Virus genome (UHGV): UHGV-0099905
Strand: one strand, 5' to 3'
Source: a virus
Length of the DNA stretch: 29,459 nt
In this document: positions 1-29,459 of the stretch, piece after piece
Numbering within the stretch: position 1 is the stretch's first letter
Layout of the letters: every line of letters starts with the position of its first letter
The notes under the pieces: generated by a model
Databases searched by the model: none
Told to the model about the DNA's origin: nothing
What the model saw: only the letters and a program-made list of their open reading frames with translations
Made by a program: the position numbers and the translations under genes

Positions 1-50
1 CCATCAGCAAAAGGGGATGATAAGTTTATCACCACCGACTATTTGCAACA

Positions 51-1004
51 GTGCCCAATAACCCATTAAGTCAATCCCTCTACACTGGGCGCACCGATGA
101 GTTTGGCCAAATAGAGTTTGCTTTACGAATGATGCAAGCTGAAACAGGCGCCATAGTAGGTCGCATAGGTGATGCATCAAATCGGCTTAGCGAACACACC
201 CGAGGCCTACTAAAGGATATTGAGTCAAGCAATGTACTTACAGTTGAGCAGCAGGCAGAGACAGATCAAATAGCAACGGCAGTAAACCAAATGGTGGCAA
301 GCATTCAAGAGGTTGCGAGCAATGCACAGCATGCTGCAGATGCGGCCGGAAGAGCAGACACTGAGACGGCATCTGGCCAGCGTCTGGTAGCCCACACAAG
401 CCAGTCAATCACTGCCCTTGAAGGTGAAATTAGGCAAGCCACTCAGGTTATTCATGAGCTTGAAGGTCAAAGTAACGAGATATCAAAAGTTCTTGACGTT
501 ATACGAGGGATCGCCGAGCAAACGAATTTGTTGGCACTCAACGCAGCAATTGAGGCCGCGCGTGCTGGTGAGCAGGGGCGTGGTTTTGCTGTTGTCGCCG
601 ATGAGGTTCGCAGTCTTGCTGCTCGCACACAGCAATCGACAACGGATATTCAAAGCATGATCAGCGCTCTACAAGAGCGAGCGCAATCCGCTGTTACAGT
701 CATGGAGCAAAGTAGTCGGCAAGCGCACACGAGTGTAGCTCACGCAGAGGAAGCAGCTACAGCTCTTGATGGAATTGGCCAACGCGTTAACGAAATTACC
801 GACATGAACGCGCAAATAGCGACTGCGGTCGAGCAGCAGGGAGCAGTAAGTGAAGACATAAACCGCAGTATTATCAATATACGCGATGCTGCTGATACCA
901 ATGTACAGACCGGGCAGAATAATTTGCAAAGTGCGAAATCTGTCGCTCAGTTAACTAGCGCTCTGAGCGAACTGGCAAAACAGTTTTGGGAAAAACGAGG
1001 ATAA
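51..1004 (+). CDS. Methyl-accepting chemotaxis protein, C-terminal signalling domain only (N-terminally truncated)
   Basis: Highly conserved MCP signalling motif [37 protein letters not shown]. Track start is GTG at 51; in-frame stops at 18-23 prevent upstream extension, so the periplasmic/TM part of a canonical MCP is absent. Confidence 0.75.
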
Positions 1005-1024
1005 CGCTTTTCAGTATCTCGACA

Positions 1025-1058
1025 GGGATAACTTACTTTACCATCGGTTATCCCTTTT
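1025..1058 (+). terminator. Hairpin GGGATAAC-N14-GTTATCCC followed by TTTT, 21 nt after the MCP stop
   Basis: 8-bp perfect inverted repeat at 1025-1032 and 1047-1054, T-run at 1055-1058. The loop (ATAACTTACTTTACC, 1028-1042) resembles the recurring ACTTACTTA motif. Confidence 0.45.
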
Positions 1059-1372
1059 AGCCGCACAAATTTTAGCCATGGCTTTTCAGGAAGTCAGGGC
1101 TATCAGAATGGCCTTAGAAAGCCTAGTCAAAGAGCTGTCACGAGAACACCGTTAGCTTAGCGTACGATTTTTTCCGAATTCTGCGGTTCCCCCTATTCCG
1201 CGTTCTGCAATCACACTCGCTCAGTGTGTCCCATTTTGGTAACGAGGCTGGAAACTGACCTCGCTGGTGTTTGACTTCTTAGGCTACTGCCAGGTATGCA
1301 TCTTCGTTTGCAGTTATATTTAACGTTCAAACAGTCGCATCTCAACGAAAACAAAGTGATCTTATACATATT

Positions 1373-1396
1373 AGATAAGTAAGTAAATACTTATCT
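1373..1396. promoter_or_regulatory. Palindromic motif copy AGATAAGTA-agtaaa-TACTTATCT
   Basis: 9-bp perfect inverted repeat with 6-bp spacer; overlaps the stop codon of the 1391-1696 gene at the end of the ligase operon. Confidence 0.5.
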
Positions 1397-1696
1397 ATCT
1401 GTAATGCGTTTAGTTGCTATTTTTTTGATCAGGCTCCCCTTTTGTTCCGGAGTTCTCGTGATGATGGCGGTAAAACGCTTCGCTTGAATAGTGATAGTTT
1501 CGTTTTCCTTGAGTTCGCCGTAATGCGTCTCTAACAGGGACCCCAGACGCCACAGACCGTCGTCTATGCGTTTATGGCTGGCGAATCTGATCAGCAGTAG
1601 CTTTACGATTAACTGACCAACGTAAAAGGCAAATCCGAAGCCGGCCGCAACAAGGTAGGTTGCCAGCCACCAGTCGAAGGAAGTCAAATTGCTCAT
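1391..1696 (-). CDS. Small membrane protein (101 aa, one N-terminal TM helix), last gene of the ligase operon
   Basis: ORF in track; hydrophobic segment WWLATYLVAAGFGFAFYVGQLIVKLLLI; its ATG overlaps the stop of the upstream 50-aa ORF (ATGA). Confidence 0.5.
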   Translation of the reverse strand: MSNLTSFDWWLATYLVAAGFGFAFYVGQLIVKLLLIRFASHKRIDDGLWRLGSLLETHYGELKENETITIQAKRFTAIITRTPEQKGSLIKKIATKRITDR

Positions 1697-1845
1697 TTTC
1701 GCACTCCCGTCTCGTGAACAACCCGATACACACGCTTACCGACACGAAGTGTTTTGGTTTTCAGTTCCTGCTGGACCAGGGCGCGGCAGATTGCGAGGCC
1801 GAGGCCCACGCCACCAGTAAAAGATAAAATGATGTATGGAATCAT
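1693..1845 (-). CDS. Unlisted 50-aa ORF, predicted single-pass membrane peptide (MIPYIILSFTGGVGLGLAICRALV...)
   Basis: Hand translation of the reverse complement of 1693-1845; ATG overlaps the stop of the upstream gene (TGATG) and its stop overlaps the downstream ATG (ATGA). Below the track size cut-off. Confidence 0.4.
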   Translation of the reverse strand: MIPYIILSFTGGVGLGLAICRALVQQELKTKTLRVGKRVYRVVHETGVRK

Positions 1846-2057
1846 CAGTGCGCCCCCGCCTCAGTCAATTGCTGCAACAACAAATAACCTTTTTCAGTCA
1901 GTTGATAGTTCTCAATACATCCCTTTGGAGAAACGTTGGCGACAAGATTCATGCGCTCCAGTTTGGCTCTGGTCTTCGGCTTCCAGTTGGCGTAGAACTC
2001 CTTCCACTTGCTAATTTCACGCAGGGTTTCCTTCTCTCGTTTACTTAACATGATCAT
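1845..2057 (-). CDS. Small soluble protein (70 aa), possible winged-helix-like DNA binder
   Basis: ORF in track; basic, with the segment YQLTEKGYLLLQQL reminiscent of wHTH wings; start lies inside the 3' end of the upstream 59-aa ORF. Confidence 0.4.
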   Translation of the reverse strand: MIMLSKREKETLREISKWKEFYANWKPKTRAKLERMNLVANVSPKGCIENYQLTEKGYLLLQQLTEAGAH

Positions 2058-2220
2058 CCTTAATCTCCTTCAGTGTGTCCGTGATATCTACTATGCGATA
2101 AATACGACCTCGCCTTTGCATGACACCGGCTTTTACGTAATCGTGGATACAGCTGGACATAACCAGACTTCCGATAACAATGCCGACGACTAAAAATACA
2201 AACATCCAGCCGAGCATCAT
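2041..2220 (-). CDS. Unlisted 59-aa ORF, predicted single-pass membrane peptide (MMLGWMFVFLVVGIVIGSLVM...)
   Basis: Hand translation; ATG overlaps the ligase stop codon (ATGA-type coupling); N-terminal hydrophobic helix. Confidence 0.4.
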   Translation of the reverse strand: MMLGWMFVFLVVGIVIGSLVMSSCIHDYVKAGVMQRRGRIYRIVDITDTLKEIKDDHVK

Positions 2221-3539
2221 TCTTTATCTCCAATACGATCTTCGGTATCTCGAAGACATTTAGGCCACTTCAGACGTGGATGACGCAAGCTACCATCTGG
2301 CGTTTTCTCATGGCAGTGAACCTCAACGATGCGTCCACGATACTTCTCCTGATTGTTCCAGATTTCATCCAGGTATTTATGCTTGATACCGCTGGCACGA
2401 ACGATGACGCCGTTCTCCAGACGAATCACTATCTTGCCTAGCGTATGCGCAAAGCCAGAGTCCGGATCGCCAGGCTCGAAGTCGATGACTTCACCGTCTT
2501 CTGAATCCTCGTCTTTCAGCTTCCACCAGCTGCGGGTACGTTTGAACTCGTAAACTGAATCCGGATCTTTGCCCATCTCTCCCTCTTCATTCTCGTCCAG
2601 TCGCTTCATGAAACGTTCGATGAAATCTTCGTGGCTATGGATGATGTAGAACGGATGAAGGTGGATATCTTGCGCATAATCTTCCACGCAAGTGTTGCGG
2701 AACAACGCCACCAGCATAGCCAGGCGCTCTTTCAGCTTCATACCGGTCTTCAGGTACTCTTTGCTTTTTGCTTGAGCACGCCACTCCGGTAAGAAGAAAT
2801 CGAAAATGTGGTAAACGGCACCAATGGCTTTCACGTTCTTCTTACGAAGCGCCGACACTGACTGGTTGAATGTACCTGCAGTGCCCTCTCCATCGAAGAA
2901 GATGTGATTGAAGCCGGAGAGTCTGCCCCGCTCCAGCATGGCTGGTTTAAGGTGATCGAGTGACGTAATCGGATTGCCGGTGCGCGTCAGGAAATTGACC
3001 TCACCCTCGTCCACGATGACTTCGCAGATAACCCGGAGACCATCGAGTTTGAGACTGCCGATCATTGGCCACTTGGCCTTTGGATTTGGTTTAAATGGGT
3101 ATTTGTCGCCTTTCTCCTTGTACGGAGACGCCAGCTGTACCTCAAACTTCGGAATTGGGTTTTTGAACACCTTGTTGCACAGGCTGATGCCGACACCGGC
3201 TTTCGGATCTTTCAGCAGGAAGCGACGAAACACGTCCTGCCCGTCAGCGCACATCGAGGCAACGAGTGATTCGACAGCAGCAATAGCGATGTTCCCGGTC
3301 AGTTCGCGCGCTGCCAGCTTCTCCAGCAGATCTACTACCTTCTGGTCGCTGGGTACGGAAGTATCGAGTGGCTCGGCCACTTTGTACTTCTTCACACCGA
3401 ATCGAATGAATGGATTGAGCATTAGCGAGACCATGCTCTGTTCAAATTCATCCAGATTGGCCAGCGCCTCTTTCTTGGCGTTGGTTCCCATCGTTTTAAT
3501 AGCATCCAGCTTGTGCTTTAGGGCGATCAGTTTTTCCAT
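2217..3539 (-). CDS. ATP-dependent DNA ligase, phage T7 ligase-like, with N-terminal extension
   Basis: Nucleotidyltransferase motif I KLDGLR, motif V-like RSWWKLK, and C-terminal ETPDGSLRHPR closely resembling the T7 ligase C-terminus (TPDGSLRHP) as recalled. Confidence 0.85.
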   Translation of the reverse strand: MEKLIALKHKLDAIKTMGTNAKKEALANLDEFEQSMVSLMLNPFIRFGVKKYKVAEPLDTSVPSDQKVVDLLEKLAARELTGNIAIAAVESLVASMCADGQDVFRRFLLKDPKAGVGISLCNKVFKNPIPKFEVQLASPYKEKGDKYPFKPNPKAKWPMIGSLKLDGLRVICEVIVDEGEVNFLTRTGNPITSLDHLKPAMLERGRLSGFNHIFFDGEGTAGTFNQSVSALRKKNVKAIGAVYHIFDFFLPEWRAQAKSKEYLKTGMKLKERLAMLVALFRNTCVEDYAQDIHLHPFYIIHSHEDFIERFMKRLDENEEGEMGKDPDSVYEFKRTRSWWKLKDEDSEDGEVIDFEPGDPDSGFAHTLGKIVIRLENGVIVRASGIKHKYLDEIWNNQEKYRGRIVEVHCHEKTPDGSLRHPRLKWPKCLRDTEDRIGDKE

Positions 3540-3573
3540 TAGTGTTTAACCTCCATCGGTCGCTCGGGAGTTT

Positions 3574-4049
3574 TCATGTGTTTTCTTTGGTTGCTTCTTC
3601 AATGAGTGCCGCGTACACGTCAGTGATCGACGCCAGTGAATCGGTGGGCTTGGTTTCGGATTTAGCAGGTTCTGTTTTCTTCGTGCGATGAATAAGACTG
3701 TCAATTGTCGCGGAGTTTCGCTTCCGGGGGGCGTTCTGGCATGGTCGTTTTGCTCTTCCACTTCTTTGATAAGTGAAGACATATCGATGAAGTAGAGCTG
3801 TTCGCCTTTGCGGATCTCTTCGACCATCATTTTCAGTGCCTGACATTTACCAGCAGCAATAGCCGCAGCACAGGACTGGAACGATGTAGCCGGGAGACGT
3901 TTTTCTTTATAGGCGAGGATCGTGTGTTGGCAGACTGTATAGCTGCAATGAGCCTCATGGCCGTTGAGCTTCACTTCCGGGCAGCGCAGCGAATAACCGT
4001 TGTTTCCGGAGATAGACGGGATTTTCGACAAATCTGTTCTTGTGGACAT
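3574..4049 (-). pseudogene. First gene of the ligase operon, split by a frameshift at a G6/C6 homopolymer (3726-3731)
   Basis: Track ORFs 3546-4049 and 3574-3846 are the same strand in different frames; the plausible N-terminal part (frame A) and C-terminal part (frame B, ...KPTDSLASITDVYAALIEEATKENT) join at the C6 run; each frame is low-complexity junk beyond the junction. Confidence 0.5.
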
Positions 4050-4067
4050 GCTTCTAACCGTAATCTT

Positions 4068-4083
4068 GTACTTACTTATTAAT
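4068..4083. promoter_or_regulatory. Motif copy GTACTTACTTATTAAT upstream of the ligase operon
   Basis: Gene-oriented sequence AATAAGTAAGTAC lies 18-40 nt upstream of the ATG at 4049. Confidence 0.45.
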
Positions 4084-4096
4084 CGCAGTTTAAAGA

Positions 4097-4112
4097 AGCC
4101 CCACGAGGGGCT
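4097..4112 (-). terminator. GC hairpin (AGCCCC-acga-GGGGCT) followed by a U-rich tract on the minus strand, after the 4130-4942 gene
   Basis: Inverted repeat seen directly; on the minus strand it is followed by TCTTTAA. Confidence 0.4.
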
Positions 4113-4129
4113 AAATGTTTTATCGAGGC

Positions 4130-4942
4130 TTACCAGGTCGCCCAGCCAGTCATTTTGTCCTGAGCAGCTTCGAACCGGTATGGGTCCAGTAAATCGTTGG
4201 CATGGTGGACGGCGTAGGATTTGGCTTCTTGTTTAATCATGGGTAATTCGTTGGCCAGACGAGCCACTTGCCCTGCAAAACTGGCGAGTACTCCGTCACA
4301 TGCCTGACCCGCGTCGACAATGATGCGCACCAGGTCTAAGTCGCTGCGGCACATATCGCAGATAATGCCGTATTCCACCTCACGAATGCGCTCAACGGCT
4401 TTTTTGATATCGCCACTGACCACCAATTCCAGCAAACCAGGTGGAGTTGTCAGATCTGTTACGCGCTCGGTAACTTCAGACTGTTCGACAATACTCAGGA
4501 ACGCCGCGATGGACGGGTCATCCGCCACACCAGCTCTGACTTTGAGCGTGCGAAGAGTTGCGTCGACAATATCCTCAAACCGTTCACCTTCATCGCACAC
4601 AGTCTGATTGGTGTAGACAGTCTGATTAGTGTAGACAATGCGACCGTCGTACCATGCACCGGTACTCACTTCGACCGTTGCGTCTTTCATCTCGCGAGAG
4701 AACGCCACAAGTGCCGCGCGTTTCTGCTTAACACCTGGCAACTCCGGGGACTCTCCAAAACGAACCCAGACCTGCATGTATTTCGAGCCTTCCGAAAGAG
4801 GTGCGGCGCTCACGGACGTGGCGATATGCTCCAGCGCAGTTTGGATCGCCTCGTCGATAATCTTCTGGCGCTCTTCTGTATCAATTTCTACGCCGGATTT
4901 GTCGATGATGTCGCAGACTAACTTCTGAAATTCTTCTTTCAT
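4130..4942 (-). CDS. Hypothetical acidic protein (270 aa), monocistronic with own motif-bearing promoter and terminator
   Basis: ORF in track; AGGAG SD 6 nt before ATG; no recognisable domain by eye. Confidence 0.6.
   Translation of the reverse strand: MKEEFQKLVCDIIDKSGVEIDTEERQKIIDEAIQTALEHIATSVSAAPLSEGSKYMQVWVRFGESPELPGVKQKRAALVAFSREMKDATVEVSTGAWYDGRIVYTNQTVYTNQTVCDEGERFEDIVDATLRTLKVRAGVADDPSIAAFLSIVEQSEVTERVTDLTTPPGLLELVVSGDIKKAVERIREVEYGIICDMCRSDLDLVRIIVDAGQACDGVLASFAGQVARLANELPMIKQEAKSYAVHHANDLLDPYRFEAAQDKMTGWATW
4601..4636. repeat. 18-bp tandem direct duplication, one mismatch, in-frame
   Basis: agtctgattggtgtagac / agtctgattagtgtagac; encodes duplicated hexapeptide in ...RIVYTNQTVYTNQTV... 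of the 4130-4942 protein. Confidence 0.9.
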
Positions 4943-4982
4943 AGCAACTCCTGACTAACAGATGAAAGTATTCTTTCAGAAA

Positions 4983-5004
4983 AATAAGTAAGTATCTACT
5001 TATT
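4983..5004. promoter_or_regulatory. Palindromic motif copy AATAAGTA-agtatc-TACTTATT
   Basis: 8-bp perfect inverted repeat, 6-bp spacer, 40-60 nt upstream of the ATG at 4942; a TATAAT hexamer abuts it in gene orientation. Confidence 0.55.
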
Positions 5005-5110
5005 ATATCGGGCGCAATAGTCTGCTATACGAAGAAGCCAGGCGTAAAAACCACTCGGATGCACATCCAGCACCCGACAAAGCAGTCGGACAGGCCAGCA
5101 ATGGGTGTTG

Positions 5111-5413
5111 TCACGGATAAAGGCGTACCTCAGTCGGACAGCTTTGCGAAGTACGCCGCGCTTTTTTTAATATGTCCCGTTCGTCGGTAACCCGCTTCAG
5201 CTCTTTCTGGAGACGGCGGATCTCGGCCTGAGCATCTGACTGTTCTTTATTAGTGGAAGAATCCGGACCGTACTTCTTTATCCAGGCATAAAGGCTGTGG
5301 GTGGTGATATCGAGACGTGTTGCAACGCTGGCAACAGAATAACCGCGATCAACAACCTGTTTGACTGCTTCAATTTTAAACTCTTCGGGATAACGCTTAC
5401 CGCTCATGGGCAC
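5111..5413 (-). CDS. IS3-family OrfA (transposase N-terminal HTH protein), probably truncated at the C-terminus
   Basis: Sequence pattern typical of IS3-family OrfA; ORF in track. Confidence 0.75.
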   Translation of the reverse strand: MPMSGKRYPEEFKIEAVKQVVDRGYSVASVATRLDITTHSLYAWIKKYGPDSSTNKEQSDAQAEIRRLQKELKRVTDERDILKKARRTSQSCPTEVRLYP

Positions 5414-5470
5414 CTCTCTTTAAGTCATCTTAAATGACTCTGAGGTGTCTATTAAACCTGTGGCGATTCA
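5111..5470 (-). mobile_element. IS3-family remnant: terminal inverted repeat plus orfA only; orfB deleted
   Basis: orfA-like product with HTH (MSGKRYPEEFKIEAVKQVVDRGYSVASVATRL...) and leucine-zipper-like tail; putative IR end TGAATCGCCACAGG (reverse complement of 5457-5470); no transposase orfB downstream; the C-terminus of orfA diverges after ...ILKKA. Confidence 0.65.
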
Positions 5471-5576
5471 ATACACTAAATCAATAAGTTGGTAGCATTA
5501 CCGATGAATTTGACAATTTAAACTAAAAAAATAAACTACGAAATAATTTTAATGTTATGTTTCCATAAACATGGTA

Positions 5577-6600
5577 GACTAGCCCATGAATCTCCAGACA
5601 GTTGGTTACAGCGCCTGCTGGGCAAAAAAACCATGGAAAACGAGCTGCTGAAAGAAGCCGTTGAATATGGCCGACAAAAAAAGTGGATAGCGCACGTGCC
5701 CTTGTTGCCGGAGGATGGTGAATAAGCCTTGTCAGTCGTTGCCTCCGGGTCTCACGTGCGCAACTGCATGCCATGGCCCGTCGGTCGAAGGGCTGGCAGG
5801 ATCGTCGGTGCAAGCGCAAGCCTGATGATACTGAAGCGCTGGCTCGTATCCATACCGTTATCGACGATCTGCCCACCTATGGTTATCGTCGTGTATGGGT
5901 ACTGCTGCGCAGACAATCAGAAACTGACGACATGGCGGTGATCAATGCCAAACGCGTATACCGCATCATGCGTCAGAATGCGCTGCTGCTTGAGCGTAAA
6001 CCGGCAATACCGCCCTCGAAGCGGGCGCATAGAGGGAAAGTGGCCGTTGGAGAAAGTAACCAGCGGTGGTGCTCCGACGGCTTCGAGTTCAGCTGTGATA
6101 ACGGTGAAAAACTGCGGATCACGTTCGCGCTGGACTGTTGCGATCGCGAGGCACTTCACTGGGCAGCAAGTACCGGTGGATATGACAGTGAAACCGTGCA
6201 GGACGTCATGCTGGGTGCAGTAGAGCGTCGCTTCGGTAACAGGCTGCCGACATCCCCCGTTGAGTGGCTGACAGACAACGGTTCAGCCTACCGTTCTCAT
6301 CAGACGCGTCAGTTCGCCAGAATGGTAGGACTGGAGCCAAAACATACGGCGGTACGTAGTCCAGAAAGCAACGGAATGGCGGAGAGCTTCGTGAAAACGA
6401 TGAAGCGCGACTACATCAGTATCATGCCAAAACCTGACGGGTTAACAGCGGCAAAGAACCTTGCGGAGGCCTTCGAACATTACAACGAATGGCATCCGCA
6501 CAGTGCACTGGGATATCGTTCTCCACGGGAATATCTGCGGCGGCGAACCAGTAATGGGTTAAGCGATAAAAAGTGTCTGGAAATATAGGGGCCAATCCAC
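5577..6600 (+). mobile_element. IS2-like element with internal deletion removing most of orfA (about 1.0 kb versus about 1.3 kb for intact IS2)
   Basis: Left end TAGACTAGCCCATGAATCTCCAGACA matches the IS2 left inverted repeat as recalled; it is joined directly to the last roughly 35 codons of InsC ([38 protein letters not shown]), followed by complete orfB; right end near GGGGCCAATCCA. Confidence 0.75.
5773..6588 (+). CDS. IS2 InsD-like transposase catalytic subunit (orfB)
   Basis: Very close match to IS2 InsD as recalled ([10 protein letters not shown]..., DNGS.YRS, rve integrase-core motifs). Confidence 0.85.
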
Positions 6601-6729
6601 ATGGAAATGTTTTTGATTAAAATAAAAAATATTCTTTTATATTGCCCTATCATTTTTATTTTTAGTAATTTATTAGCAAGAGATTGCGATCTCTTTTTTA
6701 GTTAAAGCAAATTAGTTAAGGATTAGTCT

Positions 6730-7278
6730 ATGAAACGTTCAGTTATTGCGGCTACTGTATTAGCATCTCTTTTTATGAGCGCAGGATCATTTGCAGCAGA
6801 AGGGAGTACAGAGGGTCAGTTAACTATTAACGGTAAAGTCACAGAGACTACATGTCAGTTCCTGAGCGGTAGTGAGAATACAACAATTTCGATGAGCGAA
6901 ATTGGTCGTGATCAATTTGAAAATGTAGAAGTTGGCTCCCCCGTTACTACTTATTCAAATACAACATCTTTACCACTAAAAGTTAAGTGTACCGGAGGAA
7001 AAGAACCAAGAATTACCTTCTCCAGCACCCAATTTGAAGGAACGGATTCAAATATTATTCGCAATACTGGTGATGCTAGCGGTGTCGGTTTCGCTGTTTT
7101 TTTGGGGAAAGGTACTGATTCTAGCAACCGGATTTCTGGTAATAGACCTATTAAGTTAACACCAACTACTAATGGTGAACATGAGTTACATTTTACGGCA
7201 CAATACGCAAAAACAGCTGTTGATGTGGGTACTGGCGAAGTTAGTTCTGCGATAACAATGACCGTTGTAACAGATTAA
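6730..7278 (+). CDS. Fimbrial major subunit (chaperone-usher pathway)
   Basis: Signal peptide MKRSVIAATVLASLFMSAGSFA, about 180 aa, first in operon before chaperone and usher; AGGA SD upstream. Confidence 0.7.
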   Translation: MKRSVIAATVLASLFMSAGSFAAEGSTEGQLTINGKVTETTCQFLSGSENTTISMSEIGRDQFENVEVGSPVTTYSNTTSLPLKVKCTGGKEPRITFSSTQFEGTDSNIIRNTGDASGVGFAVFLGKGTDSSNRISGNRPIKLTPTTNGEHELHFTAQYAKTAVDVGTGEVSSAITMTVVTD

Positions 7279-7333
7279 CATGATGTTTATCGGCGGCTTC
7301 GGTCGCCGATTTTCAATCGCAAGGATTGTTATC

Positions 7334-8014
7334 ATGAAAAAATTAATAGCCTTCTTACTAACCGTAACGGTCCCATCTGCGTGGGGCGGTGTCTATATTT
7401 ACGGCACTCGCGTTATTTATCCGGAACAGAAAAAAGAGATTGCAGTTCAGTTAATGAATGAAGGTGAGCGTAGTGCTCTTGTTCAGTCGTGGATTGATGA
7501 TGGCGATGCCAGCCTTCCTCCGGAAAAGATTAGTGTACCTTTTGTGCTGACTCCACCGGTAGTTCATGTTAGTAAGGGTGAAGGACAGCAACTGAAAATT
7601 AAACAACTGGCGAACACTCTACCTAAAGATCGCGAAAGTCTGTTCTTCCTTAATGTACTGGATATTCCACCTAATAGTGAGAAATACGAAGGCAAGAATC
7701 TGATTAAATTCGCGATGCAAAATCGTATCAAATTTATTTATCGCCCAAAGGGTATAACAAGAGTCGATAAAGAGAGTTTTTCCCGGATTAATATCAGACC
7801 CGTTGATAGAGGCATTAACATAAAAAATAATTCAGCGAACTGGATAACCATTCCTGAATTAACCGGGAATGCGAAAATTAATAAGGAGACACTACTGCTG
7901 GCACCCTGGTCAGATCAGACTGTCAAAACGACATCCGTTGTTAACTATTACAATGTTACTCTGATTGATGATCATGGAAACTATTTGAGTGAAAAAATAA
8001 AAACTGCCAAATAG
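7334..8014 (+). CDS. Periplasmic fimbrial chaperone (PapD-like)
   Basis: Classic chaperone N-terminal pattern GVYIYGTRVIYPE...; start moved to ATG at 7334 (MKKLIAFLL signal peptide) behind AAGGA, rather than the track start at 7280. Confidence 0.85.
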   Translation: MKKLIAFLLTVTVPSAWGGVYIYGTRVIYPEQKKEIAVQLMNEGERSALVQSWIDDGDASLPPEKISVPFVLTPPVVHVSKGEGQQLKIKQLANTLPKDRESLFFLNVLDIPPNSEKYEGKNLIKFAMQNRIKFIYRPKGITRVDKESFSRINIRPVDRGINIKNNSANWITIPELTGNAKINKETLLLAPWSDQTVKTTSVVNYYNVTLIDDHGNYLSEKIKTAK

Positions 8015-8031
8015 ATTATCAGGGATTGGTT

Positions 8032-10518
8032 ATGTCAAAGTTTAATTCTATTACACTGGCTATTCTGTCAGTATTAGCGACTTCGCATACATGGGCTAAG
8101 GGTGAAACGTTTAATACCAATTTTATGATTGGTGGTTTAAATGGGGAGAAAATTTCTAACTACCATATTGATAGTGATAAGCCGATGCCGGGTATCTACG
8201 CTATGGATGTTTATCTGAATAATCAATGGCGTGGCCACTATGATATTGATATTAAAGATGACCCTAATGCAACATGTTTATCCATGGAGCAATTAAAGCA
8301 AATTGGGATCCTCACTGAAGGAATTAGTATCGATAAAGGCGTAGAATGTGTACCACTTCGGGATGCTGTCCAGGGAGGCAGCGTCGACTATGATATTGGG
8401 CATTTTAACCTAAAATTAAGCGTGCCCCAAGCCTATGTTCTGGAATATGAACATGGCTATGTTCCGCCTGAAGCATGGGATCGCGGGATTAACGCATTAT
8501 ATACATCTTATTATGCCAGTCAGTATTACAGTGATTATAAAAACGGCGGAGATGATAAAAGTAGCTATCTAAATCTGAACAGTGGGTTAAATCTCCTGGG
8601 CTGGCAGCTGCATTCAAATGCCAATTATACGAAAAGCGACGAAAACAGCGGTAAATGGAAGAGTAACACGCTATATCTGGAACGTGGAATTCCACAAATT
8701 CTCGGCACGTTTCGCGCAGGTGAAATGTATACTGGTTCTGATGTTTTTGACTCCGTGCGTTTTCGCGGCGTGCGCCTTTGGCGCGATATGCAGATGTTAC
8801 CGAACTCTAAACAGAATTTTACTCCTGTGGTACGCGGCGTTGCCCAGAGTAACGCACTCGTCACCATAGAACAAAATGGTTTTGTGGTTTACCAGAAAGA
8901 AGTACCGCCAGGCCCATTCGCCATTGATGATTTGCAACTTTCTAATGGTGGGGCAGATTTGGAAGTTATCGTCAAAGAAGCTGATGGTTCAACGTCGTAC
9001 TATCGGGTGCCTTATTCATCGGTGCCAAATATGTTGCAACCTGGCGTTTCTAAATATGAATTTTCAGCCGGACGTAGTCATATTGAAGGAGCCAGCAATC
9101 AATCTGATTTTATCCAGGGAAGCTATAAGCATGGTTTCAACAATTTGCTGACAGGTTATGGCGGCACGCTGTTATCTGATAATTACTCATCGTTTGTTCT
9201 TGGAACAGGATGGAATACACCGATTGGTGCTATATCGGTTGATTTTACCCATTCATACAGCAAGCAAGACAACGGTGATGTGTTTAACGGTCAAAGTTAT
9301 CAGATTGCCTGGAATAAATATCTCTCTCAGAGCGGAACACAATTTTCTCTGGCGGCCTGGCGTTATTCCTCTCGGGGTTATCGTACTTTTAACGATCATG
9401 TATGGGCAAATAACAAAAATAGATACAATCGAGAAGACAACTCAGGCTATGACATTGCCAACTACTACCAGTATGATTTTGGTCGCAAGAATAGCTTTTC
9501 TTTAAATATCAACCAGTCATTACCGGAAAATTGGGGGTATCTGGCGATCAGCGGTCAATGGCGAGATTACTGGGAACGTAGCGGGACAGGGAAAAATTAC
9601 CAACTAAGCTATACGAACTCATGGGAACGTCTAAGTTATACCTTGTCGGTTAGCCAGACATACGATGAGGATAACAGCGAAGACAGACGCATTAACTTAT
9701 TTTTCTCAATCCCCTTCTCGTGGCGTGATAATATCACCGAAAAACGACGAGATTTATTTATCTCTAACTCGACCACATTTGATAAAGACGGCTACCAGTC
9801 AAATACTACCAGCCTCAGTGGTGTAGCTGGGAACCGTGATCAGTTCAGCTACGGGGCTAACTTTAGCCATCAACAACAGGACAGCGAAGCAACAGCAGGT
9901 GGAAATCTGATTTGGCGTGCGCCAGTGGCTACCATTGGTGGCAGCTATAGCCAGTCGAAAAAATATCAACAGATAAGTGGTAATATTCAAGGTGGTTTAG
10001 TCGCGTGGTCAGACGGGATAGCACTGGCTCCCAGACTTTCAGATACATTTACCATCGTCCATGCTCCGGGGCTGGATGGGGCTGCGGTACAGGGGTATCG
10101 TTACCTGAGCACGGATAGCCGAGGTTACGCTATTTATGACAGCCTGACGCCGTATCGTAAAAACACGTTGATGCTGGATACTTCTGACAGTCAAAGCGAT
10201 GTGGCACTACTGGGCAACCGTAAAAGCACCGCTCCTTATCGTGGGGCCGTTGTGATGACGCAGTTTGATACTGACAAACGTAAACCCTGGTATTTCCTTG
10301 CTCAGCGCCCGGATGGTTCTCCATTATCGTTCGGTTATGAAGTTGAAGATGAAAGCGGTAAGAATGTGGGCTTGGTAGGACAGGGAAGTCGGATATTTAT
10401 TCGCACTGATGATGTTCCCGCATCGATTCGCGTCTCGGTTAATAAACAGCAGGAACAATTCTGTACTATTACCTTTGATAAAGTTATCGAAGAGAATAAA
10501 GTTTATATTTGTCGTTAA
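8032..10518 (+). CDS. Fimbrial outer-membrane usher
   Basis: About 830 aa, signal peptide, usher N-terminal FNTNF motif, beta-barrel-type composition; ATG at 8032 behind AGGGA. Confidence 0.9.
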   Translation: MSKFNSITLAILSVLATSHTWAKGETFNTNFMIGGLNGEKISNYHIDSDKPMPGIYAMDVYLNNQWRGHYDIDIKDDPNATCLSMEQLKQIGILTEGISIDKGVECVPLRDAVQGGSVDYDIGHFNLKLSVPQAYVLEYEHGYVPPEAWDRGINALYTSYYASQYYSDYKNGGDDKSSYLNLNSGLNLLGWQLHSNANYTKSDENSGKWKSNTLYLERGIPQILGTFRAGEMYTGSDVFDSVRFRGVRLWRDMQMLPNSKQNFTPVVRGVAQSNALVTIEQNGFVVYQKEVPPGPFAIDDLQLSNGGADLEVIVKEADGSTSYYRVPYSSVPNMLQPGVSKYEFSAGRSHIEGASNQSDFIQGSYKHGFNNLLTGYGGTLLSDNYSSFVLGTGWNTPIGAISVDFTHSYSKQDNGDVFNGQSYQIAWNKYLSQSGTQFSLAAWRYSSRGYRTFNDHVWANNKNRYNREDNSGYDIANYYQYDFGRKNSFSLNINQSLPENWGYLAISGQWRDYWERSGTGKNYQLSYTNSWERLSYTLSVSQTYDEDNSEDRRINLFFSIPFSWRDNITEKRRDLFISNSTTFDKDGYQSNTTSLSGVAGNRDQFSYGANFSHQQQDSEATAGGNLIWRAPVATIGGSYSQSKKYQQISGNIQGGLVAWSDGIALAPRLSDTFTIVHAPGLDGAAVQGYRYLSTDSRGYAIYDSLTPYRKNTLMLDTSDSQSDVALLGNRKSTAPYRGAVVMTQFDTDKRKPWYFLAQRPDGSPLSFGYEVEDESGKNVGLVGQGSRIFIRTDDVPASIRVSVNKQQEQFCTITFDKVIEENKVYICR

Positions 10519-10528
10519 AGGATTTTTT

Positions 10529-11539
10529 ATGAAGAAATATTGGTTTTTGTTTTTGTTGATTATTCCATTTTTTGGGCAGGCGAAATGTACCCCTAAGGGA
10601 ACTTGGACAGCAACTCAACCAATTACACTGGACTTAACAACGGATTCAACAATAGTAAGTTTTAATCCCAACCTGCAAGGATCTTATGAATGTAACTCGA
10701 GGGGGGATAAGATGTATTTTGCAACAACGTTAGATGACTATATTGTTGAAATGAAAGATGGCTCCAGCAATAAGTCTATTTTTATTAAATTAAAGCTTGA
10801 GGCTGATGGATTTCCTGTAGAAACGAGTGGTTCGCTTCTGTCGCCTAAAACCTATTCTGTTGCTGATACCATTAATAATAAACAACTGAAGTTAACGGCC
10901 TCATATATACCACCAACTAAATATAGAAGTGATCGTGGTGAAGCGGTAGAGGGGGATTCATTCGAATTGAAAAAAGCGGCGGCTAATTTTTTGTCTGATA
11001 ATACATGTAGTTCAAATATTCTTTCATGGATAGCATGCTATGTTTTTGGATTGTTAAATAAAGGTGAAGCTTACGAACAAAAACTAACCATTAATGTTAA
11101 ACACAAACCCACAACCTGTCGTTTCTCGCAACCGACTTACGAAATAAGAATACCAGAAACAACGATAAGTGAAATGCTATCTGCCAATAACTCAAAATCA
11201 GGTTCTGTAGATCTGGTCCTAAATTGCGATAGTGTCTATAACGTCACGACTAATCCAGTGACTTTTAAAGTTGAGCGTGGTGTGTGGGATGATAGTGGAA
11301 CAATATTGAAAAATACATTGTCCGATGGTGCTAAGGGTGTAGGGTTCCAGATTTACAATGGTAATGCAACGACACCGTTAAAGCTGGGCGATACCCTGAT
11401 GAACAGATTACCTAAAATGGCGGCTATTCAGGAGCAGTACATCTTCCCGATTACCGCAAAATACGTTCGCGTGAAAGAGGAAGCTTTACAGCCTGGGGAA
11501 GTTCAAGGCCAGGCGATATTTGCCGTATCCTACGACTAA
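10529..11539 (+). CDS. Fimbrial minor subunit / tip adhesin candidate (two-domain size, about 337 aa)
   Basis: Signal peptide MKKYWFLFLLIIPFFGQA starting at ATG 10529 after SD AAAGGA; the track start at 10409 overlaps the usher and is rejected. Confidence 0.6.
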   Translation: MKKYWFLFLLIIPFFGQAKCTPKGTWTATQPITLDLTTDSTIVSFNPNLQGSYECNSRGDKMYFATTLDDYIVEMKDGSSNKSIFIKLKLEADGFPVETSGSLLSPKTYSVADTINNKQLKLTASYIPPTKYRSDRGEAVEGDSFELKKAAANFLSDNTCSSNILSWIACYVFGLLNKGEAYEQKLTINVKHKPTTCRFSQPTYEIRIPETTISEMLSANNSKSGSVDLVLNCDSVYNVTTNPVTFKVERGVWDDSGTILKNTLSDGAKGVGFQIYNGNATTPLKLGDTLMNRLPKMAAIQEQYIFPITAKYVRVKEEALQPGEVQGQAIFAVSYD

Positions 11540-11566
11540 TGAGCATGGTGGTTAGTCGCTACTTTT

Positions 11567-11600
11567 CACGTACTTTCGGAGAGAAAGTACGTGTGTTTTT
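11567..11600 (+). terminator. Rho-independent terminator after the fimbrial operon
   Basis: 11-bp perfect stem CACGTACTTTC / GAAAGTACGTG, 5-nt loop, followed by TGTTTTT. Confidence 0.6.
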
Positions 11601-11717
11601 ATCCAGAGCGCCCTAAAACCCCGTCCTTCAGAGTGGAGGTATAAGGCGCACTGGATAAAATGATGGAGTAGTGGGCAATTAAGCTCTATAATTGCGTACA
11701 CATATTGAGTACACGAG

Positions 11718-11945
11718 GTGTTTATGCAATCTATTAACTTCCGTACCGCACGCAGCAATCTTACCGAAGTGCTCAACAATGTTGAAGCCGGAGAAGAGGT
11801 TGAAATCACCCGTAGAGGCCGTGAGCCAGCTGTAATTGTCAGCAAGGCCACTTTCGAAGCCTACAAAAAAGCGGCGCTGGATGCTGAATTCGCATCCCTG
11901 TTTGACACTCTGGACACCACCAATAAGAAACTGGTTAACCGATAA
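11718..11945 (+). CDS. phd: Phd antitoxin (P1-type)
   Basis: [64 protein letters not shown]... is near-identical to P1 Phd as recalled; overlaps doc by TAATG. Confidence 0.9.
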
Positions 11946-12322
11946 TGAGGCATATATCACCGGAAGAGCTTACTGCAATTCATGATGCGAATATAAGCCG
12001 CTACGGCGGCCTGCCAGGCATGTCAGATTCGGGAAGAGCTGAGGCTATTATCGGGAGAGTCCAGGCCAGAGTTGCATATGAAGAGATTACCGACCTTTTC
12101 GAAGTCTCCGCAACTTACCTGGTGGCTACTGCGAGAGGGCATATATTCAATGATGCCAATAAGCGTACCGCGCTAAACAGTGCGTTGTTATTTCTGCGCC
12201 GTAACGGTGTGCAGGTATATGATTCACCAGAACTGGCAGAGCTTACTGTGGGGGCTGCGACCGGAGAGGTATCCGTATCTACTGTCGTTGCCACGTTACG
12301 TAGATTGTATGGTACGGCGTAG
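11945..12322 (+). CDS. doc: Doc toxin (Fic-fold kinase, P1-type)
   Basis: MRHISPEEL...[26 protein letters not shown]... matches P1 Doc as recalled, including the Fic-like HxFxDANKR motif. Confidence 0.9.
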
Positions 12323-12455
12323 TAAATTAATGGTACGCAAATACAACAAATTGTCCCGTGACGCGTTAAAGATGCTTCTTGATGGGGTGAGCAGCCGCAA
12401 GGTTATGAATCGCCACGGATAATTTAGACACTTCCGAGCCGTTGATAATACTGGT

Positions 12456-13640
12456 TCAAACTAATGCAGCTATGCCTTTTACCTTGCTTAAAAGTTCAAG
12501 CTGTCGTGAATAAGGTTTTGCGCAATAGTAGGCTTTGATAATCTGCCCCGGTGTCGCATCGCCGGGATCGAGTCCTTCCTCGCCCAAACACGCTACTTTG
12601 ACATTAAGACCGATACTGGTCAGTCGCCTGGCTGCGGCCATCGTGTTGCGTATAGCTTGCTTTTCACTATCCCACATCATAATCACATTACGTAATCCAC
12701 GCGCCTTGAGCGTCAGGAACGCGCCCAACTGATCTTCTGCATCCTGAGTGGTGTTACCAGATAGATGCATCCCGAACGTTCCTATCGGTTCCACGTAATC
12801 GCGTAATGTTTCTTCATCAAAAATAGCTCGTTTAACCCCCATAACATCGAACGCCCCCTCACAGACAACTACAGTCTGTTTGCCGACTGCATTGTGGCCG
12901 TTGTAGAGAAATTTACCCGATGCTGGCAGCTGCATGGGGAACAGATACCGGCGTTCTGCTGCACCGGTAATGTCACGACCCTGGAAGGTCTTCATCACGC
13001 CATCCAGATCGTAAACCGGTATCAGTATTCGCATATCGAATACCTGTCCTTTGACCTGGTCTGTGTACGGATCGACGTATGCGTGCTTGCCTTCGACGCA
13101 GTAACGCAGATCAAAGTATTTGGCCAGCTCCGGGGAAATCTGGCGCTCCACCAGATAATCAGGAAGACGACCGTCAATGGGGAGTTCGTAATGGCGCGGG
13201 AGAGCTACCGGTCCTTCCAGTTCAACCTTGCTGGCCAGCACGATCTCTTCCTTCTTCGGCGCCCAACCTTGTGAGATCAGCGCGTTCTGGACGTACTCTT
13301 CAAAATCGCGACGGGATTTGCCGCTGTAATGCTTTAGGAAGACCAGCTTATTGAACTGAATCTCTTCGGGATGATCACCTGCAAAGCATTTGCCGACACC
13401 ACTGGTCAGGTTGAAATAAACCTTCCAGTTTGAGCTGCCGCATACCGGACACTCTTTAATGTTGACCTCTCGTCCGCGAGTACTGACTCCACCATGACGG
13501 TAGATGATCCCTTCCATATCGAGCCATTGCTCAAAATCCAGCTCGGTCAGTAATTCTTTCAAGTCGCTCACGTTCTTACCCCTGTTTTTTGCAGGTAATA
13601 TCTTGATAAGCCTCGGTATTTGAATACCATAAAGGCTCAT
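12456..13640 (-). CDS. DNA primase (zinc-ribbon N-terminus plus TOPRIM-like core)
   Basis: CPVCGSS...C...H zinc-binding pattern and acidic TOPRIM-like segment VVVCEGAFD; start placed at ATG 13640 (MSLYGIQ) rather than the upstream TTG of the track. Confidence 0.6.
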   Translation of the reverse strand: MSLYGIQIPRLIKILPAKNRGKNVSDLKELLTELDFEQWLDMEGIIYRHGGVSTRGREVNIKECPVCGSSNWKVYFNLTSGVGKCFAGDHPEEIQFNKLVFLKHYSGKSRRDFEEYVQNALISQGWAPKKEEIVLASKVELEGPVALPRHYELPIDGRLPDYLVERQISPELAKYFDLRYCVEGKHAYVDPYTDQVKGQVFDMRILIPVYDLDGVMKTFQGRDITGAAERRYLFPMQLPASGKFLYNGHNAVGKQTVVVCEGAFDVMGVKRAIFDEETLRDYVEPIGTFGMHLSGNTTQDAEDQLGAFLTLKARGLRNVIMMWDSEKQAIRNTMAAARRLTSIGLNVKVACLGEEGLDPGDATPGQIIKAYYCAKPYSRQLELLSKVKGIAALV

Positions 13641-13694
13641 GTGTTTTTTCTTTTGTGGTTTTGGCAAAAGAGAAATTTGTTCTCTTCTGGAGAC

Positions 13695-13729
13695 AGGCGT
13701 GGAGAGTGTTTCCCCACGCCTTCTTTTTT
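13695..13729 (+). terminator. Plus-strand-oriented hairpin plus T-run, between minus-strand helicase and primase genes
   Basis: AGGCGTGG / CCACGCCT 8-bp stem followed by TTCTTTTTT on the plus strand; on the minus strand an A-run precedes the hairpin. Confidence 0.4.
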
Positions 13730-15068
13730 AGAGGACGTCCATAATGCGTTCGATGAATCGCATTTGTTCGAGGTTCTGCTTAACGCGGATGCTTACGCCG
13801 CCTTTCTGGTTACGTGAACCAGCGAAGTAAAGACGCGCTTCGCCTTTCGCTTCTTCTTCTTCCGTTTTGTTGATAGTGATAACGAGGTCAGCGATACGCA
13901 CCTTCTCGATGTTGTCCGCTGCGTGCATCATTGTAGCCACCTCAGAAGCGCCACCTTCTCTGTTAGTCTGCGATGCCGTGATGCCGGCAACGTTGTGTTT
14001 GTCGTACAGCGCACGCAGGTCAGTGTAGATGCTGCGAATGTTAGCGCGGTCGTCGCGGAGGTCGTAGCTGGCACGCATCAGGTCAGCGTAGTCGACCACA
14101 ACCATATCGGGGACCATACCGTTGGCTTTCATGCTGCCCAACATACGGTCCAGATCTGCGGGCGACATGCTTCCGGACGGTCGTTCAACAATCCACAAAC
14201 TTCCCACGCCTTTCGTCGCACCCAGCTCCGCCAGTTTGCGATGGACGTCATCGCGACGTTCCACCAGCCTGGACATTTCGGTCTCAGACAGACGGGCGTC
14301 AAAGCGATCTGACAGAATGGAGGTGTGAACTTCCAGCGACAGATACAGGACGTTGTAACCGGCAAGCGTGGCGTTGATGGAAAACTCCCCCATCGCCGTC
14401 GATTTACCAGACTTAGCGAAGCCCATAAACAGCACCATTTCACGCTTTGCCCAGCCTTTCTGGTAAAGCAGTTTGTCGAGCAGCGGGAGGCCGGTAGTGA
14501 TGCTGTTTGGCACGTAATCGTCGGACGCTTCGTACTCACGGGCCTTGTAACGCTCCGCTGATTCTGCGAAGTAATCGTAAATGCCGGTCGCTTCGTTAGA
14601 GCCAATTTGCTGGACCTTAGCCATGATTGCCATCGCGCCCTGGAAATCGCCCTTCTCTTTCATCTCAGCCGCTTTAATTAGCGCATCGTCGAACGCTACG
14701 CTTTTAGCAAATGTCGCGACCTGGTCGACCATGTACGCCGTATCTGACAGCTTCTCAGCGAGAATGCGCTTAAACGCCTCAACAACGTCAGGGAACAGCT
14801 CTTCGCGGATCGTCTTATCGCGTTTGGCGCGTTTGAGCATGTCGAGGATGGCTGATGATGATGGTGCGCTCTTATACATTCTGTAGTAGCCCGACACCAT
14901 GTTAACCAGAATGGAGTTAGCCGCATTAGAGAACTGGTTTGGGGCAACCAGATCGCCTGCGCGAGTCAGAAACTCATGGTCGCGACAGAAGTAGGCAGCG
15001 AGTCTATTCTGGAAGTCGTCGTCGAACTCTTCAGACAACCCTCGTCCTGTGTGGCAAAGTTCGGTCAT
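13728..15068 (-). CDS. Replicative DNA helicase, DnaB family
   Basis: Walker A GFAKSGKST, RecA-like C-terminal domain with DnaB-type motifs; 446 aa; diverged from host DnaB. Confidence 0.8.
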   Translation of the reverse strand: MTELCHTGRGLSEEFDDDFQNRLAAYFCRDHEFLTRAGDLVAPNQFSNAANSILVNMVSGYYRMYKSAPSSSAILDMLKRAKRDKTIREELFPDVVEAFKRILAEKLSDTAYMVDQVATFAKSVAFDDALIKAAEMKEKGDFQGAMAIMAKVQQIGSNEATGIYDYFAESAERYKAREYEASDDYVPNSITTGLPLLDKLLYQKGWAKREMVLFMGFAKSGKSTAMGEFSINATLAGYNVLYLSLEVHTSILSDRFDARLSETEMSRLVERRDDVHRKLAELGATKGVGSLWIVERPSGSMSPADLDRMLGSMKANGMVPDMVVVDYADLMRASYDLRDDRANIRSIYTDLRALYDKHNVAGITASQTNREGGASEVATMMHAADNIEKVRIADLVITINKTEEEEAKGEARLYFAGSRNQKGGVSIRVKQNLEQMRFIERIMDVL

Positions 15069-15128
15069 GTGCTTTCCTTTGGTGCTTAAACAATTTGTTT
15101 TCTAATACTAAAAAAGCCAGATAGGGGA

Positions 15129-15854
15129 TCAACAGAATCGCCGTGCTTCTTCCAGTTCTTCCGGGAAGTGCGCGTAAATCACACGCTCAGGCACGATTTC
15201 CATCAACCAGACAGCGGAGAAGATGATACGGATGCGTTTATCTCGGGTAATGCCACGCAGACGCTCCAGAATCCACTCAAAATAGCGTTCCTGAATCGGG
15301 TCACGCTGCATGTCTCCAAGATGCTTAAAACTCACCAGAGAGTCATCCAGACGGGTTACAGCGCGTTTGGCTAACTTCTCTTCGAATATCTCGATCAACT
15401 CGGGCTGCCAGAGATGCTGGGGGCGCGGTAATTTGTCCCACAGCCGTCGTGCAGCTGCGGAAAGAACGGTGGAGATAAAGTAGTCGTATGAGCAGCAATA
15501 GCGGTCAGCAAACTGGCGTGCTTTCCAGAGCGACGTTTTGTTGACCGTCGACAACTCCTGATATGGCACACGCTTCAGACCGGTTGTGAATGGAGCCGTC
15601 TCATAGTGTTCACGACCATGCGACAGCATGATGTATGAGTACTGGCGCTTGTATGCCTCAGTGAAAAGGCATGTGGCCATAAGTGGGTGCATGTCGCGGT
15701 AATCAAACCACTTCGTCTCGAAGAGTTCAGCCTCGTCTTTACAGCGCGACAAACCAATGTTTTCAGCGACCCACTTGTCCATAACAGCGGTATTCCACTC
15801 TGTCATGAAATCGTACTGGTCATTGTCGATAGTGTTGAAGAAGATCTGGCTCAC
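15129..15854 (-). CDS. Hypothetical protein (241 aa), first gene of the helicase-primase operon
   Basis: ORF in track; GTG start at 15854 behind AAGGGA; motif copy immediately upstream. Confidence 0.55.
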   Translation of the reverse strand: MSQIFFNTIDNDQYDFMTEWNTAVMDKWVAENIGLSRCKDEAELFETKWFDYRDMHPLMATCLFTEAYKRQYSYIMLSHGREHYETAPFTTGLKRVPYQELSTVNKTSLWKARQFADRYCCSYDYFISTVLSAAARRLWDKLPRPQHLWQPELIEIFEEKLAKRAVTRLDDSLVSFKHLGDMQRDPIQERYFEWILERLRGITRDKRIRIIFSAVWLMEIVPERVIYAHFPEELEEARRFC

Positions 15855-15866
15855 ATGATTCCCTTT

Positions 15867-15890
15867 AATAGGTATGTACTTACTTATCTA
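15867..15890. promoter_or_regulatory. Motif copy AATAGGTATGTACTTACTTATCTA
   Basis: Near-identical to the copy at 24921-24944 (21 of 22 aligned positions); directly upstream of the replication operon. Confidence 0.55.
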
Positions 15891-15991
15891 AGTGAGCGAA
15901 TCATAGCGACTGGAGATATTTTTGGGAAGTGGAAACGGAAGGGAGTTGTTCTGGTGGGTGTCTTTTAAAAGACCTGCTTCCGTATATATTT

Positions 15992-16006
15992 AATAAGTTA
16001 CTTATT
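15992..16006. promoter_or_regulatory. Palindrome AATAAGT-T-ACTTATT in the AT-rich region upstream of the GIY-YIG gene
   Basis: 7-bp perfect inverted repeat with 1-bp spacer, same half-site as the other motif copies. Confidence 0.45.
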
Positions 16007-16136
16007 ATTTATATACAGAAACAGGCATAACTTGTCGTCTTAGACACCCAGAAGCTCTACACTTTGAGCCTGTAAAATTGATTAAAAACTTATGTGTAAA
16101 ATAGAACGCATTAGTCAGTAGCTAAGAGATGCAATA

Positions 16137-16904
16137 ATGGACGATTTATCGGTATACGCGAGATCATTGGATAAGGCTAAATACTATGTTTACTGTCTCT
16201 ATGATACAGAAGACAAGATGAAAAGACCGTTTTACATAGGAAAAGGCAAATCGACTCGTTGTCTCGATCACATCAAGTATCCCGATGACTCTCCCAAATC
16301 CATGCGGATCAAAGAACTTTTGGCTAATAAAAAATTAGGCATAGATATTCTTCGTCATGGTATGGATGAAACCACAGCCAAACTTGTTGAGGCGACATGC
16401 ATCGACCTTATGGGTGTCGGAGAGCTTACGAATAAGGTACGAGGAAGTGGTTCCATGATGGGCAGAATATCACTGGACGCCTACCATCACTTAGTGCTGC
16501 AAGAGGAAACTGAAATTGCTCCTGAGCACGCCGGTCTTGCCTTCCTGCTAAACAGCACCTACAAGTCAGGAATGTCCGCTCTGGCATTATATGAAGCTAC
16601 GCGTGGCGTATGGGCAAAGGTTCCAAGAGACGAGAATCTCAAATATGCCTACGCTACATATGGGGGCCTGATAATGGAAGTTTATCAGATTGAATGCTGG
16701 GTCAAAGCCGGTTCTCAGCAGTACTTTACAAGGGATATAGCTCTTGGCCCCGACACAAAACGTTATGAATTTGTTGGCAGAATAGCCGATGAGCATATTA
16801 GAAAACTGTATGTAGGCAAATTAATCAAGAAGCCACCAAGCTACGGCAGCCCTTTTGTGAAGGTTGGGGTGGTTAGGAATGAACATAGTGTTAGCGCGGC
16901 ATAA
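16137..16904 (+). CDS. GIY-YIG nuclease-domain protein with uncharacterised C-terminal domain
   Basis: N-terminal KYYVYCLYDTEDKMKRPFYIGKGKSTRCLDH fits the GIY...YIG...R...H pattern with a downstream Glu; about 170-aa C-terminal region of unknown fold. Confidence 0.6.
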   Translation: MDDLSVYARSLDKAKYYVYCLYDTEDKMKRPFYIGKGKSTRCLDHIKYPDDSPKSMRIKELLANKKLGIDILRHGMDETTAKLVEATCIDLMGVGELTNKVRGSGSMMGRISLDAYHHLVLQEETEIAPEHAGLAFLLNSTYKSGMSALALYEATRGVWAKVPRDENLKYAYATYGGLIMEVYQIECWVKAGSQQYFTRDIALGPDTKRYEFVGRIADEHIRKLYVGKLIKKPPSYGSPFVKVGVVRNEHSVSAA

Positions 16905-16920
16905 AGCTGACACTGTACTT

Positions 16921-16959
16921 ATGCATTGGCGCGTACATTGCGCCAATGCATAATTTTTA
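16921..16959. terminator. Bidirectional terminator between the convergent GIY-YIG gene and the partition operon
   Basis: 12-bp perfect inverted repeat ATGCATTGGCGC-N7-GCGCCAATGCAT followed by AATTTTTA. Confidence 0.6.
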
Positions 16960-17316
16960 ACCTTTCTTCATCAACTCTCGTTTGATTTCATCGGTACGCA
17001 TCGTGACATCGGCAGCTGTGATCGCCTCGTTAAGTTTCACGATGTCCTCGATTTCCTGCGGTGACTTCTCTGCCAGATGGAAAATGGCTGCGCGAATCAC
17101 GTCAGAACGGGTGAACTTCTCGAAACGAGGGATGAACTTCATCATTTCCAGCAGTTCGAAGTATTCGTCCTCCAGTGACATTGTGCGGCTTTTAATTTTC
17201 TCTTTGCCACGAGTCGGGCGTCCCTGTGGTCTGACTGGTTGGCGCAAAGGAGTTGTGTTCTTGGCCGGTGCATCAGGCTCTTTGCGCTTTGCTAGGTCAC
17301 CCATTTTCATGGACAT
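16957..17316 (-). CDS. Putative partition adaptor / centromere-binding protein (small, basic N-terminus)
   Basis: 119 aa directly downstream of the ParA gene; K/R/P-rich N-terminal tail then helical domain; assignment by context only. Confidence 0.4.
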   Translation of the reverse strand: MSMKMGDLAKRKEPDAPAKNTTPLRQPVRPQGRPTRGKEKIKSRTMSLEDEYFELLEMMKFIPRFEKFTRSDVIRAAIFHLAEKSPQEIEDIVKLNEAITAADVTMRTDEIKRELMKKG

Positions 17317-17984
17317 TATTCTTCTTCCTCCAGACTCAACAGATAATCTACAAATTCTTCAAACTCGGCTTCCGCCTTTTTGTCGCGCTCGCTACCGGTC
17401 ATTTCAAAGATAGAACGACCAGACTCTTCCGCATCATCATAGACGTTGCGGTTATATAAATTGACTGGCGCAGACTCGATGCCAAACGTCTCGACAATCT
17501 CTTTAGCCGCCAAAATGCGAGACACTTGTGATGGCAAAGCCGGGCACTGGTTCATGACCGCGCGGACCTTCACTTTATCGTTTACATTACGAACATTGTC
17601 GATAATAGGATCGATGTCACGCAGAGATTTCAAATCACGACGCTTAGGACGAAGCGGGATAATGATAACGTCGGCCATCAGCATCGCTTGTCGCTGAATT
17701 TCGGAGTCAAAGCCACCAGCATCTACCACTACAAACTCAGCTCTACCCTGAAGCGATTTTAGGTGCTTAATGATGTCATCCTGAACGTATGCAAAAGGAA
17801 TCAGCTCAAGGTCTTCGTTCTGTCGACGGTCTTCACACCAGCTTGTTGTCGTGCGCTGAATATCTATATCAGTGATATAAACCTTCTTCTTCTTTTTGAC
17901 TTTCAGGCAAACGGCAATTTGCTGGGCAACAGTGGATTTGCCAGGCCCGCCCTTTGTGCCGCCAACCACAAAGATCTTGGTCAT
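17316..17984 (-). CDS. parA: ParA/Soj-family partition ATPase (small type)
   Basis: Deviant Walker A VVGGTKGGPGKST; 222 aa, typical of small ParA/ParF-like ATPases. Confidence 0.8.
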   Translation of the reverse strand: MTKIFVVGGTKGGPGKSTVAQQIAVCLKVKKKKKVYITDIDIQRTTTSWCEDRRQNEDLELIPFAYVQDDIIKHLKSLQGRAEFVVVDAGGFDSEIQRQAMLMADVIIIPLRPKRRDLKSLRDIDPIIDNVRNVNDKVKVRAVMNQCPALPSQVSRILAAKEIVETFGIESAPVNLYNRNVYDDAEESGRSIFEMTGSERDKKAEAEFEEFVDYLLSLEEEE

Positions 17985-18161
17985 TGGAGAGTTCCCTTTG
18001 CGTATATAATTATCGTCTGAAACAACTTGTTTTCTTATATGTGATATAGCCTAAATGCCTACGGCTGCGGTGTAAAGGTTATTTAGTAGGTTGTTATTGC
18101 CTATTGCTAGTAACTGTTTTCATTTGTCTGTTGAAAAAAGTGACAATCATCTCTATATTAC

Positions 18162-18184
18162 GTGTACGGTAAATTGCCGTACAC
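18162..18184. promoter_or_regulatory. Inverted repeat GTGTACGG-N7-CCGTACAC upstream of the partition operon (candidate operator/centromere element)
   Basis: Perfect 8-bp inverted repeat; a 12-bp palindrome GGGCTATAGCCC lies at 18207-18218. Confidence 0.35.
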
Positions 18185-18264
18185 AATTTGATGACACATA
18201 CGCAATGGGCTATAGCCCAGTTAAATAACCTTTGAGTCGAAAACTCAGTTTAAATAGAGAGCAA

Positions 18265-18293
18265 TGATGGCCTTCCTACATCACCGGCCATCA
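18265..18293. promoter_or_regulatory. Inverted repeat TGATGGCC-N13-GGCCATCA overlapping the RBS of the antitoxin gene (candidate TA operator)
   Basis: Perfect 8-bp arms immediately upstream of the ATG at 18304. Confidence 0.4.
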
Positions 18294-18303
18294 GGGGGTA
18301 CAC

Positions 18304-18573
18304 ATGTCCGCACTGAAAAAGCAGCGCATCGATTTGAGATTAACCGATGACGATAAAAGCATCATCGAGGAAGCTGCCGCAATGTCTAACCAGAGCATTA
18401 CCCAGTTCATGGTTAGCAGTGCATCCGAACGTGCCGTGAAGGTGATAGAGCAACACCGTAGACTGGTTCTAAGTGAAGAGTCCTGGAATCTGGTTATGGA
18501 TGCTATAAGCAATCCTCCGGCACCGAACGACAAGCTGAAACGAGCTGCCAATCGTCTGAAAAGCATGGAGTAA
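18304..18573 (+). CDS. tacA: DUF1778-type RHH antitoxin (TacA-like)
   Basis: 89 aa; RIDLRLTDDDKSIIEEAAA...QFMV...AISNPPAPNDKLKRA pattern typical of the family; followed 8 nt later by a GNAT gene. Confidence 0.8.
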   Translation: MSALKKQRIDLRLTDDDKSIIEEAAAMSNQSITQFMVSSASERAVKVIEQHRRLVLSEESWNLVMDAISNPPAPNDKLKRAANRLKSME

Positions 18574-18580
18574 TTTACTC

Positions 18581-19102
18581 GTGAGCAATACGACGATCGA
18601 GATTTTCTCTGGAGAGAAAGATTATGATCTAAACGGTTTTGATTGCGGCGAAGAGTCACTAAACGCATTTTTGACCAACCACTTAAAAAGACAGCATGAA
18701 GGAAAAATTCTTCGCGCTTATGTGCTTTGCACTAAAGAAGAAATACCAAAGGTATTAGGTTATTACACTTTGTCAGGCAGCTGCTTTGAGAAAGAAAACT
18801 TACCTTCAAAGAGTCAGCAAAAGAAAGTGCCTTATCGGCATGTCCCAAGTATCACTTTAGGCAGACTGGCTTTGGACAAATCTCTTCAAGGTCAGGGGCT
18901 TGGCTCAATGCTTGTAACTCACGCAATGCGTGTTGTGTACAATGCATCTCTTGCGGTAGGCATTCATGGGCTTTTCGTTGAGGCGTTGAACGATAAAGCC
19001 AGGGCGTTTTATAAAAGTTTGGGCTTTATCCAGCTGGTTGGTAACAACGATCGTTCTTTGTTCTATCCAACAAAATCTATCGAAAAATTGTTCGAAGAAT
19101 AA
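18581..19102 (+). CDS. tacT: GNAT-family acetyltransferase toxin (TacT/AtaT-like)
   Basis: 173 aa GNAT fold pattern (LGYYTLSGSCF..., QGQGLGSMLV) paired with a DUF1778 gene; GTG start. Confidence 0.8.
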   Translation: MSNTTIEIFSGEKDYDLNGFDCGEESLNAFLTNHLKRQHEGKILRAYVLCTKEEIPKVLGYYTLSGSCFEKENLPSKSQQKKVPYRHVPSITLGRLALDKSLQGQGLGSMLVTHAMRVVYNASLAVGIHGLFVEALNDKARAFYKSLGFIQLVGNNDRSLFYPTKSIEKLFEE

Positions 19103-19134
19103 TGTGTCCCCCTCATTTGAGGGGAACTTCGACA

Positions 19135-19320
19135 TCACCAACCGCAAACTCTCTCTCCCATCGTATTGTGAAAAAGGATTTGGCGTTCGGTTTCTTCGGT
19201 CATTACATCGTCATTGCTGATATAAATAGGTTCAGCGCCATCGCAGAACAACACGCTGGTGGTCTGTGGCTTAATTACGCACCCACTTATCATGCAGCTC
19301 ACGATGAATGGCAGAAGCAT
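19135..19320 (-). CDS. Outer-membrane spanin candidate (lipoprotein), embedded in a different frame in the i-spanin gene
   Basis: Lipoprotein signal MLLPFIVSCMISGC with lipobox; overlaps the 3' part of 19271-19522 out of frame, the classic Rz/Rz1 arrangement. Confidence 0.5.
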   Translation of the reverse strand: MLLPFIVSCMISGCVIKPQTTSVLFCDGAEPIYISNDDVMTEETERQILFHNTMGERVCGW

Positions 19321-19522
19321 CTTTCTGACGTATTTCACTGTTCGTCTCATTCACCACTTCCACTGTGCTTTGAAGACGCTTGTTATCTTCCCGCCGTTCT
19401 TTCTCTTCCATACTGCGTCTGGCCATATACCCGCCATAGGAGTATGCGCCGACAAGGACTAGAATGACGGCGGCCAGAGTGAACAAAGCGGATTTCATTT
19501 TGAACAACAGGCCGTCGAACAT
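19271..19522 (-). CDS. Inner-membrane spanin candidate (N-terminal TM, charged periplasmic helix)
   Basis: 83 aa; TM helix SALFTLAAVILVLVGAY followed by a charged helical segment; downstream of the putative lysin. Confidence 0.5.
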   Translation of the reverse strand: MFDGLLFKMKSALFTLAAVILVLVGAYSYGGYMARRSMEEKERREDNKRLQSTVEVVNETNSEIRQKDASAIHRELHDKWVRN

Positions 19523-19524
19523 AC

Positions 19525-20217
19525 TTACACTAATCCTTTCTGGTGCTTGCGAACCTGGGACCAGGCAATGAATGCTGCCACAAGAATGGTAGCTACGCCA
19601 AAGATGATGCGTACCGTATCTCCACTGGAGATATTGCCTTGCGCTTTATCCATTGCGGCAGAAACTTGAGGCATAACGTCAGCAATTTGTGCAAGGCCAA
19701 TACCTGCAGTGACTGTAGCACCTGTGGTTTCTTTTGTTACAGGAACGGCTTTTACAGCCTTTACCGGTTTGACAATGCCGGCACGTCGCAGCCCTTCTTC
19801 GATAAGTTCTGGTGTATACCAGCTATTGGGGGTTTTCAGCGGACCTCGGCCATTTTCATGTCTAATGATCGCCTCTACCAGCGGTCTTAAGGTCTCGTAG
19901 TCATGCAGATCGATAATCATATCTGGTGCTACTCCAACGGCTTTGGATACCTCGTTCACATAAGCCAAAGTGTTGTTCTCATGTGGAGGCGCCCAGCGTT
20001 CGATGACTTCGCGGATCGTATCAATGCTGGAGCCATCTTTTGCGCGGCGCTTGTCGTGGTAAGTAATGAGTGTCACTGCCAAAGCCCGAATCCCCCACAC
20101 GGGGTCTTTGAACGTGCAGAAACGCGGTTCGGCAGGGTTGTCAATTAGCCCCTGCCACGGCGCTCCTTTATCAAGATTACCGGGGTTGTTATTACGAATG
20201 CCTCTCGGAGTTTTCAT
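19525..20217 (-). CDS. Putative cell-wall hydrolase (endolysin-like) with C-terminal hydrophobic anchor; family not recognised
   Basis: Position between holin-like gene and spanins; N-terminal motif RGIRNNNPGNL; C-terminal TM IIFGVATILVAAFIAWSQV; start placed at ATG 20217 behind AGGAGA. Confidence 0.35.
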   Translation of the reverse strand: MKTPRGIRNNNPGNLDKGAPWQGLIDNPAEPRFCTFKDPVWGIRALAVTLITYHDKRRAKDGSSIDTIREVIERWAPPHENNTLAYVNEVSKAVGVAPDMIIDLHDYETLRPLVEAIIRHENGRGPLKTPNSWYTPELIEEGLRRAGIVKPVKAVKAVPVTKETTGATVTAGIGLAQIADVMPQVSAAMDKAQGNISSGDTVRIIFGVATILVAAFIAWSQVRKHQKGLV

Positions 20218-20230
20218 CCTTGATCTCCTG

Positions 20231-20554
20231 TTATTGCAATCCATTTTTTACGCCATACGCGGCCAATCCTAAAAGCAGTACGGTAATAATGAACGACGTT
20301 ATTTTCGAAACAATGCCGCCAAAGAACCCACTGGAGATGGTGTCGAGCCGGTTAAGAAGTTTGTCCAGATTGGAGTGCTGAATGCTGTGTTGTGCGGGCG
20401 TCATATCGCCAAAGTAGGTTTTGAGCTGGTCATTGACCTCCTGACCAATTTCCTCGCGTATTTCTTTACCTAATTTGCCTACGACTTCCCGAGCAACGAT
20501 TGAGGCGATGCGCTCAACCTGTTCAGTTGTGACTCCCGCCATCTCGTTCGACAT
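20231..20554 (-). CDS. Holin-like small membrane protein (single C-terminal TM)
   Basis: 107 aa from the ATG preceded by GGAGGA; C-terminal TM ITSFIITVLLLGLAAYGV; first gene of the lysis-like cassette; an extended -10 (TGGTATAAAT) lies upstream. Confidence 0.4.
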   Translation of the reverse strand: MSNEMAGVTTEQVERIASIVAREVVGKLGKEIREEIGQEVNDQLKTYFGDMTPAQHSIQHSNLDKLLNRLDTISSGFFGGIVSKITSFIITVLLLGLAAYGVKNGLQ

Positions 20555-20620
20555 GTTTTCCTCCATGAAAAGTCAAATCGGGATGGCGAATTTATACCAC
20601 AAATATTACCTTTTTTGTAG

Positions 20621-20632
20621 GTAAGTACTTAC
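20621..20632. promoter_or_regulatory. Perfect 12-bp palindrome GTAAGTACTTAC (motif copy) upstream of the lysis-like cassette
   Basis: Overlaps the stop codon of the Gly-rich gene; followed at about 25 nt by TGGTATAAAT. Confidence 0.5.
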
Positions 20633-21423
20633 ACACGAGAACCGTATATTGCTCCGACGGCGATCCATTGAGGGGCATTACCCATGACAGCAGCCCCAGC
20701 AGCCCCACCGCCATATCGATTTCCAGAGTTGCCATAACACGCTCCACCTGCCGCTCCAACATTGCCACCAGTACCGCCATGATTAGCGTTAACCCCAGAC
20801 CCAGTACCTGGAGCAGTAAGCGAAGCGGCCCCAGCAGCAGCACCACCATTGCCTGAATACCTACCTGCAGCACCAAATGGCCTGCCACCGCCACCACCTA
20901 CCAGATAGGCTCCGACAAAGCCGGCATCCCAATAGCCACCACCGCCACCACCGCCACCACCGCCACCACCGGCAATAGCACCATTATTGGTAATACGTAG
21001 TCTAGTTCCTATTGCATTCTTAATCGCGGCCCCACCAGCAGAACCCGCTGAGTTTGACCCGCCATTTCCTCCTCTCCCATATATGGTAACTCCACCATTA
21101 ATTACGAGGTTAATATATGAGTTTGATAAGTCACCAGGAAAGTCTAGGCAAGGGACTGTACTACTTGTAGAAACTAAATCCCCTGTAATAGTAACTACTA
21201 CAGGTGTAGAGCCAACAGAGCGTAAATATGATATTAATGTGTCTTTGTTATAATTGTGATTAGCCCCTATTGAGTAGTAAATCTCTTTTGACCTACCGGC
21301 CATCTGTGACATATTTCCTGCTGCCGACAATTGGACTGTGGTACGGGCAGCACTCATCCAACGTTGCCCTGTTTCGGAAACCGCTGATGATCCTATCCAT
21401 CCTGGAACATTTGAAATTGACAC
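20629..21423 (-). CDS. Glycine-rich protein (264 aa) downstream of the side tail fibre gene
   Basis: ORF in track; GTG start after GAGAGGG; central G12 run and GG/GN repeats; N-terminal non-repetitive domain. Confidence 0.6.
   Translation of the reverse strand: MSISNVPGWIGSSAVSETGQRWMSAARTTVQLSAAGNMSQMAGRSKEIYYSIGANHNYNKDTLISYLRSVGSTPVVVTITGDLVSTSSTVPCLDFPGDLSNSYINLVINGGVTIYGRGGNGGSNSAGSAGGAAIKNAIGTRLRITNNGAIAGGGGGGGGGGGGYWDAGFVGAYLVGGGGGRPFGAAGRYSGNGGAAAGAASLTAPGTGSGVNANHGGTGGNVGAAGGACYGNSGNRYGGGAAGAAVMGNAPQWIAVGAIYGSRV
20936..20973. repeat. Simple-sequence repeat (CCACCACCG)x4 encoding the poly-Gly run
   Basis: Seen directly; the 9-bp unit keeps the reading frame. Confidence 0.9.
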
Positions 21424-21485
21424 AATAACCCTCTCAAATATTATGACAGTTTATTATGGGAGAGGTCTTAGCCTCTCCAACATTA

Positions 21486-24400
21486 TCATATTTTTTGTTC
21501 AATGATTGCTGCCAGCTCTTTAACAGCCTCAATAAGAAGTGCTATTTGTGCAGAATTTGAAATAGTCAGAACATCTTCGCCATTTGCATCTTTGTAAGCT
21601 GAAACAGCTTCCGGTAAAACCTTTTGGAGTTCCTGAGCAACAACACCCGCCTCACGACGAACCGTACTAGATTGAAAATTTTCCTTTTTATCGTAAATTA
21701 ATCCGCTCAGTACTTTCACCTTACTCAGAGCATTTTTAATCGGTGCGAAGTTACTTTTAAGTCTGGCATCAGAGCGGATATAAACATCGTTAAAGTTACC
21801 ATTACCTCCACAAACCCAAGTACCATCATTTTGAAGATATGCGTTCGCATCCGTGCCATTCGCGGTACGTGAGTTGTTGATCATGTAAAAACCAAACTGA
21901 CTGTTTCCCAAGCCACCCACAAAGAATTTGCGATCCGCGTGGTCTTGTCTCAACAACGCTTGTGCAGAGCTTGTGCTTACAGCATTCTTCCCGAAGATGA
22001 CGTTCTGGCTCCGCATATCGATCCATGCGCCAGAACCGCTGTTGATAGAGTAGCTGTTGGCATAAACCCATGCACTTGACGTGATATCCCCCGTTACACT
22101 CAACGGCTTAAGGCTTTGCAACGTGCCATTAGTGAACCGAAAAACATGGGCATTATTTGCATAAACATCAAGAATGCCATCACCATTCTGTTTTAAGCCA
22201 GTATCATTATCGCCTAATACGATAGAGTTTCCGCCAAGCGCATTCGACACCCCTAATCCGACGCTACCGTTAATTACTGCCCCATTACTAATATCAACGC
22301 CATTTCCAAGTGTCACTCGTCCTGTTGTATTGCTAATATATAGTGGACGTAAAGGTCCCCAACTTCCATGTTGATCACCTGAATTTGTCAACAGAAAGTA
22401 AGTATTCGCCCCATCATTTCGAATGAAGAAGCCATAATTCCCATATACTGCACGGAAAGCATTTGCTGTTTCGGAAACCACCTCTCCATTTATACTCATT
22501 GTAATAGTATTGTCAGTGTTTCTCTGACTGTAAAAGTGATAGCCTTGATCGTCTTTGAATTCAATTACCGTTGGCCTTGAAGAATTTCCCCATACCTGCA
22601 TATAAGTATTCAGTGACGGAGTTTCAGTAGTCTGCACCCTGAATACTTTCCCGTTTGAATTTTGAAATCCAAGTGACCCGGTTAAAGTTCCTCCGGTTAA
22701 TTTCAAAAAGAGTGCATCAATCCATCCAGCGAAACCCGGTTTATTGATATACACGTTGCCATCATTGGCAAATATACCACCACCAGGTGATCTTAATGGC
22801 TGCGACATATTCGCCAAAGTCAATTGGCCTGACATTGAATCGCCAGCTCGATTAAAGTCGCGCCTCCAGCCTGGCGCATAAGAGTCACCGTGGTTGATGT
22901 AGGTAAACTGAGCCTTGACGGTTCCGCCATTCGTTGCCGTCGTGGGGGTAGTGACGCGAATCGTCATAGCATCCCGAACCCCCATAACTTCAACTACAGC
23001 GCCAGCGAGTTGTATATTCCCACAACCGGTATCCGTGATGATTTTATTGGCAGCGTAAGACCAAGAGCCTTTGCACATCCAGTATGGATAATTGAATGCC
23101 CCCTGAGACTCCAACCACTCAATAAATTGCGCCGTCGTCCAGTTGTTGCTGTCTCCCCCAATACTGATACTGCCGCCAGCAGCTTTCGCTGCGCCAATAT
23201 TTTTTGCGAAGGTGTCTTTGCTAGGTATATCCGCGCCATTCTGGTCTTTCCGAAGGCGTGTTTCAGCATTGTCGTATGCGGCCTTCACGGCCTTTGATGT
23301 GGCCGCATAACTTTCACTGCTATTGTTGGTATCACTGTTAAGCTGAACAAGCCCCTTTTGCGACGTGGTGGCGTCCTGTGCAGTGTATTTGCCATTAGCA
23401 AGATCATATGCTGTCTTTACTGCTTTTGGGGTGGCTGCAAATGACTCCGATTCGCTATTAGTTGAGCTACTAAGTTGTACTATTCCCTTATTCGTCGTGC
23501 TTGCATCCTCAAGCGCCACGGCGGATGCAATATCCTCAGCTCGTTTTGCCGCTGTCTCAGAGCGTGTTGCCGCGGATTCTGCCGCATTTTTGCTCTGCGC
23601 AGCCGCCGTCGCACTGTCTGCCGCTTCCGTCGCCTTCGTTGATGCCGTTGTCGCACTCTCTGCTGCCGCTGACGCCTGGCGAGCGGCCTCATCTTTTGAA
23701 GATGACGCCGAGGAAGCTGAAACAGAGGCAGAGCTTGCAGATTCGGCTGCTGTCTCCTTAGAAGCAGCGGCATTGTCTTCTGAAGTCTTTGCATTGGTTT
23801 CAGAAGATTTTGCCGCCTCTGCTGACTTTTCCGCAGCTGTTGCCTGTTTCGTCGCCTCTGTCGCTTTAGCGGTGGCATTTGCCGCGGATAACGAAGCGCT
23901 TTCCGCAGACTTTTCTGCCGACGTTGCACTTGATGAAGCACTATCCGCGCTTACTGAGGCCGCGCTCGCTGACGTTTCTGCCGCAGATTTCGAACTGTTT
24001 GCAGACAATGCACTCTGTTCGGCAGCAGATTCAGACGCTTTTGCGTTTGTCTCTGATGCTTTTGCTGCCTTACATGAATTTGCAGCTTCTGTAGCTGATG
24101 ATGCTGCCGCGTTTGCACTCGATGAAGCGTTAGTCTCTGATAATTTAGCCGCATCCTTAGATGCAGAGGCACTGGACGCTGATGTGGCTGCCTCCGATGC
24201 TTTAGTCGACGCCACAGATGCTGATTCTGCTGCCGCTTCTTTTGCCGCTTCTGCGTTTGTTTCAGATTTTTCCGCAGCAGCTGCACTCTCACTCGCCGCA
24301 CTTTGTGAAGATACCGCAGCGGATGCACTTTGAGATGCCTGAGAGGCTTTTTCTACAGCAGTGTTGGCACTTTCTGCCGCAGCGACAGCACTGGCCGCCG

Positions 24401-24875
24401 CCTCCCGAGCTTTGTCTCCAGCGGCCTCAATCGCATCGGTGTTATTTTTATACCACTCAACGTTTTCGTTATGCTCGTTGACGATCTGCATTAGCGGCTT
24501 AACGGTCACTTCTGTACCGTCTTCACGCTCGATTGTCACATCATCCAGAGCGGTCAACCAACTGCGCATGGACTTGGAATCAGCCGACATACGCGACATT
24601 AGTGCAGTAAAGCGCGCACTAAACTGAGTTAAGTCGCCTTCATAGGTCGTAATGATTCGGCACGGAACTTTAGATTGAGTTTCGCCGGTATAAGGTTCTG
24701 AGAGGACAATGACCGTATCACTGGTTACGCGCTTGACCTCATACAACTTATTGTCAGGACCAATGACAATCATGCCCGGTAACACGCCGTTTTCGGTCAA
24801 ATTCCAACGTGTTCCGATGCCTGATATTGTGTCGCTTCCTTTTGTAAATGTAACAGTACCTTCCCTGTACCACAT
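21486..24875 (-). CDS. Side tail fibre protein (lambda Stf-like) with Ala/Ser-rich coiled-coil region, phage fibre repeats and C-terminal S74-type intramolecular chaperone
   Basis: KRAEDIASAVALEDASTTNKGIVQLSSSTNSESESFAATPKAVK closely matches the lambda Stf repeat as recalled; C-terminal SDARLK...VLPEAV chaperone/autocleavage pattern; start moved to ATG 24875 behind AAGGAG (the track ORF begins 31 codons upstream). Confidence 0.85.
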   Translation of the reverse strand: MWYREGTVTFTKGSDTISGIGTRWNLTENGVLPGMIVIGPDNKLYEVKRVTSDTVIVLSEPYTGETQSKVPCRIITTYEGDLTQFSARFTALMSRMSADSKSMRSWLTALDDVTIEREDGTEVTVKPLMQIVNEHNENVEWYKNNTDAIEAAGDKAREAAASAVAAAESANTAVEKASQASQSASAAVSSQSAASESAAAAEKSETNAEAAKEAAAESASVASTKASEAATSASSASASKDAAKLSETNASSSANAAASSATEAANSCKAAKASETNAKASESAAEQSALSANSSKSAAETSASAASVSADSASSSATSAEKSAESASLSAANATAKATEATKQATAAEKSAEAAKSSETNAKTSEDNAAASKETAAESASSASVSASSASSSKDEAARQASAAAESATTASTKATEAADSATAAAQSKNAAESAATRSETAAKRAEDIASAVALEDASTTNKGIVQLSSSTNSESESFAATPKAVKTAYDLANGKYTAQDATTSQKGLVQLNSDTNNSSESYAATSKAVKAAYDNAETRLRKDQNGADIPSKDTFAKNIGAAKAAGGSISIGGDSNNWTTAQFIEWLESQGAFNYPYWMCKGSWSYAANKIITDTGCGNIQLAGAVVEVMGVRDAMTIRVTTPTTATNGGTVKAQFTYINHGDSYAPGWRRDFNRAGDSMSGQLTLANMSQPLRSPGGGIFANDGNVYINKPGFAGWIDALFLKLTGGTLTGSLGFQNSNGKVFRVQTTETPSLNTYMQVWGNSSRPTVIEFKDDQGYHFYSQRNTDNTITMSINGEVVSETANAFRAVYGNYGFFIRNDGANTYFLLTNSGDQHGSWGPLRPLYISNTTGRVTLGNGVDISNGAVINGSVGLGVSNALGGNSIVLGDNDTGLKQNGDGILDVYANNAHVFRFTNGTLQSLKPLSVTGDITSSAWVYANSYSINSGSGAWIDMRSQNVIFGKNAVSTSSAQALLRQDHADRKFFVGGLGNSQFGFYMINNSRTANGTDANAYLQNDGTWVCGGNGNFNDVYIRSDARLKSNFAPIKNALSKVKVLSGLIYDKKENFQSSTVRREAGVVAQELQKVLPEAVSAYKDANGEDVLTISNSAQIALLIEAVKELAAIIEQKI

Positions 24876-24895
24876 GTTCTTTTTCACTCCTTGAA

Positions 24896-24919
24896 GTGTG
24901 GGCGTCCCCCCGCCCACAC
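24896..24919. other. GC-rich hairpin (9-bp stem GTGTGGGCG / CGCCCACAC, 6-nt loop) in the 5' leader of the tail-fibre gene
   Basis: Seen directly between the motif copy and the RBS. Confidence 0.5.
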
Positions 24920-24920
24920 A

Positions 24921-24944
24921 AATAGGTATATACTTACTTATTAT
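24921..24944. promoter_or_regulatory. Motif copy AATAGGTATATACTTACTTATTAT
   Basis: Near-identical to the 15867-15890 copy; 45-70 nt upstream of the tail-fibre ATG. Confidence 0.55.
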
Positions 24945-25012
24945 CCATGATACAAAATCCTTTTGCACTAAGAAAACACGCTATATACATTGCTGCTCAT
25001 TATTCCTATCAA

Positions 25013-26533
25013 TTAACTGATGCCCGACATGGAAAATGCGCCACTTCCACGGCTGATTAGCATCACGGGCGAATAAATATGTGTCTGTGATGAACTGGTC
25101 ACTTTTACCGTAACAGCAACAGTTCTTGAGGTAACATTGTTAAAAGCAGCGTAAAGAGTGCCACCGACGCCTGTAGAACTTGTCGAATTAAGATCAGGGT
25201 CTCTGTATGTTGCCCCCTTACCAGTGGTTGCGGTCTTCGTCACTCCATTGCAGGTAAATTGGGCTGCAACAGGGCCGACGCCCCCCGTATATACATTTAT
25301 TGCCACATAAATATTTTTGGGCAATGCAGACGAAGAAGAGTCTGTATATGTCATTGTATATGTGCCGTTGTAACGAACTGAGAAGTCATTGCCCACATAC
25401 ATGTTAGCGACATCGCCTACGAAGTGATCTGCTTGTACCGTGCCTCTGAATGTTCCGCTGGTAGCCTGTATTTCTCCTGTGAATTTGCCATTCGTTGCGT
25501 AAACGGTGCCTCTAACAGTTACATTGTTAAACTCTGAGTTCCCGTTTTTATTAATATGCCACCCCGTCATCCCGCTTGAGTAATCGTTGGACTGAATGAA
25601 GTTGCCTATTTTGGCGTTATCAATGGTGCCGTTCTTGATATAAGCTCCGTTCATATAAGCCACACCGGCATCAATAACGAATGGCGTTGTAATTTTCCCA
25701 TTAACGGAGTTCACCAAACCAAAGCGATCTGCCTGCACCAAAAACTGCGATAGACCTGTTGTGTCGATGCCCAACGCTATGCCGGCAACATATTTTTGGC
25801 CTCCGCTGGTGGAGGTTTCCATTTTCAGCGTCCAGGCTGTTGATACCTTCTTGTTCGTATCAGCAATAGCTGTGGCCTGTTGTTGAATTGTTGCTGTATT
25901 TCCATCTACTGATGCTTTTAAGGTGTCAACTCTCCCACTTAGTGCATTGTCGGCGCTTGACGCATCAAACGTCACCTTGAAGCGCATCGTCTGGTGTTCA
26001 GCGCCGACTCGCTCGGTTTTCTCGCGTTTGTCCTCATCGACCGGCTCGTCATCGCCACGGGAGAGCGCTTCCAGCGCTTCAAGATCGATAACGGACGCTT
26101 TGGCGAGTGTTGCCGCCATTTCGTCGTCATACGGGGCGATATCGGACAACCGGTAGTCGATTTCAGACTGGATTTCTTCGATTAAGCGCTGCAAAGCGAC
26201 CTGATCGTCTTCGCCGTAGCGCTCGTTGTCGACGAGGGAAATCTGTTTAGCCACCAGATCGTTAATTTTGCCCACGGAGATGACGGGAACCGTTGAAATG
26301 CCCTGCTCCATCGCGGCACGCCAGCGGTGTTCACCACCGAGGATCTCAAAAATGCCCCCGTCCAACTCCCGCGCCAGAATTGGCTTAAAAAAGCCCAATT
26401 TTTCGATAGAGCCTTTCAGTTTTTCGAAGTTTTGCGCCCCAACGGAGTTGGTATTCCAGGGATTCGGACGCAGGTTCGCGACTTCCACCTGCAGAATCGT
26501 AATTTTCACACCCATAATTCTGATACAATCCAT
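25013..26533 (-). CDS. Chimeric protein: N-terminal ParB/Srx-like nuclease domain fused to a lambda J-type (host-specificity / tail-tip) C-terminal region
   Basis: N-terminal LRPNPWN...ILGGEHRWRAA resembles ParB box motifs; an acidic linker follows; the C-terminal half (FLVQADRFGLVNSVNGKITTPFVIDAGVAYMNGAYIKNGTIDNAKIG...) resembles the C-terminal receptor-binding part of J-like proteins; single uninterrupted ORF. Confidence 0.55.
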   Translation of the reverse strand: MDCIRIMGVKITILQVEVANLRPNPWNTNSVGAQNFEKLKGSIEKLGFFKPILARELDGGIFEILGGEHRWRAAMEQGISTVPVISVGKINDLVAKQISLVDNERYGEDDQVALQRLIEEIQSEIDYRLSDIAPYDDEMAATLAKASVIDLEALEALSRGDDEPVDEDKREKTERVGAEHQTMRFKVTFDASSADNALSGRVDTLKASVDGNTATIQQQATAIADTNKKVSTAWTLKMETSTSGGQKYVAGIALGIDTTGLSQFLVQADRFGLVNSVNGKITTPFVIDAGVAYMNGAYIKNGTIDNAKIGNFIQSNDYSSGMTGWHINKNGNSEFNNVTVRGTVYATNGKFTGEIQATSGTFRGTVQADHFVGDVANMYVGNDFSVRYNGTYTMTYTDSSSSALPKNIYVAINVYTGGVGPVAAQFTCNGVTKTATTGKGATYRDPDLNSTSSTGVGGTLYAAFNNVTSRTVAVTVKVTSSSQTHIYSPVMLISRGSGAFSMSGIS

Positions 26534-26535
26534 TG

Positions 26536-26553
26536 TATAAGTACTTACTTACC
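26536..26553. promoter_or_regulatory. Motif copy TATAAGTACTTACTTACC (contains palindrome TAAGTACTTA) in the divergent intergenic region
   Basis: Lies 3 nt from the ATG of the minus-strand gene and about 45 nt upstream of the plus-strand helicase ATG. Confidence 0.5.
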
Positions 26554-26597
26554 ATAATAGCCAATTACCATACAAAAGGCACGAAGGAAAGAGGTTT

Positions 26598-28157
26598 ATG
26601 ACAGTTCGGATTGTATCGAATGCAGTCAATGCGCTGATTTCTAGCGCTGATGACAACGTGAAGCGGCTCGTTCAGGAGATGTTGAGCTATGAAGTGGAGG
26701 CTGGGGACTGGAAAGGAACCAGCACGATGTTCAACTGGAGCAAAAACGCGTTCCCGGCTGGGTTTGCGAAGCCAGTTGCAGCCAACCTTCTGAAAGCTGG
26801 CATCAAATGCGTGCATGTGCGCAAGGAAAAAGCTCCCGCGCTGGGCAAGCCGAACCCGGTAGTTAACCCATTCCCGTATAACCCGGACTATGCGTATCAG
26901 GATCAGACAGTGGAAACACTGGTGCGCGAAGGGATGATGATTGCCCAGATTGCGACGGGTGGCGGTAAATCGAACGTAGCGTGTAAGGCTGCTGCTCGCA
27001 TTGGTCGTATGACGCTGTTTTTAACCACGCGATCGGTTCTGATGTTCCAGATGGCAGAGAACTTCCAGAAATCCATCGACTACCGCGCGGAGAATGGCGA
27101 GCCGTGGCTGAAAGGTCAGAGAGTTGGGGTGATTGGATCGGGTGAGTTCCAGGTCTCGCGCCATATCAACGTTGCCACGGTGCAGACCCTGGCCAGTTTT
27201 CTCGAAGAGCCACCGCGCGACGCATCACCGGAGAAAAAACAGTACCACCTGAAGCGCCGGGAACTGGTTAAACGCTTCCTGTCCAGCGTTTCTCTGCTGA
27301 TTCTGGAAGAGGCACACGAATCATCTGGTTCTAACTTCTACGACATCGCCCGGTTGTGCATCAATGCCGACTACCGTCTGGCGCTGACAGCTACGCCGTT
27401 CATGAAGGACTCGACTGAAGCAAATATGCGTCTCATGGCCGTTGCGGGTCGCATCGAGATAAAAGTAACGGAGAAATATTTGATCGACAGAGGTATTTTA
27501 GCGAAACCATACTTTTTATATCATAAAATCGCGTACACTCCAGATGAGGCGCGGATTAGAGCCGAACTTGCTTCAAAACACCTGAATTTTCGGGTTGGAA
27601 TGAGCACGGCTTACCAGAAAGCCTATCAGTTAGGCATCGTCTATAATCTGGGCCGCAACGAAGCTATTGTGCGTGAAGCGCTAATGTACAAGAGTCACGG
27701 TCTGAACTGTATGACATTGGTTCGTCTGAAGCGTCATGGTCAGATCTTGATGGAAATGATGAAAGAGAGTGGCCTCAAGGTCGATTTCATCTACGGAGAA
27801 TCAAACCAGACTACCCGACAAGCAAAACTTAATAGTCTGGCGGCAGGCAAGATAGATGTTCTCATTGGTTCAACCATTCTGGATGTTGGTGTCGACGTTC
27901 CAAGCGTAGGCGCGGTGATTCTGGGTGGTGGCGGGAAAGCAGAAGTTGAAATGAGACAGCGTGTCGGTCGTGGCTTACGAGCCAAGAAAAATCAGGCTAA
28001 CGTGTGCTTTATTACCGACTTCATCGACGTGAGCAACAAATACCTCATGTCGCATTCATATGAGCGGAAACACATTATCGACACGACGCCTGGGTTTGCC
28101 GAGGGGGTCTTGCCGGTTGGCAGCACATTCGATTTCACTGTTTTGGATAGAGAGTAA
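26598..28157 (+). CDS. Superfamily II DNA/RNA helicase (DExH-type variant)
   Basis: Motif I QIATGGGKSN, motif II LLILEEAHE, motif III LTATPF, motif VI QRVGRGLR. Confidence 0.8.
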   Translation: MTVRIVSNAVNALISSADDNVKRLVQEMLSYEVEAGDWKGTSTMFNWSKNAFPAGFAKPVAANLLKAGIKCVHVRKEKAPALGKPNPVVNPFPYNPDYAYQDQTVETLVREGMMIAQIATGGGKSNVACKAAARIGRMTLFLTTRSVLMFQMAENFQKSIDYRAENGEPWLKGQRVGVIGSGEFQVSRHINVATVQTLASFLEEPPRDASPEKKQYHLKRRELVKRFLSSVSLLILEEAHESSGSNFYDIARLCINADYRLALTATPFMKDSTEANMRLMAVAGRIEIKVTEKYLIDRGILAKPYFLYHKIAYTPDEARIRAELASKHLNFRVGMSTAYQKAYQLGIVYNLGRNEAIVREALMYKSHGLNCMTLVRLKRHGQILMEMMKESGLKVDFIYGESNQTTRQAKLNSLAAGKIDVLIGSTILDVGVDVPSVGAVILGGGGKAEVEMRQRVGRGLRAKKNQANVCFITDFIDVSNKYLMSHSYERKHIIDTTPGFAEGVLPVGSTFDFTVLDRE

Positions 28158-28159
28158 GC

Positions 28160-28438
28160 ATGAGCGAGAAACGCGCTATTAACTGCCAGGTTAAGTTAAC
28201 CGAAAAAGCAAACGATAAACTAGAGACCTTTCAGAATCGACTGCGTGAACGCAGCATAAAACTGTCAAAGGCAGACATCATCAATCTGGTACTGTCCAAT
28301 ATGACGATGGGTGATTTTGATAAGATAGCTACGTCATTAGAGACTACTGCAAAGGCTCGTGAAAAGGTCATGAAGATTTACGAAAACTCGGGTATGACCA
28401 AAGAAGATCTGGCCGATATTCTAAAACGCCTCGATTGA
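28160..28438 (+). CDS. Hypothetical protein (92 aa), translationally coupled to the helicase
   Basis: ATG overlaps the helicase stop (TAAGCATG); helical, charged. Confidence 0.5.
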   Translation: MSEKRAINCQVKLTEKANDKLETFQNRLRERSIKLSKADIINLVLSNMTMGDFDKIATSLETTAKAREKVMKIYENSGMTKEDLADILKRLD

Positions 28439-28443
28439 GCATT

Positions 28444-28468
28444 ATGGCGCCTTGAGGCGCCATGATTT
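28444..28468 (+). terminator. Hairpin ATGGCGCC-ttga-GGCGCCAT followed by a short T-run (terminator or attenuator)
   Basis: 8-bp perfect inverted repeat seen directly, followed by GATTTTC. Confidence 0.35.
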
Positions 28469-28497
28469 TCGTAAAGATAAGGATTTTGTTCGGCACA

Positions 28498-28920
28498 ATG
28501 AAACACGTATTACTTCCTCTGGTTGCTGCCTCCGCGTTACTTATCACTGCATGTCAATCTCGTCCTATTCCTGTCTCTGAGGCAAAGCCAGCACCGCAGA
28601 CCAGAATATTCAAATACCAATCTCCGGCGGCATCGACGCTGGTGGTTATGAGAGATAAAAGCATGGTGGGCGCCGGTTGCGACGCATCGATCTTCATCAA
28701 TGGCGAAACCGTTGCAAAACTGGAAACAGGTGAAAAAGTCACTTTTCATCTGGATGCCGGAGAATGGATTGTTGGCGCCTCACTCGAAGACGCTGGGCTG
28801 TGCGCACTGAATCCTGCTCGTCAGGAACGCGAGACGATTACCAAAGCTGGCGAGACGAAAGTCTTCCGGGTGTTCACCAGTAATGCTGGTGACATCGATA
28901 TCTTACCAACGACACTGTGA
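28498..28920 (+). CDS. Lipoprotein (about 140 aa precursor)
   Basis: Signal peptide MKHVLLPLVAASALLITAC with lipobox; start placed at ATG 28498 rather than the track start 28462. Confidence 0.6.
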   Translation: MKHVLLPLVAASALLITACQSRPIPVSEAKPAPQTRIFKYQSPAASTLVVMRDKSMVGAGCDASIFINGETVAKLETGEKVTFHLDAGEWIVGASLEDAGLCALNPARQERETITKAGETKVFRVFTSNAGDIDILPTTL

Positions 28921-28924
28921 CGAT

Positions 28925-29092
28925 ATGACGAATATTACTGACATCACCTACGGGATTCCTGCAGAAGTCTGGCCGCGCGATTACACCAACGTGGAGAAAG
29001 CGCTGATGTTCTGGCGCAAGTCTCTTATTCCTGTAAGGGTCACGATGGAAGATGGTCAGGTGTTCTGCATGTATGTTCAGGGTCTCATGTAG
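28925..29092 (+). CDS. Small hypothetical protein (55 aa)
   Basis: ATG 5 nt after the lipoprotein stop; no recognisable motif. Confidence 0.3.
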   Translation: MTNITDITYGIPAEVWPRDYTNVEKALMFWRKSLIPVRVTMEDGQVFCMYVQGLM

Positions 29093-29095
29093 TGG

Positions 29096-29459
<364 letters not shown>

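Follow-up and report, generated by a model that had tools for sequence, protein, structure and literature searches.

The gene downstream of the side tail fibre in the analysed window (the whole stretch of 29,459 nucleotides, virus genome UHGV-0099905) encodes an ordinary full-length receptor-binding adhesin of the well-known T2/S16-type gp38 family, and its run of twelve glycines is written as a 9-bp unit in perfect tandem copies, the number of which rises and falls between near-identical plasmids. The variants with 3, 6 and 12 consecutive glycines (G3, G6 and G12) are probably slippage products that accumulate under relaxed selection rather than the outcome of a programmed variation. The window itself is best explained as part of an SSU5-like phage-plasmid remnant residing in an MDR plasmid devoid of virion genes. 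G12, the form found in the window, is thus a new allele of a known family and, taken alone, a matter of routine annotation.

The gp38 gene and its product

The features of the region are collected in Table 1. The gp38 gene is preceded by a Shine-Dalgarno sequence (GAGAGGG) located 5 nt upstream of the start of the open reading frame. Its product matches the whole of the Pfam GP38 profile (PF05268; aa 47-264 on profile positions 1-218/218; 2e-70, 237.5 bits, cut-off 25) and the whole of Gp38_N (PF21721; aa 1-42 on profile positions 1-40/40; 5e-15, 55.6 bits, cut-off 25). PHROG 2056, described as 'tail fiber protein; host specificity', matches it at 1e-90, phmmer against the PDB retrieved 6F45_D (8e-47) and 9V85 (3e-41), and PGAP already labels the gene product 'receptor-recognizing protein'. 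The relatives were reached via plasmid, protein and tblastn searches, and in the phage collection megablast gave no match to the gene. The protein is glycine-rich across its whole C-terminal half. In the alignment of homologues the conserved glycine-rich columns are separated by variable stretches, the invariant or near-invariant positions being G115-R116-G117-G118, G154-G160, G176-G179-R180-P181-F182-G183, G216/G218/G219 and G239-G247. Three open reading frames overlap gp38 in other frames or strands (20592-20897, minus; 20668-20856 and 20987-21253, plus); because they overlap the full-length GP38 match, they were regarded as by-products of GC-rich Gly/Ala codons.

Table 1. Positions of gp38, its parts and its neighbours in the window
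Feature	Positions	Strand	Details	Basis
gp38-type receptor-binding adhesin gene	20629..21423	minus	264 aa, GTG start, TAA stop	
N-terminal helical attachment domain	21298..21423	minus	aa 1-42, predicted to dock gp38 on the fibre tip	Pfam Gp38_N and model
(GGTGGTGGC)x4 tandem repeat	20935..20970	minus	Gly152-Gly163, copy-number-variable	TRF and alignment to 6F45_D
Loop-B equivalent	20899..20934	minus	aa 164-175, YWDAGFVGAYLV	Alignment to PP01 gp38 (9V85)
Side tail-fibre gene	21486..24875	minus	1129 aa from ATG 24875 (ORF reaches GTG 24968)	Pfam
Peptidase_S74 intramolecular chaperone domain	21603..21773	minus		Pfam PF13884, 1.2e-14
Exchangeable cassette	20633..22979	minus	Distal ~497 aa of the fibre and gp38	pYY76-1-1 comparison
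Lysis genes	19525..20566	minus	Directly downstream of gp38	PHROG 5093, PHROG 873 'endolysin'
Holin-like membrane protein	20231-20554/20566	minus		PHROG and synteny
Endolysin	19525-20217/20244	minus		PHROG and synteny
ParB_N::J-C-terminus fusion ORF	25013..26533	minus	Junction about 25958-25963	Pfam ParB_N and Phage_Tail_Tip

Predicted fold and position of the glycine run

The AF2 model of the protein (pLDDT 89.8, pTM 0.83) was compared with known structures by Foldseek. It matched S16 gp38 (6F45_D) with E=3e-20 and TM scores of 0.80/0.84, and PP01 gp38 (9V85_C) with TM scores of 0.73/0.86; no fold other than gp38 was found below E=1, the next match having E>2. The predicted architecture is the three-domain one, with a helical attachment domain, a beta-helix and a polyglycine-II (PGII) sandwich. 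The helices of the attachment domain span residues 9-17, 22-28 and 37-40 in the model. Three tryptophans of this domain are described as filling the three pockets of the gp37 trimer (PMC6851490). Two of them are kept in the window protein as Trp9 and Trp22, and the third position is occupied by Asn37. The first two columns hold Trp in 62/64 homologues each; the third is Trp in 37/64, with Tyr in 12, Asn in 6 and Ser in 5, and the third docking Trp is therefore not strictly defining. Location of the protein at the fibre tip of the virion and its binding to an outer-membrane receptor are predicted from these similarities and from the model.

The G12 run aligns with residues 151-158 of S16 gp38, where 151-GGGGGGGG-158 constitutes helix 3 (PMC6851490). 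By this alignment the run would form PGII helix 3, which lies as the middle strand in the "polyglycine sandwich", and the glycine runs of the protein would be structural PGII helices. The run is directly followed by the loop-B equivalent, a distal segment that is hypervariable across homologues. PP01 cannot do without loop B (Q161-V170) and residues 158-170, and its infection is abolished by the Y159A change (PMC12892980). The models of the alleles differ in the run itself: with nine glycines the mean pLDDT over residues 151-160 is 97 and no residue falls below 50, whereas with twelve the mean is 66 and three glycines fall below 50, values that express confidence of AF2 and are not a measurement of stability. 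In the AF2 model the surplus glycines of G12 bulge out with low confidence where the run starts proximally, away from loop B.

The 9-bp repeat and its copy-number alleles

Tandem Repeats Finder reported a repeat at 20935-20971, with period 9, 4.1 copies, 100% matches and the plus-strand consensus GCCACCACC. The coding strand has GGT GGT GGC four times, giving twelve consecutive glycines, which agrees with the perfect 9-bp repeat of the preliminary description; the unit written there, CCACCACCG, is the identical repeat with a one-base shift. The 36-mer, with 2 mismatches allowed, was found in 0/100 dinucleotide-preserving shuffles of the window. Given the usage in the other 53 Gly codons of the gene (GGT/GGA/GGG/GGC = 20/12/11/10), the probability of a strict three-codon periodicity over twelve codons is ~8e-6. 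The glycine run of other gp38 genes is written in mixed codons, the perfect repeat being confined to one lineage. An exact-pattern scan with the left flank and the repeat gave 0 matches in metagenome contigs and 0 in genome contigs, and a scan of viral contigs with (GGTGGTGGC)x3 gave 120 unrelated loci, 0 of them encoding gp38. A collagen-like G-X-Y fibre repeat does not fit a run made of glycine alone that corresponds to a PGII helix in a fold of known structure, and was rejected. No diversity-generating retroelement was apparent by inspection of the ORFs of the window and of plasmid pLAO59 and of the annotated genes, and variation confined to the copy number of the unit counts against one; this origin was rejected too.

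Alleles with 1, 2, 3 and 4 units (G3, G6, G9 and G12) occur in otherwise identical gp38 genes. The unit counts in alignment A1 are 4, 3, 3, 3, 3 and 1 among copies that differ by 0-4 SNPs over 786 nt, and 2 units are present in P0124, L026 and L027. Over 29,396 aligned bases the window and pLAO59 differ by 4 SNPs, all located outside gp38 and the fibre gene, and by one 9-bp indel, the repeat unit. In a collection of ~15 billion proteins at least 75 contigs carry G9, two carry G6 and one carries G3; exact look-up of the G12, G15, G18 and G21 alleles in the same collection found none, G12 being present only in the window. The in-frame change of copy number anticipated by the preliminary description is thereby observed among isolates. 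The literature searched, from which the older Henning-lab host-range papers fell outside, yielded no report of length polymorphism in the gp38 glycine run, and the word 'slippage' has 0 occurrences in PMC3157838.

Across the family the length of the run is narrowly distributed. It is 7-9 glycines in 97/99 representatives (G7 in 13, G8 in 31 and G9 in 53); two have a shorter run and none exceeds 10. Family-wide, the length tracks the type of loop B and does not vary within a type, and nine isolated Krischvirus phages whose gp38 proteins are ≥99% identical all have the modal length (9/9). In T6, deletion of GRM2, GRM3 or GRM4 yields no viable phage (PMC3157838). A Krischvirus-like sequence of 162 kb (L028) has G4 where another, 1 SNP apart (L029), has G7, that is, one identical unit fewer; a virulent phage may thus be able to replicate despite a change of three glycines.

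Side tail fibre and exchangeable cassette

The gp38 protein is expected to cap the tip of the side fibre encoded just upstream. This fibre, annotated by PGAP in pLAO59 as a 3390-nt CDS, contains two Phage_fiber_2 domains, Gp34_trimer and Peptidase_S74 according to Pfam. Its last ~95 aa and the VYIRS/D.RLKSNF site align with gp37 of a gp38-bearing Tequatrovirus, and a Mu-S-like domain of ~110 aa separates the T-even tip motif from the cleavage site. Autocleavage is predicted between Ser (21771-21773) and Asp (21768-21770) in ...NDVYIRS/DARLKSNF; by analogy of sequence, it would release the S74 domain and expose the tip to be capped by gp38. In T2-type phages, cleavage of the fibre chaperone is followed by gp38 capping (PMC3157838). 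The breakpoints of the homology to pYY76-1-1 (99.6% / 98.2%) are precisely 20632/20633 and 22979/22980, and between these points pYY76-1-1 carries another distal fibre and a Caudo_TAP chaperone (Caudo_TAP 3e-43). SSU5 and Cyrano have a holin and an endolysin annotated in syntenic position to the two lysis genes.

The preliminary description had put the gene in the position of tail-fibre assembly proteins, and sister plasmids do hold a Caudo_TAP protein in the gp38 slot. Its proposal of a fibre-associated adhesin was right too, in view of the full-length match to gp38 (Pfam, PDB 6F45/9V85). It had further presented the product as a glycine-rich protein standing in place of the expected chaperone; the glycine richness is real, but the protein is a textbook gp38, not an odd one, and its runs correspond to PGII helices. 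The suggestion that the adhesin is functionally variable in length was not supported, given a family-wide run of 7-9 glycines, the dominance of G9 and the occurrence of all deviants in a virion-less lineage.

A phage-plasmid remnant

Beyond the fibre gene, a deletion fused ParB to the C-terminal part of the central tail fibre J; it removed ~1200 aa from the N-terminal side of J, together with the virion genes located farther on. The two halves map apart in intact relatives, in which J has 1524-1527 aa (L014 and L016-L019), and the junction is common to five plasmids. The annotation of pLAO59 lists no capsid, terminase or tail genes, in a PLSDB gene table that omits pseudogenes. As the window comprises 29.5 kb of the replicon, the absence of virion genes is deduced from this 99.96%-identical relative. 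All copies with a length other than G9 (4/4: the window, p2017-01-4CC_1, L026 and L027) belong to the deletion lineage, and G9 is present in 5/5 copies with intact J and in 3/3 copies with other damage. The association between deviant allele and deletion lineage has a one-sided Fisher p of 0.05, or 0.10 if L026 and L027 represent one event, in samples that are few and phylogenetically non-independent. The fibre, gp38, holin and endolysin ORFs of the window are all still intact and could yet serve a helper phage or be put to use through recombination. Elsewhere in the same plasmid group the endolysin is frameshifted in L011 and an IS is inserted in the fibre gene of pYLPI6a.

Origin of the length variants

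In a working phage, the C-terminal S74 chaperone of the side fibre would cut itself off, and one gp38 monomer would then cap the trimeric fibre and bind the outer-membrane receptor via hypervariable loops emanating from the three-layer sandwich of PGII helices. The (GGTGGTGGC)n tract would encode helix 3, at the centre of the sandwich, leading into receptor loop B. The PGII helix accommodates three glycines in a turn of ~9 Å, so that each unit would represent one turn and a change would stay in frame. As the tandem repeat is perfect, replication slippage may add or remove whole units. The functional length would be n=3 (G9), and the window would carry a one-unit expansion, n=4 (G12), whose effect on fitness would be neutral to deleterious. 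Because the virion genes have been lost, the fibre/gp38 cassette would no longer be selected for adsorption, and G3, G6 and G12 would persist as slippage products in an unused gene. This origin of the variants is the one we consider probable.

A different function could be envisaged for the repeat, that of a length tuner or contingency locus by which the phage-plasmid population holds variants of receptor affinity or specificity, steps of one PGII turn altering the outward reach or the flexibility of loop B. Four length states in otherwise identical alleles imply a locus that mutates far faster than by point substitution, the run leads straight into a loop that is adsorption-essential in PP01, the unit appears to equal one helical turn, and the identical 9-bp unit differs by one copy between the two Krischvirus-like sequences. 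A coding repeat polymorphic among near-identical genomes, as expected of such loci, was indeed found (1-4 units; one indel against 4 SNPs). But variant states common in functional elements, expected as well, were not (at least 75 contigs with G9 against 2, 1 and 0 with the others): G9 is overwhelmingly dominant, the copies with intact J and the nine Krischvirus isolates all have the modal length, the family keeps to 7-9 glycines following the type of loop B, the repeat is perfect in one lineage and of mixed codons in the other gp38 genes, and AF2 bulges the surplus glycines at the proximal end and not at loop B. A tuning function is thus unlikely. Unlikely too is a reading in which helix 3 would act as a slippage-driven ruler, where each unit gained or lost makes the central helix longer or shorter by exactly one turn and shifts loop B and hence receptor affinity or specificity. 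If the ruler were true, phage-plasmids and Krischvirus-type T-evens would have an in-frame, reversible and high-rate route to new host ranges, distinct from loop substitution or cassette exchange.

Errors of sequencing or assembly in a low-complexity tract might have produced the extra unit of the window as well as the other unusual copy numbers, a possibility that draws on the finding of G12 in the window only. It is very unlikely, however, since the deviations are always exact multiples of 9 bp and in frame, whereas typical long-read errors are homopolymer indels of 1-2 nt. Moreover, the deviants come from four independent assemblies, complete plasmids among them, G6 is present in two separate assemblies with SNP differences elsewhere, and reads are much longer than the 36-bp tract. 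As to the protein, it might have been a tail-fibre assembly chaperone of the T4 gp38 or lambda Tfa type instead of a virion adhesin, as the Caudo_TAP gene in the slot of sister plasmids and the name 'distal long tail fiber assembly catalyst' given to gp38 homologues in some database records would suggest. The Pfam, PDB and Foldseek results effectively refute this reading, leaving it hardly any credit: no Caudo_TAP (PF02413) match was found at E<=0.1 while the GP38 match is full length, the modelled fold equals those of the S16 and PP01 adhesin crystal structures, and the upstream fibre has its own Peptidase_S74, so that no separate chaperone is required.

With slippage under relaxed selection as the preferred explanation, the plasmids offer a natural allelic series, G3, G6, G9 and G12, in the central helix of an otherwise identical protein. 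To our knowledge very few polyglycine-II lattices are known, and the series is a ready test set for the length tolerance of such a lattice, which could guide the engineering of gp38-based host-range variants. The case also illustrates the decay and drift of a tail-fibre module when a phage-plasmid becomes a resistance plasmid, and is a caution against taking every slippage-prone repeat of a receptor-binding protein for an adaptive device.

Comparison with known systems

The window protein resembles the gp38 adhesins of T2/T6/Ox2/S16/PP01-type Straboviridae over its full length and fold (46-62% identity to T-even representatives), in the same three domains with glycine-rich motifs between hypervariable loops, and in its location downstream of a fibre gene ending in a cleavable S74 chaperone, the cleavage being predicted here. 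It differs in its host element, an SSU5-like siphovirus-type phage-plasmid remnant instead of a virulent T-even myovirus, in a mosaic partner fibre with the Mu-S-like domain before the cleavage site, in the Asn replacing the third docking Trp, and in a helix 3 encoded by a perfect 9-bp repeat with 12 glycines, compared with 7-9 elsewhere. Lambda Tfa, T4 gp38 and Mu U (PF02413, Caudo_TAP) occupy the same slot after the side-fibre gene, with cassettes exchanged among sisters, but they are unrelated in sequence and fold and are chaperones rather than receptor binders. SSU5_022 of Salmonella phage SSU5, a 'receptor-recognising tail fiber adhesin', belongs to the same phage group and shares the slot and Gp38_N (2.5e-20); however, it has 178 aa, lacks the PGII sandwich and is unrelated in its C-terminal part. 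The short gp38 of RB43 type (PMC3157838) offers an analogy.

Slippage-driven contingency loci of T2 and T4 are homopolymeric SSRs, which are reported to be under-represented in tail-fibre genes (bioRxiv 10.1101/2025.10.21.683753). With phage contingency loci the window repeat has in common that it is a tandem repeat in a phage gene where slippage would be much faster than point mutation. The polyG tracts of Campylobacter phages are slippage-driven contingency loci. Known tracts of this kind are mononucleotide and switch on and off by frameshift, whereas the repeat described here has a unit of 9 bp, always stays in frame and shows no sign that its variability is selected. T4 gp37 reportedly expanded its host range via duplication of a small adhesin domain, in work from 1996 by Tetart et al. 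to which PMC3157838 refers; such duplications are likewise in frame and in a determinant of the tail-fibre tip, but they were selected for altered host range and affect a different, unrelated adhesin. The G9 allele WP_096098950.1 (for example in pLAO59, pTAir-3 and p1919D62-2) encodes a protein identical except for three glycines, the flanks in pLAO59 being identical over 29.4 kb (4 SNPs), with three repeat units there and four in the window.

Identity and fold

The gp38 gene of the window adds a new allele to an established adhesin family. Pfam domains cover it end to end (Gp38_N at residues 1-42, 5e-15; GP38 at residues 47-264, profile positions 1-218 of 218, 2e-70), it matches PHROG 2056, 'tail fiber protein; host specificity' (1e-90), and it aligns in sequence with both solved gp38 adhesins: 6F45 chain D from Salmonella phage S16 (8e-47) and 9V85 from E. 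coli phage PP01 (3e-41). From 64 homologues AlphaFold2 gave a model of mean pLDDT 89.8, with which Foldseek retrieved the same two structures from the PDB (TM 0.80/0.84 for S16, 0.73/0.86 for PP01) and no third match, all remaining PDB hits having E>2. T2-type gp38 is a monomeric adhesin of three domains: a helical one by which it attaches to the gp37 trimer, a beta-helix, and a three-layered 'polyglycine sandwich' of ten polyglycine-II helices whose hypervariable loops touch the receptor (PMC6851490; PMC3157838; PMC12892980). Hence the glycine richness singled out in the preliminary description is real, but it follows from the adhesin fold and does not denote an odd protein.

The run of 12 glycines (G12) aligns with residues 151-158 of S16 gp38, which form helix 3; this helix is long and central, and its hydrogen-bond network is saturated (PMC6851490). 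Directly after the run, residues 164-175 (YWDAGFVGAYLV) correspond to PP01 loop B; in PP01 gp38, residues 158-170 are needed for adsorption and the change Y159A abolishes infection (PMC12892980). Of the three tryptophans reported to anchor S16 gp38 in the gp37 trimer, the third is replaced in this allele group by Asn (Asn37); among the 64 homologues the column holds W in 37, Y in 12, N in 6 and S in 5.

Features of the window and of related gp38 genes
Feature	Position	Strand	Remarks
PAS-domain methyl-accepting chemotaxis gene	51-1004	+	window start lies inside the gene
Chaperone-usher fimbrial operon, complete	6730-11539	+	YehD-like subunit, chaperone, usher, adhesin-like subunit; on phage-plasmid backbone
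Phd/YefM-Doc (Fic) toxin-antitoxin pair	11724-12322	+	adjoins primase and DnaB-like helicase genes
LEM-3-like GIY-YIG nuclease domain protein	16137-16904	+	255 aa; domain 5.5e-7
TacA/DUF1778 antitoxin and GNAT toxin (KacT/TacT-like acetyltransferase)	18304-19102	+	between lysis genes and parA; KacT in phage Cyrano annotation
gp38	20629-21423	minus	GTG start, 264 codons, TAA stop; GAGAGGG ribosome-binding site 5 nt upstream of GTG
Second 9-bp repeat of gp38	20688-20707	+	(CAGCAGCCC)x2.2; encodes GAAGAA near C-terminus
Period-9 array of gp38	20935-20971		perfect, 4.1 copies (Tandem Repeats Finder, window)
Asn37 codon of gp38	21313-21315
Side tail-fibre gene	21486-24875	minus	1129 aa from the ATG used by PGAP in relatives
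T-even tip motif and Mu-S-like region	21774-22235	minus	fibre residues about 912-1066 of 1160-aa ORF
Antisense/alternate-frame ORFs	23365-24333; 23480-24328	+; minus	322, 153 and 125 aa
21-bp repeat	23770-23813		fibre gene middle
ParB N-terminal domain::J C-terminal 'tail tip' fusion ORF	25013-26533	minus	506 aa; junction about 25958-25963
IS3-family transposase fragment	29096-29455	minus	window end
gp38 genes on two Krischvirus-like contigs	L028 3001-3777; L029 1501-2286		one copy of the GGTGGTGGC unit apart (G4 vs G7), single SNP

The nine-base-pair repeat

On the gp38 coding strand the array reads (GGT GGT GGC)x4 and encodes Gly152-Gly163. In 100 shuffled versions of the window the 36-mer never arose, even with two mismatches permitted; given the remaining glycine codon usage of gp38, the probability of strict three-codon periodicity across all 12 glycine codons is about 8e-6. 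The repeat, correctly described from the sequence at the outset, is the mark of recent unit duplication and not of chance. The second repeat of the gene did not vary among six aligned alleles.

The copy-number polymorphism predicted in the preliminary description exists among isolates, with one, two, three or four units, always in frame. The same gene occurs on five plasmids (96.6-98.9% identity, gaps counted), and alignment of their alleles with that of the window gave 0-4 substitutions in 786 nt, length differences being confined to the repeat: four units in the window, three in pTAir-3, pLAO59, p1919D62-2 and pYLPI6a, and one in p2017-01-4CC_1. Two units are present in P0124, a 258-aa cluster member from two assemblies. 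Aligned across 29,396 bases, the window and pLAO59 differ by four SNPs (5287, 5288, 19794, 28291) and one 9-bp unit; therefore, the tract mutates much faster than ordinary sites. Only whole units change. Slipped-strand mispairing would be the obvious mechanism.

Partner fibre and gene slot

The side tail fibre, encoded upstream of gp38, comprises Phage_fiber_2 repeats, Gp34_trimer and a C-terminal Peptidase_S74 intramolecular chaperone, and its final ~95 residues and the ...VYIRS|D.RLKSNF... motif align with gp37 of one gp38-bearing Tequatrovirus. In T2 the gp37 C-terminus is cut off and gp38 then caps the tip (PMC3157838), a scheme that the predicted cleavage and putative gp38 capping of the window fibre would fit. 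Between the T-even gp37 tip motif (GGNSI.LGD.DTGLKQNGDGILDVYANN..VFRF) and the VYIRS|D cleavage site lies a Mu-S-like domain of ~110 aa (5YVQ residues 342-446; 8e-59 overall). The fibre is a mosaic, and owing to this insert any docking geometry of the putative gp38 cap is tentative. The antisense and alternate-frame ORFs over its Ala/Ser-rich low-complexity middle look like compositional by-products, not genes.

The argument from gene position proved sound: sister plasmids have a Caudo_TAP assembly chaperone at the gp38 slot. Homology to one of them stops precisely at 20633 and 22979; gp38 and the ~497 distal residues of the fibre are therefore exchanged as a single cassette. That the protein now in the slot is itself an assembly chaperone is, given its end-to-end adhesin match, extremely improbable. 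The SSU5 equivalent is a 178-aa protein with the Gp38_N domain only. Full gp38 genes are also present in several more phage-plasmid-sized elements (about 106-114 kb); gp38 adhesins of this phage group were therefore already in databases, as 'receptor-recognizing protein'.

A phage-plasmid remnant

The window has an SSU5-like phage-plasmid backbone, 85-88% identical to SSU5, Cyrano and CMS-2020a. The near-identical pLAO59 is an IncY multidrug-resistance plasmid of 111.5 kb, whose annotation lists IS elements and resistance, mercury and silver islands but nothing for capsid, terminase, portal or tail. In intact relatives the ParB and J halves of the fusion ORF lie tens of kilobases apart, J, the central fibre, having 1524-1527 aa, and the junction is therefore a deletion scar from removal of the morphogenesis genes. 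Five plasmids share the scar (pLAO59, p2017-01-4CC_1, pTAir-3 and two more); two of them have a different fibre/Tfa cassette, so the cassette varies behind one scar. The group shows further decay: the endolysin of locus L011 is frameshifted, and the pYLPI6a fibre gene is interrupted by an IS.

The nine copies sampled from the deletion lineage have 4, 3, 3, 3, 3, 3, 2, 2 and 1 units, and all five with intact J, like the three otherwise damaged, have three. The contrast between contexts is suggestive and not significant (one-sided Fisher p = 0.05, or 0.10 with both G6 copies as one event; samples non-independent).

As to the remaining genes, the fimbrial operon is also found in relatives with intact virion genes, and the GIY-YIG gene lies between parA and replication genes in all sampled relatives. 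The IS3 fragment and the chemotaxis gene are insertions or cargo bordering the remnant, likewise in pLAO59.

Run length and its interpretation

Among ~15 billion proteins, G9 was found in 75 contigs, G6 in two and G3 in one; G12 and the hypothetical G15, G18 and G21 were not found there. Where an NNGAIA-Gn motif could be recognised, in 99 representatives of the family, 13 have G7, 31 G8, 53 G9 and two a shorter run; no run in the whole family set exceeds 10. Other gp38 genes encode the run by mixed GGA/GGT/GGC codons; the perfect repeat is a peculiarity of the window's lineage, and because of this so is the high slippage rate. In AlphaFold2 models the nine glycines of G9 have a mean pLDDT of 97, none below 50, whereas in G12 the three at the run start fall below 50 (block mean 66). 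In terms of model confidence only, this is consistent with G12 being one surplus turn beyond what the lattice accommodates.

The most economical reading is that working phages would be in mutation-selection balance centred on G9 and that deviant alleles, the window's G12 included, would persist where the fibre module has fallen out of use. A slippage-driven 'ruler', repositioning loop B in one-helical-turn steps, is unlikely: the run adjoins loop B and changes by whole units, but its length follows loop-B type and does not vary inside one type. The natural allelic series allows this reading to be tested directly. Slightly less likely still is an assembly artefact as the source of the window's extra unit; four units were seen in the window alone, but deviant copy numbers are always exact in-frame multiples of the unit and come from four independent assemblies.

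Counter-evidence to the reading of a balance centred on G9 comes from a Krischvirus-like 162-kb contig with GGT GGT GGC GGT (G4), of which a 99.9%-identical gene is one unit longer (G7). Slippage of the GGT GGT GGC unit therefore extends to virulent T-even-type phages, where an allele lacking three glycines may be viable. However, the modal length, G7, is kept by all nine isolated Krischvirus phages whose gp38 is at least 99% identical, and in T6 deletion of whole glycine motifs yielded no viable phage (PMC3157838).

Follow-up and report, generated by a model that had tools for sequence, protein, structure and literature searches.

A side tail fibre gene of an SSU5-like phage-plasmid with a conserved RNA hairpin in its leader

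Gene identity and start codon

The minus strand of UHGV virus genome UHGV-0099905 (29,459 nucleotides, the whole of which is called the window here) carries a long open reading frame, and the questions it raises are where the protein begins, which parts it is made of, and what the GC-rich hairpin just ahead of it may do. We hold with good confidence that the locus is the side tail fibre gene of an SSU5-like siphovirus phage-plasmid, starting at ATG 24875 and encoding 1129 aa. The gene is ordinary and already annotated, and the conserved RNA hairpin upstream is its sole unusual feature. The window is SSU5-like, its order J, fibre, adhesin, holin, endolysin agreeing with that of SSU5; the anchor matches to PHROGs 3299 and 22609, the 92 related loci and this gene order place the fibre in the SSU5 family of phage-plasmids.

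The six-frame ORF spans 21486..24968 (minus strand) and has 1160 aa counted from GTG 24968; ATG 24875 lies 93 nt, i.e. 31 codons, downstream of that codon. The first-pass annotation had put the true start at this ATG, behind AAGGAG, and the data bear it out: the N-terminus MWYREGT begins at the equivalent ATG in 92/92 related loci collected, an in-frame stop lies at most 23 codons upstream of the ATG in 39 of 52 distinct relatives, and an identical 1129-aa protein is present in RefSeq (WP_033546631.1). The description of the start as mis-called applies to the six-frame ORF only and not to RefSeq, where PGAP had already placed it at ATG 24875. In an alignment of 35 leaders AGGAG is invariant, and the full AAGGAG is found in 33. 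The leader has the following elements.

24922..24941, minus strand: near-palindromic AT-rich motif ATAAGTAAGTATATACCTAT (earlier called the 'motif copy'), from the motif count in the window and from relatives
24896..24919, minus strand: GC hairpin with a 9-bp stem and loop GGGGGA, dG -19.3 kcal/mol
24887..24892, minus strand: Shine-Dalgarno (SD) sequence AAGGAG, with an 11-nt spacer to the start codon
24873..24875, minus strand: fibre start codon ATG, from RefSeq, relatives and the leader sequence

The leader hairpin

The hairpin had been described as a 9-bp GC stem between the motif copy and the ribosome-binding site, and that is the arrangement found, with the motif at 24941..24922, the hairpin at 24919..24896 and the SD at 24892..24887. 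On the minus strand the letters 24919..24896 read GUGUGGGCG-GGGGGA-CGCCCACAC and form nine perfect pairs, seven of them G-C. Hairpins with a perfect stem of 9 bp or more, in which 7 or more pairs are G-C, occur twice in the window, against 0.07 expected from Markov shuffles. The position of the hairpin is constant in 56 distinct relatives. Its stem starts 1-3 nt past the motif, and its foot falls at -17 to -21 as counted from the ATG. Covariation over 35 distinct leaders shows 89% of the cells paired, as opposed to 24-49% with slid partners; compensatory changes are seen at three stem pairs, and covariance model R1 scores the window hairpin at 28.1 bits. The hairpin is an RNA structure under selection, and the earlier, cautiously worded suggestion that it is functional gains strength from this conservation and covariation. 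The SD is unpaired in the predicted leader fold; the hairpin does not sequester it.

The AT-rich motif ATAAGTAAGTATATACCTAT has four sites in the window (at most 3 mismatches) against 0.01 expected, and relatives keep it at the same place ahead of the fibre gene. It also precedes many genes in the window and in Cyrano, and further late-operon junctions of SSU5 and Cyrano likewise have the motif with a GC hairpin after it. The leader, composed of AT-rich palindromic motif, GC hairpin and SD, is one of a series of intercistronic units of SSU5-type late operons. We also note that coordinate 24944, where the first-pass annotation ended the feature, is the 5' edge of the AT-rich motif and not the end of the ORF.

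What the hairpin may do

The reading that we put first, with a probability somewhat below even, is that the hairpin, placed between J and the fibre-gp38-lysis block, may be a terminator-derived attenuator or insulator, or else a stem that protects the 3' end. Canonical terminators with the layout hairpin, T-run, SD stand at the MCP-Ig and major-tail-13 junctions of SSU5 and Cyrano, and the MCP-Ig terminator also has the motif ahead of it. More distant relatives of the fibre have a canonical terminator at the equivalent position, and the Salmonella and Yersinia versions of the hairpin have T-rich 3' flanks. The flank in relatives varies from UUUUC to AAAUC, that of the E. coli lineage being AAATC. 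The 3' flank of the stem in the window is CUUCAAGG, which is not a U-tract and so does not qualify as that of an intrinsic terminator; the stem has just two T residues after it, and the hairpin is absent from the list of the terminator scan. Because the U-tract is missing, the window hairpin would be weak as a terminator. As a separate observation, the attenuator reading does not account for a loop GGA being retained 17-20 nt from the SD GGA.

A second reading, possible though distinctly less probable, takes the hairpin as the 5'-terminal stem-loop of a separate fibre-gp38 message, where it would block decay that depends on the 5' end and shield the SD from upstream sequence; the AT-rich motif would then hold either a factor-dependent promoter or a processing site that gives rise to this message. 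Motif, hairpin, SD and N-terminus move as one block with the fibre gene irrespective of the upstream gene, which is J in some relatives and encodes a DUF4376 protein in others, and the presence of the motif before many genes in the window and Cyrano fits as well. With its foot at -17 to -21, the stem stays just clear of the ribosome footprint, which covers -20 to +19 (PMC4347634), and the SD is free in the predicted fold. However, no sigma-70-like promoter was found at the leader and the motif has no usable -10 element; moreover, the motif makes little sense as a promoter because its copy at the MCP-Ig junction has a canonical terminator after it.

The loop GGA itself (24907..24905, spaced 17 nt from the SD GGA at 24890..24888) leads to a third reading, which we regard as unlikely, namely that host CsrA or another reader of GGA loops bridges the two GGA sites as a clamp and represses fibre translation. 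The CsrA SELEX consensus RUACARGGAUGU places GGA in a hairpin loop (PMC4347634), and a CsrA dimer can span two sites whose separation is 10-63 nt, ideally more than 18 nt (PMC10746276); the 17 nt of the window fall within the 10-63 nt. Of 44 distinct leaders with a clean hairpin, 31 have GGA in the loop or at its closing pair, and in 31/31 of these the SD GGA follows 17-23 nt downstream (17-20 nt in 30), but these counts come from related sequences and not from independent samples. Loops of the family such as GC-AAGGAU-GC match the CARGGAUG core of the consensus, whereas the window loop GGGGGA lacks the ACA that is invariant in SELEX (relatives have GCA-AGGAU), and the Cronobacter lineage and distant relatives have no GGA loops. 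The SD context is CAAGGAG, and codons 2-6 (GUACAGGGAAGG) agree with the consensus at 10/12 positions and barely vary at synonymous sites, Arg being always AGG or AGA; yet AGGA is also simply SD-like and purine-rich, and common near ribosome-binding sites. GGA loops are present in several other late-operon hairpins of SSU5 and Cyrano, but the enrichment is modest (5/20 intergenic hairpins in Cyrano versus a 12% baseline for all hairpins). There is a precedent for an extrachromosomal element, as CsrA represses the ColE7 lysis gene cel (PMC2896534). The loci examined encode no CsrA homologue, and the CsrA site is a putative one.

Domain architecture of the fibre

The protein is a mosaic fibre, predicted to be trimeric, that consists of an anchor, an Stf-like shaft, a distal part like Mu S and T4 gp34, and an S74 chaperone. 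Its parts and the adhesin gene that follows are listed below.

24426..24875, minus strand: SSU5-family N-terminal anchor, residues 1-150 (PHROGs 3299, 6129 and 22609, E 1e-88 to 1e-96)
23511..24425, minus strand: Ala/Ser-rich shaft, residues 151-455, matching lambda orf-401 residues 205-394
23256..23501, minus strand: two Phage_fiber_2 repeats, residues 459-540 (Pfam PF03406, E 6e-31)
22335..23270, minus strand: distal shaft, residues 536-847, Mu S/S'-like at 536-679 and Gp34_trimer at 758-847
21774..22328, minus strand: tip left after the predicted cleavage, residues 850-1034, presumed docking end for Gp38 (SSU5 tip about 88% identical)
21489..21773, minus strand: Peptidase_S74 intramolecular chaperone, residues 1035-1129 (Pfam PF13884)
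21459..21478, minus strand: second GC hairpin GGAGAGG-CUAAGA-CCUCUCC between the fibre stop and the gp38 start, read from the sequence
20629..21423, minus strand: Gp38 receptor-recognising adhesin, 264 aa, GTG start (Pfam GP38 E 2e-70, Gp38_N E 5e-15)

The family-specific anchor would fix the fibre near the tail tip, and its matches in the PDB are to the F2-pyocin side fibre, 25ve_A (E 1e-4) and 23gd_B (E 4e-5). The statement that these first 150 residues are unlike lambda Stf agrees with all three comparisons, BLASTP giving E 12, hmmsearch no match and hhalign a probability of 1.7%. The fibre and lambda Stf both match PHROGs 8713, 295 and 1419 over the same profile columns, perhaps because these families are mosaic or because the homology is very remote. 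Fibres from 737 to 1588 aa begin with the N-terminus seen here, in line with the modular exchange that had been suggested.

The region 151-450 has 56-66% Ala+Ser, and the DNA of the shaft is a 72-84% match to side tail fibre genes of lambdoid phages. The proposed resemblance of this centre to lambda Stf was recovered by alignment to orf-401, with 60% identity over 164 aa (E 1e-24) when the low-complexity filter was off; with the filter on, the match shrinks to the Phage_fiber_2 repeat (76% over 50 aa). The Phage_fiber_2 repeats match Mu S (5YVQ, 8JU3) and lambda Stf. Further on, the distal shaft matches 8JU3 (E 5e-82) and T4 gp34 (4UXE and 5NXF, E 1e-28), with Gp34_trimer recognised as Pfam PF21446 (E 5e-23), and the tip matches Mu S 342-446 and S16 gp37 (6F45_A residues 19-55). 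The name 'Stf-like' is therefore apt for the middle third of the protein, but not for the distal half, which is like Mu S, T4 gp34 and T-even gp37.

Predicted chaperone cleavage and a proposed two-part tip

An S74-type chaperone signature had been noted at the C-terminus, and the profile search found PF13884 there, with residues 1035-1091 matching at E 1.1e-14 (54.8 bits, the cut-off being 22). The domain occupies the extreme C-terminus (1035-1129 of 1129), and the S-D-x-R-x-K signature is present as SDARLK, with S1035 and K1040, the Lys five residues past the Ser. It aligns with the chaperone domain of S16 gp37, including SDRRIK. Self-cleavage is predicted between Arg1034 and Ser1035, in the motif DVYIR^SDARLK; the cleavage sites described are DVYIR^SDGRLKI in fPS phages and DLNVS^SDRRIKK in S16 (PMC7917993). 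By analogy with S16/T2 gp37, the chaperone would help the trimer to fold and would then cut itself off at this site.

We propose a two-part tip because the next gene, which starts 62 nt past the fibre stop codon, encodes an adhesin of the T2/S16 Gp38 type. The second GC hairpin, which lies in this gap, has no U-tract after it. The Gp38 protein matches S16 gp38 (PDB 6F45_D, E 8e-47) with the N-terminal Trp residues kept, its GWIGSS...GQRW aligning with PWVGSS...GQNW, and it shares 65-70% identity with T-even gp38 proteins across the first 150 aa or so. The role of the N-terminal Trp 'prongs' in attachment has been described, and the S16 fibre reportedly uncovers the surface for Gp38 docking by cutting off its own last 113 residues (PMC7917993). 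On this model, the cleavage here would expose the tip, Gp38 would dock there through its conserved N-terminal domain, and Gp38 rather than the fibre would be the receptor-binding protein. The self-cleaving fibre end thus probably exposes a docking site for the adhesin of the adjacent gene. The first-pass annotation did not include the downstream Gp38 gene, whose presence would change the purpose of the cleavage.

6F45_A aligns only with fibre residues 875-911 and the chaperone domain (E 8e-13), and the docking surface cannot be mapped from 6F45 because the residues just before the cleavage site are closer to Mu S than to S16 gp37. In a comparison with SSU5, the tip (850-1034) is about 88% identical and Gp38_N 55%, while identity falls to only about 35% in the chaperone and the two adhesins have unrelated receptor-binding domains. 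Judged from these identities, the putative docking interface is conserved between this element and SSU5 while other parts swap. It is very improbable that the fibre binds the receptor itself as in lambda Stf/Tfa, with the downstream protein only an assembly chaperone like T4 gp38: the central third does match lambda Stf and many close relatives have a tail fibre assembly protein gene in place of gp38, but lambda orf-314 bears no resemblance to the C-terminal half of the fibre, Pfam assigns the downstream protein to the GP38 adhesin family, the match of that protein to 6F45_D extends to the glycine-rich receptor-binding part, and no Tfa is needed because the fibre ends in an intramolecular chaperone.

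Comparison with known fibre systems

A close relative is Salmonella phage SSU5, whose fibre SSU5_021 has the same N-terminus, Gp34_trimer and Peptidase_S74 domains and a similar tip, whose adhesin SSU5_022 has the Gp38_N domain, and which shares the gene order and the leader architecture of motif, hairpin and SD. The differences, besides the chaperone domain, are that the SSU5 fibre has no Pfam Phage_fiber_2 match and that its adhesin has 178 aa against 264 aa here.

The tip of S16/T2 (gp37 and gp38, PDB 6F45) is similar in its S74 chaperone end with the SDxRxK cleavage motif, in the adhesin gene directly downstream of the fibre gene, and in a Gp38 with an N-terminal attachment domain with Trp residues and a glycine-rich receptor-binding domain. 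There, however, the phage is a T-even myovirus with a gp34-37 series, whereas the present element is a siphovirus-type phage-plasmid with a single 1129-aa chain that has its own anchor, and its tip before the cleavage site is Mu S-like, not S16-like.

The S protein of Mu/P1 (chaperone U) gives the best solved matches (5YVQ and 8JU3), at residues 490-680 and 790-1034 (E 1e-74 to 5e-82). In Mu S the joint YVR-D is followed by its own receptor-binding tip, folded by the separate chaperone U, whereas in the window fibre the joint YIR^SD is followed by the self-cleaving chaperone and the adhesin is a separate protein.

Lambda Stf (orf-401/orf-314) is likewise a side fibre belonging to a lambda-like tail; its gene, too, comes just after J, and it has an Ala/Ser-rich shaft and a Phage_fiber_2 repeat of 60-76% local identity. 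It differs in the anchor, where a 6-residue stretch at positions 74-79 is the only detectable similarity, and in the distal half; the window has no Tfa, and an intramolecular chaperone and Gp38 stand in its place.

The K1F endosialidase and T5 pb1 belong to the same Pfam family, Peptidase_S74, with the domain at the same C-terminal position. Ser911 and Lys916 of endoNF have the same five-residue Ser...Lys spacing as the window fibre. The PDB chains of these proteins give no direct sequence match at E < 0.01, and they differ in that their matured tip itself binds the receptor or substrate.

Genomic context

Upstream of the leader lies a fused gene:

25013..26533, minus strand: ORF in which a ParB N-terminal domain is fused to the final 314 aa of the tail-tip protein J (Pfam ParB_N and Phage_Tail_Tip)

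The deletion junction is near residue 192, and residues 193-506 of the fusion differ at a single position from the C-terminus of J in p1919D62-2, where that protein has 1524 aa; RefSeq labels both halves pseudogenes. Plasmid pLAO59, an IncY multidrug-resistance plasmid, is 99.9% identical over window positions 20500-26700, and no head or tail genes are found in it. Since the element has lost its head and tail genes, and since J is truncated and fused to parB, the fibre in the window is probably an unused relic in a plasmid remnant. SSU5 is a complete phage. The fibre and gp38 genes of the window are intact.

Start of the fibre gene

The longest mechanically called ORF at the fibre locus (minus strand, 21486..24968, 1160 aa) begins with GTG, and 31 codons within it lies an ATG at 24875, preceded by AAGGAG at 24892..24887 with a spacer of 11 nt. 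The first-pass annotation named this ATG as the real start, and the related genes agree with it. The N-terminus MWYREGT is found at the equivalent ATG in 92 related loci obtained by a DNA pattern search, as well as in a further set obtained with peptide patterns, and the sequences upstream of it are divergent. An in-frame stop is present at most 23 codons upstream of the fibre ATG in 39 of 52 distinct relatives, including p1919D62-2, an intact relative that is 99.5% identical. PGAP places a gene of 3390 nt at the same ATG in two near-identical plasmids, and the protein is identical to WP_033546631.1 of RefSeq. Since PGAP, RefSeq and the relatives all use ATG 24875, the mis-called start reported earlier belongs to the six-frame ORF calling, and no annotation is affected.

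The very beginning of the coding region also varies little at the nucleotide level. Codons 1-6 (window 24858-24875, AUG UGG UAC AGG GAA GG) are near-invariant at synonymous sites across relatives, unlike codons 8-11, which vary, and Arg4 is always encoded by rare AGG or AGA. The synonymous invariance and the Arg4 codon suggest a nucleotide-level constraint on the translation initiation region of the fibre gene.

A conserved hairpin in the fibre leader

We consider the leader to be the more interesting part of this locus, more so than the protein. Ahead of the Shine-Dalgarno (SD) sequence it contains two elements:

24941..24922, minus strand: copy of a near-palindromic, AT-rich 20-nt motif, ATAAGTAAGTATATACCTAT, 2 nt upstream of the hairpin
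24919..24896, minus strand: GC hairpin, perfect 9-bp stem with 7 G-C pairs, loop GGGGGA, dG -19.3 kcal/mol

The position of the motif copy explains why the feature first described was given the end coordinate 24944, and the 9-bp-stem GC hairpin described between the motif and the ribosome binding site is indeed located there. Hairpins of this quality are expected about 0.07 times per window according to Markov shuffles. Within their last 50 nt, 44 of 56 distinct leaders (70 nt each, from MWYREG-type fibre genes) contain a hairpin of 5 bp or more without interruption. When 35 distinct leaders were aligned with MAFFT, an 8-pair stem was 89% paired, versus 24-49% with slid partners; three stem pairs carry compensatory changes (G-C/A-U/G-U, C-G/U-A and G-C/U-A, respectively), and the observed covariation score was reached by none of 500 shuffles. 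As the sequences are related, none of these counts can be read as a probability, but the hairpin structure is clearly maintained.

The stem stops 3-5 nt short of the SD, which is left unpaired. The usual loops in the relatives are AAGGAU(A), AUGGAU or GGGGAU; 31 of the 44 hairpins have a GGA in the loop or at the closing pair, and in all but one of these (30/31) it is separated by 17-20 nt from the SD GGA. In every genome a covariance model built from the hairpin and the SD picks up the fibre leader (53.9, 50.9 and 28.1 bits), its sole other match being a weak one to the terminator at the MCP|Ig junction (17.2 bits). An Rfam scan of 20400-26700 found no family at the leader, and a promoter/terminator scan listed none there. 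Two sub-threshold isrG matches (24.6 and 21.1 bits, versus a gathering score of 100) lie inside the Ala/Ser-rich coding region and were treated as chance.

Related elements at other gene junctions

Four sites of the 20-nt motif ATAAGTAAGTAnnTACTTAT are found in the window at three mismatches or fewer, versus 0.01 expected:

1375-1394: 20-nt motif
4984-5003: 20-nt motif
15868-15887: 20-nt motif
24922-24941: 20-nt motif, fibre leader
near 4060, 15986, 20612 and 26534: weaker variants

The copies are intergenic, 10-70 nt ahead of gene starts, and show no sigma-70 features. In the SSU5-type phages SSU5 and Cyrano the motif occurs at several late-operon junctions, usually directly ahead of a GC hairpin. 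Of nine GC hairpins that lie between genes of the late operons, about five have a GGA loop, namely those before TerS and at the major-tail|13, TMP|M, M|L and J|fibre junctions (J being the upstream tail-tip protein gene). They are found at the equivalent junctions of the SSU5 locus (L177) and at the following positions of the Cyrano locus (L100):

95-116: GGA-loop hairpin
9848-9868: GGA-loop hairpin
15167-15186: GGA-loop hairpin
15558-15580: GGA-loop hairpin
22468-22490: GGA-loop hairpin

Some of these junction hairpins are canonical terminators, and they often adjoin the AT-rich palindromic motif. The stem-loop, with its compensatory changes, GGA loop and fixed SD spacing, together with the 20-nt motif, marks a putative family of intercistronic control elements in SSU5-like phage-plasmids. 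These elements are of modest interest; SSU5-like phage-plasmids are common carriers of resistance genes in Enterobacteriaceae. A limited literature search returned nothing on SSU5 late-gene control elements, on SSU5 promoters, or on CsrA in connection with phage tail fibres, and the Cyrano paper is without transcript mapping. Two further long perfect inverted repeats are present in the window, at 16919-16953 and 11567-11593, with stems of 14 bp and 11 bp, respectively.

Possible functions of the hairpin

We tentatively favour a terminator-derived attenuator or 3' protector, the first in rank of three readings. In SSU5 and Cyrano a hairpin, a T-run and an SD follow one another at the MCP|Ig and major-tail|13 junctions and make up canonical terminators there, of which the MCP|Ig one also has the motif ahead of it; at the M|L junction of SSU5 the motif and hairpin precede a T-rich stretch. 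In fibre relatives that are more distant, a canonical terminator takes the place of the fibre hairpin and the motif is lacking, and T-rich 3' flanks are kept in the Salmonella and Yersinia leaders. The hairpin of the window, however, is followed only by CUUC. That the hairpin instead serves as a 5' stabiliser of the fibre message is the second, rather unlikely reading.

The third and least probable reading is that the hairpin forms half of a CsrA-type clamp. A CsrA site has a GGA in a hairpin loop and the consensus RUACARGGAUGU (PMC4347634), and a CsrA dimer bridges 10-63 nt (PMC10746276). The loop GGA and its spacing from the GGA of the SD agree with these features, and fibre codons 2-6 (GUACAGGGAAGG), which hardly vary synonymously, resemble the consensus. 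The core of the consensus obtained for CsrA by SELEX, ACAGGAUGU, is present in the M|L hairpin of SSU5. A tblastn search of the window and the fetched loci with an E. coli CsrA query gave no significant homologue. It is similarly doubtful that the GGA-loop GC hairpins constitute one regulatory RNA class with host CsrA, or an RNA-binding protein of the phage, as its binding partner. If they did, late-gene translation, termination or mRNA decay in phage-plasmids would be tied to host physiology, and this coupling would extend to the relatives of Y. pestis pMT1. We return below to the protein behind this leader.

Modular organization of the fibre

The fibre protein (1129 aa) is composed of the following parts:

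Residues 1-150: N-terminal anchor, family-specific; PHROGs 3299, 6129 and 22609, PDB matches to the F2-pyocin side fibre and to a 'distal tail protein gp20'
Residues 151-455: shaft, 56-66% Ala+Ser; lambda Stf orf-401 match, only with the low-complexity filter off
Residues 459-540: two Phage_fiber_2 repeats
Residues 536-679 and 790-1034: distal shaft and tip, for which Mu S/S' structures score best (E 5e-82 and 9e-74)
Residues 758-847: Gp34_trimer domain
Residues 1035-1129: Peptidase_S74 chaperone

The resemblance to lambda Stf proposed for the Ala/Ser-rich region is borne out by the orf-401 match. The N-terminal domain of about 150 aa had been described as unlike lambda Stf, and no similarity of residues 1-150 was found by BLASTP, by an HMM built from 40 SSU5-type N-termini or by hhalign. 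PHROGs 8713, 295 and 1419 are matched by both this fibre and lambda Stf at the same profile columns, which may reflect a remote or mosaic relationship of the fibre N-terminus to lambda Stf. Two of three features of the lambda Stf/Tfa system are missing, i.e. the N-terminal domain and the C-terminal part with Tfa, and all testable features of the S74 fibres and of the Gp38 adhesin family are present.

The same N-terminus is carried by fibres of 737 to 1588 aa in the relatives, and many close relatives have another distal half, followed by a Tfa gene. The modular exchange suggested by the first-pass annotation is therefore well supported by sequence comparison. In terms of novelty the protein offers little: it adds another mosaic tail fibre to those known, RefSeq already gives it the correct start, and the type phage SSU5 already has the same architecture, a Gp34_trimer and S74 fibre followed by an adhesin with Gp38_N.

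The cleavage motif and the Gp38 adhesin

The S74-type signature at the C-terminus was correctly recognized. The domain opens with SDARLK (S1035, K1040), directly preceded by DVYIR. In S16 gp37 the last 113 residues act as an intramolecular chaperone, which cleaves itself off once the trimer has formed; this is reported to lay open the surface on which Gp38 docks, and the cleavage site, DLNVS^SDRRIKK, has been aligned with DVYIR^SDGRLKI of T4-like Yersinia phages (PMC7917993). The fibre motif is nearly identical to the latter, and the alignment of the fibre with the S16 gp37 fragment (6F45_A) runs through the cleavage site. The product of the next gene (20629..21423) belongs to the Gp38 adhesins (Pfam GP38, E 2e-70; Gp38_N, E 5e-15). 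Its match to the S16 gp38 structure (6F45_D, E 8e-47) takes in both the N-terminal Trp residues and the glycine-rich domain, and T-even gp38 proteins are 65-70% identical to it over approximately the first 150 aa. By likeness to the T2/S16 gp37-gp38 tip, the predicted chaperone would fold the fibre trimer and cut at R1034|S1035, Gp38 would then dock on the cleaved fibre and bind the receptor, and the fibre would serve as a carrier for the downstream adhesin.

Between SSU5 and the window the fibre tip (850-1034) is about 88% identical and Gp38_N 55% identical. Identity falls from about 88% to about 35% in the chaperone, exactly at the cleavage motif, and the receptor-binding domains of the adhesins are unrelated. 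A stretch of 56 nt across the motif (window 21751-21806) has 91% DNA identity to distal tail fibre genes of Cronobacter/Enterobacter T4-like phages. This match and the drop in identity fit a recombination joint, and it is likely that the motif serves as one for swapping a chaperone-adhesin cassette. The junction of a T-even-type cassette (chaperone and Gp38) with the fibre of a siphovirus phage-plasmid, exactly at the cleavage motif, is a clear example of receptor-binding module movement: the chaperone and the adhesin's receptor-binding domain are swapped, and the docking interface (tip and Gp38_N) stays the same. Such a pattern should be useful for host-range prediction and fibre engineering.

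At window 20935-20979 a 9-nt unit repeated in tandem (GCCACCACC, plus strand) encodes the poly-Gly run of Gp38. This run has 12 Gly in the window, 9 in p1919D62-2 and 3 in p2017-01-4CC_1, and this variation in length points to repeat slippage in the glycine-rich motif of the adhesin. Two other features lie near the 3' end of the fibre gene:

21459-21478, minus strand: second GC hairpin, GGAGAGG-CUAAGA-CCUCUCC, without a U-tract, between the fibre stop and the gp38 start
21417-21444, plus strand: sigma-70 consensus match (11/12; TTGACA, 16 nt, TATTAT) that would drive antisense transcription into the fibre 3' end

Origin of the window

In its replication, lysis and fibre genes the window is similar to the SSU5-like phage-plasmids SSU5, Cyrano and CMS-2020a, and its region 20500-26700 is found in four plasmids at >99% identity and >80% coverage. 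One of them, pLAO59, is a multidrug-resistance plasmid of 111.5 kb with an IncY replicon and many resistance genes. The plasmid has no head or tail genes, and what is SSU5-like in it is confined to some 30 kb corresponding to the window. Upstream of the fibre gene, an in-frame 506-aa ORF (25013..26533, minus strand) fuses the ParB N-terminal domain (1 to ~192) to the last 314 aa of J, and both halves are flagged as pseudogenes in RefSeq. This fusion marks the deletion that removed the virion genes; p1919D62-2 has a full 1524-aa J and tail assembly genes. The fibre and gp38 genes are intact, but in a remnant that is unable to build a virion, and this copy of the fibre is probably a relic.

Comparison with the annotation of pLAO59 also identified cargo at window 6730-11539 (plus strand), 11679-12322 and 51-1004: a chaperone-usher fimbrial operon (yehD-like subunit, chaperone, usher and adhesin), a phd/doc toxin-antitoxin pair that also occurs in P1/P7-type phages, and a PAS-domain chemoreceptor gene adjoining IS26.

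Follow-up and report, generated by a model that had tools for sequence, protein, structure and literature searches.

Background

In Salmonella phage SSU5 and in the SSU5-like phage-plasmid pEC21Z137-115K (NZ_CP101235.1), the intact gene order runs through a divergent helicase gene, ParB-like gene 1, ParB-like gene 2 and the gene of an ATP-binding protein. Three small or ATPase-like genes, a small-terminase-like DNA-binding protein, the large terminase, the portal and the capsid genes come next, and the order is completed by the head-tail and tube genes, the tape measure, M, L, K, I, J and the tail fibre. In such elements, ParB-like gene 1 heads the late region as the first of two tandem ParB-like genes ahead of the terminase genes, and stands apart from the ParA-like gene (near 17316-17984 of the stretch studied here). 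Phage-plasmids of the P1-like type are known to become resistance plasmids through the loss of phage genes (PMC10879196).

The window, by which we mean the whole stretch of 29,459 nucleotides analysed here (UHGV virus genome UHGV-0099905), is alike in backbone genes and their order to SSU5 and the SSU5-like phage-plasmids of Enterobacteriaceae such as pEC21Z137-115K, with 98-99 % identity. On one side of the locus of interest it has in common with them the helicase followed by the divergent ParB-like gene, and on the other the 3' end of J, the fibre, adhesin and lysis genes, TacAT, the ParA-like and DnaB-like genes and the primase. Unlike these elements, it lacks a 23.8-kb packaging, head and tail module, and in pLAO59, the best-matching plasmid, it is embedded in a resistance plasmid. 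The window is a remnant of an SSU5-like phage-plasmid that is carried inside multidrug-resistance plasmids. As in the P1-like cases (PMC10879196), virion genes are lost, the phage cycle would no longer be completed, resistance is gained and the plasmid persists; in contrast to them, the DNA is of SSU5 type and its replicon is IncY (P1-type). In the literature, no description of the present junction was found.

Where the module is missing, parts of two phage genes are joined in a single open reading frame (ORF). Judging from the comparisons described below, this ORF very probably arose when an SSU5-like phage-plasmid underwent one illegitimate deletion, which makes it a recombination relic. It adds one more case to a familiar process, ordinary genome decay, and is no designed chimeric protein.

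Two halves of the chimeric ORF

The ORF (25013..26533, minus strand) combines ParB-like gene 1 with the 3' end of a J-like tail-tip gene. An earlier note, made from the letters alone, had described it as one uninterrupted frame in which a ParB/Srx-like domain is fused to a J-like fragment, and both statements hold. The frame runs from the ATG at 26533 to the stop at 25013 without interruption, giving 506 aa from the first ATG, and the two assignments are upheld by profile searches as well as by sequence matches to the PDB. In Pfam, aa 14-103 score 48.6 bits for ParB_N (PF02195; E 8.5e-13, cut-off 26.3), and aa 215-350 match Phage_Tail_Tip (PF09327; E 5.2e-46) over profile positions 1-138 of 139. 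PHROGs assigned phrog_723 (ParB-like, E 5.5e-73, covered by the ParB part at positions 5-205 of 223) and phrog_31 (central tail fiber J). Among PDB sequences, the N-terminal side matched N-terminal domains of the Spo0J/ParB/Noc type, including Spo0J 1vz0 and ParB 6t1f, and the C-terminal side matched residues 839-1027 of lambda gpJ (8iyk_J, E 7e-13).

The ParB-derived segment (25960..26533, minus strand) corresponds to codons 1-191 of the 232 codons of the SSU5_125 orthologue. Of residues 1-192 of the ORF, 191 are the same as in SSU5_125, a ParB-like protein of 232 aa from Salmonella phage SSU5; the identity stops at residue 192, and the last 41 codons of the ParB-like gene are absent or replaced. 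At the DNA level, the first 576 nt are 98.3 % identical to the SSU5_125 gene, and the segment is 99.9 % identical to positions 28663-29355 of the intact relative L007. The likeness to Spo0J/ParB/Noc proteins lies in the ParB_N domain with its box-II-like motif GEHRWRA (aa 67-73, read from the translation), which is of the GERRxRA type with the first Arg changed to His. No parS site was identified. Compared with proteins that carry the ParB/Srx N-terminal domain, the chimera has its last 41 ParB-like residues replaced, and a complete 232-aa ParB-like protein, as found in intact relatives, is absent from the ORF. The acidic middle region, taken in the earlier note for a linker, is native ParB-like sequence (aa 104-191 of the 232-aa protein).

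The J-derived segment (25013..25959, minus strand) corresponds to residues 1210-1524 of a 1524-aa J-like protein together with its stop codon, and contains the last coiled repeat, the central-fibre domain (PF09327) and the C-terminal domain. Residues 192-506 of the ORF are identical to residues 1210-1524 of the J-like protein of pEC21Z137-115K (1524 aa) at 309 of 315 positions (98 %), with a DNA identity to the intact relative of 99.1 % on the J side. More broadly, many E. coli SSU5-like plasmids have a 4.6-kb J-like gene, annotated 'phage tail protein', whose 3' end is matched by nt 571-1521 of the ORF with an identity of at least 99 %. J residues 1-1209 are missing from the chimera. The earlier note had put the missing body of J at roughly 900 aa; the body is indeed absent, but the actual loss amounts to 1209 of 1524 aa. 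Among Pfam profiles, neither of the hub-forming N-terminal domains Phage-tail_3 (PF13550) and FNIII-A_GpJ (PF24801) was detected in the ORF, whereas both are present in full-length J-like relatives of 1524-1526 aa. The J-associated tail-tip genes L, K and I were found neither in the window nor in pLAO59, and are located in the deleted interval of the relative. The chimera resembles lambda gpJ (1132 aa) in its C-terminal half, which carries PF09327 and aligns to gpJ 839-1027, and differs from it in lacking the N-terminal hub-forming domains and the L, K and I partners.

The true start of the product is probably M7 (ATG at 26515) and not the first ATG, so that the product would measure 500 aa. 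In relatives, the conserved M(G/D)VKITILQ is preceded by MDCIRI-, MYCIKN- or MQWIVSKS-, and the frame of the MQWIVSKS- variant differs from that of the window upstream of M7; it is this difference in frame among relatives that favours M7. In RefSeq/PGAP the locus appears as two partial pseudogenes, one a fragment of ParB/RepB/Spo0J and the other of DUF1983, and PGAP flags the ParB part as 'frameshifted', including in an intact relative. A lesion inside the ParB domain was considered as the cause of this flag and set aside: the ParB part is collinear with SSU5_125 and free of gaps, and the variable, probably non-coding stretch before M7 accounts for the flag instead.

The deletion junction and the lost virion module

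The halves of the ORF are collinear with two separate, near-identical genes of intact relatives, and the DNA that lies between those genes is missing. On comparing the window with pEC21Z137-115K by BLAST, the J-side match was found to extend up to 25963 and the ParB-side match to begin at 25958, with the two breakpoints separated by 23,764 bp in pEC21Z137-115K. The ends of these pieces, together with a three-way comparison of the window, intact J and intact ParB, place the deletion junction at 25958..25963. The recombination relic proposed in the earlier note as one of several possibilities thus agrees with what is observed, as the halves are 98-99 % identical to genes 23.8 kb apart and the virion module between them is gone. 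One deletion joined ParB-like codon 191/192 to J-like codon 1210; the in-frame outcome would be a matter of chance, with a likelihood of 1 in 3.

At the joint itself, TG is exactly common to both parents (2 bp of microhomology), and if a one-base slip is allowed the shared stretch reads TGACGC against TG(T)ACGC (6 of 7 bp). The 8-bp sequence TGTCGGCG is present a few bases upstream of the joint in both parents. Insertion-sequence DNA was not detected at the joint. Short microhomology combined with a joint free of insertion sequences is the signature of an illegitimate, microhomology-level deletion, and recombination of this kind (2-6 bp) was probably the source of the event. Deletion mediated by an insertion sequence was rejected, since the joint carries no such DNA and the IS421 element seen in one copy lies downstream of the still-intact ORF.

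The lost 23.8-kb interval comprises the second parB-like gene, two ATPase-like genes, both terminases, the portal, capsid, head-tail and tail-tube genes, the tape measure, L, K, I and the first 1209 codons of J. The terminase, portal, major capsid, tail-tube and tape-measure genes of a functional SSU5-like phage-plasmid are accordingly missing from the window and from pLAO59. When this interval was searched by blastn against the window and the entire pLAO59, the only matches were to a 57-bp palindromic repeat, which indicates that the packaging, head and tail genes were lost and not relocated. The element would be incapable of packaging DNA or building a virion, and would survive only as plasmid cargo.

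Recurrence of the junction in a single lineage

At least seven complete plasmids of 85-324 kb, from E. coli or Enterobacter, carry the same junction base for base; their sources are humans, cattle, chickens, frogs, sediment and air, and they come from Laos, Vietnam and China. The whole 1521 nt occur in one piece only in five PLSDB plasmid records and six complete E. coli genomes. The copies of the junction are 99.7-100 % identical to each other and constitute one near-clonal lineage. Seven substitutions separate them, four synonymous and three non-synonymous, which are too few for decay or purifying selection to be read from them; four of the seven form one tract in the J 3' end of a single copy and match the allele of an intact relative. 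In one of the copies, IS421 is inserted downstream of the ORF.

A search of 5.8 billion protein clusters recovered one cluster with the ParB–J architecture (P0001, 70 members). Its sequence is 500 aa long, starts at M7 and is 100 % identical to the window product, and its members come from independent read-set assemblies. No diverged ParB–J fusion was present among the 5.8 billion clusters. The idea of a conserved fusion architecture was therefore dropped: the other two-half matches of the protein search are plain J fragments or different fusions of the ParB N-terminus, and the comparison with related elements recommended in the earlier note reveals a fusion confined to one lineage, 99.7-100 % identical. 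That the joint is an assembly artefact in which unrelated contigs were connected at a short repeat, a concern of the earlier note to which the shortness of the exact overlap lends some substance, has to be rejected, as separate studies in several countries have recovered the junction base for base in seven complete plasmids, and it recurs in many read-set assemblies.

Upstream motif and possible expression

A family-specific intergenic motif, TAAGTAAGTANNTAC, is located just 5' of the ORF (26537..26552, minus strand), and a second copy lies 51 nt 5' of the start of the tail-fibre gene (24926..24940, minus strand). The earlier remark that a motif copy abuts the ATG proved accurate, and sites like TAAGTAAGTANNTAC are far from random, with 16 matches against 0.47 expected. 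The copy 5' of the ORF could be a promoter or operator of what used to be the late operon. A simple scan of 24700-26700 for sigma-70-type promoters yielded none, a result that is uninformative on expression either way. If the native upstream signals fire, a cytoplasmic protein of 500-506 aa would be made, consisting of the ParB N-terminal domain, the acidic middle region native to the ParB-like protein and the distal J fibre. Having no tail to attach to and no known role, such a product, if made, would most likely be inert and awaiting decay.

Could the chimera be functional?

A challenge to the reading as a relic is that each of the seven complete copies has the frame uninterrupted, and that the native 5' region with the family motif is retained, so that a chimeric protein might be expressed. 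A selected and functional protein could account for this, for example one in which a trimerising distal J fibre is coupled to a ParB-type CTP-binding or nuclease fold. Such a protein might bind DNA as a new factor, or act as a dominant-negative partner that co-assembles with J when SSU5-like phages superinfect. The intact frame in every copy examined, the retained upstream motif and the spread of the lineage over plasmids of 85-324 kb, humans, livestock, frogs, sediment and air would all be in keeping with it. Nevertheless we regard a selected function as very unlikely. The two halves are almost identical to the parental genes, which points to a recent event with no time for visible selection, and the carrier resistance plasmid accounts for the spread. 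The fusion is limited to one junction lineage, and the protein has neither a signal peptide nor tail-hub domains that could position the J fragment usefully. The genuine chimeric protein envisaged in the earlier note is further undermined by an independent ParB–J joint that is out of frame, and by the many fusions of the ParB N-terminus to unrelated partners, which look like deletion noise.

The independent joint is found on plasmid p1 of strain cM2a, where a different ParB–J deletion spans 23,950 bp with a 3-bp overlap. There the ParB frame meets a stop directly past the joint, and the remaining part of J is out of frame with it. As cM2a p1 keeps fewer ParB codons and more J codons than the window junction, neither junction is derivable from the other. 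A third truncation of the ParB-like gene occurs on pB379_2, where it is joined to an SSU5_129-like gene, and a second deletion is seen further on in the same plasmid.

Beyond the window product, public protein data contain nine or more proteins in which this ParB N-terminus is fused in frame to something else; the partners include tail protein L, TerL (four breakpoints), the portal, an SSU5_129-like protein, a tail-fibre C-terminus and an endolysin-like protein. The fusion to L adjoins the helicase gene in an SSU5-like context on contigs of up to 92 kb, and is represented in 112 blocks of the collection. These fusions to varied late proteins are clearly deletion products. Fusion proteins of the ParB N-terminus in public databases should accordingly be read as the outcome of deletions and not as new architectures. 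The value of the present case is cautionary and one of bookkeeping, in that a striking two-domain ORF can be an in-frame deletion scar, and no long-standing question is opened by it.

Proposed interference with related phages or a proposed deletion hotspot

Two further proposals, to which even jointly we assign a similarly slight chance, invoke an expressed chimera that disturbs related phages, or a hotspot for deletions in the ParB-like gene. Under the first, the chimera would be made from the late-region signals still in place and would have been co-opted: its trimerising distal J-fibre part would join the full-length J of superinfecting SSU5-like phage-plasmids and poison their tail tips, and, together with the orphan fibre and adhesin genes, the carrier plasmid would exclude intact relatives. 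Under the second, which is the weaker variant, the 5' part of the ParB-like gene would be a preferred endpoint, for instance because it lies near a packaging or nuclease site, and this would account for the abundance of ParB N-terminal fusions.

The three junction types in complete plasmids (window, cM2a and pB379_2) and at least ten fusion proteins speak for a hotspot. The searches that recovered the fusions were anchored on ParB, and the resulting ascertainment bias explains at least part of this apparent abundance. Breakpoints in the ParB fusions are spread over approximately aa 68-216, and other remnants (H139, H138) end in the ATPase gene or in TerL, so deletion endpoints are not confined to the ParB-like gene. 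A hotspot is on these grounds not established. As for how often the region is broken, in 210 of the 252 complete E. coli genomes that match the module 80 % or more of the 25-kb interval is found at a single location, and in some of the remaining genomes it is divided only because the circular record begins within it.

Proposed exchange of a tail-fibre cassette

The joint could alternatively mark the exchange of a tail-fibre or host-range cassette, in which the C-terminus of J and the fibre alleles are swapped. The J 3' end and fibre region of this family is mosaic, with a J part that shares 99 % identity with plasmids more diverged on the ParB side; fibre genes of differing length are found among the plasmids that share the junction, and the tract of four SNPs in the J 3' end of one copy matches another allele. 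The partner at the joint, however, is the ParB-like gene, which lies 23.8 kb away in collinear relatives and is no alternative tail module. Since J is connected here to a gene that is not a tail gene, the cassette-exchange junction suggested in the earlier note does not fit. The lost DNA is replaced by nothing, so that any exchange would be additional to the deletion, and a complete J with an alternative N-terminal body beside the ParB-like gene was seen in 0 of the 252 E. coli genomes with the module. We regard an exchange as the origin of the joint as very unlikely too, and a deletion scar continues to be the preferred interpretation.

The remnant and its carrier plasmid

Homology to intact relatives extends from approximately 1191 to approximately 29090 of the window, giving a remnant of about 28 kb whose edges are breaks associated with insertion sequences. 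A fragment of an IS3-family transposase (29096..29455, minus strand) marks its right end. On the ParB side, the backbone flank is kept in the form of the divergent DEAD/DEAH helicase gene (26598..28157, plus strand). The remnant also keeps a chaperone-usher fimbrial operon, the Phd/Doc and TacAT toxin-antitoxin pairs, the ParA-like ATPase, DnaB-like helicase, primase and ligase-like genes, the lysis cassette, and the tail-fibre and adhesin genes.

In pLAO59, an IncY RepA with ParA/ParB is present, and IncY is the only replicon typed by PLSDB. The plasmid carries the resistance genes tet(A), tet(M), aadA2, lnu(F), qnrS1, blaTEM-1, sul3 and mef(B), along with mer and sil operons and many copies of IS26, the antibiotic- and metal-resistance DNA amounting to about 70 kb. 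The IncY replicon and the resistance region together indicate that the SSU5 DNA is cargo. SSU5-type phage-plasmids, as the P1-type ones before them, can thus decay into plasmid cargo, and in this instance the remnant travels with multidrug-resistance plasmids.

The earlier note had expected an Stf-like gene after the ORF. A tail-fibre gene does follow, but it encodes a T-even-like long fibre accompanied by a gp38 adhesin and not a lambda Stf/Tfa pair. This intact orphan gene (21486..24875, minus strand; 1129 aa from the PGAP start; WP_033546631.1, 'tail fiber protein') shows the Pfam domains Phage_fiber_2, Gp34_trimer and Peptidase_S74. The adhesin gene, likewise an intact orphan, is of the gp38 type (20629..21423, minus strand; Pfam GP38 at 2e-70, and Gp38_N). 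The fibre gene varies in length among plasmids with the same junction.

Fusions and mosaics of decayed modules

The ParB-like N-terminus of the fusion ORF is not confined to this remnant; public databases contain in-frame fusions of it to at least nine further late proteins (P0003, P0005, P0008, P0013, P0021, P0030, P0034, P0036 and P0078 from the protein-cluster search; loci L015 and L016-L018). The partners are L, TerL (four times), portal, a protein like SSU5_129 of Salmonella phage SSU5, a tail-fibre C-terminus and an endolysin-like protein, and the ParB-side breakpoints are spread across about residues 68-216. The ParB–L fusion is widespread, occurring in 112 collection blocks. The number of such fusions may reflect either a deletion hotspot in the ParB-like gene or ascertainment bias. 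P0079 (821 aa) is a triple mosaic: the N-terminus of the tape measure is joined to a piece from the middle of J and to J's final 70 residues. It comes from a further decayed tail module of SSU5-like type, in which it shows several internal deletions.

Translation start and upstream motif

Between the first ATG of the fusion ORF (26533) and the conserved ATG (26515), the reading frame varies between relatives (window 26515-26540), so translation probably begins at M7, the seventh residue of the ORF. The same variation explains why the ParB-like gene is labelled 'frameshifted' by PGAP even in intact plasmids, which is an annotation effect.

The motif copy pointed out in the earlier note is borne out as a member of a repeated, partly palindromic intergenic motif, TAAGTAAGTANNTAC, with the core TAAGTACTTA, for which 16 overlapping matches were counted in the window at two or fewer mismatches against 0.47 expected. 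Its seven intergenic sites (1376-1397, 4068-4082, 4985-5002, 15869-15890, 20617-20635, 24926-24940 and 26537-26552) all lie 5' of minus-strand genes, at 4-51 nt from the start of the gene downstream, and in SSU5-like elements the motif may serve as a promoter or operator specific to the family.

Another palindromic element, of 57 bp (window 15972-16026), lies between two divergently oriented genes, 15129-15854 (minus strand) and 16137-16904 (plus strand). A second copy, 89% identical, is located at about 25737-25793 of the intact-relative locus L007, within the interval deleted from the window and 5' of a small-terminase-like gene. The element may serve as a binding site, or may be related to pac or resemble parS.

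Tail-fibre region and accessory genes

Among plasmids with the identical deletion joint, the tail-fibre gene (window 21486-24875) varies in length (3390, 3072-3153 or 2715 nt), and at the 3' end of J (25178-25262) pHNAH968 has a four-SNP tract matching the allele of the intact relatives; taken together, these differences suggest that the fibre region recombined after the deletion. Inside the fibre gene, a low-complexity, repetitive stretch rich in Ala, Ser, Glu and Thr (23365-24333, minus strand; about residues 180-480 of the protein) gives rise to spurious ORFs of considerable length, both in the other frames and on the complementary strand. Tandem 9-nt GCCACCACC repeats at 20881-20979, within the gp38-type adhesin gene, encode glycine runs when read on its coding strand and look slippage-prone.

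A complete chaperone-usher fimbrial operon (window 6730-11539), comprising a YehD-like subunit, a chaperone, an usher and a second fimbrial protein, sits within the SSU5-like backbone and is common to the intact relatives.

The best-matching carrier plasmid, pLAO59 (NZ_OP242238.1; loci L008, L009 and L001), combines an IncY (P1-type) RepA/ParAB replicon with the SSU5-type remnant, so that DNA of two phage-plasmid families is present in one resistance plasmid, together with about 70 kb of IS26-rich antibiotic, mercury and silver resistance DNA.

Follow-up and report, generated by a model that had tools for sequence, protein, structure and literature searches.

A predicted UvsW-family helicase and a small partner gene form a probable two-gene operon in a defective SSU5-like phage-plasmid

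Introduction

Phage T4 UvsW, phage T5 D10, and XPB are one another's closest characterised relatives and share branch-migration activity (PMC5180179). D10, which the literature places in the same UvsW/XPB-like cluster of phage SF2 helicases, has been shown to catalyse branch migration and to unwind three- and four-way junctions (PMC5180179). In archaea, the SF2 helicase XPB (Rad25) carries a DNA-recognition domain at its N-terminus and acts together with a nuclease, Bax1, that is encoded by a separate gene. A RED motif after motif III is a feature of XPB, and T4 uvsW is a late gene.

Here we describe a helicase locus in virus genome UHGV-0099905, a stretch of 29,459 nucleotides that we refer to as the window. 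The window derives from an SSU5-like phage-plasmid, with 96% identity to Salmonella phage SSU5, and its sequence matches E. coli plasmids, pLAO59 among them, at 100% identity. SSU5-like phage-plasmids are widespread in Enterobacteriaceae, where they carry resistance and virulence cargo; our search of the literature for the function of the SSU5 helicase/ParB genes found nothing specific. An earlier note on this DNA had read four consecutive ORFs (an SF2 helicase, a 92-aa protein, a lipoprotein, and a 55-aa protein) as one operon that shares a promoter region with a divergent ParB-like gene and may act in defence or superinfection exclusion. We find instead an ordinary phage housekeeping locus, consisting of a helicase of the DNA-repair/recombination type and a small partner, and no defence system.

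Results

The helicase gene occupies positions 26598..28157 (+ strand), and its 519-residue product is, as judged by Pfam, profile, and fold comparisons, a full-length member of the T4 UvsW/T5 D10/XPB-like SF2 family. DEAD, ResIII, and Helicase_C all scored above the Pfam cut-off, and the predicted architecture is a UvsW_N-like N-terminal domain (about residues 1-95) followed by two RecA-like domains. Motif I (TGGGKS, residues 120-125, 26955-26972), motif II (EEAH, residues 237-240, 27306-27317), motif III (TAT, residues 264-266, 27387-27395), and motif VI (QRVGRGLR, residues 454-461, 27957-27980), all on the + strand, are intact, as the earlier note had claimed; in an alignment of 31 family members, TGGGKS, EEAH, TAT, and QRxGRGLR were invariant or nearly so. 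The top PDB profile match was T4 UvsW (PDB 2OCA, E 6e-26), with archaeal XPB second. HHalign of the family profile with the annotated UvsW of phage Phi1 gave a probability of 99.8% (E 2e-29, 442 aligned columns) and spanned helicase residues 19-502, N-terminal domain included (LSYxVxGAE...WDGRS...FPAGF); identity to T4-type UvsW is only 22-23%. The AF2 model (pLDDT 89.7) retrieved XPB and UvsW in Foldseek at E 1e-22 to 1e-23 (2OCA at E 2.9e-22), the best matches (E ~1e-23) being archaeal XPB with Bax1 (PDB 6P4W/6P4F/5TNU). The domain search of the N-terminus proposed in the earlier note had a divided outcome: UvsW_N (Pfam PF21241) was matched by 19 of the 31 full-length family members (best E 3.6e-8), but only these relatives pass the threshold and the window protein itself falls short (not below E 0.01), while aligning over 99-100% of its length with the relatives used. 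The Pfam match to ERCC3_RAD25_C lay under its cut-off (22 versus 27 bits). Database records for Cyrano and a Rhizobium phage already label the helicase orthologue UvsW.

By homology to T4 UvsW and T5 D10, the helicase most likely uses ATP to remodel branched DNA. We infer branch migration and fork remodelling as its biochemical activity; in particular, Holliday junction branch migration, stalled-fork regression, and unwinding of D-loops and R-loops would be expected. Such activities would support replication restart and recombination-dependent replication of an element of ~100 kb.

The helicase is followed by a gene for a helical, charged 92-aa protein (28160..28438, + strand; phrog_1466), whose start codon lies 2 nt past the helicase stop and which occupies this place in 80 of 80 close loci. 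The tight linkage that the earlier note had proposed between helicase and small downstream gene thus holds throughout the close relatives. Purifying selection acts on both ORFs (omega 0.02 in the helicase, 0.06-0.16 in the 92-aa gene), and we therefore regard both as real genes. Homologues of the small protein are 35% identical in the Moellerella locus and 28% identical in the Methylomicrobium locus; in most of the distant relatives its family profile has no match 3' of the helicase, and it may therefore be no obligate cofactor. A profile search of 1.8 billion representatives returned only 25 relatives, none of them annotated, and Pfam scans of 18 members matched no family, so that the domain search suggested in the earlier note assigns no function by profile. 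The AF2 monomer model was poor (pLDDT 61), and Foldseek matches to it carried no meaning. We also considered an analogy to UvsW.1: the gene order agrees with that of T4-type phages, but there is no sequence similarity (HHalign to Phi1 UvsW.1, probability 0.1%; no UvsW.1 entry in PDB profile searches). The 92-aa protein would come from the same transcript as the helicase, and it might, as a weak inference, modulate the helicase or expression of the operon.

A hairpin of the intrinsic-terminator type closes the helicase/92-aa operon. It comprises TTATGGCGCC-TTGA-GGCGCCATGA plus TTTT (28442..28469, + strand), with a GC-rich stem of 10 bp at 28442-28465, and is kept in SSU5. It folds with a free energy of -24 kcal/mol (z = -2.6), a value that none of 200 shuffled sequences matched. 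Simple sigma-70 and terminator scans flagged neither the promoter nor this hairpin; both were established from alignment and folding. The hairpin that the earlier note had placed between the helicase/92-aa pair and the lipoprotein is thus confirmed, as a terminator-type element. Published RNA-seq of Cyrano lysogens gave values of 46 for the helicase, 114 for the small ORF, and 9 for the next gene, against a median of 9.8, so that RNA falls from 114 to 9 past the small gene; on the divergent side, ParB stood at 5 and the ABC and terminase genes at 7-9 (PMC9928086, S1 Table). These transcription data come from a 79%-identical relative, in which the helicase is 92% and the small ORF 55% identical at the amino acid level; the present element also carries a variant left operator arm. 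They show that in Cyrano the helicase operon is on in the plasmid (lysogenic) state and the divergent ParB-ParB-ABC-terminase operon is off. The hairpin, the comparative data, and the published RNA-seq agree in placing the end of the unit behind the 92-aa gene. The four ORFs, although present where the earlier note had put them, are therefore not one operon; the helicase and the 92-aa gene alone make up an operon (26598-28438) of an SSU5-type phage-plasmid.

Upstream, the divergent regulatory region (26534..26597) contains the palindrome TAAGTA-ct-TACTTA (26538-26551), a -10-like element, CATAAT (26553-26558), and the Shine-Dalgarno sequence of the helicase, AAGGAAAGAGG. SSU5, Cyrano, and Moellerella all retain the arrangement of ACTTACTTA plus TATAAT, and distant relatives have a related form, TAAGTCAC-N3-GTGACTTA. 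In the putative promoter of the helicase operon, the palindrome would occupy the -35 region. The motif-bearing promoter region described in the earlier note is therefore borne out as a conserved palindrome between helicase and ParB-like gene, but the motif is not particular to this site, as it recurs genome-wide at many promoters of this phage family. A 10-nt inverted repeat (GATACAATCC/GGATTGTATC) flanking the intergenic region, located in or near the 5' ends of both genes, was dropped in favor of the TAAGTA..TACTTA palindrome: the same count was reached window-wide in 7 of 100 shuffles, and the repeat is lost in Moellerella.

Across the palindrome lies the remnant of a ParB-like gene (25958..26533, - strand; ParB_N E 8.5e-13, phrog_723), which retains residues 1-192, has lost its last ~40 residues, and probably has the second of its ATG codons (26515) as the conserved start. 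The reading frame continues from residue ~193 into the C-terminal part of a lambda-J-like tail-tip protein (25013..25954, - strand; Phage_Tail_Tip E 5e-46; phrog_31, central tail fibre J), which is 77% identical to residues 1210-1353 of SSU5_020. ORF 25013-26533 (- strand) is accordingly a chimera in which ParB is fused in frame to the tail-tip C-terminus; blastn places the junction at 25955-25957, and DNA identity of 98-99.7% to SSU5 and an IMG/VR relative begins exactly at 25958. Neither the second ParB-like gene nor the ABC ATPase is present in the locus of this element. A deletion of ~24 kb took out all packaging, head, and tail (tail-shaft) genes, and the element is therefore a defective phage-plasmid, in which the helicase side alone survives of a conserved divergent unit. 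In relatives that unit is invariant: a divergent ParB-like gene stands beside the helicase in all 135 loci with enough flank (73 of 73 close, 62 of 62 distant), with two ParB-like genes in 129 and an ABC ATPase within 4 kb in 132. The pairing across the palindrome that the earlier note had described is consequently mirrored in the relatives but, since the ParB partner in the window is a truncated remnant, no helicase-ParB unit can operate here.

Downstream of the terminator we would place a recombination-prone cargo slot, filled in this element by a lipoprotein gene and then a FljA-like gene. The lipoprotein (28498..28920, + strand; 140 aa, outer-membrane type) matches phrog_890 (E 2e-52) and, weakly, DUF2846 (19.6 bits against a Pfam cut-off of 34.3), a family for which the literature gave no function. 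Its conserved start is the ATG at 28498 and not position 28462, and the signal peptide MKHVLLPLVAASALLITA|C places the lipobox cysteine at 28552-28554. The canonical lipobox reported in the earlier note stood up to comparison: the sequence fits the pattern [LVI][ASTVI][GAS]C, all 12 homologues compared, the most divergent at 54% identity, keep the cysteine, and none has Asp at +2; C19, C61, and C102 are the invariant residues. The gene adjoins the small ORF in only 25 of 74 close loci, was absent from every distant locus examined for it, and was found only in SSU5-like elements of Enterobacteriaceae. We conclude that it is a swappable accessory cassette of the moron type in a variable slot. 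As a candidate Cor-like exclusion factor it was rejected, because BLASTP to SSU5 Cor covered residues 8-30 only, that is, the signal peptide.

The last ORF (28925..29092, + strand) is not a gene of its own, as the earlier note had taken it to be, but a 5' fragment of 55 codons from a FljA-like gene annotated as repressor of phase-1 flagellin (phrog_1444). It matches Flag1_repress (PF03614; E 1e-25) over profile positions 1-50 of 170, comprises the first ~55 of ~175 residues, and is identical to SSU5_121 at 27 of 28 positions. The gene is full-length (~148-175 aa) in 73 of 74 relatives, and the next 3 kb of the identical plasmid pLAO59 contain no FljA-like C-terminal part. SSU5 homology stops at 29093, where the end of an IS3-family insertion sequence begins (29094..29459, - strand; Pfam rve/rve_2/rve_3; transposase C-terminus at 29096-29455) and runs off the window; among the matches, 100% identical copies of the IS3 family transposase occurred in 2239 of 5426 E. 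coli genomes. The IS3-family element thus cut the repressor gene and left the 55-aa ORF.

Discussion

We think it probable that the locus as a whole is a UvsW-type two-gene operon with variable cargo downstream and a ParB side upstream that was broken by deletion. The earlier note instead leaned toward an anti-phage defence or superinfection-exclusion unit on a prophage, made up of helicase, small protein, lipoprotein, and ParB-like nuclease, and we regard this as highly improbable. In its favor, the helicase matches PADLOC defence models (PbeA at E 1.8e-22, type IV REase, DpdF, DrmA), lysogens express the 92-aa orthologue in the manner of a moron, the lipobox of the lipoprotein is a proper one, and with an SSU5-like Klebsiella plasmid present lytic phages plate less efficiently and plasmid uptake is reduced, an effect that the authors of that study credit to an R-M system (PMC8969562). 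However, the PADLOC matches cover only the generic SF2 core (best PbeA, 77 bits), and no system partner genes are present: by PADLOC-DB the locus belongs to none of Pbe, DISARM, Dpd, Druantia, and BREX, the 92-aa protein and the lipoprotein gave no PADLOC matches, and the ParB-like proteins match only the ParB-like domain of MTase_II models. The best matches of the helicase by profile and by fold are UvsW and XPB, and the block is backbone beside the terminase genes across Gamma- and Alphaproteobacterial phages rather than an island. Two-thirds of close relatives, and the distant loci in which it was sought, lack the lipoprotein; its mature domain shows no relationship to Cor; and the ParB gene of the window is disrupted. 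Membership in the UvsW family, conserved phage-backbone neighbors, and poor co-occurrence with the lipoprotein are largely what the earlier note had said would speak against its proposal.

Two further alternatives concern the partners of the helicase. The invariant helicase/ParB-like pairing hints at a joint function, for which the housekeeping reading does not account. In one version, which we consider unlikely, the helicase, two ParB-like proteins, and small ABC ATPases would be one lytic-cycle DNA-processing machine, for example for concatemer processing or recombination before packaging, analogous to archaeal XPB-Bax1; the divergent layout would reflect partnership, and in the window the machine would be dead and the helicase a leftover. 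Consistent with this, divergent adjacency persists even where helicase identity has fallen to 39-47%, whereas the opposite flank varies in gene content; the terminase genes come immediately downstream of the block; and the closest solved structures include XPB bound to the nuclease Bax1. Yet in Cyrano lysogens the two sides are uncoupled, with the helicase at about 5x background and ParB no higher than the detection floor; the loci all come from a single viral lineage whose genome architecture is conserved, so that the synteny may be historical; and the helicase is intact here, with strong purifying selection within the family, though its presumed partners are gone by an undated deletion. The other alternative, somewhat less doubtful, makes the 92-aa protein not a helicase cofactor but a small DNA-binding regulator with a ribbon-helix-helix-like N-terminal segment, which would feed back on the divergent promoter region or serve as a regulator expressed during lysogeny. 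By eye the N-terminus is of this type (strand-like ..CQVKLT.., helix, turn, helix ..SKADIINLVL..), phrog_4268 'transcriptional repressor' and an antidote family are matched weakly (E 1e-3 and E 0.08, respectively), the gene evolves fast, as specificity determinants often do, and RNA of the Cyrano orthologue (CYRAN_117) in lysogens reaches 2.5x that of the helicase and 12x background (PMC9928086). Against it, neither Pfam (18 members) nor PDB profile searches found a ribbon-helix-helix, the monomer model is poor, HHalign with the small protein of the window's partition locus gave nothing, and the repressor and antidote matches fall in the C-terminal half, off the putative segment. Moreover, the intergenic palindrome is unchanged between elements whose small proteins are 35-56% identical, which argues against its being this protein's operator. 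An RHH or HTH assignment is thus left without support from Pfam, PDB profiles, or HHalign.

Our preferred reading, a UvsW-type housekeeping operon, makes the finding an ordinary one: these backbone genes already carry annotation in a common family of phage-plasmids, and the present copy has lost the genes for the virion. What the finding offers in practice is a corrected annotation, namely a two-gene UvsW-type operon, an optional lipoprotein, a gene stump, and a ParB deletion chimera. Possibly worth follow-up are the invariant helicase/ParB-ParB-ABC arrangement beside terminase, the genome-wide palindrome at promoters, and the lysogeny-expressed, fast-evolving 92-aa gene. As a speculation to which we give little credence, helicase, two ParB-like proteins, small ABC ATPases, and palindromic operator (TAAGTA-N6-TACTTA, or the distant form given above, at the divergent and many other promoters) might form an undescribed regulatory/DNA-processing module in a large clade of ~100-kb phages and phage-plasmids of Gamma- and Alphaproteobacteria. 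The ParB-like proteins could then, for instance, resemble KorB, binding the palindrome as global regulators or clamps and switching the genome between its plasmid and lytic programmes, with the 92-aa protein as modulator.

Among described systems, the lipoprotein resembles Cor (phi80/N15/SSU5_025) and Llp (T5) as a small prophage lipoprotein with a classical signal peptide and lipobox in a variable slot. It differs from SSU5 Cor in its unrelated mature domain, and SSU5 has a separate Cor gene, which the window lacks. The archaeal XPB-Bax1 pair parallels the pairing of helicase and ParB-like 'nuclease' in the window's relatives. However, the RED motif is absent after motif III of the helicase, which reads TATPFMKD (TATPFMKDSTEAN); no Bax1 homologue lies nearby, the neighbors matching only ParB_N or ABC_tran in Pfam, and they are ParB/Srx-fold proteins. 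The likeness to T4 UvsW extends over ~440 collinear residues and includes the UvsW_N-type N-terminal domain, two RecA-like SF2 domains, and a C-terminal helix, and T4-type phages likewise have a small ORF (uvsW.1) 3' of the helicase, as seen in phage Phi1. In contrast to T4 UvsW, motif II of the window's family is invariably EEAH, the helicase is invariably paired divergently with ParB-like genes, which T4 is without, and Cyrano, a close relative, transcribes its orthologue while in the lysogenic plasmid state. T5 differs in being strictly lytic and in its gene neighborhood, yet by analogy D10 would be the best experimental model for the activity expected of this helicase.

The operon and its SSU5-type backbone

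The best-supported reading of the genes that follow the shared intergenic region (26534-26597) is a two-gene operon, consisting of a UvsW-type helicase (26598-28157, plus strand) and a small partner of 92 aa (28160-28438, plus strand, phrog_1466). We propose that this operon would serve replication and recombination of a phage-plasmid and would be expressed in the plasmid state. Downstream of it lie a lipoprotein gene, as optional cargo, and then a disrupted FljA-like regulator.

Positions 25958-29093 are 96% identical to SSU5, the Salmonella phage that is the type of the phage-plasmid family, and over the entire length of 24900-29459 the identity to pLAO59 and other E. coli plasmids is 100%. 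The annotation of pLAO59 describes an SSU5-type phage-plasmid backbone (genes for a DnaB-like helicase, a primase, a ParA-type ATPase, a tail fibre, and lysis) with a fimbrial operon and toxin-antitoxin pairs as cargo. Pfam and blastn comparisons identified the minus-strand ORF at 25013-26533 as an in-frame ParB/tail-tip chimera of 506 aa: a ParB_N domain occupies residues 14-103, a match to Phage_Tail_Tip (the lambda J C-terminus) begins at about residue 195, and the junction between ParB residues 1-192 and the last ~310 residues of a J-like tail-tip protein is placed by blastn at 25955-25957. Against the SSU5 map, ~24 kb are deleted at this junction: one end of the deletion falls at codon ~193 of the first ParB-like gene, the other close to the 3' end of SSU5_020, which encodes a tail protein. 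The genes lost are those for the second ParB-like protein, the ABC ATPases, terminase, portal, and capsid, and the tail genes including those for tail-tube and tape-measure. In five plasmid records (H8-H12), which come from E. coli and Enterobacter, full-length or near-full-length matches span the junction, and two more (H18 and H19) each match in two pieces. The element is therefore a defective phage-plasmid whose virion genes were lost by deletion; with packaging, head, and tail genes gone, it is incapable of producing virions.

Holin and endolysin genes of the SSU5 kind remain in the window at 19528-21423, along with a tail-fibre adhesin of the T-even Gp38 type (Pfam GP38, E 2e-70); SSU5_023-025 are missing, among them the gene for the Cor superinfection-exclusion lipoprotein. 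The cargo of the window includes a complete chaperone-usher fimbrial operon adjoining the replication genes (6730-11539; YehD-like subunit, chaperone, usher, and adhesin-like subunit), after which comes a Phd/Doc toxin-antitoxin pair at 11.7-12.3 kb.

The helicase/ParB block is conserved

We found a single gene order in all relatives inspected: SSU5, the related E. coli LF82 phage-plasmid Cyrano, a Moellerella element (helicase identity 59%), a 99-kb metagenomic contig (50%), a Methylomicrobium contig (45%), and a Rhizobium phage (39%). On one side stand the terminase, about four small genes, an ABC ATPase, a ParB-like gene, and a second ParB-like gene; on the other, divergently, the helicase and then the small ORF. 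Counts were taken from two sets of 80 IMG/VR loci, close and distant, for those loci with enough flank. A divergent ParB-like gene lies immediately upstream of the helicase in every one (73/73 close, 62/62 distant), so that the pairing pointed out in the earlier note is real and highly conserved; two ParB-like genes are present in 70/73 and 59/62, and 70/73 and 62/62 have an ABC ATPase no more than 4 kb away. We conclude that the helicase/ParB block is phage backbone adjoining the packaging genes and not an island.

Distant relatives carry a Tad2-like/DUF2829 ORF within the ParB-ParB-ABC block (5437-5727 and 5437-5760 in the Methylomicrobium-type contigs L006 and L007; 3959-4261 in L008, from Rhizobium phage RHph_N2_6), a family known for anti-Thoeris activity. 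L006 and L007 also have an intein with a LAGLIDADG domain in the gene at the terminase-large-subunit position.

A recurrent palindrome in the shared intergenic region

When the intergenic regions of five relatives were aligned, ACTTACTTA proved conserved ~40 nt ahead of the helicase ATG, with TATAAT (in the window, CATAAT) after it. Cyrano and the Moellerella element have a perfect TAAGTA-N6-TACTTA palindrome in this region, and the window and SSU5 share a variant with the left arm 4 nt nearer, TAAGTA-ct-TACTTA (26538-26551 in the window). At the same position distant relatives have TAAGTCAC-N3-GTGACTTA, with TACT or TATAAT directly after; the strict form occurs in 20 of 64 non-redundant upstream regions (background 0.0045 per 120 nt), and looser forms in many of the remainder.

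A search of the whole window for TAAGTA-N6-TACTTA with up to two mismatches gave 11 matches, several of them overlapping each other, where 0.71 would be expected (0/100 shuffles). Copies of the palindrome, at 1376-1393, 4985-5002, 15865-15886, 15987-16011, 19272-19289, 20614-20631, and 24919-24940, in addition to the variant at 26538-26551, are often extended to ACTTACTTA, and those compared with the ORF map all fall between ORFs. SSU5 has more copies, between structural and early genes. The palindrome is not specific to the helicase promoter, and its recurrence in the window and SSU5 argues that it is probably a genome-wide and family-wide operator or promoter element. The predicted binder is a conserved dimeric DNA-binding protein. 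No co-variation links the palindrome to the 92-aa protein, which evolves fast; by analogy, ParB-like proteins are candidate binders.

The operon ends after the 92-aa gene

The 92-aa ORF starts 2 nt past the helicase stop, and a member of its family comes after the helicase in every close locus (80/80). Homologues are recognisable in the Moellerella element (35%) and in Methylomicrobium-type elements (28%); in the distant set, the ORF next to the helicase mostly gave no match to the 92-aa family profile. Only 25 relatives turned up when 1.8 billion representative proteins were searched with a profile. The ORF is under purifying selection (omega 0.06-0.16, with helicase omega about 0.02), and its non-synonymous change (dN) is ~7 times that of the helicase: in the same pairs, helicases are 92-93% identical in amino acids, whereas the small proteins are 56-69% identical. 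DNA homology to Cyrano is lost ~20 nt ahead of the helicase stop. After the stop of the 92-aa ORF, a hairpin at 28442-28469 combines a 10-bp GC-rich stem with TTTT (-24 kcal/mol, z = -2.6; 0/200 shuffles fold equally well), and SSU5 keeps it with five T's.

Expression data come from a relative of the window element: Misson et al. (PMC9928086) analysed transcriptomes of E. coli LF82 carrying the SSU5-like Cyrano, and the values here are their normalised counts for the lysogen in overnight LB. Against an element median of 9.8, the ParB gene CYRAN_119 is at the floor (5.0) and CYRAN_120-123 with the terminase are at 7-9.5, the UvsW helicase CYRAN_118 is at 46, the 92-aa orthologue CYRAN_117 is at 114 (12 times background, and listed by the authors as a 'moron'), and the next gene, CYRAN_116, is at 9 (PMC9928086). 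Therefore, in the Cyrano plasmid state the helicase/small-gene pair is transcribed up to the end of the small gene, and no further, with the divergent operon silent. This transcript end fits both the hairpin and the operon boundary from the comparison of loci; all three lie after the 92-aa gene, which argues against the operon of four genes that the earlier note had drawn.

A cargo slot and an interrupted regulator lie downstream

The small ORF and the FljA-like gene are separated by a variable slot (28439-28924 in the window), whose content we counted in 74 loci from the extracted relatives L010-L089. The phrog_890 lipoprotein of the window (28498-28920, plus strand) occupies it in 25/74 and a 199-aa Cyrano-type gene in about 25/74, sometimes accompanied by a different lipoprotein, of 266 aa, encoded on the opposite strand; in 17/74 there is no recognisable gene and the gap is only ~180 nt. 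The slot is a recombination-prone cargo site. The lipoprotein has a conserved start at ATG 28498 and a signal peptide, MKHVLLPLVAASALLITA, directly followed by the lipobox Cys, which is invariant in 12 homologues together with two other Cys. The 48 clusters of the lipoprotein family all come from SSU5-like elements of Enterobacteriaceae.

The supposed 55-aa protein at 28925-29092 (plus strand) is a gene stump, because its match to Pfam Flag1_repress (E 1e-25) covers profile positions 1-50 of 170 only and because it ends at an IS3-family element. Residues 28-55 agree with the annotated start of SSU5_121 at 27/28 positions, and the stump's end coincides with the end of SSU5 homology (29093). The IS3-family element, inserted in the FljA-like gene ('repressor of phase-1 flagellin'), runs from 29094 to 29459 and past the window end, with identical copies among matches in 2239/5426 complete E. 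coli genomes. The FljA-like gene is intact in 73/74 SSU5-like loci, and this near-universal presence suggests that SSU5-like phage-plasmids may normally modulate host flagellin expression.

Readings of the region as a defence or superinfection-exclusion unit were rejected on the tests run (PADLOC, the slot counts, and the Cor comparison): PADLOC matches, to PbeA and others, were to the helicase core only, with partner genes absent, the lipoprotein is adjacent in just 25/74 loci, and its resemblance to SSU5 Cor is limited to the signal peptide.

The helicase resembles UvsW

The helicase (519 aa) bears motifs I (TGGGKS), II (EEAH), III (TAT), and VI (QRVGRGLR), reported earlier as intact; across 31 aligned homologues (identity as low as 48%) these motifs vary little or not at all. 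Single-sequence searches returned generic SF2 matches, the solved structures including archaeal XPB, UvrB, and T4 UvsW. With the family profile, T4 UvsW came first in the PDB (E 6e-26), followed by XPB, and 19/31 family members matched Pfam UvsW_N. HHalign against the annotated phage Phi1 UvsW aligned residues 19-502 with 16-491 (probability 99.8%, 442 columns, 23% identity), N-terminal domain included. AF2 modelled the helicase with confidence (pLDDT 89.7), and Foldseek matched this model to XPB and UvsW (E 1e-22 to 1e-23) and, among viral models, to many phage 'SSL2-type' helicases. Among annotated phages, tblastn found a full-length, 39%-identical homologue annotated as UvsW in Rhizobium phage RHph_N2_6, Herelleviridae helicases matching at 33% over the C-terminal half, and T4-like UvsW at 22-23%. 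T5 D10, T4 UvsW, and archaeal XPB are described as mutual closest characterised relatives, and branch migration has been demonstrated for T5 D10 (PMC5180179). Taken with this grouping, the profile, HHalign, Foldseek, and tblastn matches place the window helicase in the UvsW family, and we infer for it an activity of the UvsW type.
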